Below are positions 1 to 64,000 of a DNA stretch of 64,000 nucleotides, one piece after another. The stretch spans positions 1 through 64,000 of the IMG/VR virus record IMGVR_UViG_3300031140_000597, one strand, 5' to 3'. The notes beneath the pieces were generated by a model that worked only from the letters and a program-made list of their open reading frames with translations, was not told where the DNA came from and made no database searches. Both the position numbers and the translations under genes were made by a program. The DNA is from an uncultured virus (IMG/VR IMGVR_UViG_3300031140_000597) (Duplodnaviria > Heunggongvirae > Uroviricota > Caudoviricetes). Positions within the stretch are counted from its first letter, which is position 1; every line of letters starts with the position of its first letter.

Positions 1-2
1 TG

Positions 3-173
3 ATGAAATATACAGTAATTTACAGTGATGGTACTGAGCAAATGTTTTATATACGTGGAATGGCAGAGATGAATGCTCGCTTATATGACGGTCGTGTAGT
101 AGGCAAGCCTAAGTTAACATTAGTAACAGATGAACCATCGCAACCAATGCTTCCAGCATGGGTAGCAGCATAA
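3..173 (+). CDS. small hypothetical protein (56 aa, MKYTVIYSDG...)
   Basis: ATG at 3 to TAA at 171-173, read manually; below the ORF-track cutoff; could be 5'-truncated by the window edge. Confidence 0.5.
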   Translation: MKYTVIYSDGTEQMFYIRGMAEMNARLYDGRVVGKPKLTLVTDEPSQPMLPAWVAA

Positions 174-200
174 ATTGAAATAAAAGAGAGAGAGAGTATA

Positions 201-512
201 ATGAGAACTAAAGAAGAGATTTTAACAAATATTGAAGAAGTAATGACAAAGTATGTGACACCTAATGTTGCCGCACATGGTGGTAAGGTGAATGTACTAG
301 GATTTGATATGAACACTGGTATATTGAGTACCCAACTAAGTGGTAGTTGTAGTGGATGTGCGAGTAGTGCAGCAACGTTGAAGATGGGTATTGAGAATAC
401 ATTAATGCATTTTATCCCAGAGATTACAGAAGTTACGGGCGAAGATGATCCTAATTTCAACCAACCGTATTATTCCGATGATGGTGGTTATCCCGACTTC
501 AATGATTATTAA
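201..512 (+). CDS. NifU/NfuA C-terminal domain Fe-S cluster carrier
   Basis: V.P.VAAHGG.V and LSGSCSGCASSAATLKMGIE motif (CxxC) typical of Nfu domains. Confidence 0.9.
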   Translation: MRTKEEILTNIEEVMTKYVTPNVAAHGGKVNVLGFDMNTGILSTQLSGSCSGCASSAATLKMGIENTLMHFIPEITEVTGEDDPNFNQPYYSDDGGYPDFNDY

Positions 513-524
513 GTAGAGGTTAGT

Positions 525-788
525 ATGGACAGTAGAGTTGTCAATGGTCAAGTCTTAGATTACAGATACAAGAAAGTAGGCAACGATAAGTTTGTCTCAA
601 ATTTTTATCTTGATAATCATTTTATCGGTCAATTATTTCACATGCGCAACCGAACATGGTCATGTGTCGTGTGGCACAGTATGCCTACCGCACTATCTAG
701 TGTTAAAGGATTTAGCACTAGAGCAGATGCAGTTGAATACATGTTAGAGGCAACCGACTTAGAAGCATTAATAGCAGAGGAAATTTAA
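525..788 (+). CDS. hypothetical protein
   Basis: ORF with GAGG RBS, in operon context. Confidence 0.6.
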   Translation: MDSRVVNGQVLDYRYKKVGNDKFVSNFYLDNHFIGQLFHMRNRTWSCVVWHSMPTALSSVKGFSTRADAVEYMLEATDLEALIAEEI

Positions 789-789
789 A

Positions 790-1881
790 GTGACTACATT
801 ATATAAACGTGATACAAAAGGCAACGTAAGAAGTTGGGTCACAGAAGTTGAAGATGACCAATGGCGAACGGTGGCTGGTATTCATAATGGTACATTGGTT
901 ACATCGGGCTGGCGCAAGAGTGATGCAAAGAATGTAGGTAAGGCAAATGCAACTACAGGACATGAACAAGCACTTGCGGAAGCACTTGCAAAACATAATA
1001 AACAATTAGAGAAAGAGTATTTCACTAACATAGAAGATATTGATAATTTTCATTTGTTTAAACCTATGCTTGCTGCTGATTATGCTAAGTTAAAGAAGCC
1101 CGTACAGTTCCCAGTATACTCGCAACCTAAGTTAGATGGTATTCGTTGTATCGCACGCAGAGATGGTTTGTGGTCACGATCAGGTAAACAGCATATTTCC
1201 ATACCTCATATCTGGGAAGCATTAGCGCCATTATTTGAAGAGACGCCTGATCTAGTATTAGATGGTGAGTTATACAACCATGAACTCAAAGATGATTTCA
1301 ATAAGATTGTTTCATTGGTACGCAAAGCAAAGCCGAGTGCAGATGATTTAGTAGAATCAAAGAAGTTAGTTCAGTATCATGTATATGATATATATGAAGA
1401 AGATACATTTGAATCTAGGACGAGGTCATATCATGATGTTGTTAACATCTTGATTAACGATCAGTGCATTCAAGCAGTGCCTACTACTATTATTGATACA
1501 CAAGATCAATTGAATGATACCTATGGTGACTACCTAGAGAATGGGTATGAAGGTCAGATGGTTCGTCTTGATGGTCAATATGAGAACAAGCGGTCAAAGA
1601 ATTTATTGAAGCGTAAAGAGTTTGTTACAGATGAATTTGATGTAGTAGAAGTACTTGAAGGAAAAGGTAATTGGTCTGGTTGTGCAAAGAAGATTGTAAT
1701 TGCATTGTCAGATGGTACTACATCCGAAGCGGGTTGTCGTGGGACCCAAGCACAGATGGCAACGTTATTGAATGGTGATAAGCCTGATTGGGCAACGATT
1801 AGATACTTTGGGTTCACACCAGATGGTAAGTTGCGTTTTGGTGTAATGATTGATCATGGCTTTGGCGAAAGAAAAGATTGA
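790..1881 (+). CDS. lig: ATP-dependent DNA ligase
   Basis: KPMLA, QPKLDGIRC (adenylated Lys), LDGELY, YHVYD, GYEGQMVR, LLKRK motifs. Confidence 0.95.
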   Translation: MTTLYKRDTKGNVRSWVTEVEDDQWRTVAGIHNGTLVTSGWRKSDAKNVGKANATTGHEQALAEALAKHNKQLEKEYFTNIEDIDNFHLFKPMLAADYAKLKKPVQFPVYSQPKLDGIRCIARRDGLWSRSGKQHISIPHIWEALAPLFEETPDLVLDGELYNHELKDDFNKIVSLVRKAKPSADDLVESKKLVQYHVYDIYEEDTFESRTRSYHDVVNILINDQCIQAVPTTIIDTQDQLNDTYGDYLENGYEGQMVRLDGQYENKRSKNLLKRKEFVTDEFDVVEVLEGKGNWSGCAKKIVIALSDGTTSEAGCRGTQAQMATLLNGDKPDWATIRYFGFTPDGKLRFGVMIDHGFGERKD

Positions 1882-1887
1882 GGTAAT

Positions 1888-2070
1888 ATGAGATATAGTA
1901 ATCCGTGGAATGGTGGTAGTCAATTCTATAAAGGTAAACATAAAAGTCTTCCTATTGCTGAAAATGATAAAGAATATCAAGAGTATTGTAAAAGGAAAAA
2001 GAACAAAGACAAGTTATTGGATTATAAAGAGTGGTGTTTAAATCAACGCCGTGATCATGGAATGTTTTAG
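1888..2070 (+). CDS. hypothetical protein
   Basis: GAGG RBS, 60 aa ORF directly after ligase. Confidence 0.5.
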   Translation: MRYSNPWNGGSQFYKGKHKSLPIAENDKEYQEYCKRKKNKDKLLDYKEWCLNQRRDHGMF

Positions 2071-2087
2071 TGATCTTAAATTAACTA

Positions 2088-2117
2088 TTGACAAGTAAGG
2101 TATATTGGTGGTATAAT
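2088..2117 (+). promoter_or_regulatory. sigma70-type early promoter
   Basis: TTGACA-N18-TATAAT upstream of denV. Confidence 0.65.
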
Positions 2118-2140
2118 AGTTTTATAAATTAATTATTGGA

Positions 2141-2557
2141 ATGATAATGACGCGTATTAATCTTGTACCACCTAGTGAGTTAGCCGATCAGCATTTAGTT
2201 GCAGAGTATAGAGAAATCTTTATGGTCGGTTCATCGTTACAGCGTTCAATCGTTAGTAAGAATTGGACAACAACTAAAGTAACACTGCCTAAGATATTCA
2301 CTTTGAATACAGGTCATGTCAAGTTCTTTTATGATAAGGGTAAGTATCTATCAGATAGGTACGATGATATTCGTGTAGAAATGATTTTGCGTGGAATGAA
2401 TCCTGATCCTGCTAGAGTATTTAAATCATGGCAGTTCCCAACCGAACTATACAAGTCTTACACACCTACACCAGATGCGCTAGACATTATACGTGAGCGC
2501 ATTGCATATCGTATTAGCGAGAAGCCAACTTGGTATCGTTGGAGTCCTCATATTTAA
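2141..2557 (+). CDS. denV: pyrimidine dimer DNA glycosylase / endonuclease V
   Basis: MTRINLV..ELADQHLVAEYRE, FTLNTGHVKFFYDK, KP.WYR closely match T4 DenV; true start probably MTRIN at 2147. Confidence 0.95.
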   Translation: MIMTRINLVPPSELADQHLVAEYREIFMVGSSLQRSIVSKNWTTTKVTLPKIFTLNTGHVKFFYDKGKYLSDRYDDIRVEMILRGMNPDPARVFKSWQFPTELYKSYTPTPDALDIIRERIAYRISEKPTWYRWSPHI

Positions 2558-2562
2558 GAGAG

Positions 2563-2570
2563 TATAAATA
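2563..2570 (+). promoter_or_regulatory. T4-like late promoter TATAAATA
   Basis: TATAAATA followed by AGGA RBS; same leader repeated at 5191. Confidence 0.7.
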
Positions 2571-2595
2571 GTCGTATACAAGGAAGAGCTTAATA

Positions 2596-3117
2596 ATGAT
2601 TACAAAAGAAATATCAACATGTTCACCTGAATTAATTAATTTCATAAAACAATGCGTCGACAGAGACTATAAAAACAATATATCTTTAAAGCATATGAAA
2701 TTTGAATGGTGCATAGATCAAGGTGGTCAGTGGTATGCTACACACGATACCAATGGTGAAATTATAAGTGTTAGTGGCATTCATCCATTCAAAGATGGAT
2801 ATCGTGCGTTGTTTAGAGGTGCACAACTACAGTCTCGTCCAATCAAGGGACTTAGCAGATACCAAATGCAAAGTTGGGGAATATATGATCATTTACCATT
2901 GCAGATACAATTTGCAAACGGTAAACCTATATATATCACTACCAATGTAAGCAACGATGAAAGTGGAAGAATGAATAGAATACATAAGAGTTTTGCAGTG
3001 ATGGCTAAAGGCGACATGGTTGAATACGTGGGTGATGAAGAACTATTTTATGTGAAACAAAGTGTTTGGAAACTAAACAACGATAAATATTTTGAAATAA
3101 GGAGTAGATATGCATAA
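2596..3117 (+). CDS. hypothetical protein, possibly GNAT-like fold
   Basis: 173 aa ORF; GEIISVSGIH..YRALFR pattern loosely acetyltransferase-like. Confidence 0.5.
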   Translation: MITKEISTCSPELINFIKQCVDRDYKNNISLKHMKFEWCIDQGGQWYATHDTNGEIISVSGIHPFKDGYRALFRGAQLQSRPIKGLSRYQMQSWGIYDHLPLQIQFANGKPIYITTNVSNDESGRMNRIHKSFAVMAKGDMVEYVGDEELFYVKQSVWKLNNDKYFEIRSRYA

Positions 3118-4192
3118 CATGTATAACGTAATAGGCGCAGGAACAACAGGATGGATTGCATGTTTATACTTGTTAAAAGCAGATAAACCAGTTACTCTCT
3201 ATAAAGATCCTAGCGTAGATATTCGCAAGGTTGGTGAAAGCACAGTACCTACAATAAATGAAATACCTCGTCTTATGGGCATGAGTGATCAGGAATTCTT
3301 AAATAGAGTAAATGGTTATTTCAAATACGGAACAATGTTTAGTGGATGGAAAGATGCGAACAGTTGGATGTATTTTTTTGCCAATGAGCCAGACAGTACA
3401 ACAACTGATAGACATCAAACATATGCATATCACATAGACGCACCTGGATTCTGCGAAGTGCTACAAGAATGGTGTGAGCAACAAGATAATTTTAGAATTA
3501 TAAATTCTAAGTTTACAAAAGATCAGTATACTAAAGAAGAATTTTATATTGATGCAACTGGACAAAATGGAGTGCTATCAGAACAAGTTGGGATTGTGCA
3601 TAATACAAGTGATTTCCTAATAAATGATTATGCTGTAATAGGAAACGACAAAACAAGTTACGTGCCTTATACACATTCACAGACAATGAGCAACGGGTGG
3701 TTATGGAGTATTAGTTTACAGTCGCGAATGAGTCATGGGTATGTATTTAGTTCACAATATCAAACGGTTGAAGATGCTATTGCAGAGTTCGAAAAGTACA
3801 CAGGTATAAAGCATGAAACTGTAATAAATTTTGAGACCCGCATTCCAGAACAAGCATGGAAAGATAATGTATTGTTCTTAGGACTCAGTGCAGGATTTAT
3901 TGAACCATTGAATGCTACAGCAAACTTTGCAGCACAAAGTGGAATAAAAAACTTTTTACTACTAGAAGATAACCCAGCAATTTATAATAGATTGATTAAC
4001 AAAACATATAATGGTATACACAAATGGATTAAAGCATTATATAGTTGTAATACATGCACTGGAGAATATTGGGATTATTATAAAACTAATCGCGAACAAG
4101 CAATAAAGGATATAGATTTTTACAGCGAGGAAGGACATCAAGGTTTGATGGGCAAGCACAGTTGGAATTTACTGAAAGAGAACATGCTATGA
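3110..4192 (+). CDS. tryptophan halogenase-like flavin-dependent enzyme
   Basis: IGAGTTGW Rossmann motif, VGESTVP, FKYG..F.GW, AYHIDA, FYIDATG, GWLWSI.L, GLSAGFIEPL. Confidence 0.88.
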   Translation: MHNMYNVIGAGTTGWIACLYLLKADKPVTLYKDPSVDIRKVGESTVPTINEIPRLMGMSDQEFLNRVNGYFKYGTMFSGWKDANSWMYFFANEPDSTTTDRHQTYAYHIDAPGFCEVLQEWCEQQDNFRIINSKFTKDQYTKEEFYIDATGQNGVLSEQVGIVHNTSDFLINDYAVIGNDKTSYVPYTHSQTMSNGWLWSISLQSRMSHGYVFSSQYQTVEDAIAEFEKYTGIKHETVINFETRIPEQAWKDNVLFLGLSAGFIEPLNATANFAAQSGIKNFLLLEDNPAIYNRLINKTYNGIHKWIKALYSCNTCTGEYWDYYKTNREQAIKDIDFYSEEGHQGLMGKHSWNLLKENML

Positions 4193-4479
4193 AAGGTTGG
4201 TTTAGTTGGAATCATTTAAGAATGGCAGAATATTATAATGGAGGATTGCGTAAAAATGGCGTAGTACTTTATTTTAAACATATGTATACTGGATTTAGAG
4301 AGGCGGGTAAGCAGTTGCTTATGGCATGTGCTAGTATCATACATGCAATATTCCCTCCATTATTTGATTTTAAACTACTTGAAGTAGTTATCGATCAAAC
4401 AATTGGACTACATAGATTCCTACCGAACCACCCACTTTGGAAAAAACTAAAAGATGAACTTGATTCAGATACTAAATGA
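4189..4479 (+). CDS. small protein resembling DUF6356 family
   Basis: Y.KHM...F......L...ASIIHAIFPPLF pattern; ATG at 4189 overlaps the upstream stop. Confidence 0.55.
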   Translation: MKGWFSWNHLRMAEYYNGGLRKNGVVLYFKHMYTGFREAGKQLLMACASIIHAIFPPLFDFKLLEVVIDQTIGLHRFLPNHPLWKKLKDELDSDTK

Positions 4480-4503
4480 AGGTTGTACGAGACGAATTAA
4501 AAG

Positions 4504-5190
4504 ATGATTGACTTTGACAGATGCTTACACGAAGGATATATGATGTTTAGCAGTGGATCAACTGGTCCACCAAAGAAGTTGTGGCAAAGTCCGCGAAAGA
4601 TTAGCATATCTAATGTACTAGCCAGAAATACACAAAGTATTGACTATAAAAGTAGAATATATACTGTATGCAAGTTAGAACATGCGGGTGGGTTACTAGC
4701 GCAAACACTTCCAGCACACGAAATAGGTGCGTACGTAGAGTTTGAAACGTTTAACGCACGAACATGGTGTGACAAAATGGAAACATTTACACACAGTCAT
4801 TTGACCCCTAAAATGGCAAGAGTGCTGACAAAGACAAAGCAGTGGAAAGCAGTAGATTTGTATGGAAAGATTATTGTATGCGGAAGCGACAGAGTGCCTG
4901 CTAGTACTGTAAATGCGTTTACTGAAAAAGGTGCAACATTTATTGTTAATTGGGGAATGACGGAAATTGGTCCAGTGGTCATTAACAAGACATATCGCCC
5001 AGGCGACATTGCAGAAGATTACAATGGACTAACTGTATTAGGTGATACGTTTAATTGCGAATACTTTGTAAGCGACGATGAATTAGTAGTAAAAAGCAAT
5101 GCGTGCATTCATGACGGATGGTTTCACACTGGAGACCTGGTCAAAGTAGTAGATGGAATAATGTATTATATTGGACGAAAAGATGCGTAA
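4504..5190 (+). CDS. truncated AMP-binding (ANL superfamily) adenylating enzyme
   Basis: FSSGSTGPPK P-loop, HAGG, WGMTEIGP, WFHTGDL, YYIGRKD motifs; only 228 aa. Confidence 0.85.
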   Translation: MIDFDRCLHEGYMMFSSGSTGPPKKLWQSPRKISISNVLARNTQSIDYKSRIYTVCKLEHAGGLLAQTLPAHEIGAYVEFETFNARTWCDKMETFTHSHLTPKMARVLTKTKQWKAVDLYGKIIVCGSDRVPASTVNAFTEKGATFIVNWGMTEIGPVVINKTYRPGDIAEDYNGLTVLGDTFNCEYFVSDDELVVKSNACIHDGWFHTGDLVKVVDGIMYYIGRKDA

Positions 5191-5198
5191 TATAAATA
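5191..5198 (+). promoter_or_regulatory. T4-like late promoter TATAAATA
   Basis: TATAAATA plus GAGGA RBS before the carbamoyltransferase. Confidence 0.7.
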
Positions 5199-5219
5199 GT
5201 CGCATACGAGGAATTAATA

Positions 5220-6746
5220 ATGATTAGATGGGGGATTTGTGCAGGGAGTCATGATGCTGCTTTGGCTGTATTTGACGGAACAAAATTACTATTCGCAGCA
5301 CACAGTGAGCGATCAAGTGGTATCAAGAACGACAAACTATTGAATGATGAAATAATCAGTCAAGCATTATTGTTAGGTGATCCGAAAGAAGTTCATTGGT
5401 ATGAGAACGATTTTACCAAGCGATTACGTCAGATCAAAGCGGGTCAGTACAAGACTGCATTCACTAAAGAAACCCCGATAACAACTCTGCGCGATTTAGG
5501 TATCGATACTACATTATTCCCCAACGTAGATCCGTTCACTACTCGCACAATGACCTATCATCCACATCACAGAAGTCACGCAGCCGCAGGCTATTACACC
5601 TCTCCTTATGATGATGCTGCTGTATTAGTAATTGATTCTATTGGTGAATTTGAGACACTAACAGTTTGGCATGGCGAAGGTGATAAATTAACAAAGAAAT
5701 TTAGTCAATCATATCCAAATAGTATTGGATTATGGTATAGCGCAATGACTCAGAGAATTGGTTTAAAGCCAAACGAAGATGAGTATATCTTAATGGGATG
5801 GGCAGCAATTGGTGACTCAGCCAAATACTTTTATGATATATTGAATGACTTCTTTGAGCCGTTAGAGTATGGTTCGTTGAATATAAAATTCAAACAGAAC
5901 TTACATAGAGGTTGTCGACAGTGGCGTCCTGACTTAAATACAGTACAAGATTACGCAGACATAGCCGCATCAACGCAGGCAGTGTATGAGCATGTATTCA
6001 AACATTTATTGGTTGAGACATCGCTGTTGATTAAATCAGATAACATTGTGCTTATGGGTGGCTGTGCATTAAATTGCGTTGCTAATAGTATTGCACATAA
6101 GTTTTATGATGGTGTATGGATAATGCCTAATCCGGGTGATGCAGGTAGTGCTATTGGTTGTGTATTAGATCATTTGCGTACACATGTTGAATGGAATAGT
6201 CCTTACTTGGGATATAATATTGCTGGTGATTACCCAGTGAAAGCAGCGATGAAAGAATTGACAACGATTGGTATGGTTGGCGTAGCGAGTGGTAGAGCAG
6301 AGTTCGGTCCTAGAGCATTGGGTAATAGAAGTTTGTTAGCAGATCCTCGTGGAAGTGAAATGCAAGATTTGGTTAACACAGTGAAGCAGCGACAGGCATT
6401 CAGACCATTTGCACCTGTGATTATGGAAGAGCATTTGCATGATTACTTTGAAATGCCACAAGGCTGTAACACGAGTCCGTATATGCAATTCGTTGGTGTG
6501 TGTAAGCGCCCAGATTTGTTTCCTGCTATATCACATTATGATAATACTAGTAGAGTACAGACAGTGACACGAGAGCAGCATCCGGGATTGTATTCATTGT
6601 TAGAAAAATGGTATGAAGAGACAGGATGCCCGATGTTGTTGAATACAAGTTTGAATATTAAAGGTGAACCAATGGTTGACACCGAAACTGACGCATTGCG
6701 TTGGACTGAAAAGTATAATGTAAAGGTGGTAACGAAAGATGTTTAA
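5220..6746 (+). CDS. carbamoyltransferase (CmcH/NodU/TobZ family)
   Basis: HDAA, HH.SHAAAGYY, DSIGE, GGCALNC, PGDAG, GRAEFGPRALGNRS, FRPFAP, LLNTSLN. Confidence 0.95.
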   Translation: MIRWGICAGSHDAALAVFDGTKLLFAAHSERSSGIKNDKLLNDEIISQALLLGDPKEVHWYENDFTKRLRQIKAGQYKTAFTKETPITTLRDLGIDTTLFPNVDPFTTRTMTYHPHHRSHAAAGYYTSPYDDAAVLVIDSIGEFETLTVWHGEGDKLTKKFSQSYPNSIGLWYSAMTQRIGLKPNEDEYILMGWAAIGDSAKYFYDILNDFFEPLEYGSLNIKFKQNLHRGCRQWRPDLNTVQDYADIAASTQAVYEHVFKHLLVETSLLIKSDNIVLMGGCALNCVANSIAHKFYDGVWIMPNPGDAGSAIGCVLDHLRTHVEWNSPYLGYNIAGDYPVKAAMKELTTIGMVGVASGRAEFGPRALGNRSLLADPRGSEMQDLVNTVKQRQAFRPFAPVIMEEHLHDYFEMPQGCNTSPYMQFVGVCKRPDLFPAISHYDNTSRVQTVTREQHPGLYSLLEKWYEETGCPMLLNTSLNIKGEPMVDTETDALRWTEKYNVKVVTKDV

Positions 6747-6852
6747 TCCAGTTAAGTGGGTAAAAAGAAAACTAGCAGAGCGTAAGTATAAGAAGCGTAT
6801 GGAAGCGAAGTTAAAGAAATTGCAAGAGCAAGATCCGTATATATACGACTAA
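6739..6852 (+). CDS. small basic hypothetical protein (MFNPVKWVKRK...QDPYIYD, 37 aa)
   Basis: ATG overlaps the carbamoyltransferase end; read manually. Confidence 0.6.
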   Translation: MFNPVKWVKRKLAERKYKKRMEAKLKKLQEQDPYIYD

Positions 6853-6863
6853 TAGGTAAGACA

Positions 6864-7115
6864 ATCAAAATATTAATATGTGGCTTGCCCGGAAGTGGCA
6901 AGTCAACAGTCAACAAGAATATCATTGAAGCATTGTCTGTTGCAGGTTATACAATTGATGAAGAATATATGATACAATGGATGCCAAACATCGTAGACAT
7001 TAGTTACGGACGAGGTGTTGGTTATACATTCACACAGCATGACTTGGGTGCAGAGATGCATGACATTAGTGCTACGAAGATCCGTGCTAAGATGCGCGAA
7101 GAAGGAAGTCTTTGA
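6864..7115 (+). pseudogene. chimeric remnant: APS-kinase-like P-loop N-terminus fused to the C-terminus of a cytidylyltransferase/ATP-sulfurylase-like protein
   Basis: IKILICGLPGSGKST (ATC where ATG is expected after GGTAAG) runs directly into ...PNIVDISYGRGVGYTFT.HDLG.EMHDISATKIR; central domains absent. Confidence 0.55.
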
Positions 7116-7534
7116 AGTATAGAATCAAGCGTTGGAATTCGTTGATAGACTTCCGTGATTATCTAGTAAAATCAAAGTCAGAGATAGTTGTTGATTTTAA
7201 TGGACATACGTTGGTAACTGATCAAGGTCGTTATGGTCTTGCATTTGGTATTTTAACATTCCAAGAAGAACTAATCGTTATTAAGAAACCACCAGTTAAG
7301 AAAGCAACAGTTAAGAAAGCGGTAGTTAAAAAAGCGGTAGTTAAAAAAGCGACAGTTAAGAAAGCAACAGTTAAGAAAGCGGTAGTTAAAAAAGCGGTAG
7401 TTAAAAAAGCACCAGTAAAGAAAGCAGTTGCAAAGAAAGCAGTTGTTAAGAAAGCACCAGTAAAGAAAGCAGTTGTTAAGAAAGCACCAGTAAAGAAAGC
7501 AGTTGTTAAGAAAGTGGTAATTAAAACCAAATAA
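7112..7534 (+). CDS. protein with histone H1-like Lys/Ala/Val-rich C-terminal tail
   Basis: about 15 KKA(V/T/P)V pentapeptide repeats; TTG start. Confidence 0.75.
7283..7520 (+). repeat. 15-nt coding tandem repeat (AAGAAAGCAGTTGTT-like)
   Basis: directly visible; encodes KKAVV. Confidence 0.9.
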
Positions 7535-7594
7535 AACATCTTGCATAAATCATAAAATAATGATATAATAATTGAGAGATGACAGAGATTATAC

Positions 7595-8578
7595 ATGAGA
7601 AAAATACCGAAACAAGATGACATTAAGTACTTCTACAAGCGACTCGATCAGCAAGACATAATTAATAAAGTACCTAAAGGTGATTACATTGCTGTATTTG
7701 GCACAAGTCATACATATGGATTATGTGACCGTGGCGAAGATGGCAGAGATGGAGATTTATTAGATGAAGACGGTATGTGGGTGTTTTCATTAGGTAAGAA
7801 GTTGGGAATAGAAGTATTTAACGTATCTATGCCTGGCAATTACAATATTAATATGGTACGTCAGATGACAGACTTTTTTGAATTACCAAAAGAAGTAATT
7901 TCACGTTGTAAATTAATAATCGCAGAACCACGAGTGGGTGATACCGCTGGTATTATGTGTACCGATGTGATTGAAGAACTTGATGTATCTGTAAAAGAGT
8001 TAAATCAAGTACTCACAAATAGTTATGCATTTAATGTGTTGAACAAAAAGCAATACATATGGGAAACTAATGTGTACGCGCAGTTTACTAACCCAGCCAG
8101 TCAGAATATGACGACAGAAGATTATGCACGACGATTAATAGGAAATGTGGGACACTATGAAGATGATATACCGCCGCCATCTGTACTAAAGAATGTGACA
8201 AACTATATAGATCATCATACGCGTACTTCTGCTATTTCAATTTCTTCCCTACTGAGGGACTATGAGAATATCCGAACAATGAAGCAATTTGCAAGTATGG
8301 CAAATATACCGTTTATGTGGTTTTGTTTTGATAGTCAAAACATACTAGACGATGAAGAAGTTGCTTTATGTGAAAAAATATATACAGAGACTTCGACTAT
8401 ATTTGATGCTCGCATATCAAAATTGGAACTTGGCGTAGTAGATGAATATGAACTAAGATTTGGCGAAGATGCATTATATGGAGAGCAATGTAATTGTGGT
8501 CATTTTAGCGAAGTAGTAAATAATTGGGTGAGTAACATGGTACATAAACAGATAATTGAACTAGGATATGAACTATGA
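7595..8578 (+). CDS. hypothetical protein, SGNH/GDSL hydrolase-like
   Basis: IAVFGTSHTYG block-I-like motif, N.SMPG..N, C-terminal GHF. Confidence 0.5.
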   Translation: MRKIPKQDDIKYFYKRLDQQDIINKVPKGDYIAVFGTSHTYGLCDRGEDGRDGDLLDEDGMWVFSLGKKLGIEVFNVSMPGNYNINMVRQMTDFFELPKEVISRCKLIIAEPRVGDTAGIMCTDVIEELDVSVKELNQVLTNSYAFNVLNKKQYIWETNVYAQFTNPASQNMTTEDYARRLIGNVGHYEDDIPPPSVLKNVTNYIDHHTRTSAISISSLLRDYENIRTMKQFASMANIPFMWFCFDSQNILDDEEVALCEKIYTETSTIFDARISKLELGVVDEYELRFGEDALYGEQCNCGHFSEVVNNWVSNMVHKQIIELGYEL

Positions 8579-9249
8579 ATTTGAAAATACTAAACGAGTT
8601 AGATAGAATACTAAAAAACAATCCAACATTGGTTTCAAACGATCAGAGTTTGTGTCAAGTTATTAATGGGGTATTTAATATCTCATTAGCATCAGTCGAT
8701 GGGAGCAATGTCTATAAGTTGGCAGATACGATTGATGATGCTGTGCTACACAATTACTTTTCCAATGTTTGGCAAGCAGAAACAAAGAAATACAAGTACA
8801 GTGGATTAAGTATCATTGATGAAGTTAATGCATTGAAGCCTCGTAAGGTGATTGACTTGGGGTGTGGATATAATGAATTCAAAGGTAAGATTGACAACTT
8901 GATTGGAGTTGATCCGTATAATAAAAAAGCAGATATTACTTCATCTATTTTAGGTTATAAGACTAGTGAAAAGTTTGATGTTGCTATCTGTTTAGGTAGT
9001 ATTAATTTTGGTAGTTCAGATAAAATAATTGCTGAATTGGCATCGGCGGTCAATCTAGTTACCGATGGTGGGTTGTTATATTTCAGAGTGAATCCGGGAA
9101 CACAGCACGAAGCACCAGAAAGCAAGTGGATTAATTTCTACGATTGGGACCCAGTATTCGTATCGAATATAGCACAACATTTAGACTGTGAGTTGTTAAC
9201 ATTGCGTCAAGACTTGAATCGATTGTACTTTGTAATGAAGAAGCGATAA
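8575..9249 (+). CDS. class I SAM-dependent methyltransferase
   Basis: VIDLGCG, LIGVDPY, KFDVAICLGSINF. Confidence 0.8.
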   Translation: MNLKILNELDRILKNNPTLVSNDQSLCQVINGVFNISLASVDGSNVYKLADTIDDAVLHNYFSNVWQAETKKYKYSGLSIIDEVNALKPRKVIDLGCGYNEFKGKIDNLIGVDPYNKKADITSSILGYKTSEKFDVAICLGSINFGSSDKIIAELASAVNLVTDGGLLYFRVNPGTQHEAPESKWINFYDWDPVFVSNIAQHLDCELLTLRQDLNRLYFVMKKR

Positions 9250-9944
9250 TGATTTTACATATACCACATTCATCTACCTATATTCCATTGGATATAGAAT
9301 TTGATAAAAAAGATGTAAGTGATGATATTCAGCGAATGACTGATTGGCACACTGATGATTTATTTGATTGTGAGCATACTATTGTTAAATTAGAAGTTAG
9401 TCGATTGATATGCGATGTTGAACGCTTCATTGAGAATGAAGAAATGGATGCAGTGGGTATGGGAATATGTTATACGACTGATTCGTTTGGTGCACCGTTA
9501 AGGGCAGTGTCAGATGAAGAGAAAGATCGTATTGTAAATCAATATTACATTCCGCATCATGCGAAATTGTACGAGTCTGTAAGAGATGAATTAGAAGAAA
9601 ATGGACAAGTCATGATTGTAGACTGTCATAGTTTTTCTAATGAGCAATTACCTCATGAACCATCTGGTGAACGACCTGATTTTTGTATAGGTACTGATTC
9701 GTATCATACACCAGTGTCATTGATTGTAAGATTGCAGGAAGAATTGAAGATACTTGGTTACACTAGCGTAGTGAACGAACCATTTGCTGGTACAATTGTA
9801 CCGATGGAGTATTATCATACAAATGATAATGTGAAATCAATAATGATTGAAGTTAATAGATCATTGTATATGAAGAACAGTTCTGAATATGCAAAGATGA
9901 AAGGAATAATCACCAATTTGATAAATATTATCAATAAGTATTAA
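9249..9944 (+). CDS. N-formylglutamate amidohydrolase family protein
   Basis: LHIPHSS, TDWHTD, SRLICDVERF, Y.PHH, DCHSF, PDFCIG, NEPFAG, SIMIEVNR. Confidence 0.9.
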   Translation: MILHIPHSSTYIPLDIEFDKKDVSDDIQRMTDWHTDDLFDCEHTIVKLEVSRLICDVERFIENEEMDAVGMGICYTTDSFGAPLRAVSDEEKDRIVNQYYIPHHAKLYESVRDELEENGQVMIVDCHSFSNEQLPHEPSGERPDFCIGTDSYHTPVSLIVRLQEELKILGYTSVVNEPFAGTIVPMEYYHTNDNVKSIMIEVNRSLYMKNSSEYAKMKGIITNLINIINKY

Positions 9945-9955
9945 AAGGGATTATT

Positions 9956-10519
9956 ATGAAAATTAACGAAATTATAGAAGCAATAGGCGATTCACCTAGT
10001 GAATTTGGACAACGACTATCACAAGAAGATGATGATAATTTTCAACAAGTTCCTGGCAGAGTATTCGCTCAAGCGGTATCACGTATAAAGCAGAACGACT
10101 TAGCAAGAGGTGATGCAGCGAAGGGTCTTGAAACTTTGCATGTATACCCAGCAAATGAATACAATGGTATGAATTGTTTCATTGGTAAGAACAACTCAAG
10201 TGGTTATGCGATTGCACATGGTGATGAATTAGTTTCTGTGTTTAGTTCACAGGGATCATCGGGTAGTGCTATCATGCAAGATGCGATAAAGAATGGTGCT
10301 TCTCGTCTAGATTGTTTTGCTATTAGAAAAGAAGATGTATCTATTGAAGGTGGATTGTACAGCTTGTATTCTCGTCATGGATTTAGCATTGACAAGAGTA
10401 TGAATGATGGTGAACCTGGACAACCATATTCGATTCAGAATGGCGTAAGTTCGTACGTAGACGATAATGAGAAAGTGCATCCAAATGATCCGCGTGTTGT
10501 TATCTTCATGAAAAGATAA
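9956..10519 (+). CDS. hypothetical phage protein
   Basis: MKINEII N-terminus common in late proteins of large myoviruses; AAGGG RBS. Confidence 0.65.
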   Translation: MKINEIIEAIGDSPSEFGQRLSQEDDDNFQQVPGRVFAQAVSRIKQNDLARGDAAKGLETLHVYPANEYNGMNCFIGKNNSSGYAIAHGDELVSVFSSQGSSGSAIMQDAIKNGASRLDCFAIRKEDVSIEGGLYSLYSRHGFSIDKSMNDGEPGQPYSIQNGVSSYVDDNEKVHPNDPRVVIFMKR

Positions 10520-10553
10520 AAAAAGATAAATAAAACTATAGTTAATTATATAC

Positions 10554-10582
10554 TTGACATCTGTTGTCATGCAGTGTATAAT
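10554..10582 (+). promoter_or_regulatory. sigma70-type promoter for the tctA-tctC operon
   Basis: TTGACA-N17-TATAAT. Confidence 0.75.
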
Positions 10583-10739
10583 AACTACATAAATAAAAGA
10601 GTAGTGCAGATTTGTACTACTTCATTTCACAGCATAGTATAACAATAGCCGAGCGGCGATGTTCATATTATAAATCAAATTTCTAAAAACCGTCACGCTA
10701 TATGTGTGTCTTTCGCATGCTTAATTTAAGAGAACATAA

Positions 10740-12185
10740 ATGGAATATTTTACTATACTAATGGCTGGTATTGCTTACGGATTTATCGTAGGTTTAATTC
10801 CAGTAGCAGGAGCAACAGTTGGATTAATCGCCATCTACTCATTCGTTGGGTATTTTGATGATCCGTATATGTTGGTTGTGTTTACGACTGCGATAGTTGT
10901 ATCGTCTAGTATTGGTGATAGTTTCTGTGGTGTCGTTATGAATATCCCAGGAGCAGGTGGTGCAGCAGCGACCATGATTGATGGATTTCCTATGAGTCGT
11001 AAAGGTGAAGCAGCAAGAGCATTAAGTGCGGCAATATCTACATCATGGGCGAATGGATTAATATGGGGATTGTTAGTATTTTTGTTTTTACCATATTATT
11101 CAAAGATTGTTTTGTATTTTGGTACACAAGAGATGTTTACCTTCTTGATTTTTTCAATGACTTGTGTTATATTCATAAGTAGCAAATATTATGTTAGAGG
11201 ATTCATTGCGTTAATAGGTGGTTTTGTAGTTGGTCACATTGGAATGGACCCACAAACAGCAGCGCCACGTTGGACAATGGGTTGGGAATATCTTGGTGAT
11301 GGTATACAGATGATACCTGTTATGGCTGGTGTTTTAGCGTTCCCAGAACTAATAAGTGCATATCGTATGAAAGCGGAAAAGATATTCCTAGACAATGCAA
11401 AGATTAAATCACAATTGATTCAAGGTATTAAAGATAGTTGGAAATATAAATGGGATGGTTTGCGAGGCGGTTTCATCGGCGGTTTCATTGGATTGATCCC
11501 GGGCATTGGTGGTAACATAGCAGATTGGTTTGCATATAGTCAGACAGTTGCAGCAACAAAGAATGATGATGAGAAAGTAGGAAACGGACATGTACGAGGG
11601 GTAATTGGATGCGAAGGTGCAAACAATGCACAGAAGGCAACTAGTTATGTTCCTACTATATTGTTTGGTATTCCTGGCGCACCATTTGAAGTGATCATAA
11701 TGGGATTGCTTATGTATGTTGGTTTGGAGTTAGGCACGCCAGCAGTGTTGGCTGATACAAGATTCTTTGATGCATTGTTGAGCAGTTATATGTGGAGTCT
11801 GTTAATCATATTACCTATTTCATATATGTTTATCAAGTATGCAGTTAAGATAACCAATATTCCGTTTCAGTGGTACTTCTGGCCAATCTTAGCGAGTTTG
11901 ATTTGGTCTAGTACGCAGTACACAGGATTAAAAGAAGATTATATGATGCTTGCGATATGTTGTGTTGCAGGCATGGTGTTAAAGTACTTGAAGTTTAGTA
12001 GAGTAAGTTTTTTGATAGGATTTATCTTATCAGCAAGAATAGAATCTAGTTATTTGCAATTTACTGGATTATACGAGTGGGGTGATTTGCTAAGTAACCC
12101 ATTAGCAATCATATTTTTATTATTAGCAGCATTAGCTGCATATTGGGGCGCGTTTAAAAACAATGCACGCATTGATTTTGTTTAG
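10740..12185 (+). CDS. tctA: tripartite tricarboxylate transporter large permease TctA
   Basis: polytopic membrane protein with NIPG..AAAT..DGFPM...G.A.RAL, IG.IPGIGG, EGANNA, P...FGIPG motifs. Confidence 0.9.
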   Translation: MEYFTILMAGIAYGFIVGLIPVAGATVGLIAIYSFVGYFDDPYMLVVFTTAIVVSSSIGDSFCGVVMNIPGAGGAAATMIDGFPMSRKGEAARALSAAISTSWANGLIWGLLVFLFLPYYSKIVLYFGTQEMFTFLIFSMTCVIFISSKYYVRGFIALIGGFVVGHIGMDPQTAAPRWTMGWEYLGDGIQMIPVMAGVLAFPELISAYRMKAEKIFLDNAKIKSQLIQGIKDSWKYKWDGLRGGFIGGFIGLIPGIGGNIADWFAYSQTVAATKNDDEKVGNGHVRGVIGCEGANNAQKATSYVPTILFGIPGAPFEVIIMGLLMYVGLELGTPAVLADTRFFDALLSSYMWSLLIILPISYMFIKYAVKITNIPFQWYFWPILASLIWSSTQYTGLKEDYMMLAICCVAGMVLKYLKFSRVSFLIGFILSARIESSYLQFTGLYEWGDLLSNPLAIIFLLLAALAAYWGAFKNNARIDFV

Positions 12186-12197
12186 GAGAAATAACAA

Positions 12198-13259
12198 ATG
12201 AAGAAGTTAGTAATCGCAACGTTAGTTGCACTAGGAATGACAGTATCATCACTGCCTGCTATGGCAGATTTCACATTCATCGTACCGCAGAAGCCAGGTT
12301 CAGGCACATCGGTATGGACAGCAATCGTTGCTGGTGAATTAGAGAAGCATTTAGGTGAGAAGATCAAGATCGTTAATATCCCAGGAGCGAATGATATCCC
12401 AGGCTTTAACAAATTCCACAATGATCTACAGCATGACGACAAGACTGTTATGGTGTCGCATGGTGGTAACGGAGTGTCGTATTTGGTAGACCCAGTTGAC
12501 TATGACTATTACCAGTATGACCCAATCGGTATGATGAACTTGACTATTATCAACGGACACTCTCCTGGTTTTAATCCATACACAGGTGTTATTAAATTCA
12601 GTGCTGGTTCTGGTATGAACCCAGATATGATGGCACACATCTTATTGAAAGGTGGACCTGATCTTACTATGGCACAGGCAGAAGAGATTTTTGCTAGTCA
12701 GTACAAGTACATCAAAGGTATGTCAGGTGGTGATCGTAGACTTAGTTTTCAGCGTGGCGGTGAACTTAACGTAACTCGTGAGTCTACAGCAGCATACAAT
12801 AAGTATTACAATGGTAAGGAATTTTCTAAAGTATGGTTCTCACAAGGTGTATTTAACCTAGAGACAGGCGAAATTGATGCTGATCCTAACTGGCCTAACC
12901 TTTCAATTCATGAAGTATTTGAAGCGAAATGGGGTGTTGCACCACAAGGTGAATTCTGGGAAGCATTTGAACTTGTACGTAACTTCCGTGACGTGATGCA
13001 GAAAGCATTATGGATTAAGAAGGGTAGCCCTGAGACAGATCGTTTACGCGCAGCGTTCCGAGCAATGGCAGCAGATCCTGTATCAATGGCGAAGATTTAC
13101 GAAAAGACAGGCAAGTATGATTGGATTATCGGTGAAGATATGGTAGATGCGTTAGATATTCTGCGTGAGCAAATTAAGCCAACCACACTACGCAATCTTG
13201 TAAGTTTCTTACAAGTCACTGGTAAGCCAGCGATTCTTAAAGAAGATTTAATCAAGTAA
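12198..13259 (+). CDS. tctC: TctC/Bug-like periplasmic substrate-binding protein
   Basis: signal peptide; FIVPQKPGSGT, IVNIPGA motifs; follows tctA. Confidence 0.75.
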   Translation: MKKLVIATLVALGMTVSSLPAMADFTFIVPQKPGSGTSVWTAIVAGELEKHLGEKIKIVNIPGANDIPGFNKFHNDLQHDDKTVMVSHGGNGVSYLVDPVDYDYYQYDPIGMMNLTIINGHSPGFNPYTGVIKFSAGSGMNPDMMAHILLKGGPDLTMAQAEEIFASQYKYIKGMSGGDRRLSFQRGGELNVTRESTAAYNKYYNGKEFSKVWFSQGVFNLETGEIDADPNWPNLSIHEVFEAKWGVAPQGEFWEAFELVRNFRDVMQKALWIKKGSPETDRLRAAFRAMAADPVSMAKIYEKTGKYDWIIGEDMVDALDILREQIKPTTLRNLVSFLQVTGKPAILKEDLIK

Positions 13260-13267
13260 TATGATTT

Positions 13268-13301
13268 TAGAACTAGTGGACAATGTCTGCTAGTTCTTAT
13301 T
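13268..13301 (+). terminator. putative intrinsic terminator hairpin
   Basis: AGAACTAGTGGAC / GTCTGCTAGTTCT inverted repeat followed by TATTC. Confidence 0.5.
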
Positions 13302-13317
13302 CAGCAAGGACAACAGT

Positions 13318-13938
13318 ATGAAGACACTTGTTATTATGACAGGTCCACAAGGAGCAGGCAATCATCTGTTCAGTAAGGCATTGGCAACAAACCCATCGGT
13401 ATTTGGTTGGAACAACCTACTTGATACTTATTGGGAAGGTCATGATCAAGAACCATTTGCAGAGTATTGGATTAATCCAACTAAGTTAAGTGAGTTTGAT
13501 TGGGATATGTCAGATGTGTTTGTTACTAGTATTAGTTGTCCTTTCATTTATAAAGGCATTGAGTTACAACCTAATTACGATGATTTTATAAATGAAGCAA
13601 GTAAGTATGTTGATGTAAAGATATTAGTTATTGGTCGTGATGTTAATATATTGAATCATCAGCAAATCCGAGTACGAGGTAAAGAGACTACCCCTGTATT
13701 TCAGCAAGCAATTGGTAATCTATTACCATTAAATCCTATGTTTGTTTCACAAGAGTTATTATATTTGTATGGTCAATCGTATTTAAATTCAATAGAGAGT
13801 TATATCGGTTTACCTTTAACGAATGGAACATTGCTATTCAACGACATATTAAAAGTCAATGCAAATGCAAAATATATAGAACCAGTGATATCACATTGGT
13901 TAGATGAAGAAGTAAGAAAAGCGTGTGACAATAAATGA
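13318..13938 (+). CDS. hypothetical protein, sulfotransferase/P-loop-like
   Basis: LVIMTGPQGAGNHLFSK N-terminal motif. Confidence 0.55.
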   Translation: MKTLVIMTGPQGAGNHLFSKALATNPSVFGWNNLLDTYWEGHDQEPFAEYWINPTKLSEFDWDMSDVFVTSISCPFIYKGIELQPNYDDFINEASKYVDVKILVIGRDVNILNHQQIRVRGKETTPVFQQAIGNLLPLNPMFVSQELLYLYGQSYLNSIESYIGLPLTNGTLLFNDILKVNANAKYIEPVISHWLDEEVRKACDNK

Positions 13939-14174
13939 AAATTAGAACACACGATCCAGCCACTATTGTTATAGTAGTGAGGTGGCCACGTAGTCCTGAA
14001 TCATCTGACCCCAATGAACATTACCGTCCTTGGATGGAAGATCATGTAGGGAAACAGGGAGTTGATTGGGATTGGGGTCTGATCAATGATGATGCATCAA
14101 AGGACAACCTGAGTATTAGATTTAAACGAGATTTTGAAGCGTTAGCAATGCAAGCAAAACTAATGTGGGCTTAG
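13935..14174 (+). CDS. hypothetical protein
   Basis: overlapping ATGA coupling. Confidence 0.6.
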   Translation: MKIRTHDPATIVIVVRWPRSPESSDPNEHYRPWMEDHVGKQGVDWDWGLINDDASKDNLSIRFKRDFEALAMQAKLMWA

Positions 14175-14182
14175 TATAAATA
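14175..14182 (+). promoter_or_regulatory. T4-like late promoter TATAAATA
   Basis: intergenic, upstream of AGGAGG RBS. Confidence 0.7.
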
Positions 14183-14217
14183 CATGTAGTTGTGATTATA
14201 TTAGGAGGTAAGCAATA

Positions 14218-14667
14218 ATGGACGTATTTGATACACTTGGCATGGAATTTGTTGACATCATAGGGCCATGGATTGCTGTCTTAGTATCCATTTCGGCTGC
14301 ATTATGGTTTAAAGATTTCACTACCAATTTAATATATGGTATAAAGTTCAAAATGAATCCCTCATTCAATGAAGGTGATGCGGTTGTATTAAATGACGAA
14401 GATGCTATTATTGTTAAAATAGGTTGGGGTGAGTCAGTGTTCGGTGTGTACAGTAAAAAAGGATATACTTGGCGCTATGTACAAAACGATAGACTACACT
14501 TACTTAAACTTGAAAAAATAGTAAACAAGAACTTACATCTTGACACCGATGCAGAAAGAGGCAGACGTATGCAAGCATTGCTAGATTTAGCACAATCAGA
14601 TCAAATAGACAGCAATAGAAAAGATATTGAAAAATTAACTACCCAACTAAACAACAAATCAGAATAA
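14218..14667 (+). CDS. membrane protein with MscS-like beta domain
   Basis: TM helix then FKD...NL..G.....F.EGD.V.L...A.IVKIG pattern. Confidence 0.55.
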   Translation: MDVFDTLGMEFVDIIGPWIAVLVSISAALWFKDFTTNLIYGIKFKMNPSFNEGDAVVLNDEDAIIVKIGWGESVFGVYSKKGYTWRYVQNDRLHLLKLEKIVNKNLHLDTDAERGRRMQALLDLAQSDQIDSNRKDIEKLTTQLNNKSE

Positions 14668-14703
14668 TTCTGATTGATATCAGACCCCACACATAGGTAA
14701 CAA

Positions 14704-16149
14704 ATGAATAACAAATCAAATTTAAGACTCAACCAAGGAAGACGTATAGTACATTTTATTTCAAATGGAGCTATGATAGATGAACTATCGTCGCACGCTG
14801 AATATGTCACAAAACTAAGAAAAATTGCTGAAATATCAATGACAAATTCATGTGATCATAGTATTTTATCTAGTCTAGATAATCTTAATCACAATAAATT
14901 GAGATCAAATTTAATATCAGTCACTGAAATGAATTTTGAGATGGCAGTAATTTGGTTTGAGGGATCATGGGTCTTATCAAATGATTTTGAAGATGAATTA
15001 TTAAGTGCATATGATAATGAATGGTCAAAGACAGATTGGTTGGCTGCTGGTCACATCATAGATCGTCGTCCAAACACAGAGATGGCTACGTTTGATTCGC
15101 AATGTGTTATTATCAATCTTAAAGCATTAAAATCGTTGGATTATCCTAGATTGATGAAACGACAGCCGTTACAATCGCCTGTATATGAAAGTAGCGAAGA
15201 ACATATACATGATGATTATACTCCAATGTATCTTAAACCTACTGGAAAATTTAGCGAAGCAAAAGAACAAGGTAATGGTTATATAGATGCATTAATTCAT
15301 ATAGCATTGAGCAATGATATGTATATACACAATTTGTCATATAGTATCCGAGATGAGAAGTATTGTTGTTATCCCGCAGATGATATTGAAGAAACAAAAG
15401 AATGGTTAAATATGGATTTCTCAACCAAATCGCTATCACAAATTAGAAAAATAGCAGATAGAATTAGTGAAGATAAAGAAGAACTGTTTGGATATAAGTA
15501 TATGGATAAGATGATATTATATATAACAAATACTGAATCAGTTCCAAAAAAAGGTGCTATCAAATATAGTCATAATGTCATGACTTGTCCTGCCAGCGGA
15601 TTGCATCAGTTTATGCATATGATAAACGCAAGAGATACCTTAGAGAAAGTCATATGGACGGATTTCAGTGAAGCAGGGCTATGGTGGGTTGAATTCTTGT
15701 TAACAAATTGGGATGGAACTGATTTCATTGGATTCTATAAAGCACATAAACATCATATTCATGATGTCTATGATATTGACGACGATACTATATTATATGA
15801 TGAAGATTTAATTCATGGTTTCATGGAAGAAGTAGGTGACACTTGGTTAGATGATTGGGCTCATATTAAAAGTTTAGATCATACTTTTATGAAAATTAAT
15901 ATGGTAACTGAATGGAAAAGATTAGTTGATGCGATTGGTAATGATAATACAGTATTTCTACAAGTGAGTAATATTTGGCAATATGAAATTAATTATGTCA
16001 ATACAACACATTTCCAAGCACAAGCAGCGTACATTAATCTGATTAATGAAGTGTTATCTAATAATAAAGATTTGTTCGTAACTGGTGATACTCCAAGTGG
16101 AGTATATCAAGGATATCGTAATATGAAAGAGATTGCAAGTATTTTTTAA
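14704..16149 (+). CDS. hypothetical protein (481 aa)
   Basis: long ORF; HIHDDYTP motif; no family recognised. Confidence 0.7.
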   Translation: MNNKSNLRLNQGRRIVHFISNGAMIDELSSHAEYVTKLRKIAEISMTNSCDHSILSSLDNLNHNKLRSNLISVTEMNFEMAVIWFEGSWVLSNDFEDELLSAYDNEWSKTDWLAAGHIIDRRPNTEMATFDSQCVIINLKALKSLDYPRLMKRQPLQSPVYESSEEHIHDDYTPMYLKPTGKFSEAKEQGNGYIDALIHIALSNDMYIHNLSYSIRDEKYCCYPADDIEETKEWLNMDFSTKSLSQIRKIADRISEDKEELFGYKYMDKMILYITNTESVPKKGAIKYSHNVMTCPASGLHQFMHMINARDTLEKVIWTDFSEAGLWWVEFLLTNWDGTDFIGFYKAHKHHIHDVYDIDDDTILYDEDLIHGFMEEVGDTWLDDWAHIKSLDHTFMKINMVTEWKRLVDAIGNDNTVFLQVSNIWQYEINYVNTTHFQAQAAYINLINEVLSNNKDLFVTGDTPSGVYQGYRNMKEIASIF

Positions 16150-16150
16150 C

Positions 16151-16179
16151 TTGACAAAACAGTAAAAATATTATATAAT
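16151..16179 (+). promoter_or_regulatory. sigma70-type promoter
   Basis: TTGACA-N17-TATAAT. Confidence 0.75.
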
Positions 16180-16203
16180 AATTACTAATCATAAGGATAG
16201 TAT

Positions 16204-16908
16204 ATGTTAGATGTAATAATGCTTTCGTATGGCGAACCATCTGCCGACGAAAACTTCGAAAATTTAAAAAAGATAGCACCTCATGCACAGCGTGTAGATA
16301 GGGTTGATGGATTGTTGAATGCACATCAGGCAGCAGCGAACCTATCATCTACTGATTATTTCTATGTGGTTGATGCCGACGCTATCATCAGTCAGAATTT
16401 TGCGTTCAAATTTGAACCTAGTGCGAATCGTGATGCATATCCTGGCGTACCAGAGACAGAGTGTGTGTTCACGTACCGTAGTCATAATCCTATTAATGAT
16501 TTGGTTTATGGTTATGGTGGAGTGAAGTTATTCCCTAAGAAAAAACTATTGGCAACTACCGAGTTCAAAGTAGATATGACTACTAGTATTGGTGCAATAT
16601 TTAAACCATTATATGAGATCGCTAACATCACTGCGTTCAATACAGATCCTTTCAATACATGGCGCAGTGCGTTTCGTGAATGTACAAAACTAGCGAGTAA
16701 CATCATAGATCACAATAAGCAAATAGACGATGCATATCGTTTAGCAGTGTGGACATCGCGTGGTGAAAATAGACCATTCGGTGAGTATGCATTGATTGGT
16801 GCAGAGCAAGGTAAAGGGTTTGGTGAAGATTACAAAGACAATCCTGATGCATTAAAGAAGATCAATGATTGGGAATGGTTGAAGAAAGTGTTCAATGAAT
16901 CAGTCTGA
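16204..16908 (+). CDS. glycosyltransferase-like protein (GT-A fold)
   Basis: FYVVDAD DxD motif, YGYGGVKLFP, WRSAFRECTKL; paralog of the N-half of 48274..49839. Confidence 0.7.
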   Translation: MLDVIMLSYGEPSADENFENLKKIAPHAQRVDRVDGLLNAHQAAANLSSTDYFYVVDADAIISQNFAFKFEPSANRDAYPGVPETECVFTYRSHNPINDLVYGYGGVKLFPKKKLLATTEFKVDMTTSIGAIFKPLYEIANITAFNTDPFNTWRSAFRECTKLASNIIDHNKQIDDAYRLAVWTSRGENRPFGEYALIGAEQGKGFGEDYKDNPDALKKINDWEWLKKVFNESV

Positions 16909-17818
16909 TTTTATTAATAGACATGCATGGTTGTATGGGTTGCAAGAATACTTTATTGGTACAGCGTATGCAGCAGATTTTGATTTACTATTCAAGGCAT
17001 TGATGCATGATAATGGTTATCGTAAACGTGATCTATTGATACGACTTTCGCATATGGATAATTCTGCTATAGAGTTTGACGAGCAAAAAATGTGCAGTTT
17101 TTATAATTGTATAATGCATAAAGACTTGCCTGACTATGATGTGACACAGTCCAAACTAATCGGTTTAGTGAAGCATTTTGTTAAAGATGATTACACGCCC
17201 GCTGCATACAGATTCATACGTTCATTCGATGAAGACTTGGTGCCCGACTTTAATGATTTCTACAGTCGTGGGCAAATTGCTAGCAAGAAGTGGTTAGTTG
17301 AAGAATTAAGCAAAGTAGTTGATCAGAATGTATTAGGAAATGTAGCAGTATTTGGTGCATGGTATAACTTCATTGCACACATGTTGTTTGAGAAATTTAA
17401 TATAGATAAGATGTATTCGATTGATATAGATGGAGATGTTATTCACCATATTAAAAAAATGATGAGAAATCAAATCAACAGTGGTCAATTAGTTCCAATC
17501 ACATTAGATGCATCGACTATTAAATGGTTTAATAATGATATAGTAGTAAATACAGACGCAGGTGCAACGCATTGCAACGACATAGATCTTGTGATTAACA
17601 CTAGTTGTGAACATATGTCAGATGATTGGTTTAATAATCTACCCACAGGCACAATTGTTTTACTACAGACTAATAATTACTTTGACAATATACAGCATAG
17701 TAATTGCGTCAAGACATTAAATGATGCACTCGATAAATATAAAATGTCAAATATTCTATACAAGGGTACATTAAAAACTGAGTTGTATGATAGATTTATG
17801 ATCATAGGAGTAAAGTAA
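16895..17818 (+). CDS. methyltransferase-like protein
   Basis: SRGQIASKKWL, VFGAWY, SIDID, INTSCEHM, LQTNNY; paralog of the C-half of 48274..49839. Confidence 0.65.
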   Translation: MNQSDFINRHAWLYGLQEYFIGTAYAADFDLLFKALMHDNGYRKRDLLIRLSHMDNSAIEFDEQKMCSFYNCIMHKDLPDYDVTQSKLIGLVKHFVKDDYTPAAYRFIRSFDEDLVPDFNDFYSRGQIASKKWLVEELSKVVDQNVLGNVAVFGAWYNFIAHMLFEKFNIDKMYSIDIDGDVIHHIKKMMRNQINSGQLVPITLDASTIKWFNNDIVVNTDAGATHCNDIDLVINTSCEHMSDDWFNNLPTGTIVLLQTNNYFDNIQHSNCVKTLNDALDKYKMSNILYKGTLKTELYDRFMIIGVK

Positions 17819-17819
17819 A

Positions 17820-18068
17820 ATGGACGAGATAGTTACATTCGTTGTGGAAGATTTCATATATCCAAGTGAATATTCAGATGGAATGTATATGTATCTCGTA
17901 GTTGCAAATAGAATTACTGGTAGAATTTGTAATATGGGATTCAAGTACGAAGAAGATTTTACATTTGATTCAAGTGGAATGCGATCTACGGGTCATCGTA
18001 TATTTGAATATAGATTTAAGAAAGCAGAAGATGCAATGTTAGTTAGGATACAAGGAATAGAGAATTAA
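17820..18068 (+). CDS. hypothetical protein
   Basis: AGGAG RBS, tight operon packing. Confidence 0.6.
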   Translation: MDEIVTFVVEDFIYPSEYSDGMYMYLVVANRITGRICNMGFKYEEDFTFDSSGMRSTGHRIFEYRFKKAEDAMLVRIQGIEN

Positions 18069-18314
18069 ATGGATAATGAATTGTGGGATTTAATCTTAGA
18101 CGGATACGATCTAAGAGAATTACAAAGAGAATCCGCACGTGCTATTAGCACTATGAAAGCAGATAATGACTCAATCTATAAATTTAATAAAGTAGCACAG
18201 CATAACAGTCAGTTATGGTATCGTGCAGTGATTAAATATTATATGGAAGAGCATGGTGGGTTGCCTAGTCAGATTGGACCGGGCGTTGATGTGAAGTTGA
18301 TACTAGATGATTGA
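18069..18314 (+). CDS. hypothetical protein
   Basis: abuts previous stop. Confidence 0.6.
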   Translation: MDNELWDLILDGYDLRELQRESARAISTMKADNDSIYKFNKVAQHNSQLWYRAVIKYYMEEHGGLPSQIGPGVDVKLILDD

Positions 18315-18660
18315 GTTATTTTACGCAAACGTAGTATACGTTGCATATAGATTAATCATAACAGCACACGTAATCAAGTTTTTTAATAGATATGTAAACT
18401 ATTATGTCGCTGTACTGATTGCAGCACAATTGAGTTTCATGTATGATAATGGATTGTTTGCATTACTATTTAATGCTCAGAAATTACCAGTATTTGCAGA
18501 ATTAATTGTGGCTGATATACTTTATACATTAAGAGTATTGATTGCTTGGTTTGTTATAAAACAATTATGGAATGTAACCAACAATTATTATGTTGCAGTA
18601 TTTATTGGTGCGGAGATGACCTTCGTAGTAGATTATTTTATCTTTAATCAAGTGTATTGA
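18307..18660 (+). CDS. small membrane protein with internal duplication
   Basis: hydrophobic; NYYVAVLIAAQLSF and NYYVAVFIGAEMTF repeats. Confidence 0.65.
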   Translation: MIELFYANVVYVAYRLIITAHVIKFFNRYVNYYVAVLIAAQLSFMYDNGLFALLFNAQKLPVFAELIVADILYTLRVLIAWFVIKQLWNVTNNYYVAVFIGAEMTFVVDYFIFNQVY

Positions 18661-18682
18661 AGAAACTAGGAAATAGATAACA

Positions 18683-19771
18683 ATGTATAAGTATAAAGAT
18701 ATAAAACAATTACACTTAGAAGTGACCCAGCGATGTAATGCGTCATGTACTATGTGTGATCGTAATGAAAATGGTGGTGCAGTCAACAAACATATCAAAG
18801 ACAATCTGGCTGAGTTGACGCTAGATGATTGCATTGATATGTTCCCGCCTGATTTCATTTCGCAATTAGATACGATGTATATGTGTGGTAATTTGGGTGA
18901 TCCCATTTCCGCATCAGATGCATTGGAAATATTTGAATGGTTTCGTGCATGTAACGATGAAATGTGGTTGAGCATGAATACCAATGCAGGTGCAAGATCT
19001 GCGGAATGGTGGACACAATTGGCACAGGTCATTGGTAAAAACGGCGCAGTGATATTTAGTGTTGATGGATTAGAAAATACGAATCATTTGTACAGACAGG
19101 GCGTTAAGTGGGAGATTGTTGAGAGAAACATGAAAGCATTTATCGCTGCTGGCGGCAGAGCAAGATGGGATTATCTAATCTTTGAGCATAGTGAATGTGA
19201 TGTAGATCGTGCAGAACAACTAGCGAAAGAATGGGGTGTTGAGAAATTCATCAAGAAGAAAACAGGTAGATTCATTAGTGCAACTAGTGAAAAGAAAGAA
19301 ACACATCAAGGTACGAATCGTAAAGGAGCAGTAACACAAGTACTCGCGAAGCCTAAGAAAGCAGAGCATCAGAATTTGGAATTATTGAAGCAAGCAGAGA
19401 TAGAAAAAACATATGGTTCAATGAAACAATACTATGACACTGCTAAGATTAATTGCAAAGTAGCAAAAGATAAGAATATATTTGTAACAGCAGAGGGCAT
19501 TTTGATGCCATGCTGTTGGACAGCAGGAAGAATGTACAAGTGGTGGCATGATGATCCTAAAGTAGAACAGATCTGGGATTTCATTGATAACGCGGGTGGT
19601 AAAGATGCGCTGAGTGTGAAACTACATGGCATTGAAGGTGTATTCAATACTGGCGTAATGAAGGATATACAAGACAGTTGGGCAAAGAATAGTATAGAAG
19701 ATGGCAAGTTGGGCGTATGTTCAATGAAATGCGGCGCAGAGTTTGATCCGTTTGCAGCACAATTTAAGTAA
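18683..19771 (+). CDS. radical SAM protein with SPASM/twitch domain
   Basis: CNASCTMC, CGNLGDP, NTN, FSVDGL, C-terminal C...G.LMPCC...C.MKC. Confidence 0.9.
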   Translation: MYKYKDIKQLHLEVTQRCNASCTMCDRNENGGAVNKHIKDNLAELTLDDCIDMFPPDFISQLDTMYMCGNLGDPISASDALEIFEWFRACNDEMWLSMNTNAGARSAEWWTQLAQVIGKNGAVIFSVDGLENTNHLYRQGVKWEIVERNMKAFIAAGGRARWDYLIFEHSECDVDRAEQLAKEWGVEKFIKKKTGRFISATSEKKETHQGTNRKGAVTQVLAKPKKAEHQNLELLKQAEIEKTYGSMKQYYDTAKINCKVAKDKNIFVTAEGILMPCCWTAGRMYKWWHDDPKVEQIWDFIDNAGGKDALSVKLHGIEGVFNTGVMKDIQDSWAKNSIEDGKLGVCSMKCGAEFDPFAAQFK

Positions 19772-19781
19772 CAGGAGAATT

Positions 19782-20738
19782 ATGATGGGATTAAGAACAC
19801 AGTTGAAGGGTATTATTCGTAATTTAGATAACAATGCCAATATTGCCCAAGAACATTGGATGCGATCTGGTTACAAGGGTTTTAGGGATCAAATGTATAG
19901 TTACATAGATCAGTCGAATCATTGGAAATTGCAGATTCAAGAATCGGAACATGATGAGTTTTATGAAACCCAGCATATGCTAGTGGTAGGTTGTGGATTT
20001 GTTGGCAATACATTCGCTGATTATATTGAAAAAACAAGCAAAGTTAAGGTATCACGCATTGATCCTGTCGTGTATCCGAATAATCACATAGAAGATTACA
20101 AAACTGCTACCTGTGCGATAGTAGCAGTACCTACACCGTCGTTAGATAATGGTGAATGTGATGATAGTATTGTGCGATCTGTAATTGATGAATTGATGAC
20201 ACTTAATAACGATATTCATATTTTATTAAAGAGTACGGTATCGCCAGATATGATGTCTAAGTATCCAGACAATGTTACTTATTGTCCAGAATTCCTACGT
20301 GCTGAAACTGCTAAGGAAGATTTTGATAATCAGAAAACACTAATCATTGGTGTGGCAGATAAATCAGCAACAGAAGGGTATTACTGGGAAAAAATGTTAC
20401 TCGGTCCACTGAATCCAACAAAGTTTATGATTACTGATAGAAATACAGCAAGCATGATAAAATATGTTCACAACACATGGCTCGCTACAAAGGTAGCATT
20501 TTTTCATGAAGTTTATGATAAGACAAAAGATTTTGATTACGATTATAATCATATGATTAATATATTGGCAACGTTTGAGAACATAGGACCTAGTCATATG
20601 CAAGCACAAAATTGCAAAGGTACATTAGGATTTTCTGGTTATTGTTTCCCTAAAGACACATTAGCATTCCAGAAATTTACTGGTAGTAATATATTGAAAC
20701 AAGTGATTGATACGAATAATGAATTGTTAAAATTGTGA
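19782..20738 (+). CDS. UDP-glucose/GDP-mannose dehydrogenase family protein
   Basis: VVGCGFVG, VAVPTP, LKSTV, PEFLR, KY..N.WLA.KV.F, GFSGYCFPKD; AGGAG RBS before ATG 19782. Confidence 0.88.
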   Translation: MMGLRTQLKGIIRNLDNNANIAQEHWMRSGYKGFRDQMYSYIDQSNHWKLQIQESEHDEFYETQHMLVVGCGFVGNTFADYIEKTSKVKVSRIDPVVYPNNHIEDYKTATCAIVAVPTPSLDNGECDDSIVRSVIDELMTLNNDIHILLKSTVSPDMMSKYPDNVTYCPEFLRAETAKEDFDNQKTLIIGVADKSATEGYYWEKMLLGPLNPTKFMITDRNTASMIKYVHNTWLATKVAFFHEVYDKTKDFDYDYNHMINILATFENIGPSHMQAQNCKGTLGFSGYCFPKDTLAFQKFTGSNILKQVIDTNNELLKL

Positions 20739-20851
20739 TGTATCTGATATCATGGAACATGATTTTTCACTAACCATATATCACAAGAAAATTGGAATAG
20801 TGACACACCACCAAATATGTGCGTGGCTTGTTGTCACCATGAGGAATAAAA

Positions 20852-20959
20852 ATGAAGATCAAACTAGAGATAGAAATCGATACAGATAACGAGCAAGATC
20901 GAAATACTATTGAAGAAATTATTCAAAAGTTAGTAGAACTACAAGAAATGATGGAATAA
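20852..20959 (+). CDS. small hypothetical protein (MKIKLEIEIDT..., 35 aa)
   Basis: GAGG RBS, read manually. Confidence 0.55.
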   Translation: MKIKLEIEIDTDNEQDRNTIEEIIQKLVELQEMME

Positions 20960-21061
20960 AAAATGAAGATAGAAAATAACAATAGTATGATATTTGATGC
21001 AGAGGGATATCGTGCATACCACCCCGTGGGATGAAATAAGTGAAATAATTTATAATAAGGG

Positions 21062-21090
21062 TTGACAAGTAAGAACTATTGTTATACAAT
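21062..21090 (+). promoter_or_regulatory. sigma70-type promoter
   Basis: TTGACA-N17-TACAAT. Confidence 0.7.
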
Positions 21091-21127
21091 AGTTAAGTAA
21101 GTTAATCAATCAAGAAAGGAAGTACAC

Positions 21128-23278
21128 ATGGGTTCATTACAGTTGGCAAAAGTAATTAAGGCAGCAGTCAGAGTAACCAATACAAAATCAACATTCAAAT
21201 ATAGCAAAGCGAGATACACGCATTATAGTGTAGCCGAATATTTAAAAATGTTGGGTGGTCATGATGGTCAGCAACTTGCAATCGCACATGGACAGCGTTC
21301 TCCTGTATATGGCCCATTGAAAATGATGCATTTGGTGTCTAGCATATTTAATGGAATGTCAATTCCAGAATTAACATGTGCACGTCACTCTATTCAACAT
21401 TATGAGGATACCATTAAAACGTCTTTAGAGATTCCACCGCACATCATTACTAAAGGCGAGAATGCAACACTGTTAAATCGTAAAAATATGACGTATATTA
21501 AGAAGAATATTGATTTCATCCTTGATCTTATTGATGGACAACAGCGTACTATTTCACTATCAGTTGCCTTCAATGGATCATATAATGGTGATATTATGTA
21601 CCTAAAATTAGATGATGTAAATGTAGATGAAGATGGTGCAATTGAGTTCAATAAAAGTGATTTTGCATTTTATTCGTCTGCTGCTGATGCACCTGTTAAC
21701 TCTATATGTATTTCACGTATGCGTGAATTTGAGAATTTCACCAGCGAAGATATTTACAATGAATTGGAATTGCAATCAAACACTGACGATGAACGAGAGA
21801 AACTTCTAACTATCATTGATCAGATGCATGATGCAATCTTTGATAGAGAATTATTGACGCTTAAATATTACTCAAACCCTAGTGCAGCCGAAAGAACAGA
21901 ACTATTTGTAACGCCAAATTCGACAAGCACGGATGTAACTGATATTGATTTGTGTTACAATGCGTTATCAGAAAAATATTATGATGAAATGAATCAATTG
22001 TCTGAGCGATTGGGCAAATTCTTTATGTCTTATGGCGTGTCAGATGCTAAAGTTTCAAGAGATTTCGCATTGCGGTTAATGATTGTAACATGTAGCCCAA
22101 AGCACTCAAAAATGAATGATCACGTGACTCGGTTAGGAGAGGGTAAAGACCCATTTGGAAAGTATGAGCATTGTTATCTTGATTTTATTGGTCGTCTAGA
22201 TGATATGTTATCACGTATAGACAATGAATTAAAATCAAATGGTGTATTACGTTCATCTATTGCAGATCAATTTGCGTATGTAAATAATGATGAAGCAATT
22301 GTTGCAACACTAACATTATTTATTGTAATGGCATATGAAGCGTCAAAAAATAATGCAAACATGTTAAGTAGTAAAATGTCTGGACCTAAATTAGATCAAA
22401 TGCTATATATGTTTTCACGACACAGGTCGCTGAATGTACTAGCACAAAATGTGAATAAGCAAGAGAAAGCCAATCGGTTCCGTATGATTTCGGATGCAGC
22501 AAGGGCAATGGTTTATGGTGTTAAGCGTGATGATGAAGTTGAAATTGGTAAGGTATTTAAGCCGTTAACATGGACAGGTTCAGAAATTGGTTACAATGCT
22601 ATTGATCAGACGTTGTTCGTAGAGGTAGGTGCAGTACCAAACTTTATGCAAAGTATCAAACATGACGCTGCATATGTTGCACTATCTGTATTTACAGATG
22701 GTAATCAAAGAAAGCCTGATACACAACTTGAACACATTGTATCCCAACAGGTTGTTGCGAAGAATGCCTTTGACGTGTTGATTAATCAGCGATCAACAGG
22801 TTATGTCGATCATAGAGGATTGTCTGCCTTCGTTAAAGATACCAATAATACACTTGCAAACATGTGTATTCTGCCTCAAACGGTAAACGCATCTTTGAGC
22901 GCGTGTCCAACAGTGGTTAGCAAAATAAGTAAGTTATCAGATGCTACTGAGTTCTCTTCGGGCATACTAAGTATGGTACTACGTGAATATGGAATTGGCA
23001 ATTATGTAGAGGCGGCAGAAGGGGCATTGTTCATAGAGAATGCACCATTCCAAGCCTTCGCTATTTACTGTAAGAATGTTAGGATGCAGCAATTTACTAA
23101 TAATCTTATGTTAAGTAATATGAATAAGCCGACACAAGTTGCTATGACGATAGATGAAATGCTAGAACGATTCTTCAAAACGTACTTAGTAACTGAGTTA
23201 GGTACGAGTAAGTATGGTACTGAACTAGATGATAAGTTAAAGGCAGCAGTTAAGGATTATGGGTATATCATTGGATAA
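21128..23278 (+). CDS. GmrSD/SspE-like protein (DUF262 ParB-like N-domain + DUF1524 HNH-like C-domain)
   Basis: QR near N-terminus, LIDGQQRT signature; C-terminal LEHIVSQ...NTLANMCIL...N.SLS. Confidence 0.72.
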   Translation: MGSLQLAKVIKAAVRVTNTKSTFKYSKARYTHYSVAEYLKMLGGHDGQQLAIAHGQRSPVYGPLKMMHLVSSIFNGMSIPELTCARHSIQHYEDTIKTSLEIPPHIITKGENATLLNRKNMTYIKKNIDFILDLIDGQQRTISLSVAFNGSYNGDIMYLKLDDVNVDEDGAIEFNKSDFAFYSSAADAPVNSICISRMREFENFTSEDIYNELELQSNTDDEREKLLTIIDQMHDAIFDRELLTLKYYSNPSAAERTELFVTPNSTSTDVTDIDLCYNALSEKYYDEMNQLSERLGKFFMSYGVSDAKVSRDFALRLMIVTCSPKHSKMNDHVTRLGEGKDPFGKYEHCYLDFIGRLDDMLSRIDNELKSNGVLRSSIADQFAYVNNDEAIVATLTLFIVMAYEASKNNANMLSSKMSGPKLDQMLYMFSRHRSLNVLAQNVNKQEKANRFRMISDAARAMVYGVKRDDEVEIGKVFKPLTWTGSEIGYNAIDQTLFVEVGAVPNFMQSIKHDAAYVALSVFTDGNQRKPDTQLEHIVSQQVVAKNAFDVLINQRSTGYVDHRGLSAFVKDTNNTLANMCILPQTVNASLSACPTVVSKISKLSDATEFSSGILSMVLREYGIGNYVEAAEGALFIENAPFQAFAIYCKNVRMQQFTNNLMLSNMNKPTQVAMTIDEMLERFFKTYLVTELGTSKYGTELDDKLKAAVKDYGYIIG

Positions 23279-23309
23279 TATAAAAGTCAGGGTAAATGTA
23301 AAGTTTACC

Positions 23310-23337
23310 TTGACAAATATAATTTATGATGTATAAT
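23310..23337 (+). promoter_or_regulatory. sigma70-type promoter
   Basis: TTGACA-N16-TATAAT. Confidence 0.6.
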
Positions 23338-23382
23338 AATAACACTAATTGATAATAATATTAATTAAAATTGGAGAAGTAA

Positions 23383-24138
23383 ATGAATACACGTGACGTA
23401 ATACAAGATATTGTAAAACACACAGCAGGTCCCGCTGGATTTACAGCAGTTAAATTAACAAGTTCTGATACAGAAACAACACTTGACGCGATGAACGCAG
23501 ATCGTACAGTTATCTTGAAGGGTAAACTTCATAACGCTGCACCTGAGTTTCAAGGTGAAATCGGTATGGGTAATCTAGGCTTCTTAGCAGGAGTTTCTGG
23601 TCTTGGTGCATATTCAACTCAATCAGAGAATGCTACTGTCACAGTAGTAACACGAGATCGCAATGGTGTTGATACGCCTGATCATTTGTTATTCAAAGAT
23701 GGTGATGGTAATAAAGATCAGTATCGCTTTATGAGTAAAGAGATTATAGATCAAACATTAAAAACTGTTACATTCAAAGGTGTTGAATGGGATATCGCAT
23801 TTGAACCTACCAAAGCGAAAGTAACAGAATTGCAACAAGTCGCAGCAATCTATGGTGACATTGAACCTAACTTTACTGTTAAGACAGAAGATGGTAACTT
23901 GGTTGTTACTGTTGGTGCAGCAGATGGTTCTTATACAGGTAAGCGTATCTTTGCAACCAATGTAAATGGTACATTATCACAAGGCTATGCATGGCCTCTA
24001 TCGCAAGTATTGGCTATCCTAAAATTGGGTATGTCTAGTTCATGTGTAATGCAAATTTCAGCACGCGGCGCTCTACAGATTTCAGTAGATTCTGGCATTG
24101 CTAAGTATGACTATATCCTTCCTGCTCTAACGGTGTAA
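23383..24138 (+). CDS. putative DNA polymerase sliding clamp (gp45/PCNA-like)
   Basis: 251 aa, clamp-like size and beta/alpha pattern, DRTVI..., C-terminal KYDYILPA; resemblance recalled, not searched. Confidence 0.6.
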   Translation: MNTRDVIQDIVKHTAGPAGFTAVKLTSSDTETTLDAMNADRTVILKGKLHNAAPEFQGEIGMGNLGFLAGVSGLGAYSTQSENATVTVVTRDRNGVDTPDHLLFKDGDGNKDQYRFMSKEIIDQTLKTVTFKGVEWDIAFEPTKAKVTELQQVAAIYGDIEPNFTVKTEDGNLVVTVGAADGSYTGKRIFATNVNGTLSQGYAWPLSQVLAILKLGMSSSCVMQISARGALQISVDSGIAKYDYILPALTV

Positions 24139-24141
24139 TGT

Positions 24142-25635
24142 ATGGCGAATTTGACTGATACTAATGAAGATTACGCTGTATGGCTACCTAGCATCAGCAA
24201 TTTCTATAATAATATCATTACACGGTATCACCATCAGGGGGATGGTTATTTTCCTCCTGAGCGTATACCCGTGGGACTTGAACATGGTTTAGCAGGTTGT
24301 AATTTCTTAAAAGAAGATGATTCATATTTTCAATATAAATGGGGATTATATTCGGTTGGACATGCTCAGCGAGATATCACTAAGACTGATAAGCGTGACA
24401 TGATCATTCAAACACGTGATAGAAGTAAGACTTTTATCATGGGTGATTCTGGTGGTTATCAAATCGTAACTGGTGTTATCAAGTGTGATTGGAAGAATTT
24501 CAAGACAGATGATAGTTTACGTCATCAAGTGTTGAATTGGCTTGAACACACCGCAGATTATAGTATGATTCTTGATGTTCCCACGCTTGCCACATTGCCG
24601 CAGTATTCAGCGACTAGTGGTATCAAAGATTTCCAACAGTGTCTTGATTATACTAAGTTTAATGCTGACTTCTTTGTAAAGAACAGAAAGTTTGAAACTA
24701 AATACTTAAATGTTATGCAAGGTATGAATGAGCAAGAATCTCGTGTATGGTATGATGCAGTTAAGCATTATCCATTTGAGGGTTGGGCATTTTCTGGTGC
24801 TTGTAAGTCAAACAAAATTGATATCTTATTACGCAGACTAATTCAGATGCGTGATGACAAATTACTTGAGCGAGGCGAACGAGATTTAGTTCATGTGCTA
24901 GGTGTAGGCAAACTCGAACTTGCTGTAGTTTATACTGCAATAAAACGAGCGTTGCGCGAGCATGTAAATTCTGATATGGAATTTACATTTGACGCAGCAT
25001 CGCCATTCATTGGTGCATCGAAGGGTGAAATCTACGCTGAATCAATATATAAGAGTGAATCATTTAGGTTACAGACTGATCGATTCATTAATGATAAATC
25101 ATTAAAGGGTAGTACAGTACGGTTGCCTTATCGTTCACCTATTGCAGATCGTTTAACGATGGGCGATATGTGTTATCAAGGAGTAGGTGCGCTTGATAAG
25201 AACGGAGATGTATCAAAGACAAGTTGGGATTCATTGACTTATATGTTGATGCAAGGTCACAACACGTATTCTCATATTGAATCTATTCAACGAGCAAATC
25301 GCTTTGCAGATGCTACCATGCCATTAATTAATACAGATCATAACTTATGGTCACAAGTAAGTGGTAAGGGCAAAGCCCGACAGATTGATGATCATATTCC
25401 AGTAGAAGTGGTTTATATGATCAATTTCATTGAGAAATTGTTTAAGAGTGAAACTCCTATGACAATGATTAATGAGGCTGAAAGTTTGTTTGCTAAGTTC
25501 AGTAGACAGAAATCAGTAAAGAACAGTGACGTATTATTTTCTAATCTATTTCAGATGGGTGATGATGCAACTGTAGACTCTGATGAGGAAATCGAACAAG
25601 ATATCTCAGAAGAATTTTTAGAAACATTAACTTAA
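24142..25635 (+). CDS. tRNA-guanine transglycosylase-like protein (TGT/DpdA-like)
   Basis: GDSGGYQ, MILDVP, LNVMQG, GWAFSG, VHVLG, TFDAASP motifs of the TGT barrel; near folE and queE. Confidence 0.8.
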   Translation: MANLTDTNEDYAVWLPSISNFYNNIITRYHHQGDGYFPPERIPVGLEHGLAGCNFLKEDDSYFQYKWGLYSVGHAQRDITKTDKRDMIIQTRDRSKTFIMGDSGGYQIVTGVIKCDWKNFKTDDSLRHQVLNWLEHTADYSMILDVPTLATLPQYSATSGIKDFQQCLDYTKFNADFFVKNRKFETKYLNVMQGMNEQESRVWYDAVKHYPFEGWAFSGACKSNKIDILLRRLIQMRDDKLLERGERDLVHVLGVGKLELAVVYTAIKRALREHVNSDMEFTFDAASPFIGASKGEIYAESIYKSESFRLQTDRFINDKSLKGSTVRLPYRSPIADRLTMGDMCYQGVGALDKNGDVSKTSWDSLTYMLMQGHNTYSHIESIQRANRFADATMPLINTDHNLWSQVSGKGKARQIDDHIPVEVVYMINFIEKLFKSETPMTMINEAESLFAKFSRQKSVKNSDVLFSNLFQMGDDATVDSDEEIEQDISEEFLETLT

Positions 25636-25659
25636 CTTAAACTAAACGGAGAAATCAAC

Positions 25660-25866
25660 ATGGCTAAGAAAATTAGACTTATTGACGATGTAGAAAATAA
25701 TGATTCATTATCATTGACAGAAGCACCGAAGGGTGATATGATTGATACAGCATTTACAAAAGAAGACGCTGCAACACTTATGAAACTTGCAGAAGCGATT
25801 GATTGGAAATTATGGGAGTTGTTAAAATTCACTCGTAAATTCGAAGCAACCGAAGATGAAACATAA
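25660..25866 (+). CDS. hypothetical protein
   Basis: GGAG RBS; EAIDWKLWE motif. Confidence 0.65.
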   Translation: MAKKIRLIDDVENNDSLSLTEAPKGDMIDTAFTKEDAATLMKLAEAIDWKLWELLKFTRKFEATEDET

Positions 25867-25896
25867 CTTTAACTATTAACTAATTGGTATATTATT

Positions 25897-26259
25897 ATGA
25901 CCACAGATACAGCAGCACCAGCATCCCAGTATAAGCCCTCGGCGCCTCGTCTACCATCACTATACATTAGTGGGTATTACACCTTACACGATATTAAGTT
26001 TGATTTGTTGAAGATCATTGAGCCATACGATGGTTATATGTTTAATCGCAAAGATACCGAACATGTTCGTGGATTGTTTAATAACTTTTTGAGTGATCTT
26101 CGTCGTGCATACAAGTTGCGTGAATACAATATCTATACTACCGTGAAGGATAATGCTATTACATTTGATGTAACAGTAAAGATTCACAAAGATCGTGCAG
26201 TAAAGAAATTGAAAATCCACGTAGGTCGTTTGAACTACGTATCTCCAACTCACTCTTAG
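25897..26259 (+). CDS. hypothetical protein
   Basis: ORF in operon. Confidence 0.6.
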   Translation: MTTDTAAPASQYKPSAPRLPSLYISGYYTLHDIKFDLLKIIEPYDGYMFNRKDTEHVRGLFNNFLSDLRRAYKLREYNIYTTVKDNAITFDVTVKIHKDRAVKKLKIHVGRLNYVSPTHS

Positions 26260-26268
26260 GAGTATAAG

Positions 26269-26955
26269 ATGTCAGTATCAAGTAAAATTAAACAGCGCCT
26301 CACTGATGCCGATCATCGACATTGGGCAGGGGATAATATTTCAGAATATATCATGGATGGTGAACACGATGAACTTATTGTAGAACTTACTGAAAAGTTC
26401 GAAGGTGTTCTTAATAGTTTAATAATTGATACAGTCAATGATCCCAATTCGCAAGATACTGGACGACGACTTGCTAAAATGTATGTGACAGAATTAATGA
26501 GTGGGCGTTATTATCCTGCTCCTTCTGCTACTGCATTTCCAAACAATAGCAGTGATCCGTTTAAAGGTATGTTGGTAGTTAGATCTGAAATCAAATCAAT
26601 GTGTTCACATCATCATCAACCTGTAACTGGTGTTGTTTATATTGGCATCTTACCGGAAGATAAAGTAATTGGATTAAGTAAGTACACGCGTATTGCACAA
26701 TGGTGTGCAAGGCGTGGAACGCTTCAAGAAGAACTTGCAAATGATATTGCTCGTGAAATTGAGAAGGCTACCGATAGTAAGCATCTTGCAGTGTATATTC
26801 AAGCCGAGCATGGCTGTTGCACTAATCGAGGCATTATGGCACATAGTTCGTTAACACAAACTACTGTACTTAGAGGTAATTTCTTCGTTAAGGCTTCTGT
26901 TAAAGAAGAGTTCTTTGATAATATTAAAATGCAACAATCATTTGCACCGAGGTAA
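26269..26955 (+). CDS. folE: GTP cyclohydrolase I
   Basis: T..RLAKMY, SMCSHH, VIGLSK..R, R..LQE, EHGC...RG motifs. Confidence 0.96.
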   Translation: MSVSSKIKQRLTDADHRHWAGDNISEYIMDGEHDELIVELTEKFEGVLNSLIIDTVNDPNSQDTGRRLAKMYVTELMSGRYYPAPSATAFPNNSSDPFKGMLVVRSEIKSMCSHHHQPVTGVVYIGILPEDKVIGLSKYTRIAQWCARRGTLQEELANDIAREIEKATDSKHLAVYIQAEHGCCTNRGIMAHSSLTQTTVLRGNFFVKASVKEEFFDNIKMQQSFAPR

Positions 26956-26957
26956 TT

Positions 26958-27503
26958 ATGAATAAAAGAGTATATTACAGTTGGGAAGACGTTGAGCATA
27001 TGCTTGCGACAATCAATAATGAAATGGCAGCCGATGGTTGGCGCCCAGACTACATTGTAGGTATGACACGTGGCGGTCTGGTACCAGCAGTTATGTTGAG
27101 CAACTTGACTGGCATTAAAATGCATGCACTAGGTAAAGATGACACCAATGCGTGGATGTCAGAAGATGCAGTGGGATGGGAAGACACTACTAATGACGGT
27201 GATGCTATCGTTCCAGATGTAAACCATCCTAATAATAGATCTAACATTCTTGTTATCGATGATATCAATCATTCTGGTAAATCTTTTAATTGGCTAAAGT
27301 CTGATTGGAAAAGTACATCGGCTCAACCTGACTTTGCATGGGATGATATCTGGCATGGAAATGTTAGATTTGCATCATTGGTAGACAATGAAGCAAGTTT
27401 ATTCACAGATGTTGATTATGCAGCAATCGAGATGAATAAGATCGACAAGCCTGTATGGTGTGTATTCCCTTGGGAAGCAGAACGCGATTATGGCAACTTA
27501 TAA
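26958..27503 (+). CDS. type I phosphoribosyltransferase (Gpt-like)
   Basis: VGMTRGGLVPA, ILVIDDINHSGKS PRPP loop, W.VFPWE. Confidence 0.88.
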   Translation: MNKRVYYSWEDVEHMLATINNEMAADGWRPDYIVGMTRGGLVPAVMLSNLTGIKMHALGKDDTNAWMSEDAVGWEDTTNDGDAIVPDVNHPNNRSNILVIDDINHSGKSFNWLKSDWKSTSAQPDFAWDDIWHGNVRFASLVDNEASLFTDVDYAAIEMNKIDKPVWCVFPWEAERDYGNL

Positions 27504-27801
27504 TAACCAATCAGATGTATGTGTAGACACAATAGATGGTTCATCTATAACAACTGACTTCATACATCCGAGTTATGCTGTTGGCAGACTAACGTCAGAT
27601 ATGCGTAATAGTGTTATCATAAATACACCAGATGGTAATACTATTGATCTAGTAGAATCATTAAATGAATCCAATATGTTACTAGGTGTTATGACTACCT
27701 TATTGAATAATCTCATCAAAGAGAATCCTAGCATCACTAGTGCACAATCTATTGAGGAATTATTAGATCAGCAAAAAATGATGAATAAGTTAGCCAAATA
27801 A
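27490..27801 (+). CDS. hypothetical protein
   Basis: ATG 27490 overlapping the PRT end. Confidence 0.55.
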   Translation: MATYNNQSDVCVDTIDGSSITTDFIHPSYAVGRLTSDMRNSVIINTPDGNTIDLVESLNESNMLLGVMTTLLNNLIKENPSITSAQSIEELLDQQKMMNKLAK

Positions 27802-27803
27802 GG

Positions 27804-27832
27804 TTGACAAGTAATGATTCTTGCTGTATACT
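27804..27832 (+). promoter_or_regulatory. sigma70-type promoter
   Basis: TTGACA-N17-TATACT with extended -10 TG. Confidence 0.75.
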
Positions 27833-27865
27833 TAATATATAAGTTAATTAAACAGTGAGAACATT

Positions 27866-30625
27866 ATGATTAAATTTAAAAAGACAATTACTGCATTATC
27901 AATTGCATTGGCAATGGGTTTCACAGCAGTACCTATTCAGGCAGAAGCAGCGTATAAGTCATACTATGATTACGCGTCTAGCATCAAACGCCAACGTTCA
28001 CAAATTAATTTCGTAACCACTATGTTAAGAAGTTATACTCGCACTGTTAAAGTATATGGTAATCTTATCAGCAAATATGGCGCTAAGTATGGTCATTACT
28101 CTTGGTTCCGTCCTATCATTCAACGCCACGCATTCTATGAAACAGAAGTAGCGCGTTACACACAATTATTAAATTCCATTCAAGACACATCAGTCACGAT
28201 AGTTTCTTCTTCTACTCGTGTTGAACCATATGTACAAACTACAAATAGCAAGCCAGTATTGATCTCGTCTACTGACACGGTTGAAAAAGAAACTGATGCT
28301 GGTATGATTTCTGAATATGCAGTTTTGACACTGGTGTCTGAAATCATCACTACTGTTCGTACATTTGAAATGACTATTATTGATACATCGTACAGTGATG
28401 GTACAAATGATTCAAAGCGCACAGCAAAACTACTAGACACTACAAACACACCAAATCGTGAAACAACTCGTGATCGTGAATTGATTCGTAGTTATCCTGT
28501 TCCTGTTATTGTGGATGAATCGCCTGTACAAGTAGCAGAAGGCGAAACAGGTATAAAGACAGTCGATGCAATGACGGTTGAAGAATATCTTGCTCGTGAT
28601 GATGTTGATTATTCACAGACAGACACATATCGTCAAGCAGCATGGAATACTAATTCACGCACTAACGCAGATTTCATCGAGCGAGAGAGTGGTTTGGCGC
28701 CTTATGCTAGATCATTAGATGCCATTGGTGCACCAGAAGCATGGGCACGTGGTTGGACAGGCAAGGGATCTATCATTGGTATTGTAGATTCTGGCATTGA
28801 TCTAGATCATAGTGAATTTGCTGGTAAGATTATCGATGCAAAATGTTTCACACGAGCGTGTGATCTTGGTTATGAAACAGTGCACGATATCACGAAGGTT
28901 AGTCATGGAACGCACGTTGCAGGCATCGCATCTGCAAGTTTAGATGGTGTAGGTACCACAGGCGTAGCACCAGATGCAAAGTTATTGATTGCAAAGGCAA
29001 GCACAGGCACCTACGGATCGTTTGATTTAAAAGCCGCAGCAAAGGGTATTGCTTGGGCAGCAGCGAATGGTGCTGATGTCATTAACTTGAGTGCAAACTA
29101 TAATGTAGATACAACATACAAAAATAGCATTCTAGAGATCGGTGATGGATTCTATCGTTCAACTGATCAACGTGGTCGTGATGGAAAAACTTATGAAACG
29201 AATGGGTATTCGTTCTTACAGACAGATTGGTTGCCAGAAGATATGAAAGCAGCGATGGAAGGTCATGAATCTGTTTTAGTTGCAGCCGCTGGTAATCAGG
29301 GTTTAGATTTTAGTACATTCCCTGCGCATTATGCAGTACTTGAAAACGATGATGGTACATTGGCATTAGACGGGCGTGTTATTGTAGCGGGTTCTTATGA
29401 CTTGCGTAGTGAGCAAATTTCTAGATGGAGTAACAAGGCTGGTACTGTATGTTTTGATTATGATGAAACAGCAGACATGTGCAATACTGATCACCGTGTA
29501 AGTGATTACTTTTTGATGGCACCTGGCTCATATGTAGCATCTACTGATAGCAATGGGGAGTATCGTTTAAATACTGGTACATCAATGGCGGCACCTATGA
29601 TCGCTGGTGCAGTCGCAGTGGTCAAGCAGATGTGGCCACACATGAAAGGTGAGAATCTTGCTAAGTTATTATTGAATACTGGTGATAAAGATATTCCTAA
29701 TTATGATGTAAATGTTCACGGACAAGGGCTACTTGATTTGGCAGAAGCAACTACACCACAAGGTGTTGTTGGTATACCTACCACGGGTCGCGTAGAAGGT
29801 GGTAAGACTTCAGTTACGAATTCGGGCACTGCTAGTGTATCGGGTGTTAATATTTCAGCATTGTCATCAATGATGGTAGTTGATGATTATGATCGTGACT
29901 TCTATGTAAACGGCAATGATTTAATTCAAAGTATTGATACTCGTACAGTACATACAACTCATGCAGCACAAAGTGGTATAGCAGCAGATCAGTATGCAGG
30001 CTTCTCTACTGGTATTCGATTATCTGCACAGGGAATTGATTATAGTGTCAGTGATGAAGGTGCACATATTGCTACTACACTTAACGACATTACGATCGGT
30101 GCAGTAGTAGAGAGCAACACATTCTTAGGTAATTATGCAGATAGTATGCTGATCGATGTTAACGGTGCCAATACATTATACATGGGTTACAATAAAGAAT
30201 ATGAAACTAATGGTGTGACTTATTTCGGAGGTGCAAATATTGGTTTAACATCATTGAATGTTGGTGATAATGCAATGATGAAATCTGCAAGTTCATTAGT
30301 AAGTAACTCTGCCACACTTGGTGCTAAGTTTAAAACTGCACATGGTACATTCGGATTTGTTGCAGCACTACCAGTAGCGATCGCCCAAGGTGATGCTAAA
30401 TTTGATGTAGCAGCATCGGTATCGTCAGTGGGTGATATTACCACGAACCATATGACAAGTTCATTGTCATCACAGACGCGTGAGTATAATCTTGGCATGT
30501 TCTATGATACCGCTATTACTGATAACGTAGACATTGAAATGTTTGCAGAAGCACGTAATAACTATACAGGTACAGCAGGATTACTTGCAATGGAAGCAGG
30601 TGTGACGTTAACTGGAACATTCTAA
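27866..30625 (+). CDS. secreted S8 (subtilisin-like) serine protease with possible C-terminal beta-barrel
   Basis: signal peptide; triad motifs IVDSGID, HGTHVAG, AAGN, GTSMAAP; beta-rich C-terminus ending in Phe. Confidence 0.92.
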   Translation: MIKFKKTITALSIALAMGFTAVPIQAEAAYKSYYDYASSIKRQRSQINFVTTMLRSYTRTVKVYGNLISKYGAKYGHYSWFRPIIQRHAFYETEVARYTQLLNSIQDTSVTIVSSSTRVEPYVQTTNSKPVLISSTDTVEKETDAGMISEYAVLTLVSEIITTVRTFEMTIIDTSYSDGTNDSKRTAKLLDTTNTPNRETTRDRELIRSYPVPVIVDESPVQVAEGETGIKTVDAMTVEEYLARDDVDYSQTDTYRQAAWNTNSRTNADFIERESGLAPYARSLDAIGAPEAWARGWTGKGSIIGIVDSGIDLDHSEFAGKIIDAKCFTRACDLGYETVHDITKVSHGTHVAGIASASLDGVGTTGVAPDAKLLIAKASTGTYGSFDLKAAAKGIAWAAANGADVINLSANYNVDTTYKNSILEIGDGFYRSTDQRGRDGKTYETNGYSFLQTDWLPEDMKAAMEGHESVLVAAAGNQGLDFSTFPAHYAVLENDDGTLALDGRVIVAGSYDLRSEQISRWSNKAGTVCFDYDETADMCNTDHRVSDYFLMAPGSYVASTDSNGEYRLNTGTSMAAPMIAGAVAVVKQMWPHMKGENLAKLLLNTGDKDIPNYDVNVHGQGLLDLAEATTPQGVVGIPTTGRVEGGKTSVTNSGTASVSGVNISALSSMMVVDDYDRDFYVNGNDLIQSIDTRTVHTTHAAQSGIAADQYAGFSTGIRLSAQGIDYSVSDEGAHIATTLNDITIGAVVESNTFLGNYADSMLIDVNGANTLYMGYNKEYETNGVTYFGGANIGLTSLNVGDNAMMKSASSLVSNSATLGAKFKTAHGTFGFVAALPVAIAQGDAKFDVAASVSSVGDITTNHMTSSLSSQTREYNLGMFYDTAITDNVDIEMFAEARNNYTGTAGLLAMEAGVTLTGTF

Positions 30626-30642
30626 AATATAACAATAACAAA

Positions 30643-30665
30643 TAGGGACGCAATGCGTCCCTTAG
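30643..30665 (+). terminator. GC-rich hairpin, putative terminator
   Basis: AGGGACGC-AAT-GCGTCCCT. Confidence 0.55.
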
Positions 30666-30681
30666 TCATGAGAAAGAAACA

Positions 30682-31125
30682 ATGAATAATAAACAAGTAG
30701 TAGGATTCACCTGTAGTACATTTGATTTGCTACACTCTGGTCACATACAGATGTTACGTGATGCAAAAGAACACTGTGACTATTTAATATGTGGATTGCA
30801 AATTGATCCTACCATTGATAGATCAGAGAAGAACGCACCCATACAGACAGTGGTTGAACGATATAATCAGTTACAAGCAGTTAAGTACGTAGATGAAATC
30901 ATTCCGTATGCGACTGAGGAAGACCTAAAAGATATACTAGAAATGTATAATATTAATGTCCGTATCTTAGGTGAAGAATATAGAAACAAAGAATTCACAG
31001 GCAAAGATATATGTAGTCGCCGTAGCATACAGTTATTTTTTAACAATCGTGATCATCGTTTTTCTAGCAGTGATTTACGTAAGCGTATAGCAGATAGTCA
31101 AAAGCACAAAGAAGAAATAAAATGA
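30682..31125 (+). CDS. glycerol-3-phosphate cytidylyltransferase-like (TagD family)
   Basis: STFDLLHSGH (HxGH), ER...L..VKYVDE, R.H.FSSS.LR. Confidence 0.9.
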   Translation: MNNKQVVGFTCSTFDLLHSGHIQMLRDAKEHCDYLICGLQIDPTIDRSEKNAPIQTVVERYNQLQAVKYVDEIIPYATEEDLKDILEMYNINVRILGEEYRNKEFTGKDICSRRSIQLFFNNRDHRFSSSDLRKRIADSQKHKEEIK

Positions 31126-31442
31126 AACAAGAATATAGGGTATGGAATTACTTAGAATCGGAAATGACGATTGATGGAAATTGGGTGTCACATAACCATA
31201 AAATGTTTACAGCTAACAAGCGCACCAACCAGAATCATAGTTGTCGTGATATAATGCTTATGTTTCTTACCGACAATCAAGCACCTAGTAACTTCTTATT
31301 AGAGATGGGTGTGTCGTTACGTGTTGAACATACAAGAGATGATAACCTAAGAGAATCAAGATTTGCTATTATTGCAGAAATGACACCTAATGAAAATAGG
31401 TTGTGGGAAGAGCATCGTTTTTTACAGAAATTACAGGCGTAG
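31122..31442 (+). CDS. hypothetical protein
   Basis: ATGA coupling. Confidence 0.6.
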   Translation: MKQEYRVWNYLESEMTIDGNWVSHNHKMFTANKRTNQNHSCRDIMLMFLTDNQAPSNFLLEMGVSLRVEHTRDDNLRESRFAIIAEMTPNENRLWEEHRFLQKLQA

Positions 31443-31457
31443 GTAGAGGAATACATT

Positions 31458-32135
31458 ATGAAGATAAAAATTGGCAAATATCCTGATCGTTGGATTAGCA
31501 GAGTACATACTAACCACATGGAAAAGAAGTATGGTTTCCTATGGGAAATGAACGACAAGGAACTGAACGACAAAGAGCCAGTTGTTCCTACACGGTTTGA
31601 TAACTCAGTTGAGGTGCTTGAAGATTGCTTGCAAACTTTATACAACTGGTCAGTTAACTTGATAGCAGATCGTCAAACACAAACTGTAAAGGTTCATATT
31701 GATAAATGGGATACATGGAGCATGGATTCTACATTAGCCCCTATCATCCATCCAATGCTAATACAACTTAACGCAACCAATCATGGTGCACCTAATGTAT
31801 CATTTACAGATGTGCCTAAAAGATTACGTCCGAGTAAGAAGCAAAGTAACGCATACAATGAAAAGGGCGATGTCGATGACAAGCACTTTGAACGTTGGGA
31901 TTGGATCATGGGCGAAATGATTTGGGCATTTGAACAAAAGTTAGGCGATGATGGGTGGGAACAACAGTATTATAAATATGAAGATATTCCAGTAGATGAA
32001 AAATCAGAAGACTTTAGCGAAAGACTAGGTATTAAACTGGTGTGGGAAGACAATGAAGGTCGTGAGAAGCATCAAGCGAGAATGTCTAATGGGTTTAGAT
32101 TGTTTGGGGTTTATTTTGAGTGCCTTTGGGATTAA
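31458..32135 (+). CDS. conserved hypothetical phage protein
   Basis: IDKWDTWSMD.TLA.II.PML and RWDWIM.EMIWAF motifs of a T4-like phage family. Confidence 0.7.
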   Translation: MKIKIGKYPDRWISRVHTNHMEKKYGFLWEMNDKELNDKEPVVPTRFDNSVEVLEDCLQTLYNWSVNLIADRQTQTVKVHIDKWDTWSMDSTLAPIIHPMLIQLNATNHGAPNVSFTDVPKRLRPSKKQSNAYNEKGDVDDKHFERWDWIMGEMIWAFEQKLGDDGWEQQYYKYEDIPVDEKSEDFSERLGIKLVWEDNEGREKHQARMSNGFRLFGVYFECLWD

Positions 32136-32166
32136 TATGAACAATGGGCGTATAGAAGCGATAATT

Positions 32167-32442
32167 ATGAATAAAGAAAAAATAAAAGAATTGATGGTTA
32201 TCACAGCAGAAGAATGTGGTGAATTGACGCAAGCATGTTGTAAGATATATCGCTGGGATATAGACAGCATATATGAAAATGGTTCAAACAAACAGCGATT
32301 ACTTGAGGAAGCAGGTGATGTTATGGCGATGATTTCTATAATGGTTGATAATGATCTATTGACAGAACAAGAATTAAATGATAGAATAGATTATAAGAAA
32401 CGAAAATTAAAAGAGTGGAGTAGTTTATTTGATGAAACTTAG
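32167..32442 (+). CDS. MazG-like NTP pyrophosphohydrolase
   Basis: EECGEL.Q..CK..R and LLEEAGDV motifs. Confidence 0.8.
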   Translation: MNKEKIKELMVITAEECGELTQACCKIYRWDIDSIYENGSNKQRLLEEAGDVMAMISIMVDNDLLTEQELNDRIDYKKRKLKEWSSLFDET

Positions 32443-33316
32443 ATACAGTGAAGCATTCTATTCGCTTCAAGGTGAAGGTAAATTTGTAGGTGTGCCTAGT
32501 GTATTCTTGCGTACTTTCGGTTGCAATTTTCGCTGCAAATCATTTTCAATGTCGAGTGAAGAACGTGAATCTATCAAAGACGAACGATACAATCCAGAAG
32601 TAAAGAAATTGATTGATGATGGTGTACATATAAATGCTACGCTATTGGAAGACTTACCTATCATTCATACAGGCTGTGATACATACGCGAGTATCTACCC
32701 AGAGTTCAAGCACTTGATGTTTGATCGTACTGTAGATGAAGTAGTTGATCACTTGTTATCGCTTACGCCAAACGGTAAGTGGATGATGGATAATGGTCAA
32801 GATATTCACTTAGTGATTACTGGTGGCGAACCTTTATTGGCATGGCAACGTATGTATGTGGATATATTTGAACATCCTCGTATGAGTGATTTAAGAAATG
32901 TTACATTTGAAACAAACACAACTCAGTCATTACATGACGAGTTATTTGAATATCTAGATAATAAAGATACAATCACAGTAACGTGGAGTTGTTCACCTAA
33001 ACTATTGGTTAGTGGCGAATCTCATGAAGATGCGATTAAGCCTGGTGTTGCTGTTCAGTATCGTCTAGTTACTGGTAATAATTTATATCTTAAATTTGTT
33101 GTATCTAATGCGGCAGATGTAGCAGAAGTAGATGAGGTAGTGACAGAGTATCGTAATTTTGGTATTGAATGTCCTGTATATCTTATGCCAATAGGTGGTC
33201 GCTCAGAAGAGTACGATTTATCAGTAAGAGATATTGCACAGTTGGCATTAGAAAAAGGTTATAGATTTAGCCCAAGATTGCACATAGATTTATATGGTAA
33301 TAATTGGGGTACATAA
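32429..33316 (+). CDS. queE: 7-carboxy-7-deazaguanine synthase (radical SAM)
   Basis: E.FYSLQGEG..VG.PSVFLR..GCNFRC...GCDT, VITGGEP, FETN, SPKL, R.SPRLH..L.G. Confidence 0.9.
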   Translation: MMKLRYSEAFYSLQGEGKFVGVPSVFLRTFGCNFRCKSFSMSSEERESIKDERYNPEVKKLIDDGVHINATLLEDLPIIHTGCDTYASIYPEFKHLMFDRTVDEVVDHLLSLTPNGKWMMDNGQDIHLVITGGEPLLAWQRMYVDIFEHPRMSDLRNVTFETNTTQSLHDELFEYLDNKDTITVTWSCSPKLLVSGESHEDAIKPGVAVQYRLVTGNNLYLKFVVSNAADVAEVDEVVTEYRNFGIECPVYLMPIGGRSEEYDLSVRDIAQLALEKGYRFSPRLHIDLYGNNWGT

Positions 33317-33357
33317 ATAGTACAAGCAATATAAAATGGAGATTTACAAAACAAATT

Positions 33358-34455
33358 ATGAATAATTATATTTTTACAAGTGAAAGTGTTAGCGAAGGAC
33401 ATCCCGACAAAGTAGCAGATCAAATATCTGATGCGCTTGTTGATGCAGGATTTAAAGTCGGCAATGAAACCACACGTGTCGCAATTGAGACATTAGTTAC
33501 TACCAATATGGTTACAGTTGCAGGAGAGGTTAAAAACTTCTTTGTAACAAATCAAGAAGTAGAGCAAATAATTCGTGATACGGTTCGTAGAATTGGTTAT
33601 GAACAAGATGGTTTTCATTGGGAAGTTATAGAGATACATAATGTTATACATACGCAAAGTGATGATATTGCATTAGGCACAGATGACTTTGGTGCAGGTG
33701 ATCAGGGCATCATGTTTGGTTACGCATGCAATGACAATGATGCATATCTACCAGCACCAATTTACTACGCACATGAAGTTCTAAAAGCATTACAGAGAGT
33801 AAAATCATCAGAATCAATTGATCCCATATTGGGACCAGATGCAAAGTCGCAAGTATCAGTAGAATACAAAGATGGCAAAGTATCGCGTATTGACCAAGTA
33901 GTTATTTCAACACAGCATAAAGAAGGTCGTTACATAGAAGCATGCATTCTTGCTAGGAATGCAGCAGAAATTGTATTGAAAGGTTTAATTGACAACGATA
34001 CTGTGTGGCATATCAATCCTACGGGTAATTTTGTTATTGGAGGACCTGATGGCGATACTGGTGTTACTGGTCGTAAGATCATTGTAGATACATATGGTGG
34101 TTTTGCACCGCATGGTGGTGGTGCATTTAGTGGTAAAGATCCTACTAAGGTAGATCGTAGTGCAGCGTATATGGCACGATGGTTGGCAAAGAATGTAGTA
34201 GCAAGTAAGATGGCTACATGGTGTCAGATTCAATTGAGTTATGCTATTGGTGTTAAAGAGCCTACTAGTATCTACATTGATAGTGATGGTAGTAACAGTG
34301 AGATTGAGTCATTCATTCGTGATAATATTGATTTAACACCGAAGGCTATTATTGATAGGTTTGATTTATTTAACTTTACTGACTATAGCACCAACTGCGT
34401 GTATGGTCATTTTGGAAACAAAGATGTTCCGTGGGAAAAGATTGGTTGGGAATAG
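33358..34455 (+). CDS. metK: S-adenosylmethionine synthetase
   Basis: FTSESVSEGHPDK, GAGDQG, GPDAKSQV, GRKIIVDTYGG, GGGAFSGKDPTKVDRS. Confidence 0.97.
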   Translation: MNNYIFTSESVSEGHPDKVADQISDALVDAGFKVGNETTRVAIETLVTTNMVTVAGEVKNFFVTNQEVEQIIRDTVRRIGYEQDGFHWEVIEIHNVIHTQSDDIALGTDDFGAGDQGIMFGYACNDNDAYLPAPIYYAHEVLKALQRVKSSESIDPILGPDAKSQVSVEYKDGKVSRIDQVVISTQHKEGRYIEACILARNAAEIVLKGLIDNDTVWHINPTGNFVIGGPDGDTGVTGRKIIVDTYGGFAPHGGGAFSGKDPTKVDRSAAYMARWLAKNVVASKMATWCQIQLSYAIGVKEPTSIYIDSDGSNSEIESFIRDNIDLTPKAIIDRFDLFNFTDYSTNCVYGHFGNKDVPWEKIGWE

Positions 34456-34485
34456 TTCCGACCAATAATATAAAAAGAGGTAGTA

Positions 34486-34761
34486 ATGTTTAAAAGATTA
34501 AAAAAACTGTTAGGTTTTTCATCAGACAATTCTGGTGTAACGACTAAAGAGAAAGCAACCGCACGTAATGAACCGTATGTAAATGTGGTGAAAGTAAATA
34601 TTGACAAAGATAATCCATCTGATGGATATTTTGAATTAGAATGGAATCAAGTATTCATTCGTCAATTGATGGATGCTGGTTATTCTGGTGATAATGAAGA
34701 AGCGATCATTGATCAATGGTTTACTGCCCTATGTGGTAGTGTATCAGAAGCAGAATATTAA
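34486..34761 (+). CDS. hypothetical protein
   Basis: GAGG RBS; GYFELEWN..F...L..AGY motif. Confidence 0.65.
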   Translation: MFKRLKKLLGFSSDNSGVTTKEKATARNEPYVNVVKVNIDKDNPSDGYFELEWNQVFIRQLMDAGYSGDNEEAIIDQWFTALCGSVSEAEY

Positions 34762-34773
34762 TATCAAAATCGC

Positions 34774-34802
34774 TTGACAACCCCATGATAATAATGTATA
34801 AT
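34774..34802 (+). promoter_or_regulatory. sigma70-type promoter
   Basis: TTGACA-N17-TATAAT. Confidence 0.75.
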
Positions 34803-34839
34803 CATTACATACAATTTAATCATAAAGAGAAGACAAGAA

Positions 34840-35829
34840 ATGAGTAATACATATCTGTTAGTAGACGCGATGCATATGTTTCACCGCGCAAAGCACGTAG
34901 TACGTGGTGATGACATGAGCATGAAAATTGGCATGGCATTCCATATCATGTTCAATAGTATCAACAAAGTGTGGCGTGAGCAGAACGGTACACACGTGGT
35001 AATGTGCTTAGAGGGTCGCAGTTGGCGTAAAGACTTCTATGAGCCGTACAAGCGCAATCGTGCTGAACTACGTGCAAAGAAGTCGGTACAAGAACAACGT
35101 GACGATAGTGAGTTCTTTGAAGCATATGAACATTTTCAAGATTTCGTAACTAACAAAACAAATATGACTTGTCTTCGTCATGAAGAATGTGAGGCTGATG
35201 ATTTTGTCGCTCGTTTTATTCAGAATCATCCCGATGATAAGCATGTAATTGTAAGTGGAGACTCAGATTTCTATCAATTACTCGCACCTAATGTTACTCA
35301 ATATAATGGTATCACTGATAACTTAATCAAGTTAGATGGCATCGTGGATGGCAATGGTCGTCCTGTTAAAGACAAGAAGACTAATGAACAGAAGATGCCG
35401 GGTGATCCTAAATGGTTGTTGTTTGAAAAATGTGTACGTGGTGATACCGCAGACAACATCTTTAGTGCATATCCTGGTGTACGTAAGAAAGGTAGTAAGA
35501 ATAAGATTGGTCTAGAAGAAGCATTTGCTGATAAAGAAACCCAAGGTTTCAATTGGAATAACTTTATGTTGCAGCGTTGGACAGATCATAATGGCGATGA
35601 ACATCGTGTACTTGATGATTATACGCGCAATCTGGCATTAATTGATCTGACTGCACAACCTGATAATATTAAAGAAGCATTAGATACTTCTATTGTAGAA
35701 CAAGTGCAGAAGCCCGCTATTGGTCAAGTGGGATTACATTTTATGAGATTCTGTGGTCAATGGGATCTTGAACGTATTGGACAAGATGCAACGACTCATG
35801 CTATCTATTTGACAGCAGCATATAAGTAG
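34840..35829 (+). CDS. rnh: RNase H / 5'-3' flap exonuclease (T4 rnh-like)
   Basis: LLVD, SWRK..Y..YK.NR, EADD, SGDSDFYQL, GD.ADNI. Confidence 0.9.
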   Translation: MSNTYLLVDAMHMFHRAKHVVRGDDMSMKIGMAFHIMFNSINKVWREQNGTHVVMCLEGRSWRKDFYEPYKRNRAELRAKKSVQEQRDDSEFFEAYEHFQDFVTNKTNMTCLRHEECEADDFVARFIQNHPDDKHVIVSGDSDFYQLLAPNVTQYNGITDNLIKLDGIVDGNGRPVKDKKTNEQKMPGDPKWLLFEKCVRGDTADNIFSAYPGVRKKGSKNKIGLEEAFADKETQGFNWNNFMLQRWTDHNGDEHRVLDDYTRNLALIDLTAQPDNIKEALDTSIVEQVQKPAIGQVGLHFMRFCGQWDLERIGQDATTHAIYLTAAYK

Positions 35830-35921
35830 AATCCATTCTGTTAGGTGTTTCATTTTTGTATTTTACGCTAAATAAGTATATAATACAGAATAATGTATAT
35901 ATATGGAGACACTTAACAGAA

Positions 35922-36221
35922 ATGGCAAGACCTAAACCTACAATAATAATAGAATACGTAGATAGAAATTACAACGCAGAACAGATATTGAGAGCAGAAG
36001 CGGTGTATGCAGTATACTATGACGGATCACCTATCAATCTAAGATCATTGAATACATTGATTGATTATCCAGGTCCGAAATATAAGAAGTCGAGTTTCCA
36101 AAATAGTGGTCATGCATTCAATCTATCTGATCGTATGAATAAATTATTTAAAACAGACTTATTTACAGTTGTTAAATTAATAGAAGGAGAAGTTATTACT
36201 CGTGGAAATGACAAGAGTTGA
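35922..36221 (+). CDS. hypothetical protein
   Basis: MARPKP start after GGAG; PGPKYKK.SF.N.GHA.NL motif. Confidence 0.65.
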   Translation: MARPKPTIIIEYVDRNYNAEQILRAEAVYAVYYDGSPINLRSLNTLIDYPGPKYKKSSFQNSGHAFNLSDRMNKLFKTDLFTVVKLIEGEVITRGNDKS

Positions 36222-36534
36222 GTCAATTCAAACTCAAATAGTTACTACACTAAATAATATGTCTTCGGTTGAAATAACCACTGAAGACATCTTCTATAAT
36301 AAATTTACAATTCGTTTAACCACTAATGGGAAAACTAGATTCATAAAACTATATGACAACTGGGAATTTCAATTAGAATCAAAAATCAAATCTGGACAAC
36401 TCATTGATCTATTCAGAAAGATGAGTTATCCATATTATCTAAGCACTACTAAATTAATCCTGTTTTCAGAAGAAGATGCATTCATGGTAAAGTTAGCAGG
36501 CATAGATGGATGGTTAGAAGGAAAATCAACTTAA
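36208..36534 (+). CDS. hypothetical protein
   Basis: overlaps previous gene; followed by terminator. Confidence 0.6.
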   Translation: MTRVESIQTQIVTTLNNMSSVEITTEDIFYNKFTIRLTTNGKTRFIKLYDNWEFQLESKIKSGQLIDLFRKMSYPYYLSTTKLILFSEEDAFMVKLAGIDGWLEGKST

Positions 36535-36537
36535 CAC

Positions 36538-36562
36538 AGCCCGATATGTACGGGCTTTTTTG
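36538..36562 (+). terminator. intrinsic terminator
   Basis: AGCCCG-ATATGTA-CGGGCT followed by T-run. Confidence 0.75.
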
Positions 36563-36635
36563 TGGGCTAAATATATTATTAGTAATATTGGTGGTTAATT
36601 CATAAATAGAAGTAGTTAAGGAGAAGATATTTATT

Positions 36636-37190
36636 ATGAACTTATTATATAAAATCGTATTTAAAATTACTTTAGTAGTATTATTAGGATTAGCACAATT
36701 TACTTCGGTTACATACGCATCAGTAATTGAAACAGAATCAACAAGTAACAGTACCGTTACAACCAATGGTACAAATACAACAACAGTAAAAAGTCCACCT
36801 CCGAGTGCAATCAGTCCTAGTATCAACGCTAGTAACAGTGATTTATGTACAGTGGGAATATCAGGTGCAGTGCAAACGCAGATACTAGGTATTAGTGGTG
36901 GAAGCACAGTGCGAGATATGAACTGTGAACGTTTAAAATTATCCAAAACAATATATGACATGGGCATGAAAGTTGCCGCAGTAAGTGTTATGTGTCAAGA
37001 TACCAGAATATTCAATGCTATGAAAATGGCAGGAACACCTTGTCCATATTTGGGTACAATTGGCGCAGAGGCTCAGACGCAGTGGGATGATAATACAGAA
37101 ATGCAACCAGCGCAAATAGAGGAAACCGAAAAAGATGATAAATTTAAAACAATTGGCGGCCTTCTTTTGTTTCTGCTTATTCTTCTCTAG
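36636..37190 (+). CDS. exported/membrane-anchored hypothetical protein
   Basis: signal peptide, SPPPSAISP, four Cys (DLC, NCERLK, MCQD, TPCP), C-terminal hydrophobic tail; CATAAATA late promoter at 36601. Confidence 0.75.
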   Translation: MNLLYKIVFKITLVVLLGLAQFTSVTYASVIETESTSNSTVTTNGTNTTTVKSPPPSAISPSINASNSDLCTVGISGAVQTQILGISGGSTVRDMNCERLKLSKTIYDMGMKVAAVSVMCQDTRIFNAMKMAGTPCPYLGTIGAEAQTQWDDNTEMQPAQIEETEKDDKFKTIGGLLLFLLILL

Positions 37191-39549
37191 TCTTGCACTA
37201 GCCGATACAACCAATGGGGACGGTAGTTACACTACTGATCCTATTACCTCCAAACCAGAAGACGGAATTATTACCAGTCAATGTCAGCCTGGACAAACCA
37301 GTGCCATGCAAATAAACAACACTGAAATAATGTTTGGTCAGTGTTACGATACGTTTGCTTTATCATATACCATCAATGATATGTTACGACAAGAAGGCAT
37401 TAGTGTAGACAAAGTTCACTATAGTTGGAAATATCTAAACGGTTGTTACAATACAACTGACCCTGAAACTGGACACGCAAAGGATTGGTGTACTGACAAT
37501 ATTGGCAACCGCGTTGATCTAGAAACTGGTGAAATACTTGATACTGAATATGCAGAACAATTTGATTATATAACAGTAACCGTTGAAATTACAAATGCAG
37601 CAGGTGAGGTAATTGAAACACGGGTATACGACTATGATACTTGGTATGATTGGAAAAAGCCAAACTCATACAGTGAGAATGAAGAGTTTGATGCGGAAAC
37701 TGGTGCATATTTTCAAGTAGAAGAAGATTTCATTCAGTTATATGATCATACTACGGGTGTTGGTAGTATATACACACCAGACAGTCTTGGTAGTGCTAAT
37801 TTTAGAGTAGCAACCAAGGACGGAGCTGCATGGGAAGGACATTATGGTCCGGTGTTCAAAGACGGACAAATCTGGTTTACATATCGTGCTAACCCATGTG
37901 CGCAAACAGCATTATACGATCCAAGTTGTGATGGATACGCTGACGCATATGCAACCGCAGAATATGATAATAACTGTAGTGCAGACGCATTATATGATCC
38001 TGGTTGTCCAGGATATCAAGCGGCGTACAATCAACAACAGTACGACAACGCTTGTGCAGCAGATGCGACATACGATACAGGTTGTCCAGGATATGCCACA
38101 GCATATTATGACCAGCAATGCGAAGCAGATCCGTTGTACGATAGTGGATGCCCTGGATATGATAACGCACACTTTACTCAACAATGTGAGGCAGACCCAT
38201 TATACGATAGTAGTTGCGATGGATATGCAAACGCATATTACAATCAACAATGTAGCGCAGATCCTTTATATGATAGCGGCTGTGCTGGGTATGATACTGC
38301 ATATTACAATCAACAATGTAGCGCAGATCCTTTATATGATAGCGGCTGTGCTGGGTATGATACTGCATACTATAACTATCAATGTAATGCTGATCCTTTA
38401 TATGACAGTGGATGTACGGGATATGATGCTGCATATTACAACTATCAATGCAATGCTGATCCTTTATATGACAGTGGATGTACAGGATATGATGCTGCAT
38501 ATTACAACTATCAATGCAATGCTGATCCTTTATATGACAGTGGATGTACAGGATATGATGCGGCTTATATGAGTCAGCAGTGTAGTGCTAATGCACTTTA
38601 TGATAGCACATGTCCTGGTTACAATGCTGCATATTACAGTTATCAATGTAGTGCTGATCCGCTATATGATAGCGCATGTGATGGACATTTTGATGCACAA
38701 TGTGATGCTAATACGTTATATAATGCACAATGTGTAGGATATGAAACAGCATACTTTAATCAACAATGCTCATATAATCCTCAATACGATAATCAATGCT
38801 CTGGTTATATAGCGCCTGTTGTAGCAGATGTTATCACAATAGAAGAAATTATTGCGGCACCGTTGCCACAGGCATTTATCATATTACCACAACCGTCGGC
38901 ACCAGAACCCGCACCAGTTGAAATTATATCAGTGGTGGAAGTTGAAATAGAAATAATTCCTGAACTTGTTGAAGTAATAGAAGCGCAAGTTGAAGCAGAG
39001 ATTGCGACTGAGATTGAAGCAGAATTAGAACCAGTGGAAGAAACAACAGAAGAAGTAACAGAAGAAGTAACTGATGAAACAACAGAAGAGGTTACAGAAG
39101 AGGTTACAGAAGAGGTTACAGAAGAGGTTACAGAAGAGGTTACAGAAGAGGTTACAGAAGAGGTTACAGAAGAGGTTACAGAAGAGGTAGTTGAAGAAAT
39201 CAAGCCGATAGTTAAGGAGATCACCAAGGAAGAAAAGCAAAAAGCCAAAGTGAAGAAGATGAAAGAGATTATTAAAAACAAGTTAGCAAAACTAGCAATT
39301 GTAATGGGCCAAGCCCAATCATTGTCCGATCAGAAAGCATTACAAGCACAAATAAGTGCATTGATTAACTTTGTCCCAGGCTTTAGTGCGTACGGACAAC
39401 GAGTAATACCCGGCACTGATTTTTACACATCGGGTGGTATTTACAAAGATAAAAAAGTCCCTGAGAACCAAAGAGGATTATTAAATGGTCTTGCAAGTCA
39501 AATACTTCATGAGAAGATGGTAGATGAACAATATAAGGATATGAATTAA
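37135..39549 (+). CDS. large exported protein with Cys/Tyr-rich 22-aa repeats and an acidic EEVT linker
   Basis: signal peptide; 14 CxADPLYDSGCxGY(DxAYYNxQ) units; EEVT tandem. Confidence 0.85.
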   Translation: MINLKQLAAFFCFCLFFSSLALADTTNGDGSYTTDPITSKPEDGIITSQCQPGQTSAMQINNTEIMFGQCYDTFALSYTINDMLRQEGISVDKVHYSWKYLNGCYNTTDPETGHAKDWCTDNIGNRVDLETGEILDTEYAEQFDYITVTVEITNAAGEVIETRVYDYDTWYDWKKPNSYSENEEFDAETGAYFQVEEDFIQLYDHTTGVGSIYTPDSLGSANFRVATKDGAAWEGHYGPVFKDGQIWFTYRANPCAQTALYDPSCDGYADAYATAEYDNNCSADALYDPGCPGYQAAYNQQQYDNACAADATYDTGCPGYATAYYDQQCEADPLYDSGCPGYDNAHFTQQCEADPLYDSSCDGYANAYYNQQCSADPLYDSGCAGYDTAYYNQQCSADPLYDSGCAGYDTAYYNYQCNADPLYDSGCTGYDAAYYNYQCNADPLYDSGCTGYDAAYYNYQCNADPLYDSGCTGYDAAYMSQQCSANALYDSTCPGYNAAYYSYQCSADPLYDSACDGHFDAQCDANTLYNAQCVGYETAYFNQQCSYNPQYDNQCSGYIAPVVADVITIEEIIAAPLPQAFIILPQPSAPEPAPVEIISVVEVEIEIIPELVEVIEAQVEAEIATEIEAELEPVEETTEEVTEEVTDETTEEVTEEVTEEVTEEVTEEVTEEVTEEVTEEVTEEVVEEIKPIVKEITKEEKQKAKVKKMKEIIKNKLAKLAIVMGQAQSLSDQKALQAQISALINFVPGFSAYGQRVIPGTDFYTSGGIYKDKKVPENQRGLLNGLASQILHEKMVDEQYKDMN
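37897..38808 (+). repeat. about 66-nt coding tandem repeat, 14 units
   Basis: central units nearly identical at DNA level. Confidence 0.9.
39085..39180 (+). repeat. perfect 12-nt tandem repeat GAAGAGGTTACA x8
   Basis: directly visible; encodes EEVT. Confidence 0.95.
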
Positions 39550-39878
39550 TGTTTAGTACAATATGTGGCATAGTCTTAACATTGCATATGGGACTTAATG
39601 AAGAATATCAATATAATTCTTTTCATCCATATTGTAAAGCAAAAACAGAAAGTAATGTAATAGCAGGAGCATATTACAACAGTGTTGATAGGGTAAGTTT
39701 ATTTGTAGGATATGAATATGATATTAACTATCACACATCAATAGAACTAGGAGTAGCATCAGGATACGAATATGATGTTACACCAACAGTTAGGGTTAAT
39801 TATAAAAACCTATTTTTAATGCCAGCACTGGACAACGGTAAAACAGGCTTGGCGATTGGCCTACAATATAATTTTTAA
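39549..39878 (+). CDS. small outer-membrane beta-barrel-like protein
   Basis: G.YYNS..R.S.F.GY, G..SGY, C-terminal LQYNF aromatic end. Confidence 0.55.
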   Translation: MFSTICGIVLTLHMGLNEEYQYNSFHPYCKAKTESNVIAGAYYNSVDRVSLFVGYEYDINYHTSIELGVASGYEYDVTPTVRVNYKNLFLMPALDNGKTGLAIGLQYNF

Positions 39879-39889
39879 GGAGAGTAACA

Positions 39890-40483
39890 ATGAGTGAGAA
39901 AACAACAGTAGAAGTAGGTGGAGTTAAGTTTACAGGTGGAAAGATATTCCTGTTACTAACAGTATTAAGCACAATGGGTGGTGCAGCGTGGGGTGGATTT
40001 GAATTCTACAACGACTATAGAAATATGAAGGCTAAGATTGAAAGTTATAAAGCACCCGATCTAAGTGGGTTTGACAAGGATTTAGCAGTACAGCGTGAAA
40101 GGTTCGCTATTGTTGATGCACACATGGAATTCGTCAGTAAAGAGATTGCATTATTTAAAGAAGAAATAGGCATGATCAAAGAAATTAATGATGAACATTA
40201 TCAATCACTGAAGGATCTAAAACAAACTATGCGCGATGATATAAATCGTCAAGAAAAGATTATTGATAAAGTAGAAGATGAAGTGCAAAAAACCGAAGAA
40301 GATGTTCGTAAGTTAATCAGCATTGCAGATGGTAGATTTGAAAATAAACGAAGTCAACTACAGTCAGACTATGAACAGAAAGCAGATAGCATTCGTAAAG
40401 ATACTGAGCGAAAGTTAAAAGAACTTGAGGCTAGGCTAAACAAGCGGTTACAACGCGCATTAGATAATCCGTTAGCACAGTAA
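39890..40483 (+). CDS. membrane-anchored coiled-coil protein
   Basis: N-terminal TM segment, long heptad region, ends ALDNPLA. Confidence 0.7.
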   Translation: MSEKTTVEVGGVKFTGGKIFLLLTVLSTMGGAAWGGFEFYNDYRNMKAKIESYKAPDLSGFDKDLAVQRERFAIVDAHMEFVSKEIALFKEEIGMIKEINDEHYQSLKDLKQTMRDDINRQEKIIDKVEDEVQKTEEDVRKLISIADGRFENKRSQLQSDYEQKADSIRKDTERKLKELEARLNKRLQRALDNPLAQ

Positions 40484-40487
40484 GTGC

Positions 40488-40516
40488 TTGACATGTATAG
40501 ATATTTAATGTATACT
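40488..40516 (+). promoter_or_regulatory. sigma70-type promoter
   Basis: TTGACA-N17-TATACT. Confidence 0.7.
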
Positions 40517-40545
40517 AGATAGATGACGATAGAGAGTGATACGCA

Positions 40546-41052
40546 ATGAAGCAAAAGTTTAAAGAAGCATACATGGATACAGCGAAGCGATTCGCTGAAT
40601 TGAGTCATGCGATAAGATTGAAAGTAGGATCAATCATTGTTAAAGATGATAGAATCATATCAATCGGATTCAATGGAACTCCCAAGAACTGGGATAATAA
40701 TTGTGAACACCGAGAATATCAGAGTGCATCCTCGCGTAATTGGTTAGATGCAGAAGATAATATAGATCAGTGGCCATACGAAGATGATAAGGGTCGTTAT
40801 CGTTTGACTACTAAGCAAGAGGTATTGCACGCAGAGATGAATGCGATTTCAAAGATTGCAAAAACTACTGAATCAGCAGACGGTGCAACAATGTTTGTAA
40901 CGCATCAACCATGTATTCATTGTGCTAAGATCATATATCAATCTGGTATTACCGCAGTATATTATGGTGCTGAATATCGTGATCCAGCAGGTGTACGCTT
41001 TCTAGAAGAATGTGGTGTATTAGTCGAGAAAATTGAGGATAGTTCTTTATGA
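40546..41052 (+). CDS. cd: dCMP deaminase
   Basis: KVG..IVKD.RIISIGFNG, HAEMNAI, PCIHCAK zinc motif. Confidence 0.93.
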   Translation: MKQKFKEAYMDTAKRFAELSHAIRLKVGSIIVKDDRIISIGFNGTPKNWDNNCEHREYQSASSRNWLDAEDNIDQWPYEDDKGRYRLTTKQEVLHAEMNAISKIAKTTESADGATMFVTHQPCIHCAKIIYQSGITAVYYGAEYRDPAGVRFLEECGVLVEKIEDSSL

Positions 41053-41123
41053 AGACAATAATTGTCGTAGGTCATGGTCATGGATTGGGATGAAATTAAA
41101 CAAATAGGAAACAATATACATTG

Positions 41124-41270
41124 ATGAATGAAATTACAATAGAGCAGATAGAAGAATTTGATGAGATGTATGGCGATGAGTTACCAAGTTATACACATGA
41201 GCCAATTAAATTTAAGTATTACTGGGACATGTATTTACAAGTAAAAAATAATGAATCAGAAATCAAATAA
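41124..41270 (+). CDS. small hypothetical protein (48 aa)
   Basis: MNEITIEQIEEF...LPSYTHEPIKFKYYW; read manually. Confidence 0.5.
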   Translation: MNEITIEQIEEFDEMYGDELPSYTHEPIKFKYYWDMYLQVKNNESEIK

Positions 41271-41274
41271 ACTG

Positions 41275-41303
41275 TTGACAACGTATTAGATGTATAGTAT
41301 AAT
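41275..41303 (+). promoter_or_regulatory. sigma70-type promoter
   Basis: TTGACA-N17-TATAAT. Confidence 0.75.
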
Positions 41304-41335
41304 TAATACATAAGTTAATTTTATAGGTAAATGAT

Positions 41336-42613
41336 ATGTCTACAGCAGTAGCAGAGAAGTTAGAAGTATGTCCTAAGATGTCAGCGACTGTACGTGAGCG
41401 CATGACTAAATCACGTGTTCGATTTCTATTAACTAAACCGTTCTATGGAACACTTGCATCACGATTAGTTCTTACTGAGGCTAATTATATGCCTACGGCT
41501 GCAACCGACGGGCGTCGTTTGTTGTACAATGTTGAGTTTGTAAATAAATTGTCAGATTCAGAACTTGACTTTTTGGTTGCTCACGAAGTATTACATTGTG
41601 TGTACGATCATATGGCGGCACGTGGTGATCGTAATCCTCAAGTATATAATGCTGCATGTGATTACAATATAAACCTCACACTAGTTGATAACAAGATTGG
41701 TACTATTATTGGTTCTGATAAATTAGATGGTGGTGAACCTTGTTATGATACTAAGTATCGTGATATGGGTAGTTATGAGATTTATGAAAAGTTGATGGAA
41801 GATTACGATGGAAAGAGTTACACTGTTAATGCAGACGGTACTATCACTGATGAAGATGGCAATGTAGTTGGCAATATTAGTGGCATGGACGTTCATTTAG
41901 AGCCTTCACAAGGTGATGAAAATGGCAATGATGCTAACGGGAACCCAGTTGATGGTATGTCAGCAGATGAACGTAAGGCATTACAAGATGAAATCAAGCA
42001 AGCAGTGATCAATGCAGCACAATCAGCGGGCGACGAAGTACCTGATGATATCAAGCGAATGATTGGTGAATTGACATCGCCTAAGATGGATTGGCGTGAT
42101 GTGTTGCGCACTCAATTGGAAAGTTCATTGAAGCGTGATTTCACATTCATGCGTCCTAGTAAGCGTTCTGGTGAGGTTATCTTCCCAGGCATGTCACGAG
42201 ATGAAGAATTGAAAGTGACAGTTGCTATCGATACATCTGGTAGTATTAGTACAGAGATGTTGCGTGACTTCGTAAGTGAAGTGCAAGGTATCATGGATCA
42301 GTATCAAGATTACGAGGTGACTATGATGCAGTTTGACACTGGTGTATATGGTGTTGAAGTATTTACCGCAGACGGCGGCGAGGATATCTCTGAGTATGAT
42401 ATTCGCGGTGGTGGTGGTACAGAATTCGATGCAGTATGGAATTACATGAAAGAAAACGACATGGAGCCTGATCAGTTAATTATGTTCACTGATGGTTATC
42501 CATTTGGTTCATGGGGTGATGAAGATTATTGTGATACATTGTTTGTAATTCACGGTGATACTGAGCATCGCATTGAATCACCATTTGGAGTTACAATTCA
42601 TTATGATGCATAA
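41336..42613 (+). CDS. DUF2201-type putative metallopeptidase with C-terminal VWA domain
   Basis: TAATDG, HEVLH, ACDY.IN; MIDAS DTSGS, GGGTEF, FTDGY. Confidence 0.88.
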   Translation: MSTAVAEKLEVCPKMSATVRERMTKSRVRFLLTKPFYGTLASRLVLTEANYMPTAATDGRRLLYNVEFVNKLSDSELDFLVAHEVLHCVYDHMAARGDRNPQVYNAACDYNINLTLVDNKIGTIIGSDKLDGGEPCYDTKYRDMGSYEIYEKLMEDYDGKSYTVNADGTITDEDGNVVGNISGMDVHLEPSQGDENGNDANGNPVDGMSADERKALQDEIKQAVINAAQSAGDEVPDDIKRMIGELTSPKMDWRDVLRTQLESSLKRDFTFMRPSKRSGEVIFPGMSRDEELKVTVAIDTSGSISTEMLRDFVSEVQGIMDQYQDYEVTMMQFDTGVYGVEVFTADGGEDISEYDIRGGGGTEFDAVWNYMKENDMEPDQLIMFTDGYPFGSWGDEDYCDTLFVIHGDTEHRIESPFGVTIHYDA

Positions 42614-42902
42614 TGTAAAGATTATAAATAATGCAGGCAGTCTAAGTGAAAGTGACTTAGTACTGCTTGCAGGAACAGATATTATTCTGTCGATGTTGCG
42701 AAATCGTATACTTATTCTAGTTGAAAAGAAACAAGTATGTGATTGGAGCAGATTAACAGAAGATATGACGGGATTGTACTATATTAGAACAATCGATCAC
42801 AATAGTAATTTATTTCAATTATGGTTTGAGACTCCAGTAGACTTGACCCAGTTTGAAAAGAATTTAGCAATGGCGAAGATCGCCGGAAATGTTTACGAAT
42901 AG
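42603..42902 (+). CDS. hypothetical protein
   Basis: overlapping start. Confidence 0.55.
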   Translation: MMHNVKIINNAGSLSESDLVLLAGTDIILSMLRNRILILVEKKQVCDWSRLTEDMTGLYYIRTIDHNSNLFQLWFETPVDLTQFEKNLAMAKIAGNVYE

Positions 42903-42969
42903 TAATCATCATTTATCTGTAATAATATAGATAAATAAACATAGTAGTTAATTAAATAAAGGAAGTAAA

Positions 42970-43179
42970 ATGACTGAAGCAACACAAGAAGTACCAACAC
43001 TAACATTGCAGGACTTAACATTGACAGCGAATATTATCGATTTGTCAGTACAACGTGGCGCATTTAAAGGCGCAGAAGCAGAACAAGTTGGACAAATGTT
43101 CAATCGTTTAGTTGCGATTATCAAATCAATTGCACCACCAACTGACGAATCTGCTACGGAAACAGAAGGCGAGGTTTAA
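42970..43179 (+). CDS. hypothetical protein
   Basis: IIDL..QRGAFKG.E...VG motif; AGGA RBS. Confidence 0.7.
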   Translation: MTEATQEVPTLTLQDLTLTANIIDLSVQRGAFKGAEAEQVGQMFNRLVAIIKSIAPPTDESATETEGEV

Positions 43180-43183
43180 TCTC

Positions 43184-43780
43184 ATGTCTACAAATAATCT
43201 AAAACATGTAGGTCAATTGATCAACACACAACGTAGATGTGTTATCATGTTTCGTGAAATTCCAGATGATGAAAGTAATTGTCTAGTAGTGGACACCGAT
43301 GCATTGGTAGATTGGATGCACGATGATGTTATTAATGCAGTAGAATCTCCTGGCGCTCAAGCATCAGTGGATTTCTCTGAATTTGCACAGCGTAGAGTAA
43401 TGACAGATGGCACTAACATGCTGCAATCATTGCACGCAAAAGGTTTTTTGCAAAAGCAAAAAGCGTCAAATGTGATGATGACACCAAATCGTGAAACTCA
43501 GATCCGTTTAGACGAATTGAATAAAATCATTCGCGAGCAGTCTGGACAGGACACCATTCATAAGCAACCTGTTGAAACTCCTGAGTCACTGTCAACTCCG
43601 TCAACCGAGTCGACTGGCAATGAAGTTATCGATGATATTGCGATTGCATCTAACATGATTGCACAAGCAAAGCAATTTGAAGAGGAAGCAGCAACATTGC
43701 GTGAAAATGCATATGCATTGTCTCCTGAACTGAAACCAAAACGTGGTCGACCGGCTGCTAAAAAGACAGCAACTGCGTAA
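43184..43780 (+). CDS. hypothetical protein
   Basis: LKHVG start after GAGG; C-terminal KRGRP AT-hook-like motif. Confidence 0.7.
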   Translation: MSTNNLKHVGQLINTQRRCVIMFREIPDDESNCLVVDTDALVDWMHDDVINAVESPGAQASVDFSEFAQRRVMTDGTNMLQSLHAKGFLQKQKASNVMMTPNRETQIRLDELNKIIREQSGQDTIHKQPVETPESLSTPSTESTGNEVIDDIAIASNMIAQAKQFEEEAATLRENAYALSPELKPKRGRPAAKKTATA

Positions 43781-43807
43781 ATTAGATTATGACTGGGAGT
43801 AATAATA

Positions 43808-44551
43808 ATGAACGATGAGCCTACCGCATTTATATTTGATGTAGATGGCACACTTACTCCCAGTCGTTCTTTAATTGACCCAGTATTCGAAGCATGGTTT
43901 GTGGATTTTTGTACTCATAATGATGTATATATTGTCACTGGAAGTGATCGTACAAAAACATTAGAGCAAATACACGGTACATTATATGATCTTATAGTTA
44001 AAGTATATCAATGTAGTGGTAATAATGTGTGGATCAAAGATGTAGAAATCGAATGCAATGAATGGGTACTTGGTGACGAAGAGAGAGAATTCCTAAACGC
44101 TAAATTAGAGGAATCTGAATTTAGTATTAAGACAGGAATGCATATTGAAGATCGTCCAGGAATGGCGAATTTCAGTATAGTGGGTAGAGGTGCAACAGTG
44201 GAAGATCGCGCAGCCTATGTAGAATATGAATTTGTACATAAAGAGCGTAAACTAATTGCTGAAGCGTTCAACTTTAAATTTAAAGAGTCTGGGATAACTG
44301 CACATGTTGCAGGTGAGACGGGTCTTGATATACTACCCAATGGGAAAGACAAAGGTCAGATCATTCATGATTTTGACGAACAAACTATTTATTTCTTTGG
44401 TGATAGGATGGAAGAAGGTGGCAATGATGCTCCTCTTAAACAAGCCATCATTGGCAGAAGAAACACAAGTGATAAGTGCTTTACAGTAGAGGGATGGGAA
44501 CATACATGGAATCTACTACAGGAACTATCTAAGCAAGGATTATGTTATTAA
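43808..44551 (+). CDS. HAD-IIB phosphomannomutase-like protein (eukaryotic-type PMM family)
   Basis: FDVDGTLTPSR, VTGSD, IE.R.GM.NFSIVGR, FFGD...GGND. Confidence 0.88.
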   Translation: MNDEPTAFIFDVDGTLTPSRSLIDPVFEAWFVDFCTHNDVYIVTGSDRTKTLEQIHGTLYDLIVKVYQCSGNNVWIKDVEIECNEWVLGDEEREFLNAKLEESEFSIKTGMHIEDRPGMANFSIVGRGATVEDRAAYVEYEFVHKERKLIAEAFNFKFKESGITAHVAGETGLDILPNGKDKGQIIHDFDEQTIYFFGDRMEEGGNDAPLKQAIIGRRNTSDKCFTVEGWEHTWNLLQELSKQGLCY

Positions 44552-44610
44552 ATAGCATAAATATAATTAGAATACTTACAATTTACAAGTACACTTGGAA
44601 TAAATAAATC

Positions 44611-44904
44611 ATGGCAATTGAACAAAACGATAGATCATTTAGTAAGATTTTTGATGAGATCGACATACAAACTATACCTCCCAAATATATACAAGCAATC
44701 ATCCTTACATTAGTAGGTGGTGAGAAGATAGAAATATCAGATGAAATGCTAGATTCTATTACATCGGCAGAAGATGTATTCGCAGGAATCGAGCGAGAAG
44801 ATGTCATGAACGTTGATATTGCTCTTGATTATGAAGCAATCGAATATGATGTAAGCACCGATGTGAAGAGCGTGCTAGACGGTCTATTCGGCAATCATGA
44901 CTGA
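44611..44904 (+). CDS. hypothetical protein
   Basis: acidic 97 aa ORF. Confidence 0.6.
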   Translation: MAIEQNDRSFSKIFDEIDIQTIPPKYIQAIILTLVGGEKIEISDEMLDSITSAEDVFAGIEREDVMNVDIALDYEAIEYDVSTDVKSVLDGLFGNHD

Positions 44905-45553
44905 TAGTGCAACCAGAATATGGATGTGCGGTATACCCGGATCTAAATGGTCTGGAATAGATATGCATATGCGTCAAGTGTTACCATGTGATCAGACTGA
45001 TGAATCAGATGAACGCACATGTTATCATAGAGCGTATTCACCAACCGATACTAACAACGGACATCGTGGTAGTTATTGGGGACCAGGAATGGGATGTGGT
45101 GAAGATTGGATAGACTTCAATTTTATGGATAAATCAAAAATAATCAACGACATAGATACAGTATTCACTGGTACTGGTTACAAAATAATAAAAGATCATT
45201 TCTTGGCTAGACAATTTAATCTAGATTACGTGTGGAATAATTTTTCTGGTGATTATATAGTTCTTGTATATAGAGAACCACAGAAATCATTTGCATGGTG
45301 GTCAGAAGTTATGGATTTTGGCGAGGGACATTATCCAGATTATGCGCCTGGATATACTGATTATAATACAATGAGAAAGTTGCTGTGGACTGAATCTGCA
45401 AAGATAACAGACTTCGCAGTTCGTAAAGATATGAATTTCTCACTATATAACAATCAAGCATTCCAATCAATTGATGGATTTGCTTGGAAAACGGCTAATA
45501 AACTTGACATTATGACCAATGACACATATATATCTGTAAAGCGAATACCATAA
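44897..45553 (+). CDS. hypothetical protein, sulfotransferase-like
   Basis: G.PGSKWSG, H.GSYWGPGM, IIK.H, LVYR motifs. Confidence 0.55.
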   Translation: MTDSATRIWMCGIPGSKWSGIDMHMRQVLPCDQTDESDERTCYHRAYSPTDTNNGHRGSYWGPGMGCGEDWIDFNFMDKSKIINDIDTVFTGTGYKIIKDHFLARQFNLDYVWNNFSGDYIVLVYREPQKSFAWWSEVMDFGEGHYPDYAPGYTDYNTMRKLLWTESAKITDFAVRKDMNFSLYNNQAFQSIDGFAWKTANKLDIMTNDTYISVKRIP

Positions 45554-46257
45554 TGTCAAGTCCGTTTAAAACACCTTGGCACTTTGATAAATTTCGCACA
45601 GATGAAGAAGGTGAGTATGTTAAGATTGTTGGAATAGTCAATGGTGACTGGACAACAGAGATAGATCATGCTCGTTCAAAAGACTTCAATGTTCAAAATT
45701 ATAATGAACAGCGTTATGAACATGCTGCTAACAAAAAAAGTAAAAACCATATAGAAGAAGATAAAGAGAATCCTGATGGTAAACCTGGATCTACTATGTT
45801 TCGTAAAATTAATTACGATAAGTTCCCTAGCGAGTTCCCAAAATTAAATGCGATCACAGATTTATTACAACTTGATAAAGATGAAAAGTTAACATGTAAG
45901 TTCAATGAGCAGTTCCCTAACGATCAACTTATGTGGCATATTGATAACTTGCCGGGAAACCCACGTAAAGAGCGTGTGATAGATAATCCCGAATTCAAGC
46001 ATTCAAACGACAATAAAATACGCTTCTTGATCACATTAGAAGATTGGGAACCAGGACAAGTCTTTCAGTTTGGTAATAGAGTATACACCCAATGGAAAGC
46101 AGGTACTATATTTACATGGGAATGGAGTACATTGCCTCATTTAACATGGAATGGTAGTTGGTCAAAGCGTCCTTGTTTACAGATCACAGGTACAGCAACA
46201 CCATCAACATGGGATATTGTGCGTAACGGTAATGCAGATACCATCTATAACATATAA
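45553..46257 (+). CDS. 2OG-Fe(II) oxygenase-like protein
   Basis: WHID (HxD), distal PH, R..LQITG. Confidence 0.6.
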   Translation: MSSPFKTPWHFDKFRTDEEGEYVKIVGIVNGDWTTEIDHARSKDFNVQNYNEQRYEHAANKKSKNHIEEDKENPDGKPGSTMFRKINYDKFPSEFPKLNAITDLLQLDKDEKLTCKFNEQFPNDQLMWHIDNLPGNPRKERVIDNPEFKHSNDNKIRFLITLEDWEPGQVFQFGNRVYTQWKAGTIFTWEWSTLPHLTWNGSWSKRPCLQITGTATPSTWDIVRNGNADTIYNI

Positions 46258-46260
46258 ATA
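46253..46260 (+). promoter_or_regulatory. T4-like late promoter TATAAATA
   Basis: upstream of radical SAM gene. Confidence 0.65.
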
Positions 46261-46295
46261 AAAGAGTGTCATAAATCGACACAAAGGAAACTAAA

Positions 46296-47729
46296 ATGAC
46301 AGAAAAGAAATTACCATCAGATACGTTTTGTATTCTACCTTGGATACATTTGAGTACTCGCCCAGACGGCAGTATGAGAGTATGTTGTACAGCAAATGCA
46401 AGTAGTGTTGGTGCAACAAATGATAAAGTTCACGGTGGGCGAGTTGGCATTGTTAAGACAGATGATGGTAAGCCTGCAAACCTAAACAACAGTGACTTGT
46501 CTAGTGCATGGAACAATAGTTACATGCGTGGTGTACGTCAACAAATGCTTGCAGGAGAAAAGCCTGCTAGTTGTTTGAAATGTTACAAAGAAGAAGATGC
46601 AGGACATCGATCTAAGCGACAGTGGGAAACCCAGTACTGGATGCGTGATGGAATTGATGTTGATGAACTTGTTAAAGAAACATATGAAGACGGTTCAACT
46701 GATTCAAAACTACGATACATTGATATCCGTATGGGTACTAAATGCCAACTTGGTTGCGTTATGTGTAGTCCACACGATTCATCAGGATGGGTAAAAGATT
46801 GGAATAAGTTGTATCCACAGATTACCAATGAGTCACTAAAAGAAACAATGTCTTGGGATGATAAAGGCAAGCAGTTTGGTGCTAATTATAACTGGCATAA
46901 AAACAACCCACAGTTTTGGGAACAATTTTATGCTCAAATTCCATTCATGCGTCAACTATACTTTGCAGGCGGCGAATCGACGGTTATCGAAGAGCATTAT
47001 GAAATCCTAGATAAAGTTATTGAAATGGGTTATGCATCTCAGATTGAGTTGCGTTACAACAGTAATGGCATTGAATTGCCTGATCGTCTACTAGAGCAAT
47101 GGAAGCATTTCCAAAAGGTACGTTTCCATTATAGTATTGACAGTATTGGTGAAATGAATGATTATATTCGTTACCCAAGTGAATGGTCACATCAACTTGC
47201 AATGTTTGAGCGTCTTGATACACAGACTTCTAACAACGTAGAGATTACAATCGCGTGTGCAGTTAACGCACTAAACATTCACTACATTCCAGACTTCCTT
47301 AAATGGAAACTGCAATCAGACTTGAAGAAGACAAACATGTGGCCCTTTGGCGCTGGTGGTATTAACTATCACTTTGTATACTGGCCAGGACATTTGAATG
47401 TCAAGGTATTGCCAGATGAGTTCTTAGACAAAACCGAAGCGAAGTATGAAGAGTTCATTGCATGGTGGAAAGAGAATTGGGAACTAGGTGTTCCAAGTTG
47501 GCACAAGGGTAAAGTAGATTATCAGAAATGGGAAGATGCTGAATATGGCATCAAGCGTTTACGTGGTATGATTAGTTTTGCTCGTAGTGAAGATTGGAGT
47601 CAGCGATTACCAGAGTTTAGAGAATACATTAACAAACTAGACGAGATGCGCGGCACCGATTTCAGAAAAACATTTGCAGACATGGCTTACTTATTAGACG
47701 AGCCTACAGAGGACAATGATAGTGACTGA
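46296..47729 (+). CDS. radical SAM protein with N-terminal twitch/SPASM domain
   Basis: FCILPW, RVCC, C.KCY; CQLGCVMC, YFAGGE, YNSN, SIDS. Confidence 0.9.
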   Translation: MTEKKLPSDTFCILPWIHLSTRPDGSMRVCCTANASSVGATNDKVHGGRVGIVKTDDGKPANLNNSDLSSAWNNSYMRGVRQQMLAGEKPASCLKCYKEEDAGHRSKRQWETQYWMRDGIDVDELVKETYEDGSTDSKLRYIDIRMGTKCQLGCVMCSPHDSSGWVKDWNKLYPQITNESLKETMSWDDKGKQFGANYNWHKNNPQFWEQFYAQIPFMRQLYFAGGESTVIEEHYEILDKVIEMGYASQIELRYNSNGIELPDRLLEQWKHFQKVRFHYSIDSIGEMNDYIRYPSEWSHQLAMFERLDTQTSNNVEITIACAVNALNIHYIPDFLKWKLQSDLKKTNMWPFGAGGINYHFVYWPGHLNVKVLPDEFLDKTEAKYEEFIAWWKENWELGVPSWHKGKVDYQKWEDAEYGIKRLRGMISFARSEDWSQRLPEFREYINKLDEMRGTDFRKTFADMAYLLDEPTEDNDSD

Positions 47730-48270
47730 TGTAATACCAGTATTAATTGCGTTAGAAGTGGAATTGCCCTATGAATTACCGACACCATATGTTAAAATAG
47801 TAACAGGTGTCGGTAAGATCAAAGCGACAATGGCAGCAATGGAAGCAGTATTTAAGTACAATCCTCATACCATTATCAATATGGGTACTGCGGGCAGTTT
47901 AGATCCTGATTTAGCACTAGGTGTACATGAAGTTAGTACCGTAGGTCAACGAGATATGGATGCATCGCCTTTAGGTTGGAAAGTAGGACAGACTCCGTTC
48001 ACTGGTGAATTATGGATAGATCTAAAACTTAGTGGTGTTTCATTGACTAGTGGTGATAACTTTGTCACAAGTCAGCCACCATTGAGTAGTACACTGGTTG
48101 ATATGGAAGCATATGGTATTGCAATGGTATGCAAAAAGTATAAAGTTATCTTTGATTGCTATAAGTACGTATCAGACTTTGCAGATGAAGATTCAACTAC
48201 AGACTGGGAACAGAATTGCTCCGATGGTGCAAATGAATTCATGAAAATATTATCAAATCGTAGCGAGTAA
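47716..48270 (+). CDS. mtnN: MTA/SAH nucleosidase-like (PNP/UDP family)
   Basis: TGVGKIKA, INMGTAG, QRDMD, TSGDNFV, VDMEAY, KYVSD.AD. Confidence 0.85.
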   Translation: MIVTDVIPVLIALEVELPYELPTPYVKIVTGVGKIKATMAAMEAVFKYNPHTIINMGTAGSLDPDLALGVHEVSTVGQRDMDASPLGWKVGQTPFTGELWIDLKLSGVSLTSGDNFVTSQPPLSSTLVDMEAYGIAMVCKKYKVIFDCYKYVSDFADEDSTTDWEQNCSDGANEFMKILSNRSE

Positions 48271-48273
48271 ATA

Positions 48274-49839
48274 ATGTTAGATGTTGTCATGTTGGCGTAT
48301 GGTGAACCAAACGCTGATCAAAATTTCAAAAGAATACAGAAATTAGCACCCAATGCGAAGAGGGTAGATAATGTCGTCGGGATTTTAGAGGCACATCAAG
48401 CAGCAGCAAAATTGGCAACTACTGATAATTTTTATGTAGTAGATGCTGACGCGGTGTTATCTGAGCATTTTAATTTCTCATTCACACCTGATATCATTAA
48501 AGAATCGTATCCGGGTGTGAATGAATCAAGTTGTGTATTCGTATGGCAGAGTGTTAATGCAGTCAATGGATTGATTTATGGTTATGGTGGAGTAAAGTTA
48601 TTCCCTAGACATAAGTTATTGAATGCGAAATCATTTCAGATAGATATGACCACAACAATAGATGCACCATTAGTAGTGAAGCAACAAATATCTAATATAA
48701 CCGAATTCAATACAGATGAATTCAGTACATGGCGCAGTGCATTCCGTGAGTGTACAAAACTAGCATCTAACCCCACTCCAGATATGGATGATCGATACAG
48801 ATTAGATGTATGGTGTACTCGTGGAGATAGCAGTGCCCATGGAAAATATGCTATAATGGGTGCTAGACAAGGACGAGAGTTCGGTGCATTTTACAAAAAT
48901 GATAAGAAAACTCTAGATAAAATAAACGATTTCACTTGGTTAACCACTACATTTGACAAGTCATCAGTGCATACAATAGATCAGCATCACCCAATTCATT
49001 TATCATGGTTTCATGGACTAGAAGAATATTTTACATTGTCATCCGTAGAATCATACTATGCAGTATTTATTAAACTAAAGAATGCACTGGTATACGGTGA
49101 TAACTGGGGCATTCGCGATCTTATTTTAGAAGAAGTAAATATAGGTAAGAATGAAGACACTGAACTTTATGTTAATGTAATACTTCAATCATTATTAATA
49201 GATGATTATGTAATACCAGATCATCAAGTATTGGAATATATTAATCGCAATATTAATGATAATTTTATATATGGATTGATGAAATTGTCTGACCCATCGC
49301 ATGGTAATATTGATCTAGTAGATTTTATCACACGTGATTCGATGATAGGCAAGTCTTGGATGATTGAAGAATTAAGTAAGACAACGTTGGAACCATCTGA
49401 TGTTGTAATATTGGGTGGTAACATATGCACCCATTCATCTATGTTAATTAATAATTATGAAACAATTGAATCTATACTTAGTGTGGATATAGATCATAAG
49501 ACAACAGAGTATGCTCGTTTGTTAAATCATATAGCAGAATCTGACGAATTATTCAGTGCACAAACCAATGATGTATCTGATATAATATGGGATGAATCAT
49601 CTCTGCCTGATTTATTGATAAACACTAGTTGCGCACATATGGATGATACATGGTTTGACAATATACCAGATACTGATGATACTTTGATAGTAATACAGAC
49701 AAATGATTTTTCAGATAATATGAACTGCGTTAAAGATCTGTCTACCGCCATGACTAAATACCAAATGAAAGAAGTATTATTTAGTGGTGAACAAAGCACA
49801 CAGTTATATAATAGATTTATGATTATAGGAATCAAGTAA
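48274..49839 (+). CDS. fused glycosyltransferase-like + methyltransferase-like protein
   Basis: N-half matches 16204..16908 (VVDAD, YGYGGVKLFP, WRSAFRECTKL); C-half matches 16895..17818 (K.W..EEL, INTSC.HM, LY.RFMIIG.K). Confidence 0.75.
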   Translation: MLDVVMLAYGEPNADQNFKRIQKLAPNAKRVDNVVGILEAHQAAAKLATTDNFYVVDADAVLSEHFNFSFTPDIIKESYPGVNESSCVFVWQSVNAVNGLIYGYGGVKLFPRHKLLNAKSFQIDMTTTIDAPLVVKQQISNITEFNTDEFSTWRSAFRECTKLASNPTPDMDDRYRLDVWCTRGDSSAHGKYAIMGARQGREFGAFYKNDKKTLDKINDFTWLTTTFDKSSVHTIDQHHPIHLSWFHGLEEYFTLSSVESYYAVFIKLKNALVYGDNWGIRDLILEEVNIGKNEDTELYVNVILQSLLIDDYVIPDHQVLEYINRNINDNFIYGLMKLSDPSHGNIDLVDFITRDSMIGKSWMIEELSKTTLEPSDVVILGGNICTHSSMLINNYETIESILSVDIDHKTTEYARLLNHIAESDELFSAQTNDVSDIIWDESSLPDLLINTSCAHMDDTWFDNIPDTDDTLIVIQTNDFSDNMNCVKDLSTAMTKYQMKEVLFSGEQSTQLYNRFMIIGIK

Positions 49840-51152
49840 TGAACGATGACGATATAAAGAACAATGACACAGATAATGGGTTTTGCGCACTGCCATTTGT
49901 ACAATATAGTACATTCAATGGGGGTCGTTATCGATTATGTTGTATGGCAAAGGAACCTAGTGAACTTATTAATCAAGAAGAACTAGGCATAGATGGAACA
50001 TGGAATCATGATTACATTCGTAGTGTTCGTGAGCGTATGGCTACGGGCGAATGGCTACCAGAGTGTATAGAATGTAAAAGATTAGAACGTAACGATATTA
50101 TAAGTTCTCGTCAATGGGAAAACTATTCATGGAAAGATCAGGTTCCAGATATTGTAGCATTAGCAAGTGCAAATGATTGGAATATAGAACAGCCTCTACA
50201 ATTTGATTTTAGATTAGGTAATTTGTGTAATCTACAATGTCAGATGTGTAACAAAGAAGCATCGCATTTAGTAAGTGTTGAGCGTGCCAATATGATTGCA
50301 ACAGATTTGGGTCCCAAATCTCCTAACTTAGATAGATATGATTGGGACAATAATATTGCTAATAAAAAGAAAGCGATAATTCAGCCTGGCATCGATTGGG
50401 ATAGTTTTGATAAGATGCTGCCATATGCACAGACGATTAAAATGATTGGCGGCGAACCAACTGTTGTATCTGATATGTTCAAGTTGCTAGACAGAGCAAC
50501 TGAATCCGGATACGCAAAAAATATTACATTATCGTTCTACACGAACATCACCAATATGCAAGATAGATGGTTGAAGCAATTTAGTCAGTTTAAGCAAGTT
50601 GTTGTAAATTGCTCATTAGAGGGCATGGGTGATATGAATGATTATTTACGTCCGCCATCGCAGTGGGATTCAGTATGGGAAAATTTTGATAAGTTAGTAA
50701 AGTATTCAAATACATCAGAAGGAAAGAACATTCGTGTACGTGTCACTACGGTGAATCAAGTAACAAACGCGTTGCATTTGGTTCCATTCTGGAGATTTAT
50801 GCACGATTATCAACAGACTAATGACCGTACCATCGGCATGAGTACGAATCAATTGGTAGAACCTGAATATTACTCAATGGCGCATAGTCCCCAATGGTTG
50901 CGTGATGAACAGAAATCACAGATACTAGAATTTTTAGAAGAGATAAAAGATAGTCCTCATTATGAAGATTATTCACGTCCGTTAATGGAAGCATTGCATT
51001 TTGGCGAAGATCCAGAAACCAAGTATGATCGTGGATTTATGAGGGATTATGTTCAAGTAACAGAAAACTATGATAAGCATCGCGGACATGATGTGATGTC
51101 AGTAGCACCTGAATTTAGCCGAATTAAATCAGATTTAGAACTTGACAAGTAA
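49839..51152 (+). CDS. radical SAM protein with N-terminal twitch/SPASM domain
   Basis: FCALPF, RLCC, CIEC; CNLQCQMC, GGEP, YTN, SLEG. Confidence 0.9.
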   Translation: MNDDDIKNNDTDNGFCALPFVQYSTFNGGRYRLCCMAKEPSELINQEELGIDGTWNHDYIRSVRERMATGEWLPECIECKRLERNDIISSRQWENYSWKDQVPDIVALASANDWNIEQPLQFDFRLGNLCNLQCQMCNKEASHLVSVERANMIATDLGPKSPNLDRYDWDNNIANKKKAIIQPGIDWDSFDKMLPYAQTIKMIGGEPTVVSDMFKLLDRATESGYAKNITLSFYTNITNMQDRWLKQFSQFKQVVVNCSLEGMGDMNDYLRPPSQWDSVWENFDKLVKYSNTSEGKNIRVRVTTVNQVTNALHLVPFWRFMHDYQQTNDRTIGMSTNQLVEPEYYSMAHSPQWLRDEQKSQILEFLEEIKDSPHYEDYSRPLMEALHFGEDPETKYDRGFMRDYVQVTENYDKHRGHDVMSVAPEFSRIKSDLELDK

Positions 51153-51160
51153 GGAAATAA

Positions 51161-51829
51161 ATGACATCAACTAATATGGAATATTTAACTGAGATAGATT
51201 TTGCATTAACCACATATTGTCAAGCACGATGTAGAAGTTGTGCTAGAACGAATCAATATACTGGTGAAAAAGAAGATTGGTTAGAACTCAAGCATATGAA
51301 TCTAGATGTGTTTAAACGAACTCTTGCAGCATCTACTAATATAAAGTATAATATAATTGAGTTTTGTGGCGAGTTGGGCGATCCCATGATGCATCCACAA
51401 GTTGACAAATTTATAGAAACTGCATTAGAATATGCACCATCAATATTAATATCAACAAATGGTGCGCTTAGAAATGCAAACTGGTATAAGACGATAGCAG
51501 AAAAATACACAGACGATGTCTTTATAAATTGGGCAATTGATGGAGCAACACATGACACCAATTGGAAGTATAGAGAAGGTGTTGATTTTAATAAAGCTTT
51601 TGAAAATATGAAAACTCACACTCAATCAGGTGGGGATGGTGAATGGCGATATTTAATATTTGAGTGGAATTGGCATGAAATACCGCTAGCACGTCAAATG
51701 GCAAAAGAGATTGGAATTAAAATTATTTTTTGCTTCAATAATAGAGATTTTGGATTAATAACACCAGATTCTAGATTGGATGCAGAAAAATTATTAATAG
51801 GAGTGAGTCCAGATGACATCAAAGGGTAA
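51161..51829 (+). CDS. radical SAM core domain protein
   Basis: CQARCRSC, CGELGDP, STNG, AIDG, W.YLIFEWN. Confidence 0.88.
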   Translation: MTSTNMEYLTEIDFALTTYCQARCRSCARTNQYTGEKEDWLELKHMNLDVFKRTLAASTNIKYNIIEFCGELGDPMMHPQVDKFIETALEYAPSILISTNGALRNANWYKTIAEKYTDDVFINWAIDGATHDTNWKYREGVDFNKAFENMKTHTQSGGDGEWRYLIFEWNWHEIPLARQMAKEIGIKIIFCFNNRDFGLITPDSRLDAEKLLIGVSPDDIKG

Positions 51830-52223
51830 ATATAATATTGAATGTCAATCATTCGAAGCTCTAAATGAATTTACTAACCTCCCTGTAAGAAAATGGGAAG
51901 TAACACCAGAAGGAAGAGTGTGGCCATGTTGTTATTTTGCAAATGCATGGGATAGACGACATATGATGAGGGCAGATGAATTGGGTCCCGATGAAGATTC
52001 TAGTGAAGAAGATTTTCATAATGTAAATGGTGAATCAGCAGAATTATTGAATGATGCTAGAATGATGACTATAATAAATGAAGATCCTGATTGGAATAGT
52101 TTAGAACATCACTCTATAGAAGAAATCATAGCGCACGAAGTATTCCACAGTTACATCTGGACTGAAGGATGGAATAGCGATAATCCTGCGATATTGTGTG
52201 TTAATAATTGTAATAAGTGTTGA
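51813..52223 (+). CDS. stand-alone SPASM/twitch-like Fe-S domain
   Basis: IEC, G.VWPCCY, C.NNC; corresponds to the C-terminus of 18683 and 59558. Confidence 0.7.
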   Translation: MTSKGKYNIECQSFEALNEFTNLPVRKWEVTPEGRVWPCCYFANAWDRRHMMRADELGPDEDSSEEDFHNVNGESAELLNDARMMTIINEDPDWNSLEHHSIEEIIAHEVFHSYIWTEGWNSDNPAILCVNNCNKC

Positions 52224-52248
52224 CAAGTAAGCCGTATTGTTGTATAAT
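52220..52248 (+). promoter_or_regulatory. sigma70-type promoter
   Basis: TTGACA-N17-TATAAT. Confidence 0.75.
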
Positions 52249-52277
52249 AGTTATATAAGTTAATAAAGCGCAAGGAA

Positions 52278-52424
52278 ATGAATATGTTAAATTTTTTAGA
52301 GACTACTGTTTTGCCAATGACACGTGTTATTGAAGCGAGCGGCTATTTTGAAATATTGTTATTATGTTTATTGCCAATCATGCTGATTGGTAGTGCGGTA
52401 TTATTTAAGAAAGGTGAATTATAA
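52278..52424 (+). CDS. small membrane protein (48 aa)
   Basis: AAGGA RBS; single hydrophobic segment; read manually. Confidence 0.5.
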   Translation: MNMLNFLETTVLPMTRVIEASGYFEILLLCLLPIMLIGSAVLFKKGEL

Positions 52425-52594
52425 TGGCTAGATTTAGTGAGTTTAAGCATTGGGTACAATCCATGTGGTATGATCATAAGCGCGAAAAGATTGAGTGGGA
52501 AGGTAGTCCACCAGATTACGGTTTTCGTACGTGGGTTAACATGAACAAATGGTTCATCAAGCGTATGTGGAAAGCACGTAACGAAGAATCATAA
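52424..52594 (+). CDS. small Trp-rich hypothetical protein (56 aa)
   Basis: TAATG coupling; MARFSEFKHWVQSMW... Confidence 0.6.
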   Translation: MARFSEFKHWVQSMWYDHKREKIEWEGSPPDYGFRTWVNMNKWFIKRMWKARNEES

Positions 52595-52650
52595 GTTTAT
52601 ATTAGACAGAACTGTAACGTATATCTGACCTTGTTCTAGACAAAAGGGTT

Positions 52651-52768
52651 TGGGTTGTAGCGCAGTCTGGGAGAAGCGTCTATCCTCGGTGATGTAGCAT
52701 TAGATTAATTACCTAATACCCTGCATTACATAGATAGAAGGTCGTGGGTTCGAATCCCTCCAACTCCG
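52651..52768 (+). tRNA. tRNA-Pro-like element with about 41-nt insertion in the anticodon loop (intron-containing or pseudo-tRNA)
   Basis: GTAGCGCAGTCTGG D-arm, CTATC/GATAG anticodon stem, GGTTCGAATCC T-arm; no CCA. Confidence 0.6.
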
Positions 52769-52819
52769 TTAGAGTTTTGTCTAATATAAATATAGTTTAA
52801 CTAAGCGTAGGGAAAAGTA

Positions 52820-53023
52820 ATGATTGTAGCACTAGCACTAATTGGGGCATTGTTCACAGTAGACAATGCAGAGTTTTTAAATCAGGTAGAGAAGAATAAA
52901 GCAGATGGTATGTCGTGGCATTACATTGGGTCAACTGCACCAAATGCAAATGATCCGTACATTGCTGCAATTAACAAAGAAACGGGTGAAGAAACTGTTT
53001 ACTTTAAGATGTTACAGGACTAA
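52820..53023 (+). CDS. small exported hypothetical protein
   Basis: TATAAATA at 52785; hydrophobic N-terminus. Confidence 0.6.
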   Translation: MIVALALIGALFTVDNAEFLNQVEKNKADGMSWHYIGSTAPNANDPYIAAINKETGEETVYFKMLQD

Positions 53024-53054
53024 ATGTAACTAAGTATTTAATTGAAAATAAGTG

Positions 53055-53083
53055 TTGACAAGAACGAAATAGTCTGTTACACT
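53055..53083 (+). promoter_or_regulatory. sigma70 promoter P1 of tRNA block 1
   Basis: TTGACA-N17-TACACT; about 40-nt direct repeat with P2. Confidence 0.75.
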
Positions 53084-53168
53084 TATTACATAGGTTTGAG
53101 AAGCGTAACTAAGCATTTTGAACCGAAAAAGATAAATAGAATCATAAGAAATAAAGTTAAAATAAGTG

Positions 53169-53197
53169 TTGACAAGATAGAAATAGTCTGTTATACT
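53169..53197 (+). promoter_or_regulatory. sigma70 promoter P2 of tRNA block 1
   Basis: TTGACA-N17-TATACT. Confidence 0.8.
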
Positions 53198-53246
53198 TAT
53201 AACATAAACAGTTAAAGATAACTGTAATAAACAAGAGAACGAAACG

Positions 53247-53360
53247 ATGTTAAACACATTCTGTAATTTACATAGTAAACTAGATAGTCAACGCTGGTAT
53301 CAGCCGGAGATTATGAATGTGCCCGCGAGTTTCTTAGACGAGGATGATGGATTATATTAA
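53247..53360 (+). CDS. putative attenuator leader peptide (37 aa, MLNTFCNLHSKLDSQRWYQPEIMNVPASFLDEDDGLY)
   Basis: lies between promoter and terminator; contains all 20 amino acids; its 3' part is complementary to the terminator 5' arm. Confidence 0.7.
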   Translation: MLNTFCNLHSKLDSQRWYQPEIMNVPASFLDEDDGLY

Positions 53361-53386
53361 GCCATTAAATCCAATAAATTTCTAAG

Positions 53387-53420
53387 AAACCCGCCAAGCG
53401 AAAGCAAAGCGGGTTTTTTT
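53387..53420 (+). terminator. intrinsic terminator / attenuator upstream of tRNA block 1
   Basis: AAACCCGC...GCGGGTTTTTTT. Confidence 0.85.
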
Positions 53421-53585
53421 ATGACAGTGTAAAAGTAGAAGCGGAACGAGGTCGCTGAGATTACACTTTAAATAATATCTCTAAAATGGCGTGTTGTAGG
53501 ATTGAAAGTTCTAGTTAGAATGAGTAAAATTATGACAGTATATTTTTATACTAAAAAGCATTCATAGAGTGTTTTTCAGTATAAT

Positions 53586-53659
53586 GCTCGGTTAGCTCAA
53601 AGGTAGAGCCATCGCTCGATAAGCGATAGACGAAGGATCGTTACCTTCACTGAGTACCA
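53586..53659 (+). tRNA. tRNA-Ile(GAT)
   Basis: cloverleaf, ATCGC-TCGATAA-GCGAT, CCA; C33 and A54 non-canonical. Confidence 0.85.
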
Positions 53660-53706
53660 TTTTAAAATTGGAGATTCACTGCCATAAGTGTGAACTATAA
53701 AATTAC

Positions 53707-53783
53707 GGATTGTTAGCATAGTGGCTTAATGCAGCACCTTCATACGGTGAAGATCAATGGTTCAAATCCATTACAATCCACCA
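53707..53783 (+). tRNA. tRNA-Met(CAT)
   Basis: CACC-TTCATAC-GGTG, GGTTCAAATCC, CCA. Confidence 0.85.
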
Positions 53784-53792
53784 CAAGTTTTA

Positions 53793-53868
53793 CAGGGTAT
53801 AGCTGAGTTTGGTTTAGCACGGGCCTTGGATGCCTGAGACGAGGGTTCAAGTCCTTCTTCCCTGACCA
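53793..53868 (+). tRNA. tRNA-Pro(TGG)
   Basis: CGGGC-CTTGGAT-GCCTG, CCA; A37. Confidence 0.88.
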
Positions 53869-53922
53869 TTAGAGATAGTGTATATCTCGTGTCTTTTATT
53901 AGATATAAAAATACAATTTAAT

Positions 53923-53995
53923 ACTCTTGCCAGTGGAACTGGCAGTTGGGTTTCGACCCCGACTTGCGAATGTTCGATTCATTCCAGGAGTGCCA
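53923..53995 (+). tRNA. tRNA-Arg(TCG), atypical D-arm
   Basis: TTGGG-TTTCGAC-CCCGA, TGTTCGATTCA, GCCA. Confidence 0.75.
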
Positions 53996-53997
53996 AA

Positions 53998-54133
53998 TTT
54001 ACTATGCTGGCTGCCGTCTACGTTTCCGGAAACTGACGTTAAATATTGAGGTTCAACTCCTCGGATACATTAAGGAAGGCTTGGTGTATCGCGTTACAGG
54101 CAACGTAAGGGTTCGACTCCCAAATAGTAAACC
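53998..54133 (+). ncRNA. tRNA-like structured RNA with two T-arms
   Basis: terminal stem TTTACTAT/ATAGTAAA; GAGGTTCAACTCCTC and GGGTTCGACTCCC; 11-bp internal hairpin. Confidence 0.5.
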
Positions 54134-54141
54134 GCTTTGAT

Positions 54142-54219
54142 GGTGATCGTAGCATAACTGGCAAATGCCCAAGGTTGTGAACCTTGTAGATCCGGGATCA
54201 TACCCCGGCGATCACACCA
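54142..54219 (+). tRNA. tRNA-His(GTG)
   Basis: CAAGG-TTGTGAA-CCTTG, G-1, CCA; T-loop GATCATA. Confidence 0.88.
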
Positions 54220-54229
54220 CTTATTTTAT

Positions 54230-54315
54230 GGAAGATGATCTAGTCTGGGACTAGGATGACTTGCTAAGTCAATCGGCTCGAAAGGGTTTGGGATCGTAAC
54301 CTACTTCTTCCGCCA
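54230..54315 (+). tRNA. tRNA-Ser(GCT)
   Basis: TGAC-TTGCTAA-GTCA, long variable arm, GCCA. Confidence 0.85.
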
Positions 54316-54321
54316 CTTTTA

Positions 54322-54398
54322 GCGCGGTTGCCAGAGTAGCCAACGGAGCGGCTTGCAAACCCGTACAACCATCGGTGCAAATCCGATACCGCGCTCCA
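54322..54398 (+). tRNA. tRNA-Cys(GCA)
   Basis: loop TTGCAAA, U73, CCA. Confidence 0.88.
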
Positions 54399-54404
54399 AT
54401 TTTA

Positions 54405-54431
54405 AGTTCCGTTCGTCTATCGGTTAGGACA
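54405..54431 (+). pseudogene. 5' fragment of a tRNA-Glu-type gene
   Basis: GTTCCGTTCGTCTATCGGTTAGGACA (acceptor 5' strand + D-arm) with no 3' half. Confidence 0.5.
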
Positions 54432-54446
54432 TACGGGAAGAATTAC

Positions 54447-54523
54447 ATCCCCATAGATTACGTTGGTTAAATCACTAGACTTTCACTCTAGCGAACCGGG
54501 ATCGTCGCCCGGTGGGGATACCA
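54447..54523 (+). tRNA. tRNA-Glu(TTC)
   Basis: CTAGA-CTTTCAC-TCTAG, CCA. Confidence 0.88.
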
Positions 54524-54525
54524 TT

Positions 54526-54628
54526 TTTGTCTTATAGTTTAATATGGCATTTGGGTATGACGATACTCAAGAATAGAATCTTGCAATCAGCGAGAGATAC
54601 AGGTATTGCATAATCCTGTTAAGACAAA
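54526..54628 (+). ncRNA. degenerate tRNA-like element with expanded D and T loops
   Basis: TTTGTCTTA/TAAGACAAA stem; TTGGGTAT/ATACTCAA hairpin; TCTTGC/GCGAGA arm; ACAGG/CCTGT arm. Confidence 0.45.
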
Positions 54629-54639
54629 TTATTTTTAAT

Positions 54640-54714
54640 GCATCGGTAGTGTCAATGGAAACACGCGAGATTCCAAACTTCGTATTCTAGGTTCAAGTCC
54701 TAGTCGGTGTGCCA
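54640..54714 (+). tRNA. tRNA-Trp(CCA)
   Basis: loop TTCCAAA, GGTTCAAGTCC, GCCA. Confidence 0.88.
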
Positions 54715-54720
54715 CATTAA

Positions 54721-54821
54721 GGTAGTTAAGCAGTTGAGAACCATATCGTGAAACCTACGGGGGAGTTGGTATTGGAACAAATAGTTCGCTGCTCAAGAGG
54801 GTGTTGACCTCTACTGCCACC
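54721..54821 (+). ncRNA. tRNA-like element (acceptor + T-arm, rearranged core)
   Basis: GGTAGT/ACTGCC-ACC, AGAGG-GTGTTGA-CCTCT, AGCAG/CTGCT. Confidence 0.4.
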
Positions 54822-54826
54822 CTTTT

Positions 54827-54925
54827 TATCTTGTTGCTTAATTAAAGCAGTGGAATCCCTCATACATCGTCAATGCTATGAGAATGATGTTTCCATGCAT
54901 GTAGGTGCAAATCCTACCAAGATAA
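54827..54925 (+). ncRNA. tRNA-like element with 35-nt anticodon loop
   Basis: TATCTTG/CAAGATA, D-arm GCTT/AAGC, TGGAA/TTCCA, T-arm GTAGG-TGCAAAT-CCTAC. Confidence 0.55.
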
Positions 54926-54936
54926 ATTATTTTTAA

Positions 54937-55022
54937 GCAGGATACGACTCATGGTGAGACAGCGGATTGTAAATCCGTAGCGTGTAATGCGCAAGTAGGT
55001 TCAATTCCTTCATCCTGCACCA
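54937..55022 (+). tRNA. tRNA-Tyr(GTA)
   Basis: GCGGA-TTGTAAA-TCCGT, long variable arm, CCA. Confidence 0.88.
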
Positions 55023-55029
55023 CTTTTAA

Positions 55030-55107
55030 GCCGCAGTGACCCAAATAGGTAGAGGTGCTGGTTTTAGAAACCAGATGTTGTAGGTTCGATCCCTACTTGC
55101 GGTACCA
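55030..55107 (+). tRNA. tRNA-Leu(TAG), short variable arm
   Basis: CTGGT-TTTAGAA-ACCAG, CCA. Confidence 0.88.
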
Positions 55108-55142
55108 ACATAAATACAACCATATATAGGAGAAACCATATA

Positions 55143-55466
55143 ATGGCAATTACATTATCTAAAGAAGCATCAGAGCGCATATCAGATTACATGATCAACA
55201 GAGGACCTACGTACGGTGTACGTGTAGGTGTAAGAACAACAGGTTGTTCTGGTCTTGCATACATAGTAGAGTTTGTCGATAATATTGACGAGAATGATAC
55301 AGTCTTTGTATCAAATGAAATAAGTATTGTAGTAGATCCTAAAGGTTTAACATACCTTGACGGTACTGAGTTGGATTATGGACGTGATGGACTCAACGAA
55401 GGATTCAGATTTAATAATCCAAACGCAAAAGACGAATGCGGTTGTGGCGAAAGTTTCACTGTATAA
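55143..55466 (+). CDS. iscA: A-type Fe-S cluster carrier IscA/HesB
   Basis: GVR.GV.TTGCSGLAY, LDG.ELDY, F.F.NPN...ECGCGESF. Confidence 0.95.
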   Translation: MAITLSKEASERISDYMINRGPTYGVRVGVRTTGCSGLAYIVEFVDNIDENDTVFVSNEISIVVDPKGLTYLDGTELDYGRDGLNEGFRFNNPNAKDECGCGESFTV

Positions 55467-55484
55467 TATTTTATTAAATAAGTG

Positions 55485-55513
55485 TTGACAAGAGAAGTAT
55501 AATGCGTTACAAT
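55485..55513 (+). promoter_or_regulatory. sigma70-type promoter
   Basis: TTGACA-N17-TACAAT. Confidence 0.7.
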
Positions 55514-55626
55514 AGCACAACGTTTTGAGAAAGACATAAAGTTTTTTGATAAATAAATAAGAAGTTTATGCTGACGTATTTCAAGTCACTAATTTAGAAA
55601 TAGTTTAAAATAGTTTAAAATAGTAG

Positions 55627-55655
55627 TTGACAATAGTTAATAAGTTTGATATAAT
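55627..55655 (+). promoter_or_regulatory. sigma70 promoter of ncRNA/tRNA block 2
   Basis: TTGACA-N17-TATAAT with AT-rich UP-like repeats (AAATAGTTTA). Confidence 0.8.
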
Positions 55656-55665
55656 AGTAGAACAA

Positions 55666-55694
55666 GTTGAGAGATCAACACGCTCTTTAAAAAT
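55666..55694 (+). promoter_or_regulatory. rrn-like boxB-boxA antitermination site
   Basis: GTTGA-GAGA-TCAAC GNRA hairpin followed by CGCTCTTTAAAAAT. Confidence 0.7.
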
Positions 55695-55700
55695 AGTTTG

Positions 55701-55796
55701 TTTTAATATGTATTATTGTTGATGAAAGTAGGGCTTGATGTTGGAAGTAGAACCATTAAGGTGTCTGACGATAGTTAACAATAATATATTTTAAAA
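55701..55796 (+). ncRNA. stem-enclosed small RNA candidate 1
   Basis: long inverted repeat ATGTATTATTGTTGA / TTAACAATAATATAT around an approximately 50-nt core. Confidence 0.45.
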
Positions 55797-55812
55797 TGAA
55801 TTAAAATAGTTA

Positions 55813-55841
55813 TTGACATTGTTATGAAACTTTGTTATACT
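55813..55841 (+). promoter_or_regulatory. sigma70-type promoter
   Basis: TTGACA-N17-TATACT. Confidence 0.75.
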
Positions 55842-55853
55842 ATTAAAGTGTTC

Positions 55854-56005
55854 TTTTGTATACACATTAGGTAGATACTGATTTTAGTAGGTATGGTGAT
55901 TCGTGCTGAACGTTGAAGGGAATCGCTAAATGACAAGGGACTTGCTGTGTGGGATTAATCATCCCTGTCGTAGACAAGCGGTTGTTAAATAATGTGTATG
56001 CAAAA
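55854..56005 (+). ncRNA. structured ncRNA, paralog A
   Basis: TTTTGTATACACATTA/TAATGTGTATGCAAAA closing stem; core shared with paralog B. Confidence 0.6.
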
Positions 56006-56015
56006 GTGTATTTTA

Positions 56016-56161
56016 ATATATGCTATTGGGTAGAGCCAGATCGTAGTAAGCATAAGGGTGCGTGCTGAAATTTGAAGGGAATCGCTGAACGACAATAGGT
56101 TTAATGTATACAGACTAATCCCTGTATATTGGAACCAACGATAGTTAAACGATAGTATATT
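56016..56161 (+). ncRNA. structured ncRNA, paralog B
   Basis: ATATGCTATTG/CGATAGTATAT closing stem; CGTGCTGAA..TTGAAGGGAATCGCT.AA.GACAA core. Confidence 0.6.
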
Positions 56162-56189
56162 TTAAAGTTTATTTTAAATAAAGTTTAAT

Positions 56190-56265
56190 TCCTGAATAGC
56201 TCAGTTGGTAGAGCAGTAGACTGTTAATCTATTTGTCGTTGGTTCGAGCCCAACTTCAGGAGCCA
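56190..56265 (+). tRNA. tRNA-Asn(GTT)
   Basis: canonical cloverleaf, loop CTGTTAA, GCCA. Confidence 0.93.
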
Positions 56266-56365
56266 TTTTCATAGTTAGTTTATTCCTTCTTACAGGATAT
56301 CCTGAGAAGATACGAAGAAAACTGATAGCATCACATCTGAAACAATGACGATGTGGTGCGGTTGC

Positions 56366-56439
56366 GCCCGATTAGTTAAGTGGTATAACAATTGCCTTGT
56401 AAGCATTAGTTGGTGGTTCGATTCCATCATTGGGCACCA
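56366..56439 (+). tRNA. tRNA-Thr(TGT)
   Basis: loop CTTGTAA, CCA. Confidence 0.9.
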
Positions 56440-56446
56440 TTTTTTA

Positions 56447-56581
56447 AAGTAGTATTAAGTAGTTACCCTAGCGGCTCATAAGAGAGAGTCGGTTCATTGC
56501 ATATAGTTACAGTTATGTGTAGTCAGCGAAATGTGCATCTGTAAGTGCATGTAGACTCGGCTAACTTCTTAATATTATTTT
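56447..56581 (+). ncRNA. multibranched structured RNA candidate
   Basis: AAGTAGTATTAAG/CTTAATATTATTT closing stem with three internal hairpins. Confidence 0.45.
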
Positions 56582-56582
56582 T

Positions 56583-56658
56583 GCTGACGTAGCTCACTCG
56601 GGAGAGCGCGACCCTGTCAAGGTCGAGGTAGTGGGATCGAAACCCATCGTTGGCGCCA
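56583..56658 (+). tRNA. tRNA-Asp(GTC)
   Basis: CGACC-CTGTCAA-GGTCG, GCCA. Confidence 0.92.
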
Positions 56659-56705
56659 CATTTAAGATCAAATTTCTTGACCAGAAGTTTGAAACAACGT
56701 TTTAT

Positions 56706-56796
56706 AGAGAGTTGGCAGAGTGGTCGAATGCACTGGTCTTGAAAACCAGCAAGGGTTCATAGCCCTTCGAGAGTTCGAACCTCTCACTCTCTGCCA
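56706..56796 (+). tRNA. tRNA-Ser(TGA)
   Basis: CTGGT-CTTGAAA-ACCAG, long variable arm, GCCA. Confidence 0.93.
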
Positions 56797-56873
56797 TTTT
56801 AGATAGTGCTAAATAGATAGTTCGTCAGATGATGTAACTATTTTATAGGAATAAACCATGTATAATATAATTT

Positions 56874-56948
56874 GTCCCATTAGCATAATGGATAGTGCAG
56901 TGGATTTCTACTCCATAGATCAGGGTTCGACTCCTTGATGGGACACCA
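56874..56948 (+). tRNA. tRNA-Arg(TCT)
   Basis: GTGGA-TTTCTAC-TCCAT, CCA. Confidence 0.92.
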
Positions 56949-56964
56949 ATTTTAAAGAGCGTAC

Positions 56965-57048
56965 AGTATCATCGCTTGTCAAGTAGATACTCAGGTAACA
57001 TCAGGCATAGCCCCTCATGATGTTATTAGGTGAGGGGGTGAGACAAGC
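56965..57048 (+). ncRNA. double-pseudoknot RNA candidate
   Basis: four crossing helices: AGTATC/GATACT, GCTTGTC/GACAAGC, TAACATCA/TGATGTTA, CCCCTCA/TGAGGGG. Confidence 0.5.
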
Positions 57049-57058
57049 ACATTTTTAT

Positions 57059-57128
57059 ATCATCATTTGCCAATTGGTAAGGTTAGGCGAAGTAGTCGTT
57101 ACTGGTTCGATTCCAGTTGGTGATACCA
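57059..57128 (+). ncRNA. CCA-ending tRNA-like RNA with a collapsed anticodon arm
   Basis: ATCATCA/TGGTGAT-ACCA, D-loop AATTGGTAA, ACTGG-TTCGATT-CCAGT; no 5-bp/7-nt anticodon arm. Confidence 0.6.
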
Positions 57129-57135
57129 ATTTTAA

Positions 57136-57208
57136 TGCGGGATGCTAAGGTATGCACTCCGGGCTCATAACCCGCGAGGTTGAGTTTCGATTACTCTTTC
57201 CGCTACCA
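57136..57208 (+). tRNA. tRNA-fMet(CAT), initiator-like
   Basis: GGG/CCC anticodon stem, loop CTCATAA, 1:72 mismatch, CCA. Confidence 0.8.
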
Positions 57209-57213
57209 CATTA

Positions 57214-57291
57214 GGGCCTATAGCTTAGTTGGTTTAAAGCAGACGACTCATAATCGTAAGATCCTTGGTTCAAGTCCAAGTAGGCCCACCA
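57214..57291 (+). tRNA. tRNA(CAT), probably Ile2 (lysidine type)
   Basis: GGGCCTATAGCT body typical of Ile2; loop CTCATAA; CCA. Confidence 0.85.
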
Positions 57292-57338
57292 CTATAATTT
57301 ATTTTTGTATAAGATTTGTCTTATACATTTACAGAAAT

Positions 57339-57429
57339 CGCTTCTGTTATCGTGACATACAACGACAACGATAGCGTTACACTCGTAACAAATACATGTT
57401 AATTATGCGAGTTGACGATAACAGAGGCG
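57339..57429 (+). ncRNA. long hairpin RNA with central bubble
   Basis: 15-bp stem CGCTTCTGTTATCGT/ACGATAACAGAGGCG plus inner ACTCGTA/TGCGAGT. Confidence 0.45.
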
Positions 57430-57438
57430 GCGCTATTC

Positions 57439-57513
57439 GCGAGTATCGTATAATGGTTATTACGGGAGGTTTCCAACCTTTTGATGTCAGTTCGATTCTG
57501 ACTACTCGCTCCA
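57439..57513 (+). tRNA. tRNA-Gly(TCC)
   Basis: GGAGG-TTTCCAA-CCTTT, TCCA. Confidence 0.92.
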
Positions 57514-57535
57514 ATATGTAAGAAGTAAAGAACAT

Positions 57536-57621
57536 GCCTTGGTGGTGGAATTAGGTATACACATCAGATTTAAAATCTGACGACTTCGGTCATGCGGGTT
57601 CAAGTCCCGCTCAAGGCACCA
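57536..57621 (+). tRNA. tRNA-Leu(TAA)
   Basis: TCAGA-TTTAAAA-TCTGA, variable arm, CCA. Confidence 0.93.
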
Positions 57622-57643
57622 AAATTAAAATAGAAGATGTAAT

Positions 57644-58375
57644 ATGAATAGTTTGTTTGAATACACAGAAGCAGTAGAAGAGTGCAAAGGTTCGTTAGAA
57701 GGTGATGGTGATAATAAGTTATTTACCGAAGCAGAGCGTGTTCTATCTACTGAAATAAACAACGAAGAAAAGATATTAAAGCATCCGATATTACATGAAG
57801 CGTTTGATCGCATCGTAGAGCAACATGTACCAAATCAATCAACTGCATTTTTATCATTATGCACTGCTACTCGTCCTTATAACAAGAGCAAGAAGTGGAA
57901 AGGATTCATCAACAAGTTTGGTGGTAAGGTAGATATGATAGTTGTATCTAATGGTGGTATGATGCCACAACAGTTTTGGAAAAGTTGGCCCTATTTGAAT
58001 TACGATGGGGGTGATCATTATGATGTTAAAATGTATCAAGATATTATGCATGAACGATTATTGAAGTTTTTTAGGAAGCACAATTACAGTAATGTTATTG
58101 CAAACTTTAGACCTAATTTAATCAATCATCAACCAGCACATGATGCGCTTTCTATTCTGAAAGAAGAAGGTAGCATTGGTGATTATATTGTAATGCCTAA
58201 TCAGGAGTTGTATGATAAGGCACAGTCATTAGGTTGGCGACCACCACAAGGTCAAGGTGATATGTTCCCTGATTTAACCAATACGATACTGAGTGCATTA
58301 ACTGCTCAAGTGGAAGAATTCGGGTATGATGAAGATTTATTTACTGTTCATGAAAAATTAAAGTACAATAAGTAG
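57644..58375 (+). CDS. ArcS-like (DUF5591) protein, putative archaeosine synthase core
   Basis: FLSLCTATRPYNKSK resembles the L.PCS..KPYS.S catalytic-Cys motif of ArcS; VVS.GG..P......P...YD. Confidence 0.6.
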   Translation: MNSLFEYTEAVEECKGSLEGDGDNKLFTEAERVLSTEINNEEKILKHPILHEAFDRIVEQHVPNQSTAFLSLCTATRPYNKSKKWKGFINKFGGKVDMIVVSNGGMMPQQFWKSWPYLNYDGGDHYDVKMYQDIMHERLLKFFRKHNYSNVIANFRPNLINHQPAHDALSILKEEGSIGDYIVMPNQELYDKAQSLGWRPPQGQGDMFPDLTNTILSALTAQVEEFGYDEDLFTVHEKLKYNK

Positions 58376-58388
58376 GTTATTTTTATAG

Positions 58389-58396
58389 TATAAATA
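58389..58396 (+). promoter_or_regulatory. T4-like late promoter TATAAATA
   Basis: intergenic. Confidence 0.65.
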
Positions 58397-58420
58397 ATAC
58401 TATAGACAGGGAGAAAGATA

Positions 58421-59095
58421 TTGTTCAAGGGAATATATAATCTTTTTAAGCAGAAAGAAGAGCCTATAGCAGAGATGATTGAAATCCCTGTTAAAAACCC
58501 AGAATTACCTCATATTGTGTTTATACACGGTGCTGGATGTAGTCATCGCAGTTGGAATTATATATTAGCAAAACTTAACCCTACCCGTTACACTATGTTA
58601 GAGTATTCGGTAGATGATAAGTTTTATACTAATCTAAATAAACTGTCGACTATTGTTGGTCAAATACATGATAGGGATTTATTTATAATATCTCATTCTA
58701 TGGGTGGTATATATGCATTGCATTTATGTCAGAGTTTTAGTCATAGAGTAATTGGTTCAATATCTATCGCGACTCCGTTTGCGGGATCGAGAACAGCAGA
58801 TTTTGTAAAATATGTATATCCATCGTATATATTGTTTCGAGATGTTGGAGTAAGAAGTGCGCCTATTATGAGGTGTCATGATATTACAATCAATGTACCT
58901 TGGACACAGATAGTTACGACAGATGGGCATGTACCGTGGCATAAGGGTGAGAACGATGGTGTTGTGACGGTAGAAAGTCAGCGTCATCGTAAAGATATAG
59001 ATTATGTAGAAATACATGTAACCCACCATGAAGCGTTGGTGAGTGATGAAGCATTAGATATTATAAAAGAAAAATTAGATATCAAAAACGCTTGA
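58421..59095 (+). CDS. alpha/beta hydrolase
   Basis: FIHGAG, SHSMGG nucleophile elbow, TPFAGS, NDGVV, H. Confidence 0.88.
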   Translation: MFKGIYNLFKQKEEPIAEMIEIPVKNPELPHIVFIHGAGCSHRSWNYILAKLNPTRYTMLEYSVDDKFYTNLNKLSTIVGQIHDRDLFIISHSMGGIYALHLCQSFSHRVIGSISIATPFAGSRTADFVKYVYPSYILFRDVGVRSAPIMRCHDITINVPWTQIVTTDGHVPWHKGENDGVVTVESQRHRKDIDYVEIHVTHHEALVSDEALDIIKEKLDIKNA

Positions 59096-59120
59096 CAGAA
59101 CACGTTACATAGTGTATAAT
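59092..59120 (+). promoter_or_regulatory. sigma70-type promoter for Ala-Ala-Thr tRNAs
   Basis: TTGACA-N17-TATAAT. Confidence 0.75.
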
Positions 59121-59169
59121 AATTTATTAGATAAATAAAGTAGTAAGTATGAAGTGGTTACATAATCGT

Positions 59170-59245
59170 GGGGATATAGCTCAGTTGGGAGAGCGACTGC
59201 CTTGCACGCAGTAGGTCGTAGGTTCGATCCCTATTATCTCCACCA
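59170..59245 (+). tRNA. tRNA-Ala(TGC) copy 1
   Basis: GGGGATATAGCTCAG, G3:U70, loop CTTGCAC, CCA. Confidence 0.95.
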
Positions 59246-59294
59246 TTATGTGACTATTAGTCTAATAAATAAAGTAGCAAGTATGAAGTACAAT

Positions 59295-59370
59295 GGGGAT
59301 ATAGCTCAGTTGGGAGAGCGACTGCCTTGCACGCAGTAGGTCGTAGGTTCGATCCCTATTATCTCCACCA
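59295..59370 (+). tRNA. tRNA-Ala(TGC) copy 2 (identical)
   Basis: same sequence as copy 1. Confidence 0.95.
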
Positions 59371-59405
59371 TTTTAAAATTAAAGAGATATCAAATTTCTT
59401 TAAAA

Positions 59406-59481
<76 letters not shown>

Positions 59482-59488
59482 AATAATC

Positions 59489-59512
59489 AGACTCCCTTCG
59501 GGGAGTTTTTTG
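59489..59512 (+). terminator. intrinsic terminator
   Basis: ACTCCC-TTCG-GGGAGT followed by T-run. Confidence 0.9.
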
Positions 59513-59557
59513 TTTCTGCAATAAATACAATTATGAAAATTTATAAGAATAATCCGA

Positions 59558-60583
59558 ATGTATGACATTAAAACAATAGAATTGGAATTAGCAACTGTGT
59601 GCAATGCATATTGTCCCGTATGTATTCGCTATGATGCAAGAGACGAAGGTTTATTTTTAAACCCCAAAGCCAATCTTAATCAATTGATAGATCTAGATAC
59701 TATCGACAAATGTTTTAAATCAGACAAAATACCCGATGACGTAGAAGTGAGTCTAGTTGGTACTTCTGGCGATCCACTTGCTCATCCTAAAATTTTAGAT
59801 ATTATCAAATTGATATTACATCATAAGTCGCATGCAACATTTAATATCCATACTAATGGTGGACTTAGATCAACAAAATTATTCGCTGAACTTGCACATA
59901 TATTAGGAGATGGCGATAGGTTTTGTTTTAGTTTAGATGGGTTAGCAGATACCAACCATATATATCGAATAGGGGTTGACTTCAAGAAAGTAATATCTAA
60001 TATGACTGCATTCATTGAAGCGGGCGGCACACCAATTTGGCAATTTGTGATATTTGATTGGAACAAACATCAGATAGAAGAATGTAGAAAATATGCATTT
60101 GATTTAGGCTGTAGAGCATTTGAGTCTCGCGAAAATGTCAATCCCGGGCTTATAGATGTCGCCATCGCATCTGCAAATAAGCAGATAGTTAATGCTGTAT
60201 CTCCATCGTTTTATTCTGATAGTATGGTCGAGTCTGATGATTATGATTACATAGACGATGCGTGTATTCAAGAACAAGGAATATTCATGGCACCAGATGG
60301 TAAAGTATATCCTTGTTGTATGTTCTATGCGGAACGTGCGGGTCCAGGTTCTACATTGGTGTACGATACCATGTATAAGAAGTTTGGATATGATTGGAAT
60401 GATTTAACTATATATTCACTAGATCAGATTCTAGATCATGCTTGGTGGGATGAACTACATACCAGCATAGTTAAAAGTCCATGTGTTACATGCATCAATA
60501 ACTGTGGTGCTGTTCGTGATGAACGTAGTAATTCTGACATAAACGAAAAGGCATATCAAAATATTTCAAGGACATTAATATGA
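59558..60583 (+). CDS. radical SAM protein with SPASM/twitch domain
   Basis: CNAYCPVC, GTSGDP, HTNGG, FSLDGL, G.VYPCC, C.NNC. Confidence 0.9.
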   Translation: MYDIKTIELELATVCNAYCPVCIRYDARDEGLFLNPKANLNQLIDLDTIDKCFKSDKIPDDVEVSLVGTSGDPLAHPKILDIIKLILHHKSHATFNIHTNGGLRSTKLFAELAHILGDGDRFCFSLDGLADTNHIYRIGVDFKKVISNMTAFIEAGGTPIWQFVIFDWNKHQIEECRKYAFDLGCRAFESRENVNPGLIDVAIASANKQIVNAVSPSFYSDSMVESDDYDYIDDACIQEQGIFMAPDGKVYPCCMFYAERAGPGSTLVYDTMYKKFGYDWNDLTIYSLDQILDHAWWDELHTSIVKSPCVTCINNCGAVRDERSNSDINEKAYQNISRTLI

Positions 60584-60930
60584 CAGTACCATTATTCAAT
60601 AAGACATTCAAATTATTTGTATTTAAGGGTGATAACGAAGTAAGTATATCACTTAGAATCACCGATAAATGTTGTAGATCATTCATGATGCCATTAGAAG
60701 ATTTCACGTATATCATTAACAATTGGCGCACAGGTGTTGATGGTAGAAACATAGATGGTAATCGTTGGTGGTGGGAATACAGAGATTGTGGTCCGAGACC
60801 AGAAATAGCCCCAGCAGATTTTGTATCTATTAGTGTACATGGATGGAACTGGCGCGTTACGGTAGCAGAGATGGAAGAGTTAGAAAGTGCATTTAATTTT
60901 CAGTTAATCAATAAAAATCATTGGGATTAA
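60580..60930 (+). CDS. hypothetical protein
   Basis: ATGA coupling. Confidence 0.6.
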   Translation: MTVPLFNKTFKLFVFKGDNEVSISLRITDKCCRSFMMPLEDFTYIINNWRTGVDGRNIDGNRWWWEYRDCGPRPEIAPADFVSISVHGWNWRVTVAEMEELESAFNFQLINKNHWD

Positions 60931-60942
60931 CTAAATAAGTGT

Positions 60943-61434
60943 ATGGGAAAAATAATAAAATCAATTAGTCTAACACAACTCGTATTTACGTTGATATTTT
61001 TATCTATGTTTACGGCTATTGGCTTAAATATATATCTATATGTGAAGTTACATCAAGCATGGCCATTAGAACATTTCAATGGTAATATAGAAACTCCTGT
61101 TGATATATCGGTTGATAAAACGATTGTTGCATCTGGTACATTTAATCGTCGTGTGGCATGTGAAATGTATAATTTCAGTTTGCAGTTACGAAATGTAGAC
61201 ACGAGAGATATAATTATATTAAATCCCGAACATTTAGCAACGGCACCTACCACTACGATGTCACCAGCGAAAGATATAGATGTTAATTTTTCGCTACATA
61301 TTCCAAGTAATCTATATGTTGGATTTTGGACACCTACATTCACTGGGCACTATATCTGTAAAAGCGGTATGTTCACACAAAATAAGACTCAGCGCATCGT
61401 CGTTGATTCATTCGAAGTAATCAAATCTAAATAA
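60943..61434 (+). CDS. membrane-anchored hypothetical protein
   Basis: N-terminal TM helix, two Cys, beta-rich. Confidence 0.6.
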   Translation: MGKIIKSISLTQLVFTLIFLSMFTAIGLNIYLYVKLHQAWPLEHFNGNIETPVDISVDKTIVASGTFNRRVACEMYNFSLQLRNVDTRDIIILNPEHLATAPTTTMSPAKDIDVNFSLHIPSNLYVGFWTPTFTGHYICKSGMFTQNKTQRIVVDSFEVIKSK

Positions 61435-61451
61435 TCAAAAATAGGTAATAT

Positions 61452-62315
61452 ATGAACTTATTAAAAAATATTGAATTGAAAGAAATTCAATCTACTGGTA
61501 GACCAGTGATTTTTAAGCACCCATCATTAATCGCCAACTTTCCTGACAGACTAGACAAAGCAAAAACACTATTTGATCAGATGACAGTACCAATGTGTGA
61601 AAAATATAATAAATTTGATTTTGAAGATGAACATTTCAGAACAGATCATTGGGAAGACGAAGAAGTACCTGATAAGATCTACGCACATCGCTATGGTGGT
61701 CCTGCATTCAGTTATGACATAGATACTATGGTAGGTCCTCAAGATTGGGAAGGTGATGGCGATGCTACCAAAGTAGGCGATCATGTGCTAAGACGTAAGA
61801 TTTATCTGTATGATTGGACACGCGAGCGTATGAAAGATGGCAACATACAACCAACCGCAGAAATGGAATATTTCTTGGACTTGCTTGATGTAGTTAAACC
61901 TATATTAGAACATTATAACAAAGAATGTTTATCAGATCAAACAGATAAAGTTAAGTTTTATCTTATTAAGATGATGTTGATCGAGTATAGCACACCGTGT
62001 GCGACAGATGATAATGTAGTAGAGCATAGGAAATTTAACACTGATCGTTTCGGTCCGTCTCATTGCGATGAAGCATTGTTGGGATTGCACGTTGGTGAGA
62101 GTATTAAAGAAATACAGACACGAAACCATGTTACTGGTGAATGGACTTATTTACCAGATAATGAGACATCACTTCTATTGTTTGGCGAAGATGCTGCAAA
62201 GAGTGACTGGGACCCGACCTATCATCGTATGATTCACAATCCAAATGGTGGGTCATCAGATTCACGTTATGTGATTCTAATAGATTATCAAGCACGTTAC
62301 AAAAATAATGATTAA
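61452..62315 (+). CDS. 2OG-Fe(II) oxygenase-like protein
   Basis: HCD (HxD), distal TYHR, SRYVI. Confidence 0.55.
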   Translation: MNLLKNIELKEIQSTGRPVIFKHPSLIANFPDRLDKAKTLFDQMTVPMCEKYNKFDFEDEHFRTDHWEDEEVPDKIYAHRYGGPAFSYDIDTMVGPQDWEGDGDATKVGDHVLRRKIYLYDWTRERMKDGNIQPTAEMEYFLDLLDVVKPILEHYNKECLSDQTDKVKFYLIKMMLIEYSTPCATDDNVVEHRKFNTDRFGPSHCDEALLGLHVGESIKEIQTRNHVTGEWTYLPDNETSLLLFGEDAAKSDWDPTYHRMIHNPNGGSSDSRYVILIDYQARYKNND

Positions 62316-62318
62316 GTG

Positions 62319-62347
62319 TTGACAAACAGCCACTTAGTTGATATAAT
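62319..62347 (+). promoter_or_regulatory. sigma70-type promoter
   Basis: TTGACA-N17-TATAAT. Confidence 0.75.
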
Positions 62348-62379
62348 AGTTCATAACCTAAATCGGAGTAGTAAATAAT

Positions 62380-62994
62380 ATGTTAGTACCAACAGTAGTA
62401 GAATCAACAGGACGTGGAGAACGCGCTTATGATATTTATAGTCGCTTGCTTCGTGATCGGATTATTATGCTCAATGGAGAAGTAAACGATCACACCGCAA
62501 ACCTAATCGTAGCACAGATGTTATTTTTGGAATCAGAAAATCCATCAGAAGACATCAATTTTTACATCAATAGTGGCGGTGGTTCTGTCACCGCTGGACT
62601 TAGTATCTATGATACTATGCAGTATATCAATTCACCAGTGTCTACCATCGTAATGGGACAAGCGTGTTCAATGGGATCATTGTTATCGCAAGCGGGCGCT
62701 CCAGGAAAGCGATTTGTTTTACCTAACAGTCGTACTATGATTCATCGTGTTAGTTCGGGCACTCAGGGTACACGTGGTAGTATTCATGTACAAGAACTTG
62801 AGTTTGAAGATGCAAAGCGACATATGGATGAGTCAGTTAATTTGAACAATCGTCTTACGCAGTTGTATGTAGATCATAGCAGCAAAGGAAAATCATTTGA
62901 TGAGTTTTATGCTACTATGAAGCACGACACTTTCATGTCAGCACCAGAAGCAGTTGAATTTGGTCTTGCTGATAAAGTGATTGCTAAGATCTAG
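62380..62994 (+). CDS. clpP: ATP-dependent Clp protease proteolytic subunit
   Basis: [31 protein letters not shown] (Ser), MIH (His), D.FMS..EA..FGL.D. Confidence 0.95.
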
Positions 62995-63100
62995 ATTGAT
63001 CAGAAGTTGGACAGTCAGTTCAACTTCATTTAGTCCCGCCAATGATAAATATGTATATCAGTCATATTATTGTGACATTAATATAAAAGGAATTTAATCA

Positions 63101-63949
63101 ATGACGTACAGACACGACAACAAAGATCCCAATATGAGTGGATCACAAAAAGCATTAAAATATGACGTAGATGGTGAACCATCATTGCGCGTAAGCATTA
63201 AGGAGACTTCTAATTTGGTTACGCCTGTTGGCTCAAACAAGCCATACTTGCTAGAAGTAGCACAGGGATTAATTCCAGGATACGGTTGCAACCACAAGTT
63301 TGGTGCAGTGCCCTCTATGAGTAATAACACCCAAGGTAGTGTATGGGATGTTTCTGACACAGTATACCCATTTAACGCATTTGGTGCTGGTAGTGTTATC
63401 AACGTTGAACGTACTAATGCAGCAGATGTAGGTAGTGTAATTAGAATGCAAGGCTTAGATGTAAACTTTAATTTCATCGAAGAAGACATCCCACTTAATG
63501 CGAGAGACCAAGTAGGCACACTGGTATTCATTAGATTAAACAGAGCGTTCATGGTTACTGATGGTGGATCAAACATTGGCGACATTAATTTTGAAATTGG
63601 GGTACCAGGCGGTGTAACGATTGCTCGTATAACAGAAGGTTATGGACAGACGCTTATGGCAGTGTACACAGTGCCTGCAGGCGTAACAGCATATTTACTT
63701 AATATTTCTGCTACTGCATCAGATGACGCAGATGCCACAATCTCACTATTAAAACGTGAGGCTTCTAGTGACGTTTTTAGAATAATGACAACATTTGAAT
63801 TACAAAAACGTGGCGGCGGATTTACACAAGAGTTCCCTTGTGCACTAACGATCGCAGAAATGACAGACATTGATTTGAGAGTTATTTCACGTGCACGTGA
63901 CAAGCGTTTCACGGGAACATTTGATATGCTATTAGTAGATAATGTATAA
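63101..63949 (+). CDS. hypothetical phage protein, possibly structural
   Basis: beta-rich; KFG, QTLMAVYTVPAG, EMTDIDLR motifs. Confidence 0.65.
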   Translation: MTYRHDNKDPNMSGSQKALKYDVDGEPSLRVSIKETSNLVTPVGSNKPYLLEVAQGLIPGYGCNHKFGAVPSMSNNTQGSVWDVSDTVYPFNAFGAGSVINVERTNAADVGSVIRMQGLDVNFNFIEEDIPLNARDQVGTLVFIRLNRAFMVTDGGSNIGDINFEIGVPGGVTIARITEGYGQTLMAVYTVPAGVTAYLLNISATASDDADATISLLKREASSDVFRIMTTFELQKRGGGFTQEFPCALTIAEMTDIDLRVISRARDKRFTGTFDMLLVDNV

Positions 63950-63952
63950 ATA
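63945..63952 (+). promoter_or_regulatory. T4-like late promoter TATAAATA before an ORF truncated by the window end (ATG 63958)
   Basis: TATAAATA then ATGAGATTACATAATTTATTTGAA. Confidence 0.6.
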
Positions 63953-64000
63953 AGTATATGAGATTACATAATTTATTTGAAAACAACAAACCAATATTAG

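Follow-up and report, generated by a model that had tools for sequence, protein, structure and literature searches.

Within the window analysed here, a 64,000-nucleotide stretch of DNA from an uncultured virus of the Caudoviricetes, a first cluster of tRNA genes is preceded by a putative conditional terminator, probably coupled to the translation of a short upstream ORF, which would gate read-through transcription into the tRNAs. We give this reading, the best explanation we have, a probability of about 40%. Its in silico anatomy, already described as attenuator-like in a first-pass annotation of the same DNA, comprises a promoter, a short ORF, an antiterminator built on the 5' arm of the terminator, the terminator itself and the tRNA genes (Table 1). 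Because codons 27 to 31 of the ORF can pair with the terminator 5' arm and this pairing excludes the terminator, termination is predicted to be conditional. We infer that the ORF is translated, that this translation is coupled to termination and that expression of the tRNAs depends on read-through.

To our knowledge, the control of expression of phage tRNA arrays has barely been studied. Such arrays are now regarded as helping the phage to decode its genes and to withstand defences that cleave tRNAs. No attenuator or conditional terminator ahead of a phage tRNA cluster was found in the literature searched. If the proposed switch works, it would show that a virus can match the tRNAs it supplies to the state of translation in its host cell, following the same logic as bacterial amino-acid operons and antibiotic-resistance genes.

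Table 1. Predicted elements of the leader region and the first tRNA cluster (positions in the window)
Feature	Position	Strand	Remarks
Promoter P1	53055..53083	+	TTGACA-17-TACACT, TG, 10/12 consensus match
Promoter P2	53169..53197	+	TTGACA-17-TATACT, TG, 11/12 consensus match
5' hairpin of leader RNA	53208..53225	+	7 bp; in all folds; identical in L004
Weak Shine-Dalgarno-like AAGAGAA	53233..53239	+	ends 7 nt before ATG; GAG core 9 nt before
Leader ORF	53247..53360	+	37 codons plus stop; 38 codons in L004
Predicted branched structure inside ORF	53255..53321	+	codons 3-25; holds GC-rich, rare-codon stretch
Antiterminator 5' strand (region 2)	53325..53338	+	codons 27-31; invariant in L004 and X19 contig
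Apical hairpin of antiterminator	53342..53372	+	spans stop codon; hypervariable patch
Antiterminator 3' strand (region 3)	53381..53394	+	overlaps terminator 5' arm
Intrinsic terminator	53384..53420	+	11-bp stem, inner GAAA-capped 2-bp stem, U7 run
Candidate weak promoter P3	53502..53530	+	TTGAAA-17-TAAAAT, 10/12; between terminator and tRNA-Ile
tRNA cluster 1	53586..55107	+	Ile, Met, Pro, His, Glu, Trp, Leu; Cys, Tyr (Rfam); weaker Arg-like and Ser-like candidates

Promoters, leader ORF and tRNA genes

Consensus-like sites for the tandem sigma-70 promoters reported in the first-pass annotation are present where it placed them. They belong to two modules that form a 62-nt duplication (85% identity, 114 nt spacing), with P1 in the first copy. 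The exact word AAGTGTTGACAAG is common to the promoter family of P1 and P2, which has four sites within the tRNA region, and the distance from promoter to ATG is similar to that in other units of the family. P1 and P2 are best explained as early-type sigma-70 promoters giving rise to a predicted leader RNA of about 216 nt. Judging from the sequence of P2, transcription would start at about 53204-53205; the ORF begins 42 nt past this point.

Scanning the interval from 53197 to 55480 revealed no promoter of this family, which makes read-through the obvious route to expression of tRNA cluster 1; the remaining two tRNA clusters lie directly 3' of family promoters. The candidate P3 could drive the tRNAs independently, judging from its 10/12 match; matches of this grade are not above shuffle expectation (41 found against 34.5 expected). 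Two seemingly independent substitutions in the spacer of P3 were rejected as such, since L004 and the X19 contig, both relatives of the window, carry one and the same allele (53516 T>G), that is, a single event.

ARAGORN places 18 tRNAs between 53586 and 59481. Eleven had been announced downstream of the terminator, and cluster 1 does contain about that number: seven are detected at default settings and two more are supported by Rfam, but the last two require a relaxed threshold. A boxA-like motif lies near 55681 and could point to antitermination of the Nus type at cluster 2; across the genome the motif is no more frequent than chance would give, and the hairpin adjoining this copy is unremarkable.

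The leader ORF encodes a peptide of 37 amino acids, MLNTFCNLHSKLDSQRWYQPEIMNVPASFLDEDDGLY, that contains 20 distinct residues, 19 of them among the first 27, exactly as had been claimed. Open frames of this size are not rare in such AT-rich DNA, with 356 six-frame ORFs of 30-45 amino acids in the 75-kb contig. The pairing energy of the Shine-Dalgarno-like site is -2.9 kcal/mol against the anti-Shine-Dalgarno sequence, and 26% of 57 long genes have a site as weak or weaker. The alternation of synonymous codons and the use of rare GC-rich codons are also as previously described: CGC, CCG, CCC and GCG account for 11%, 12%, 7% and 14%, respectively, of their own codon families. The ORF as a whole cannot be called rich in rare codons, a possibility that we rejected: the rare codons sit in GC-rich stems, and overall adaptation is ordinary. 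At 0.644, it ranks at the 90th percentile among spurious short ORFs and at the 21st among windows of real genes.

A terminator with a competing upstream partner

The strong terminator expected before the tRNAs was found, complete with its U-run. At -17.3 kcal/mol, it is the strongest of seven plus-strand terminator-like sites in the 75-kb contig. The sequence GCGAGTTTCTTAGA (53325-53338) is complementary to 53381-53394 at 13 of 14 positions, which verifies the pairing originally proposed. No shuffled sequence out of 200,000 reached this level of complementarity, and 12 of 14 was reached in 0.02%. Among the seven terminator-like sites, such antiterminator complementarity occurs at one, the most stable. 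The antiterminator hairpin shares 11 nt with the 5' arm of the terminator; the hairpin and termination are thus mutually exclusive.

Folding with the alternative strand states, as had been suggested, gave near-isoenergetic structures. Over the whole leader, the terminated state is the global minimum (-53.8 kcal/mol, versus -49.5 kcal/mol when the antiterminator is forced), whereas in local context the antiterminator is favored (-27.0 versus -24.7 kcal/mol for the terminator). The growing RNA chain, up to 53396, is predicted to fold the antiterminator first. Before the antiterminator forms, a weak pairing is predicted between 53241-53250, which covers the start codon, and 53325-53333; according to the fold model, it could be the analogue of an anti-antiterminator. 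The leader fold has a z-score of -4.96, and of -5.41 in L004.

We propose that a ribosome translating the leader ORF would set the fold state. With no ribosome, or with one stalled before about codon 21, the antiterminator would form first and RNA polymerase would proceed into tRNA cluster 1. A ribosome positioned anywhere from codon 22 to the stop would melt the 5' strand and the apical hairpin and stand between the two strands, so that the terminator would form. The stop codon (53358-60) falls within the antiterminator loop, 20 nt beyond region 2 and 24 nt before the terminator stem. It follows that a terminating ribosome does not cover region 2, and the model assumes that a ribosome in the loop blocks the antiterminator sterically. 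The non-random complementarity, the energy balance and the retention of this balance in natural variants argue for a conditional terminator; the weak Shine-Dalgarno site, the stop codon inside the loop and radical changes in the peptide speak against the model.

Relatives of the leader and rival readings

Four natural variants of the peptide were identified on 49 contigs and the ORF is intact in all of them, a result to be read with the fact that the variants come from protein databases, a route that favors intact ORFs. The variants differ by radical changes (L8S, S10R, G35D, Y37N, D34K), and no trace of purifying selection was seen. At the DNA level, L004 and the X19 contig match the window throughout codons 1-33, while the X19 relative differs from the window by 1-14% in neighboring pieces. 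In two haplotypes, 12-13 changes at the 3' end of the ORF leave the frame open.

In L004, both antiterminator strands are unchanged and 13 of the 15 leader differences are confined to the intervening 42 nt; elsewhere, too, L004 departs from the window in patches, so the variable patch of the leader is not special in itself. The leader of the X19 contig carries 17 substitutions, yet the two states remain at -53.1 versus -49.0 kcal/mol and the terminator at -17.0. One of its changes is compensatory, converting the C53394-G53409 pair of the terminator stem to U-A, and C53394U also keeps a G-U pair with G53325 of the antiterminator. Apart from C53394U, both antiterminator strands are invariant in the two relatives and show no covariation; RNAalifold detected no compensatory pair between the window and L004. 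Strict covariation of the apical hairpin between these two sequences was likewise rejected, as RNAalifold shows none and the helices differ in register. The apical hairpin is kept in three haplotypes. It is also kept in 11-19% of random mutants with 12 substitutions, which makes its retention weak evidence. Among contigs assembled from RNA runs, one spans the terminator and is compatible with either state; the parts left uncovered in X21 and X22 were given no weight.

The comparison of related leaders suggested in the first-pass annotation thus shows an ORF kept in four variants, but no counterpart beyond the close clade and no covariation in the antiterminator. Searching the phage database by DNA or by a large neighboring protein returned no related record. 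A search of viral contigs with the degenerate back-translation of WYQPEIMNV yielded four contigs, and an exact search with the terminator yielded the same four. A metagenome scan with the adjacent 67-amino-acid protein gave two contigs, both already in hand. Searched with HMMER against 1.84 billion representatives, the peptide retrieved only itself and one spurious repeat protein; it had no usable match in the ESM Atlas and none in Pfam or PHROGs. A 192-kb relative carries a single copy of the leader. No leader was found in the relatives L005-L010 (48-73% identity), which were reached through a radical-SAM neighbor; the one whose neighboring gene is 73% identical has no counterpart, and the region before tRNA-Glu in L005 holds no analogous promoter-ORF-terminator arrangement. 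Judging from these sequence searches, the leader unit appears limited to only one close lineage of uncultured marine large phage.

The main rival of the conditional terminator is a stand-alone early unit, in which P1 and P2, the ORF and an ordinary, efficient terminator would make up a small, self-contained gene whose product is either the 37-amino-acid peptide or a stable RNA some 216 nt long. The hairpin between 53325 and 53394 would then serve stability or processing, and tRNA cluster 1 would be transcribed from 53502 or by unregulated leak-through. Several observations suit this account, which we consider possible if rather unlikely: about 216 nt with strongly negative fold z-scores are enclosed by a strong promoter and a 5' hairpin on one side and a strong terminator on the other; the terminated state is the global minimum; the DNA identity of codons 1-33 in the two relatives fits a constraint at the RNA level; a candidate promoter exists at 53502; and gene finders call the peptide on 49 contigs. 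Stability, however, needs no overlap with a terminator, and such an overlap is absent at the other terminator-like sites of the contig. No Rfam family matches the RNA, the peptide is without homologue or family, and the site at 53502 is a chance-level consensus match. If the switch does not work, the unit would simply join the other small early genes or RNAs to which no role has been assigned.

Alternatively, the terminator may be conditional but set by a factor other than the ribosome, be it a protein of phage or host origin, a small molecule, or a tRNA or other RNA that binds the structured domain at 53255-53321, the ORF being incidental. The alternative folds are real in this case too, the ORF region is strongly structured and invariant at the nucleotide level in two relatives, 37-codon frames are common in this DNA, and the Shine-Dalgarno site is weak. 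However, an Rfam search of 52000-61000 at E <= 1 returned only tRNAs and sub-threshold noise, with no T-box match and no riboswitch or other leader family at threshold. The sub-threshold matches include Trp_leader (RF00513), at 53339-53422, which scored 21.8 bits (E = 0.93) against a gathering score of 41. By inspection, the antiterminator is also devoid of a T-box-like bulge. Moreover, 90% of spurious short ORFs have a less gene-like codon usage than the leader ORF, and the frame remains open despite the accumulation of changes at its 3' end in two haplotypes. Such a factor-dependent switch is accordingly quite improbable, and we retain the conditional terminator probably coupled to translation.

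Proposed amino-acid sensing and comparison with known attenuators

What a translation-coupled terminator would sense is a separate matter. One suggestion is that it gauges decoding capacity: fast decoding would stop transcription after 216 nt, while ribosomes lagging because of starvation, tRNA cleavage by defence nucleases or a short supply of the tRNAs that the phage provides would induce the tRNA cluster. This would create a feedback loop on tRNA supply and, among viruses, the first known case of tRNA genes under attenuator control. We consider this extension of the model unlikely.

The first-pass annotation went further and read the leader as a general translation-health sensor. In its full form this model has a peptide under selection to include all the amino acids, with a shortage or cleavage of any tRNA stalling the ribosome and inducing the phage tRNAs. 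The composition is unusual for a given ORF: the probability of finding all 20 amino acids in a 37-mer is 0.004 (58 of 17,018 windows in the contig's own proteins; 2 of the 356 six-frame ORFs of 30-45 amino acids), and that of at least 19 distinct residues in the first 27 is 0.001. The mixture of AT-rich and GC-rich segments was rejected as a cause of this diversity, as simulation gives the same 0.004. The set of 19 residues in 27 is maintained in all four variants, and phage tRNAs acting against tRNA-cleaving defences are an established theme (PMC10264068, PMC11555353, PMC11464382). Nevertheless, among the 732 six-frame ORFs of at least 27 amino acids in the contig, about 0.8 with 19 residues in the first 27 would be expected by chance and one was seen. 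Glycine is missing from two of the four variants, P0004 (26 contigs, the commonest variant) and P0005 (3 contigs), hence from 29 of the 49 contigs. Nor does the peptide contain runs of codons: D33-D34 is its only tandem repeat and each residue occurs one to five times, so that one hungry codon would delay the ribosome only briefly.

The geometry of the leader also bears on this model. A ribosome reaches about 15 nt downstream of its P site. With this reach, the antiterminator could be freed only by stalls at codons up to about 21, which represent 16 types of amino acid. A ribosome stalled at codons 22-37 (Ile, Met, Asn, Val, Pro, Ala onward, including Gly35) would lie on region 2 or beyond it, mask the antiterminator and therefore favor termination. 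The proposal that stalling at an early codon frees the antiterminator can thus be kept for codons up to about 21, but stalling at the codons for Ile, Val, Ala and Gly would leave it masked. Taken in full, the 20-amino-acid sensor is very hard to sustain; the all-20 composition is most likely a coincidence, whether or not the switch works.

Among known systems, the trp, his, leu, thr and pheA attenuators are similar to the phage leader in having a promoter, a short leader ORF, and an antiterminator and an intrinsic terminator with one strand in common; the weak upstream pairing seen here could play the part of their anti-antiterminator. Unlike these amino-acid operons, the phage leader has no run of codons for one amino acid, is found in a phage and precedes tRNA genes. 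Its stop codon lies inside the antiterminator loop, whereas in the operons it lies just before or within region 2. In the absence of translation, amino-acid-operon attenuators super-attenuate, while read-through is the predicted default of the phage leader. The pyrBI leader of E. coli has 44 codons, and its ribosome overlaps the terminator hairpin so that translation prevents termination. The phage ORF is of similar length, and coupling with RNA polymerase is predicted to decide intrinsic termination in the same manner; in contrast, it stops 24 nt before the terminator stem and its translation is predicted to favor termination. T-box leaders share with the phage leader an antiterminator/terminator switch and read tRNA status, but the phage leader lacks, by inspection, both a specifier loop and a UGGN bulge.

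Parallels may also be found in uORF attenuators that respond to general translation stress, described for the vmlR leader of Bacillus subtilis and for toiL-topAI of E. coli (PMC9226507, PMC12121999). These uORFs likewise have no special amino-acid run, and the state of translation decides read-through, as is predicted here, so that ribosome progress is read out in a general way. They control bacterial resistance or toxin genes in response to antibiotics, whereas the cargo here is a phage tRNA cluster, and some such systems act via Rho or via translation attenuation. Finally, PASIFIC-type predictions (PMC5314783) define conditional terminators by a 5' arm that has a competing upstream partner of similar energy. 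Judged by our own folding, the phage leader has the same property; the class is one of predictions rather than of mechanisms.

The terminator and its competing fold

The first-pass annotation had described tandem sigma-70 promoters, a 37-codon ORF and a strong intrinsic terminator ahead of 11 tRNAs. We recovered each of these elements (see table of features), and the proposed pairing between codons 27-31 and the 5' arm of the terminator proved to lie beyond chance. The antiterminator is statistically solid: region 2 (53325-53338) is complementary to region 3 (53381-53394) at 13 of 14 positions, a value that 0 of 200,000 shuffled versions of the upstream leader attain (12/14 in 0.02%). Among the seven plus-strand terminator-like sites detected across the contig, this one is the most stable and the only one with an antiterminator-like partner, the others attaining 8-10 of 14.

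Folding with and without region 2 constrained gave two competing states. For the leader between its inferred start (53205) and 53425, the predicted minimum is -53.8 kcal/mol (z = -4.96), a fold made up of a 5' hairpin, a branched domain within the ORF, a hairpin that spans the stop codon, and the terminator; with the antiterminator forced, the energy is -49.5 kcal/mol, a cost of 4.3 kcal/mol. Over the local stretch 53320-53422 the order is reversed, with the antiterminator state at -27.0 and the terminator state at -24.7 kcal/mol. In growing-chain folding the antiterminator has the lowest energy when the RNA has reached 53396 and the 3' arm of the terminator is not yet present; earlier, region 2 is weakly paired with 53241-53250 around the start codon. 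As modeled, the leader is built like a conditional terminator, and the early pairing could serve as an anti-antiterminator.

Table. Features of the leader, the tRNA region and its neighborhood
Feature	Position	Strand	Details
Radical-SAM/SPASM-like genes, IscA-like Fe-S assembly protein, DUF5591 protein	46296-52223, 55143-55466, 57644-58375, 59558-60583		
tRNA-like element upstream of leader	52687-52769		Rfam 24.7 bits, sub-threshold
Promoter P1, sigma-70-like, extended -10 TG	53055-53083	+	10/12
Promoter P2, sigma-70-like, extended -10 TG	53169-53197	+	11/12
Leader ORF	53247-53360	+	37 residues, 20/20 amino acids, 19 within first 27
Intrinsic terminator	53384-53420	+	11-bp stem, inner GAAA-capped mini-stem, U7 run, -17.3 kcal/mol
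Arg-CCG candidate, weaker	53996-54072		Missed by default ARAGORN
Ser-GCT candidate, weaker	54233-54315		Missed by default ARAGORN
tRNA Cys-GCA	54322-54398		Missed by default ARAGORN; Rfam 38.9 bits
tRNA Tyr-GTA	54937-55022		Missed by default ARAGORN; Rfam 36.1 bits
Consensus promoter	55627-55655		12/12
Small hairpin GUUGA-GAGA-UCAAC	55666-55679		z = -0.3, unremarkable
boxA-like CGCTCTTTAAAAA	55681-55693		

Composition and possible translation of the leader peptide

The presence of all 20 amino acids in the peptide is a coincidence. Its probability in a 37-mer is 0.0043 under the amino-acid frequencies of the contig, and the full set occurs in 58 of 17,018 windows of the contig's real proteins and in two of the 356 six-frame ORFs that are 30-45 aa long. 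At least 19 distinct residues in the first 27 (P ~0.001) were seen once among 732 six-frame ORFs, with ~0.8 expected. Allowing for local base composition as the cause of this diversity left the chance figures unaltered. Furthermore, 29 of 49 contigs encode a peptide devoid of glycine and, given the size of the ribosome footprint, a stall would be able to induce read-through at only 16 amino-acid types. The proposal of an all-20 sensor, in which a stall at any early codon induces the phage tRNAs, therefore loses its basis.

The peptide belongs to no family that we could find, and has no homologue beyond itself among 1.84 billion representatives; its 90% cluster comprises four natural variants (see table of variants). 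The open frame is intact in all of them, although sampling as called proteins is biased toward intact frames. The substitutions are often radical, so that selection on the amino-acid sequence as such is not apparent. At 0.644, codon adaptation stands at the 90th percentile among spurious short ORFs and at the 21st among windows of real genes, which mildly favors a translated frame. Rare GC-rich codons are indeed present, within 53292-53338 (51% GC) and coinciding with predicted stems, but at this adaptation value the ORF overall cannot be called rich in rare codons. AAGAGAA makes a weak Shine-Dalgarno-like site (-2.9 kcal/mol against the anti-SD sequence); 26% of 57 long genes do no better.

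Table. Natural variants of the leader peptide
Variant	C-terminal end	Other changes	Contigs	Glycine
P0001	...FLDEDDGLY	none	16	present
P0003	...FLEEDEGLYE	none	4	present
P0004	...FLEEDKDLN	L8S, S10R	26	absent
P0005	...FLDEDEDLN	none	3	absent

Relatives and genomic setting

Three viral contigs (L001-L003) are identical in the leader region. A fourth, L004, shows 98.7% identity over 9.7 kb and 15 differences within a 570-nt stretch that includes the leader, 13 of them in 53339-53379, between the antiterminator strands; regions 2, 3 and the terminator are unchanged. Its ORF runs to 38 codons, with D31E and D34E replacements, a silent change at Y37 and one Glu added. Divergence from the window is 1.2% overall and patchy, also affecting 47.1-47.8 kb and 52.9 kb (16 differences in ~60 nt at 52900-52957, within a 67-aa gene, against 14 in the leader), so that the leader patch as such is not special; the pattern points to mosaic exchange among co-occurring strains.

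A third haplotype comes from a contig assembled from a seawater RNA run (X19; record 10, spanning 53100-53584). Codons 1-33 are unchanged and 12 substitutions fall in 53348-53379, while C53394U and G53409A together turn a C-G pair of the terminator stem into U-A, a compensatory change; G53325 can still wobble-pair. A variant built by script from the listed substitutions encodes exactly P0005 and is predicted to keep the balance between the two states (terminator state -53.1, antiterminator -49.0, terminator alone -17.0). Its apical hairpin (-7.6 against -7.4) is also found in L004 (-9.6), yet an equally good fold arises in 11-19% of random mutants with 12 substitutions, making its retention weak evidence. 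RNAalifold on the window and L004 gave no compensatory pairs. A relative from the X19 run has the same leader and tRNA-Ile in a different surrounding tRNA order (joints 52792-54824 and 54734-52616); upstream of its promoter the 67-aa gene is missing.

Relatives reached through the radical-SAM neighbor (48-73% identity) have no homologous leader, so conservation is judged only inside a very close clade. In L005, the closest of them, tRNA-Glu directly follows the neighboring genes with no promoter-ORF-terminator unit. Pattern scans of viral contigs and one metagenome scan yielded no further leaders. Two distant relatives found by the same route carry minus-strand tmRNA genes (L006, 1203-1710; L007, 1183-1691) with tags ANDNIAYEGYALAA and ANDNIAYEDFALAA; no tmRNA gene was found in the window.

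Taken from a viral contig of 75,390 bases, the window covers its first 64 kb (33-41% GC), and nearly all long ORFs are plus-strand. A 192,024-base contig that is nearly identical has an estimated completeness of ~52%, and the phage DNA is present in many marine metagenome runs; the source is therefore a large, uncultured marine phage. The phage database that was searched returned no relative. ARAGORN detects 18 tRNAs in 53586-59481. Cluster 1 (to 55107) has seven of its tRNAs, Rfam-supported Cys and Tyr and two weak candidates, in approximate agreement with the 11 first counted. Since a tRNA-like element precedes the leader and a tRNA-like 3' end abuts the promoter in the X19 relative, the leader lies inside the tRNA region rather than heading it. 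Radical-SAM/SPASM genes, an IscA-like Fe-S protein, a DUF5591 protein and a hydrolase are interleaved with the tRNA region (53.6-59.5 kb); the first three suggest phage-encoded RNA or DNA modification chemistry adjoining the tRNAs. Between a promoter at 55813-55841 and tRNA-Asn (56190) lie two 71-nt direct repeats (55866-55936 and 56025-56095; 76% identical, 159 nt apart) without an Rfam match, perhaps two copies of a structured RNA or remnants of tRNA-like elements.

P1 and P2 are copies of a 62-nt module (85% identity, 114 nt apart). Their family is marked by the exact word AAGTGTTGACAAG, present four times in the tRNA region (52215, 53050, 53164, 55480), with four further plus-strand sites at 1-2 mismatches. 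No family promoter occurs between P2 and 55480; the 10/12 site at 53502 carries no weight, as the scan yields 41 sites vs 34.5 expected. Clusters 2 and 3 follow family promoters (55485, 55627, 55813; 59092) with no terminator between. This arrangement makes it reasonable, if unproven, that cluster 1 would depend on read-through at 53420. Ahead of cluster 2, CGCTCTTTAAAAA, with two mismatches to the rrn boxA consensus, would suggest Nus-type antitermination, but such motifs occur genome-wide at chance level (35 vs 33.4) and the small hairpin is unremarkable.

Candidate mechanism and known attenuators

We favor, with a probability of about 0.4, a conditional terminator, most likely coupled to translation of the ORF. 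If no ribosome were present, or if one lagged short of about codon 21, region 2 would be free to pair with region 3 as soon as the latter emerges, and polymerase would continue. A ribosome at codons 22-37 or at the stop codon would unwind region 2 and the apical hairpin and, sitting between the strands, would let the terminator form. A regulatory reading is plausible, with three haplotypes from one narrow clade behind it. The unit might instead be a self-contained small gene or a stable RNA, with an ordinary terminator in either case, an alternative we rate as somewhat less probable. The two competing folds would also serve a switch that some factor besides the ribosome controls, which we consider distinctly less probable, while the full all-20 sensor, for all the residues the peptide contains, is highly improbable.

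The leader unit would work on the same principle as leader-peptide attenuators, and the sequence parts originally described are in place. It lacks two defining features of amino-acid operon attenuators, however: there is no regulatory codon run and its stop codon does not mask region 2. This codon lies 20 nt beyond region 2, unlike in the trp and his leaders, so that a terminating ribosome would leave region 2 uncovered and have to act sterically inside the loop. The Rfam Trp_leader model scores sub-threshold on the leader. Searches of the literature available to us, which does not extend to older work on the T4/T5 tRNA regions, found no report of attenuators ahead of phage tRNA genes. In logic the unit stands nearer to uORF attenuators whose read-out is general translation stress, among them the vmlR leader and toiL-topAI (PMC9226507, PMC12121999). 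If functional, the leader would represent known attenuator logic in a variant form, placed ahead of phage tRNA genes.

Follow-up and report, generated by a model that had tools for sequence, protein, structure and literature searches.

Leader-peptide attenuators control several amino-acid operons, with trpL, hisL and the multivalent thrL and ilvL as examples. Both resistant phage tRNAs and an inducible spare tRNA operon, the latter in Anabaena, are already established (PMC10264068, PMC11464382, PMC12445682, PMC8421152). Put forward as a general hypothesis for phage tRNAs (PMC10264068), resistance to cleavage has been reported for the tRNA-Lys of T5 facing PARIS AriB (PMC11464382) and for a phage tRNA-Thr that resists P2 OLD, with a shorter anticodon stem named as a resistance feature (PMC12445682); such changes can also raise the cleavability of phage tRNAs (PMC13056530). 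Irregular Ser and His tRNAs have been described in phage clusters (PMC5389517), Cas12a3 touches the backbone of the T-arm and not its loop bases (PMC12851939), and the evasion of retron Eco7 by T5-like phages depends on a strong promoter (PMC11555353). The reason why phages carry tRNAs has long been in question, and the locus described here—a block of tRNA genes (block 1) lying behind a candidate attenuator—makes it testable, because its leader would read out directly whether a phage monitors host tRNA supply. We regard it as fairly probable that block 1 serves a marine T4-like jumbo phage as a spare tRNA operon, with a leader of the trp/his type as its gate and functional variant tRNAs from a swapped pool as its content.

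The phage and the leader ahead of block 1

The window, a stretch of 64,000 nucleotides, is contained in a 75-kb virus record. A 192-kb contig is 99.97% identical over the region and encodes a T4-type capsid protein, portal, and prohead protease, which points to a T4-like jumbo phage. The stretch is present in 24 runs, all of them marine or seawater metagenomes; among cultured phages, BLAST with the array returned only short tRNA and IscA matches, and no cultured relative was found. IscA, IscS, and IscU pass their NCBIfam cut-offs, which suggests a proteobacterial host. A Pfam scan for phage tRNA-handling enzymes found none in the 52 ORFs of the window and 98 ORFs of the 192-kb relative, the scan leaving out about 10 kb beyond the window and the contig being an estimated 52% complete.

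All features described below lie on the plus strand. Block 1 comprises 11 tRNAs together with four longer RNAs that resemble tRNAs and one 5' stub of a tRNA-Glu, and is closed by the IscA gene (55143–55466). Three strong sigma70-type promoter matches (starting at 55485, 55627, and 55813; 55485–55841) stand at the head of block 2 (56190–57621; Asn, Thr, Asp, Ser(TGA), Arg(TCT), an initiator-type Met, an Ile2-type CAT, Gly, and Leu(TAA)), ahead of which we found no leader-terminator. Block 3 (59092–59508) consists of a 12/12 promoter match, two Ala and one Thr tRNA—all canonical—and a terminator.

Block 1 is preceded by a sigma70-type promoter match (11/12, with an extended -10; 53169–53197) that is retained in variant loci, with a 10/12 copy upstream (53055–53083), so placed that the leader RNA likely starts near 53205. 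The leader ORF (P0001, 53247–53360) has 37 codons and contains all 20 amino acids, 19 of them within codons 1–27, a diversity equalled in 22 of the 46,600 windows taken from proteins of this phage, at a window length that was picked post hoc. Control-codon runs are absent, and single codons for 19 amino acids stand in their place. Both frame and stop position are retained in seven full-length variant loci, which encode four distinct peptides, two of them lacking Gly. A shorter, 15-codon reading of the leader with its start at 53313, by which any translation would terminate, is ruled out by the in-frame start at 53247, and a correspondence between the leader's AGA codon and a gated Arg(TCT), seen in the near-identical L206, L209, and L211, is contradicted by L212.

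The predicted 5' strand of the antiterminator (53321–53338) coincides with leader codons 25–31, and would pair with 53381–53390 and with the 3' arm of an intrinsic terminator (53387–53420) that has a GC stem and seven U residues. This strand is invariant in the variant alignment (A1), and among variants so closely related the unchanging part of the leader carries no covariation signal; in L205 and L210, by comparison, a pair of the terminator stem is altered on both sides. Searches against Rfam gave no T-box or other riboswitch match above cut-off, and the terminator itself has below-cut-off matches to Trp_leader (21.8 bits) and Leu_leader (18 bits). Between terminator and tRNAs lies a conserved, structured spacer (53425–53584) with three hairpins, in which 3 of 36 predicted pairs are changed on both sides.

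Folding supports a poised switch. In four variants the antiterminator fold lies 2.3, 2.3, 0.8, and 2.3 kcal/mol below the terminator fold, and in a ribosome-masking model based on equilibrium folding, the probability of the terminator is 0.02–0.05 for stalls at codons 1–8 and 16–20, 0.27–0.84 at codons 9–15, and 0.95–1.0 from codon 22. The modelled switch is weaker in L205 (0.34–0.61 versus 0.96–1.0), and stalls at Ile22 and Met23 would terminate, though Ile and Met tRNAs head block 1. On this model, host RNA polymerase would start near 53205; a ribosome moving along the leader at normal speed would cover the antiterminator strand and let the terminator form, and one stalled for want of a charged tRNA within roughly the first 21 codons would leave the strand free, so that transcription could continue into the tRNAs.

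Similar arrangements recur elsewhere. Among the loci screened, amino-acid-rich ORFs stand ahead of 11 of 28 terminators that precede tRNAs, as against 2 of 292 other terminators, and the 11 belong to a few, mutually unrelated families. The leaders of Vibrio phage D69 and Caulobacter phage CcrColossus favour the amino acids whose tRNAs the next block encodes. The leader peptide itself gave only three chance-level matches in a tblastn search against phages. RNA-library contigs of relatives, from three studies, span the leader, and one crosses the terminator; these contigs, which give neither strand nor level and may include DNA, are sparse over the flanking protein genes. A literature search covering few subscription journals found no paper on a leader attenuator of phage tRNA genes. 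The first-pass annotation had taken block 1 to be an inducible set, a view favoured by the anatomy of the locus (a 20-amino-acid leader, a predicted poised antiterminator, conservation, and recurrence in other phages); the leader probably switches the block-1 tRNAs on when translation slows.

Departures from the canonical tRNA in block 1

Each of the sequence oddities that the first-pass annotation had listed for block 1 was found again. All 11 genes encode a 7-nt anticodon loop and a 3' CCA. In order, they are tRNA-Ile(GAT) (53586–53659), with the anticodon loop TCGATAA (C33) and the T-loop GATCGTT (A54-U58); an elongator tRNA-Met(CAT) (53707–53783) with G27.A43 and C38; tRNA-Pro(TGG) (53793–53868) with A37; a 73-nt tRNA-Arg(TCG) (53923–53995) whose D hairpin closes a GGA triloop; tRNA-His(GTG) (54142–54219), with an encoded G-1 (54142), A73, and the T-loop GATCATA (A54-U58); tRNA-Ser(GCT) (54230–54315), which has a long D stem with a triloop, A27.A43, U7.U66, and the T-loop GATCGTA (A54-U58), and retains G73 and the variable arm; tRNA-Cys(GCA) (54322–54398), with C31.C39, the T-loop GTGCAAA (G55), and AG replacing the GG of the D-loop; tRNA-Glu(TTC) (54447–54523), with the T-loop GATCGTC (A54-U58); tRNA-Trp(CCA) (54640–54714) with A31.C39; tRNA-Tyr(GTA) (54937–55022), without a listed oddity and with one T-stem mismatch; and tRNA-Leu(TAG) (55030–55107), with A37 and a short variable region of 5 nt. 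The four GATC T-loops are a single paired swap, A54 with U58, and in total 5 of the 11 tRNAs replace the standard elbow (U54-A58, G18-U55, G19-C56), either by A54-U58 or by G55 with AG.

Besides these tRNAs, the block contains elements that the earlier list lacks, a Glu stub and four tRNA-like RNAs of greater length. Two of the four have homologues—a long RNA at 53999–54133 with paired ends and two T-loop-like hairpins (homologues in L212, L205, and L013), and one at 54828–54924 that has a D arm, a T arm, and an elongated central arm (L205 and L203)—and two are predicted by fold only, namely an RNA with an acceptor-like stem and several hairpins but without a clear anticodon (54529–54626) and a multibranch element (54721–54821). 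The stub (54406–54430) is the 25-nt 5' part of a canonical tRNA-Glu that is intact in variant loci, and is distinct from the Glu gene listed above. At relaxed score, the intron and tmRNA calls of ARAGORN were noise, useful only as pointers to such tRNA-like elements.

How odd block 1 is depends on the yardstick. At least one listed feature occurs in 10 of 11 block-1 tRNAs and 4 of 12 later ones (Fisher p = 0.009, with a feature list drawn from block 1 itself), and odd T-loops alone in 5 of 11 versus 2 of 12 (p = 0.19). Rfam scores are independent of that list, and bear out the claim that block 1 scores below the later blocks, both raw and matched by isotype. Nine block-1 tRNAs pass the RF00005 gathering score, at 36.1–63.2 bits; Arg(TCG) and Ser(GCT) have no RF00005 match, yet fold as cloverleaves. 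The median for tRNAs with a match is 52.9 bits in block 1 against 66.2 in the later blocks (p = 0.0014), and for all 23 tRNAs, with the two no-match tRNAs set to 0, 45.6 against 65.5 bits (p = 0.002). Compared with same-anticodon tRNAs of T5, T4, Felix O1, phi-ST2, D69, and Kpn24-P3 (the Met-type references being assigned by our own reading), the median difference is -5.1 bits in block 1 and +4.7 bits later (p = 0.018, no-match tRNAs set to 10 bits). Part of this contrast arises from unusually canonical later blocks, as the block-1 matches fall inside the range of cultured-phage tRNAs (median 55.2 bits, quartiles 48–61, n = 97). The description of the later tRNAs as textbook fails for Thr (U28.U42), Asp (T-loop GATCGAA), Ile2 (a 27:43 mismatch), and the initiator-type Met (57136–57208; 20.6 bits), and for an element at 57059–57128 that lacks an anticodon arm; in block 2, 4 of 9 tRNAs are flagged.

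Most oddities of block 1 are shared with other phages, T5, Felix O1, and phi-ST2 among them, and its anticodon-arm changes are of types present in other phages. In a sample of six cultured phages plus Turkey5 (135 distinct tRNAs), A37 occurs in 4 of 5 Leu(TAG) genes and a short arm in 7 of 12 Leu genes, and short-arm, A37 forms of Leu(TAG) are also found in Felix O1 and phi-ST2. phi-ST2 likewise carries a C33-Ile, and Kpn24-P3 the Ile T-loop GATCGTTA; the anticodon loop of T5 tRNA-Met, with its 27:43 mismatch, and those of phi-ST2 and D69 tRNA-Trp, with their 31:39 mismatch, are identical to block 1. Rarer features include Pro A37, found in none of 6 cultured Pro(TGG) genes, in every one of the lineage's 5 distinct Pro genes, and in 6 of 14 from other viral loci (a non-random sample, chosen by C33-Ile), and His A73, carried by 2 of the 6 His genes in the lineage and by 1 of 15 elsewhere. 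By phage standards, then, block 1 is ordinary to moderately odd, with two genes strongly remodelled.

Several of these features bear on charging and modification. Bacterial identity elements include G37 for Pro and C73 for His, so that the block-1 Pro and His tRNAs may charge poorly; A73 in His is typical of some alphaproteobacteria without G-1, and Leu identity in E. coli is independent of the long arm (PMC9976931). Charging of Pro falls 17-fold when G37 is unmodified (PMC8643618), a penalty that A37 would sidestep if an A37 Pro tRNA is charged at all. The A54-U58 loops fail to match the published TruB substrate pattern, 53-GUUYRANYC-61 (PMC7912444). Independence from modification would thus be consistent both with A37, which offers no G37 to TrmD, and with the A54-U58 loops.

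Paired changes and exchangeable alleles

Among 79 distinct tRNAs of the lineage, as parsed by ARAGORN, 14 have A54-U58, four A54-A58, 61 U54-A58, and none U54-U58; these rows, though related to one another, cover Ile, His, Glu, Gln, Ser, and Phe. The D-loop GG is retained in none of 5 lineage tRNAs with G55, versus 73 of 74 with U55. In 470 other viral tRNAs, A54 accompanies 8 of 9 occurrences of U58 (6 of these 8 from one array, L046), and bacterial genomes gave at least 121 A54-U58 tRNA matches, with a single tRNA at 45 of 80 loci, mostly His, Lys, or Met. Homologues of the odd Arg at nine loci keep the 73-nt length and the D hairpin, show compensatory changes in three stems, and have ACG or TCG as their only anticodons; another T4-like lineage (L007 and L008) is among these loci, and a homologue of the odd Ser exists with a rebuilt D stem. 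This covariation and conservation backs the earlier view that the genes are functional variants and not simply decayed—the block-1 tRNAs are likely functional, and their oddities selected.

A metagenome scan with the leader yielded 11 loci, in which the leader is near-identical, yet the arrays vary slot by slot. Swapped slots comprise Ile (U33 or C33), His (C73 or A73), Cys and Glu (canonical or odd), Leu(TAG) (short or long arm), and Arg (ACG or TCG); the U33 Ile allele is carried by L205, L206, L209, L210, L211, and L215, and the long-arm Leu(TAG) allele by L209, L211, and L215. Where the variants have a complete canonical Glu, the window retains its first 25 nt, and a different Glu comes next. 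The window's set is the oddest, with 7 of 8 non-Ile tRNAs flagged, against 56–83% in the variants. The best reading of these patterns is that the block-1 tRNAs are functional variants from a lineage-wide, fast-swapping pool, from which alleles would be drawn slot by slot; the changes would keep the fold while replacing near-universal letters of the elbow and anticodon arm, under selection that most likely comes from host tRNA-targeting defences or scarce modification. Same-slot pairs (Ile C33/U33, His A73/C73, Glu, Cys, and short- or long-arm Leu) are natural controls for resistance.

Alternative readings and comparison with known systems

Three other explanations compete with a gated operon of functional variants. 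The region 53205–53420 might be no attenuator at all, instead forming a stand-alone small RNA or a Q-type antiterminated leader, with block 1 read by protein-mediated read-through or from a weak promoter match inside the spacer (10/12, 53502–53530), which could allow ungated transcription and whose hexamers are invariant in seven variants. Many small phage contigs do have the same terminator shape, with a promoter before it and tRNA genes after it and no leader ORF, and the equilibrium fold of the full-length leader is the terminator; yet we think this account very unlikely, for it leaves unexplained the all-amino-acid ORF and its retained frame, as well as the unrelated amino-acid-rich ORFs that stand 47–58 nt ahead of terminators at other tRNA arrays. 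No more credible to us is relaxed selection, by which a seldom-transcribed block drifts and decays and its oddities are near-neutral or harmful. A gated block would see less expression, and in keeping with decay are the two block-1 tRNAs that lack an Rfam match, the Glu stub and several tRNA-like elements inside the block, and damaged extra Ile copies in the variant loci L206, L209, and L211, which indicate that some decay does happen in these arrays. Set against these are the arrival of base changes as matched pairs, the odd Arg of the second T4-like lineage, the recurrence of Pro A37 within and beyond the lineage, the match of the C33-Ile pattern to 74 viral stretches, and CCA ends that are undamaged.

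The third holds that the attenuator exists to release purpose-built, nuclease-resistant tRNAs, gating and oddness co-evolving. Within this genome the gated block is indeed odder than the ungated ones, even when matched by isotype, and the two arrays whose T-loops are most often rewired—G007, the array of L046 and L082 (35 of 41 tRNAs), and L351 (14 of 27)—both have amino-acid-rich leaders. Across 82 distinct arrays of at least six tRNAs, however, the median share of odd T-loops was 0.12 in 8 with a leader and 0.09 in 74 with none found (p = 0.47), the strict leader screen missing block-matched leaders and L046 counting as 'none' with its head outside the locus; in the subset that included the array head, 8 with and 57 without a leader found gave p = 0.67. 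L203, a relative in which we found no leader, mixes orthologous odd genes with canonical ones and has 12 of 16 flagged, whereas variants behind a near-identical leader carry canonical alleles. Seven arrays with other leaders are mostly canonical, at 20–42% flagged, as are the gated blocks of D69 (3 of 11) and CcrColossus (1 of 9); the figure for T5 is 11 of 24. In L209, moreover, a perfect promoter match after the terminator bypasses the gate. Gating and oddness are weakly linked, and we consider the coupled explanation doubtful. The idea that oddness is a property of sitting behind the attenuator thus finds no support—oddness belongs mostly to alleles and lineage, and the gate neither causes nor requires it.

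For the gated operon of functional variants that we favour, the nature of the selective pressure is a further matter. Most T-loop changes of block 1 lie in the elbow, and the paired swaps there, in tRNAs for several amino acids, suggest that the T-loop is under pressure. We know of no evidence that the elbow is read by the anticodon nucleases invoked in the first-pass annotation. A speculative extension, to which we attach a low probability, is a two-layer counter-defence in which a leader sensing the shortage of nearly any charged tRNA would release elbow-rewired tRNAs (A54-U58, A18-G55) that escape an undescribed host system reading the T-loop, alleles cycling as hosts change; on elbow rewiring or an elbow-reading defence, a literature search covering few subscription journals found no paper.

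Set beside cleavage-resistant phage tRNAs, block 1 shares the placement in arrays of tRNAs with altered anticodon stems and loops, and several of its features recur in T5, Felix O1, phi-ST2, D69, and Kpn24-P3; nuclease resistance of its tRNAs is, by this analogy, plausible. The known resistant tRNAs are changed in the anticodon arm, whereas 5 of 11 in block 1 are changed in the T-loop and elbow. Its gated leader also differs from the strong-promoter route by which T5-like phages evade Eco7 (PMC11555353). Longer tRNA-like RNAs within a tRNA cluster are annotated in T5 (RNA1, RNA2, and RNA3) and T4 (rnaC and rnaD), as in block 1, where they are predicted from sequence and fold and where we found no sequence relation to the stable RNAs of either phage. 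The L-array trn operon of Anabaena PCC 7120 resembles block 1, as we read it, in being a spare tRNA set that stays silent until translation is impaired, and 23 of its 26 genes are charged in vivo (PMC8421152). It is cellular, whereas block 1 is phage-borne, and the putative gate of block 1 is a translated leader, 'attenuation' being a term absent from the main text of the Anabaena report (PMC8421152). With attenuators of the trpL, hisL, thrL, and ilvL type, the block-1 leader shares a promoter, a short ORF, an antiterminator overlapping that ORF, and a GC hairpin followed by a U tract; it differs in offering one codon each for nearly all amino acids, where the classical leaders have runs of one to three, and in having as its output tRNA genes rather than an amino-acid operon.

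tRNA-like elements and non-coding structure around the array

Several tRNA-like forms accompany the tRNA genes of the window and its variants. At 52650-52769, a tRNA-like RNA (24.7 bits) carries a hairpin inserted in its anticodon arm, and RNA-library contigs of a relative cover this element with several substitutions. The tRNA-like element at 57059-57128 (26.4 bits) has an acceptor, a T arm, and CCA but lacks an anticodon arm. Two further loci each carry a Tyr(GTA)-like gene with a short arm and G37 but no CCA (L212:3730-3804, reverse strand; L205:3864-3938); its acceptor and its T arm are also those of the tRNA-like RNA at 54828-54924 in the window.

Between the promoters of the second tRNA block and its first gene, tRNA-Asn, lies a structured non-coding motif in two copies, 74% alike (55845-56160), for which Rfam returned no match. 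Directly 3' of the 55627 promoter, positions 55682-55692 match the boxA motif of rRNA operons. Long hairpins or multibranch folds separate tRNAs within the block (56272-56365, 56448-56572, and 57300-57438).

Metabolic genes of the phage

Genes for GTP cyclohydrolase I and for QueE-like and DUF5591/ArcS-like proteins lie at 26269-33316 and 57644-58375, and the 192-kb relative has a PTPS-family gene at another site; together they likely constitute a 7-deazaguanine pathway. The phages also carry Fe-S assembly genes—an NfuA-like domain, IscA, IscS, and IscU (window 201-512 and 55143-55466, the latter IscA; locus L200:4679-6364)—that adjoin numerous radical-SAM genes, and in several variants the tRNA array encloses IscA or its relatives.

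Leaders and terminators at other tRNA arrays

The array at G007:C1:16300-40700 (L220, L221), the same as that of L046/L082, belongs to a phage unrelated to the window's. T-loops are rewired in 35 of its 41 tRNAs (A54-U58, A54-A58, C19-G56, and U19-A56), with D-loops altered to match, and its head is a 42-codon leader in which 26 codons hold 19 amino acids.

A second family of amino-acid-rich leaders was observed at seven loci (L019, L014, L032, L039, L016, L080, and L084), ~160 nt upstream of the terminator preceding Ile. These leaders follow a TATAAATA motif and encode up to 20 amino-acid types in 26 codons, and a sigma70-type promoter match lies 3' of the terminator. Many small phage contigs (L101, L105, L117, L120, L123, L127, L136, and others) show a promoter, the same terminator shape as in the window, and then tRNA-Gly/Ser/Arg/Met genes, with no leader ORF.

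Among cultured phages, a short ORF and terminator precede a tRNA block in Vibrio phage D69 (L089:3148-3311), where a GOLLD RNA lies immediately 5', and in Caulobacter phage CcrColossus (L068:3520-3674). Both ORFs are rich in the amino acids of the tRNA block behind them, and these phages might serve as laboratory models.

Follow-up and report, generated by a model that had tools for sequence, protein, structure and literature searches.

Two stem-closed RNAs, each of about 160 nt, stand in tandem on the plus strand of a phage tRNA array, and we consider it very probable that they are real structured RNA. They belong to an uncatalogued family that has a fold of its own and falls within a kind already known but still without explanation, the stable RNAs of tRNA arrays. 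They are referred to as units A and B, and the 64,000-nt stretch of uncultured viral DNA that was analysed is referred to as the window. A first-pass annotation had placed two such units here; both are present, and slightly longer than it had given.

The tandem units and their setting

The features of the region are as follows.

55627-55655, plus strand: 12/12 promoter of unit 0
55700..55795, plus strand: unit 0, an upstream stem-closed RNA
55813..55841, plus strand: sigma-70-type promoter before unit A, 11/12 with extended -10, by consensus match only
55845..55851, plus strand: 7-nt direct repeat, second copy at 56003-56009, bounding the unit A segment that is missing in strain L031
55850..56008, plus strand: unit A, with closing stem P1, arm 1, junction and arm 2
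55870..55927, plus strand: arm 1 of unit A, with invariant base GGUAGA/AAUCGC, short helix, tandem G.A and U.C
55886-55889 with 55908-55910, plus strand: putative non-canonical AGUA/GAA bulged-G motif of unit A, read from the sequence, under a 6-bp hairpin
55898..55900, plus strand: loop 1 triplet G-A-U of unit A, a predicted kissing partner
55932..55986, plus strand: arm 2 of unit A, with loop triplet A-U-C at 55958-55960
56009..56168, plus strand: unit B, a paralog of A with a different closing stem
56029..56086, plus strand: arm 1 of unit B, with AGUA at 56045-56048, GAA at 56067-56069 and loop triplet G-G-U at 56057-56059
56091..56146, plus strand: arm 2 of unit B, with loop triplet A-U-C at 56118-56120
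56190..56265, plus strand: tRNA-Asn(GTT), first gene of the tRNA run

Units A and B fold better than their shuffles (z -3.92 and z -3.84), match each other in sequence with an E value of 1.6e-9, and are each closed by a different long stem of 17-18 bp, as the first-pass annotation had read them. Its statements that the pair contains no open reading frame and no tRNA fold also hold, in that no ORF of at least 50 aa overlaps either unit (nine ORFs of 20-39 aa overlap 55690-56190) and no tRNA is called in them. The Rfam comparison that it had called for gave no match at E≤10 within 55780-56185, and no family reaches its Rfam 15 gathering threshold for either unit. A weak YrlA score at 56135-56245 (20.7 bits against a cut-off of 69) lies mostly on tRNA-Asn. 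A reading of the pair as a MITE was rejected, the terminal stems of A and B being unrelated.

The promoter that had been noted at 55813 before copy A is present (TTGACA-17-TATACT, extended -10) but is not unique to the pair, given the perfect site upstream, and the region holds 8 promoter-like sites against 4.3 ± 2.1 in shuffles. No terminator lies between the units and tRNA-Asn, and the tRNA run continues directly. Contigs from two RNA runs of one study, X18 and X19, in which about two thirds of the sampled words are present, span the promoter, unit A and most or all of unit B, and also cover neighbouring protein genes; being assembled contigs, they cannot show ends, strand or level. A further RNA run, X20, covers essentially the tRNAs only.

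Unit 0 also folds better than its shuffles (z -4.33). It has its 3' end and closing stem in common with unit B, to whose end its 3'-terminal 29 nt are 90% identical, and its core is shorter and different. Within it lies an AGUA...GAA stretch whose UUGAU loop resembles that of the strain allele L026A, and both of our covariance models, R1 and R2, miss the unit. It is possibly a shortened relative of the A/B family.

The virus record from which the window is taken measures 75 kb and is estimated to be 21% complete. Because a near-identical record of 192 kb is estimated to be 52% complete, the full genome would measure ~360 kb. The capsid and portal are of T4-like type, the closest cultured-phage match to the RNase H is that of Pseudomonas phage PA5oct (51%), and the phage DNA is found in marine metagenomes; the phage is a marine PA5oct/Rak2-like jumbo phage. 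Its host is probably a proteobacterium, since the IscA, IscS and IscU encoded by the phage belong to the ISC type of proteobacteria. Host-derived genes at window positions 55143-55466, 57644-58375 and 62380-62994 and in record G001 encode IscA/IscS/IscU/NfuA, ClpP/ClpX/ClpS, IF3 and MetK, and the set also includes FolE/QueE-like proteins, a DUF5591 (archaeosine-synthase-related) protein and many radical SAM enzymes.

The array around the two units comprises at least 18 tRNA genes and holds further structured elements. A promoter-led non-coding leader at 53220-53420, with a strong terminator hairpin at its end, precedes the first tRNAs. The RNA at 52592-52794 measures 203 nt, is closed by a long stem and has a T-arm-like hairpin on its 3' side; its Rfam tRNA score is weak (24.7 bits), and it is 99% identical in strain L238. 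The element at 54826-54930 is tRNA-shaped with an enlarged middle arm and was missed by ARAGORN; its 75% identical homolog in G004, a record of a related phage, has an Rfam tRNA score of 43.6 bits. More stem-closed multibranch units stand between tRNAs at 56444-56583, where an RNA-library contig has other sequence in its place, and at 57337-57431. Two degenerate tRNA-like genes at 57059-57205 score 26.4 and 20.6 bits, under the Rfam cut-off, and in the segment 59170-59370 tRNA-Ala(TGC) is encoded by two identical genes, whose upstream leader is also repeated.

Relatives, alleles and copy number

Six distinct sequences of the family are available, with pairwise identities of 51-91%: units A and B of the window, three strain variants and one diverged homolog. 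Identical copies occur in three viral records, the strain variants were found in four metagenome contigs (L026, L031, L069 and L091), and the homolog, L132, lies in G004, whose phage shares with that of the window proteins that are mostly 45-77% identical. L132 likewise adjoins tRNA-Asn, but downstream of it and in the middle of the array, whereas the units of the window are promoter-proximal.

Pattern scans of viral sequences returned true members in 3 of 8, 3 of 9, 4 of 62 and 4 of 22 stretches, and a further scan gave four among the 80 listed of 98 matches; all of these are identical copies, with the exception of L132. In the metagenome scan 5 of 69 stretches were true members, and in the GTDB scan neither of two. 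Four look-alikes (L112, L114, L124 and L127) were dropped, one of them having been read by eye as the antisense of a protein gene and the others judged alike. With the arm-1 covariance model R1, no match below E 0.1 was obtained in 50 related records, of which 13 hold any tRNA and 4 hold six or more, and none in 30 further records (mostly short fragments, two of them unrelated) or in six cultured jumbo phages, including the PA5oct genome. A blastn search against cultured phages and plasmids yielded chance matches only. As the strains carry two copies or one, and four related arrays of 6-12 tRNAs carry none, the family is rare and accessory.

In strain L031, unit A is absent exactly between the 7-nt direct repeats, so that the promoter stands directly before unit B, and the contig of a close strain runs from IscA to tRNA-Arg without either unit and ends soon after. 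Alleles also differ in blocks. Arm 1 of window unit A differs at 5 of 58 positions from the paralogous allele L026B and at 15 positions from its own allele L026A. The long identical block of A and B had been taken for a conserved core; on these counts it is mostly recent gene conversion between the paralogs. A 26-nt block common to A and B occurs twice in the window and in none of 100 shuffles. In unit B of L069 the upper part of arm 2 is wholly replaced, with its A-U-C triplet kept.

Other modules of the array behave comparably. The segment 56181-56269 with tRNA-Asn is 98.9% identical over 89 nt to the tRNA-Asn of G004, while close strains carry a very different allele and tRNA-Asn alleles are also swapped in blocks, and we conclude from this that tRNA-array modules are exchanged between lineages. 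Two strains have a stem-closed RNA after unit B that is not in the window (unit C, L026:1641-1806 and L069:2115-2265); one internal hairpin is fully replaced between them and the remainder kept, and unit C has no real Rfam match.

A conserved rod and a candidate clasp

Arm 1 is conserved in all six sequences as a segment of 58-60 nt that reads GGUAGA, nine bases, UAGUA, a hairpin of 5-7 bp, GAA, nine bases and RAAUCGC. About 20 invariant bases cluster at the junction, and the stems vary. When the two 9-mers are set face to face they form a short helix, in which C-G, G-U and G-C pairs replace one another, followed by tandem G.A pairs (5/6) and a small pyrimidine-rich loop; a U.C pair (5/6) lies below the AGUA/GAA element, which would adopt a bulged-G or S-turn motif. 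We infer these non-canonical elements from the sequences, and the bulged-G assignment leans on established knowledge of the motif and on a published account (PMC7583486).

The canonical pairing of arm 1 can be assessed more directly. Across five sequences, 90.7% of 75 cells are paired, compared with 35-50% in slid controls; 5 of the 15 pairs are altered on both sides, and the covariation score is reached by 3 of 500 shuffles, which with five related sequences constitutes support, not proof. RNAalifold, unprompted, returned identical arm-1 helices, and in the diverged homolog L132 the base of arm 1 forms with a probability of 0.99. For the internal loop as a whole, the chosen register (29/60 paired) is no better than others (0.35-0.52). 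Two contigs from RNA libraries carry an A-to-C change at 55877, which turns an A.G mismatch into a C-G pair. The proposal of a structured non-coding RNA family with variable stems, outside Rfam, is supported, and the arm-1 pairing survives block substitutions.

The sequence motifs that had been listed as shared fared unevenly: all are present in the two window copies, but several are not features of the family, CCCTGT being kept in 4 of the 6 sequences and the second of two adjacent pentamers being altered in two. The interpretation of these pentamers as T-loop motifs is not supported, since only 1 of 12 fits the consensus AGAGA/UGxRA (PMC7583486). The first UGAA consists of the last stem base and the GAA strand of the putative bulged-G motif, and the second pentamer is part of the paired rod and is not conserved.

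At the tip of arm 1, loop positions 3-5 read G-R-U in all six sequences, and the loop of the 3' half, or arm 2, holds an invariant A-U-C, also in all six. Counted from the bases of their arms, the triplet of arm 1 stands at 28-29 nt and that of arm 2 at 26-27 nt. That G-R-U is always complementary to the invariant A-U-C suggests that the two loops form a kissing-loop clasp, a contact predicted from the sequences. The triplets are kept although the stems beneath them are replaced (L026A and L069B). Three consecutive pairs in one register in all six sequences arise in 0 to 10 of 20000 loop shuffles, a test that was devised post hoc on data already seen and that ignores common ancestry; a plain longest-duplex test of the loops is not significant (p 0.18-0.58). 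Variation in the triplets is one-sided (A-U to G-U), and a fourth loop pair forms in three sequences, as U-A or C-G, but is broken in the other three.

With no credit given to non-canonical pairs, four A/B-type sequences fold in the two-arm model at a cost of 2.2-3.1 kcal/mol over the optimum; for window unit B the cost is 8.5 kcal/mol. For L132 the energy model prefers another 3' half, with a short hairpin that has A-U-C in its loop. Since the long arm 2 would cost ~10 kcal/mol there, and the L132 fold as a whole is no better than shuffles (z 0.46), arms of equal length are not a family-wide feature. Neither is a long perfect closing stem, such as the 17-18-bp stems of A and B that had been likened to RNase III substrates, because the closing helix of L132 is shorter and interrupted.

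Possible roles and known systems

We favour, tentatively and with somewhat less than even confidence, a reading of A and B as processed, stable, compactly folded RNAs whose clasped arms, S-turn and invariant junction form a binding surface, and which act as a decoy or scaffold. The two units would be transcribed by the host sigma-70 polymerase as the head of the tRNA operon and, on our reading of the layout, cut out of its transcript. Each RNA would then be a junction of the closing stem with two arms of ~25 nt per strand. Arm 1 would be an irregular rod with tandem G.A pairs and the S-turn, and its G-R-U tip may pair with the A-U-C tip of arm 2, so that the arms are clasped side by side or neighbouring molecules are linked. 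The invariant junction bases and the S-turn grooves (S-turn grooves are described as surfaces for protein or RNA contacts in PMC7583486) could present a shape-specific surface to a protein or another RNA, and from a binding surface of specific shape it would follow that the RNA serves as decoy or scaffold in infection, rather than as guide or message. We infer the processing, the three-dimensional clasp, the binding partner and the role; the model is built on six related sequences from two phage lineages only. One candidate partner is an Sm-like WYL_2 protein in G001 (L298:475-846), the sole RNA-binding-type fold seen there besides IF3. Pfam scans detected no Nop, fibrillarin, L7Ae, TROVE or Hfq family among 201 ORFs of G000 and G001, a set that leaves out one ORF of 3432 aa, edge-cut ORFs and most ORFs below 90-100 aa.

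A bolder proposal, which we regard as rather unlikely, sees in the pair a new class of ~150-nt phage RNA that works with the tRNAs of the phage during infection; either complementary 'hands' on the two arms let A and B assemble, without protein, as homo- or hetero-rings or cages, or the clamped invariant junction is a new catalytic or ligand-binding core. Taken by itself, protein-free self-assembly into rings or cages, made of A, of B or of both, by loops that pair between molecules is the main rival to the decoy or scaffold reading, and an unlikely one. Every loop 1 triplet could pair with every loop 2 triplet, and the short loop-2 hairpin of L132 suits an intermolecular contact. Precedents exist: ROOL and GOLLD both lie near phage tRNA islands, and a kissing loop of ROOL that was at first regarded as a tertiary contact turned out to be intermolecular (PMC12286853), while manA RNAs shorter than 200 nt assemble by kissing loops into 8- to 60-mers (10.64898/2026.07.01.735769). 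However, manA has no sequence match to A/B, a single contact of 3-4 bp is found here where known cages have several, and the equal arm lengths of A and B suit an intramolecular clasp. A new class of self-cleaving ribozyme for trimming the transcript of the tRNA operon, with the junction as active site and the loop contact as peripheral clamp, is possible, has no direct support and appears improbable to us. Hammerheads have a peripheral loop clamp of this kind, and ~20 invariant bases at a junction of variable stems would suit an active site. Theta ribozymes are reported to adjoin phage tRNAs. Yet no Rfam ribozyme matches at E≤10, whether hammerhead, HDV-like, twister, pistol or hatchet (theta models may be outside Rfam), the units are promoter-proximal in the window while the homolog lies downstream of tRNA-Asn in G004, and the tandem copies precede a tRNA 5' leader with no obvious need for processing. 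That the units are functionless duplicated spacer DNA, with stems that merely aid processing, is very improbable: they are rare and dispensable, and the RNA data are contigs rather than discrete transcripts, but compensatory changes and invariant unpaired motifs persist across sequences that are only 51-66% identical.

Three further readings compare the units with known RNA-guided, tRNA-binding or ligand-binding elements. For a bipartite guide RNA of the TIGR, IS110 bridge or box C/D type, whose two 9-nt segments, on either side of the arm-1 hairpin, would direct a phage enzyme to DNA or RNA by base pairing, there is little probability. The two segments have fixed spacing and differ in blocks between near-identical strains, but tRNA-Asn alleles are likewise swapped in blocks, and the segments are paired to one another and show compensatory changes. 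Perfect 7-nt antisense matches to tRNAs exist for 5 of 10 segments where 1.9 would be expected, a result reached by 1 of 200 shuffles, but the positions of the matches are unrelated, and this was one of 12 tests, on segments that are not independent. CCA and UG boxes are absent, the flanks being AGA/UA and GAA/RA in all six sequences; there is no excess of matches to E. coli rRNA, used as a proxy for that of the host, and the listed tandem matches in 300 kb of phage DNA are all mismatched. A partner protein could be missed because half of the genome is unsequenced; still, none of four records contains IS110 domains, and the lone weak Nop score, in G004 (13.5 bits against a cut-off of 25.4), belongs to a sulfotransferase-like protein, whose fold has no counterpart in what is sequenced of G000 and G001. 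A T-box-like element that binds tRNA, through anticodon recognition by the triplet behind the S-turn or through T-loops docked on the tRNA elbow, is to our minds scarcely probable. The location in a tRNA array would fit, and the order after GAA, a single base, then a triplet, then an invariant G, resembles that of a specifier followed by a conserved purine (PMC7583486). Apart from the T-loop count given above, this reading is opposed by the restriction of UGGNACC, the T-box sequence of the antiterminator bulge, to 2 of 6 sequences, by the lack of a terminator and of any Rfam T-box match, by the tandem G.A pair, which explains the invariant G, and by the equally long strand that faces the triplet. 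Least probable is a cis-acting ligand sensor that resembles the P2/P3 half of the lysine riboswitch and tunes the tRNA operon. The predicted combination of an S-turn arm with kissing loops, and the position between promoter and tRNA run, speak for it; against it, RF00168 has no match at E≤10 in either of two records, no terminator or expression platform is seen, the 17-18-bp closing stem would lock the fold, and the homolog lies mid-array.

Stable RNAs in the tRNA arrays of T4 and T5 have been annotated 'unknown function' for decades, and recent cryo-EM work has revealed that some phage RNAs, even short ones, build cages via kissing loops. Members of the A/B family are short, and their natural alleles swap whole stems while keeping the loop triplets and the junction, which makes them a ready set of constructs. 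The clasp model makes a sharp prediction, namely that triplet swaps should break and rescue the fold or the oligomer. The weight of the finding is limited by its rarity, with two phage lineages and an uncultured host. Our literature search found no description of the A/B RNA, although motif tables in supplements could still hold one.

Among the known systems, TIGR arrays and IS110 bridge RNA share with A/B two variable segments of ~9 nt flanking a hairpin, in tandem stem-closed units. TIGR spacers of 8-12 nt are flanked by box C (CCA) and box D (UG), as defined in PMC12045711, whereas A/B have no box C/D motifs and their segments pair with each other. No Tas, IS110 or Nop protein was detected in 4-5 records, the best of them being 52% complete, and the Pfam models are distant from the Nop domains of Tas proteins. 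T-box stems I and II would resemble A/B in the putative S-turn motif and in the triplet and purine after the GAA strand, but A/B have no double T-loop or antiterminator, and their loop is symmetric and partly paired. In the P2/P3 domain of the lysine riboswitch, a long loop E arm stands beside a second arm and their tips kiss, an architecture that A/B would share. A/B differ from it (RF00168) in having no model match, no five-way junction, no K-turn, no ligand-pocket helices and no expression platform, and in being locked by a long stem. GOLLD, ROOL and manA (RF01745) are phage RNAs whose assemblies are held by kissing loops (sources cited above); none has an Rfam match to A/B, GOLLD and ROOL are 4-6 times longer, and A/B have one candidate loop-loop contact. 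PA5oct expresses four non-coding RNAs of unknown function (PMC7318152).

The closest parallels are RNAI, RNAIII, RNAIV and RNA2H of T5 (AY543070) and RNA C and RNA D of T4 (AF158101), which like A/B are non-tRNA RNAs in phage tRNA arrays. They are not homologous to A/B, with no sequence or model match, and the AGUA...GAA hairpin occurs in none of six T5 RNAs examined. These stable RNAs measure 103-172 nt, are in some cases adjacent to one another and are annotated as of unknown function, and most of them fold as stem-closed multibranch structures. As far as can be judged from sequence, units A and B would fit this kind, being non-coding, stem-closed and laid out for co-transcription with the tRNAs, with no terminator in between.
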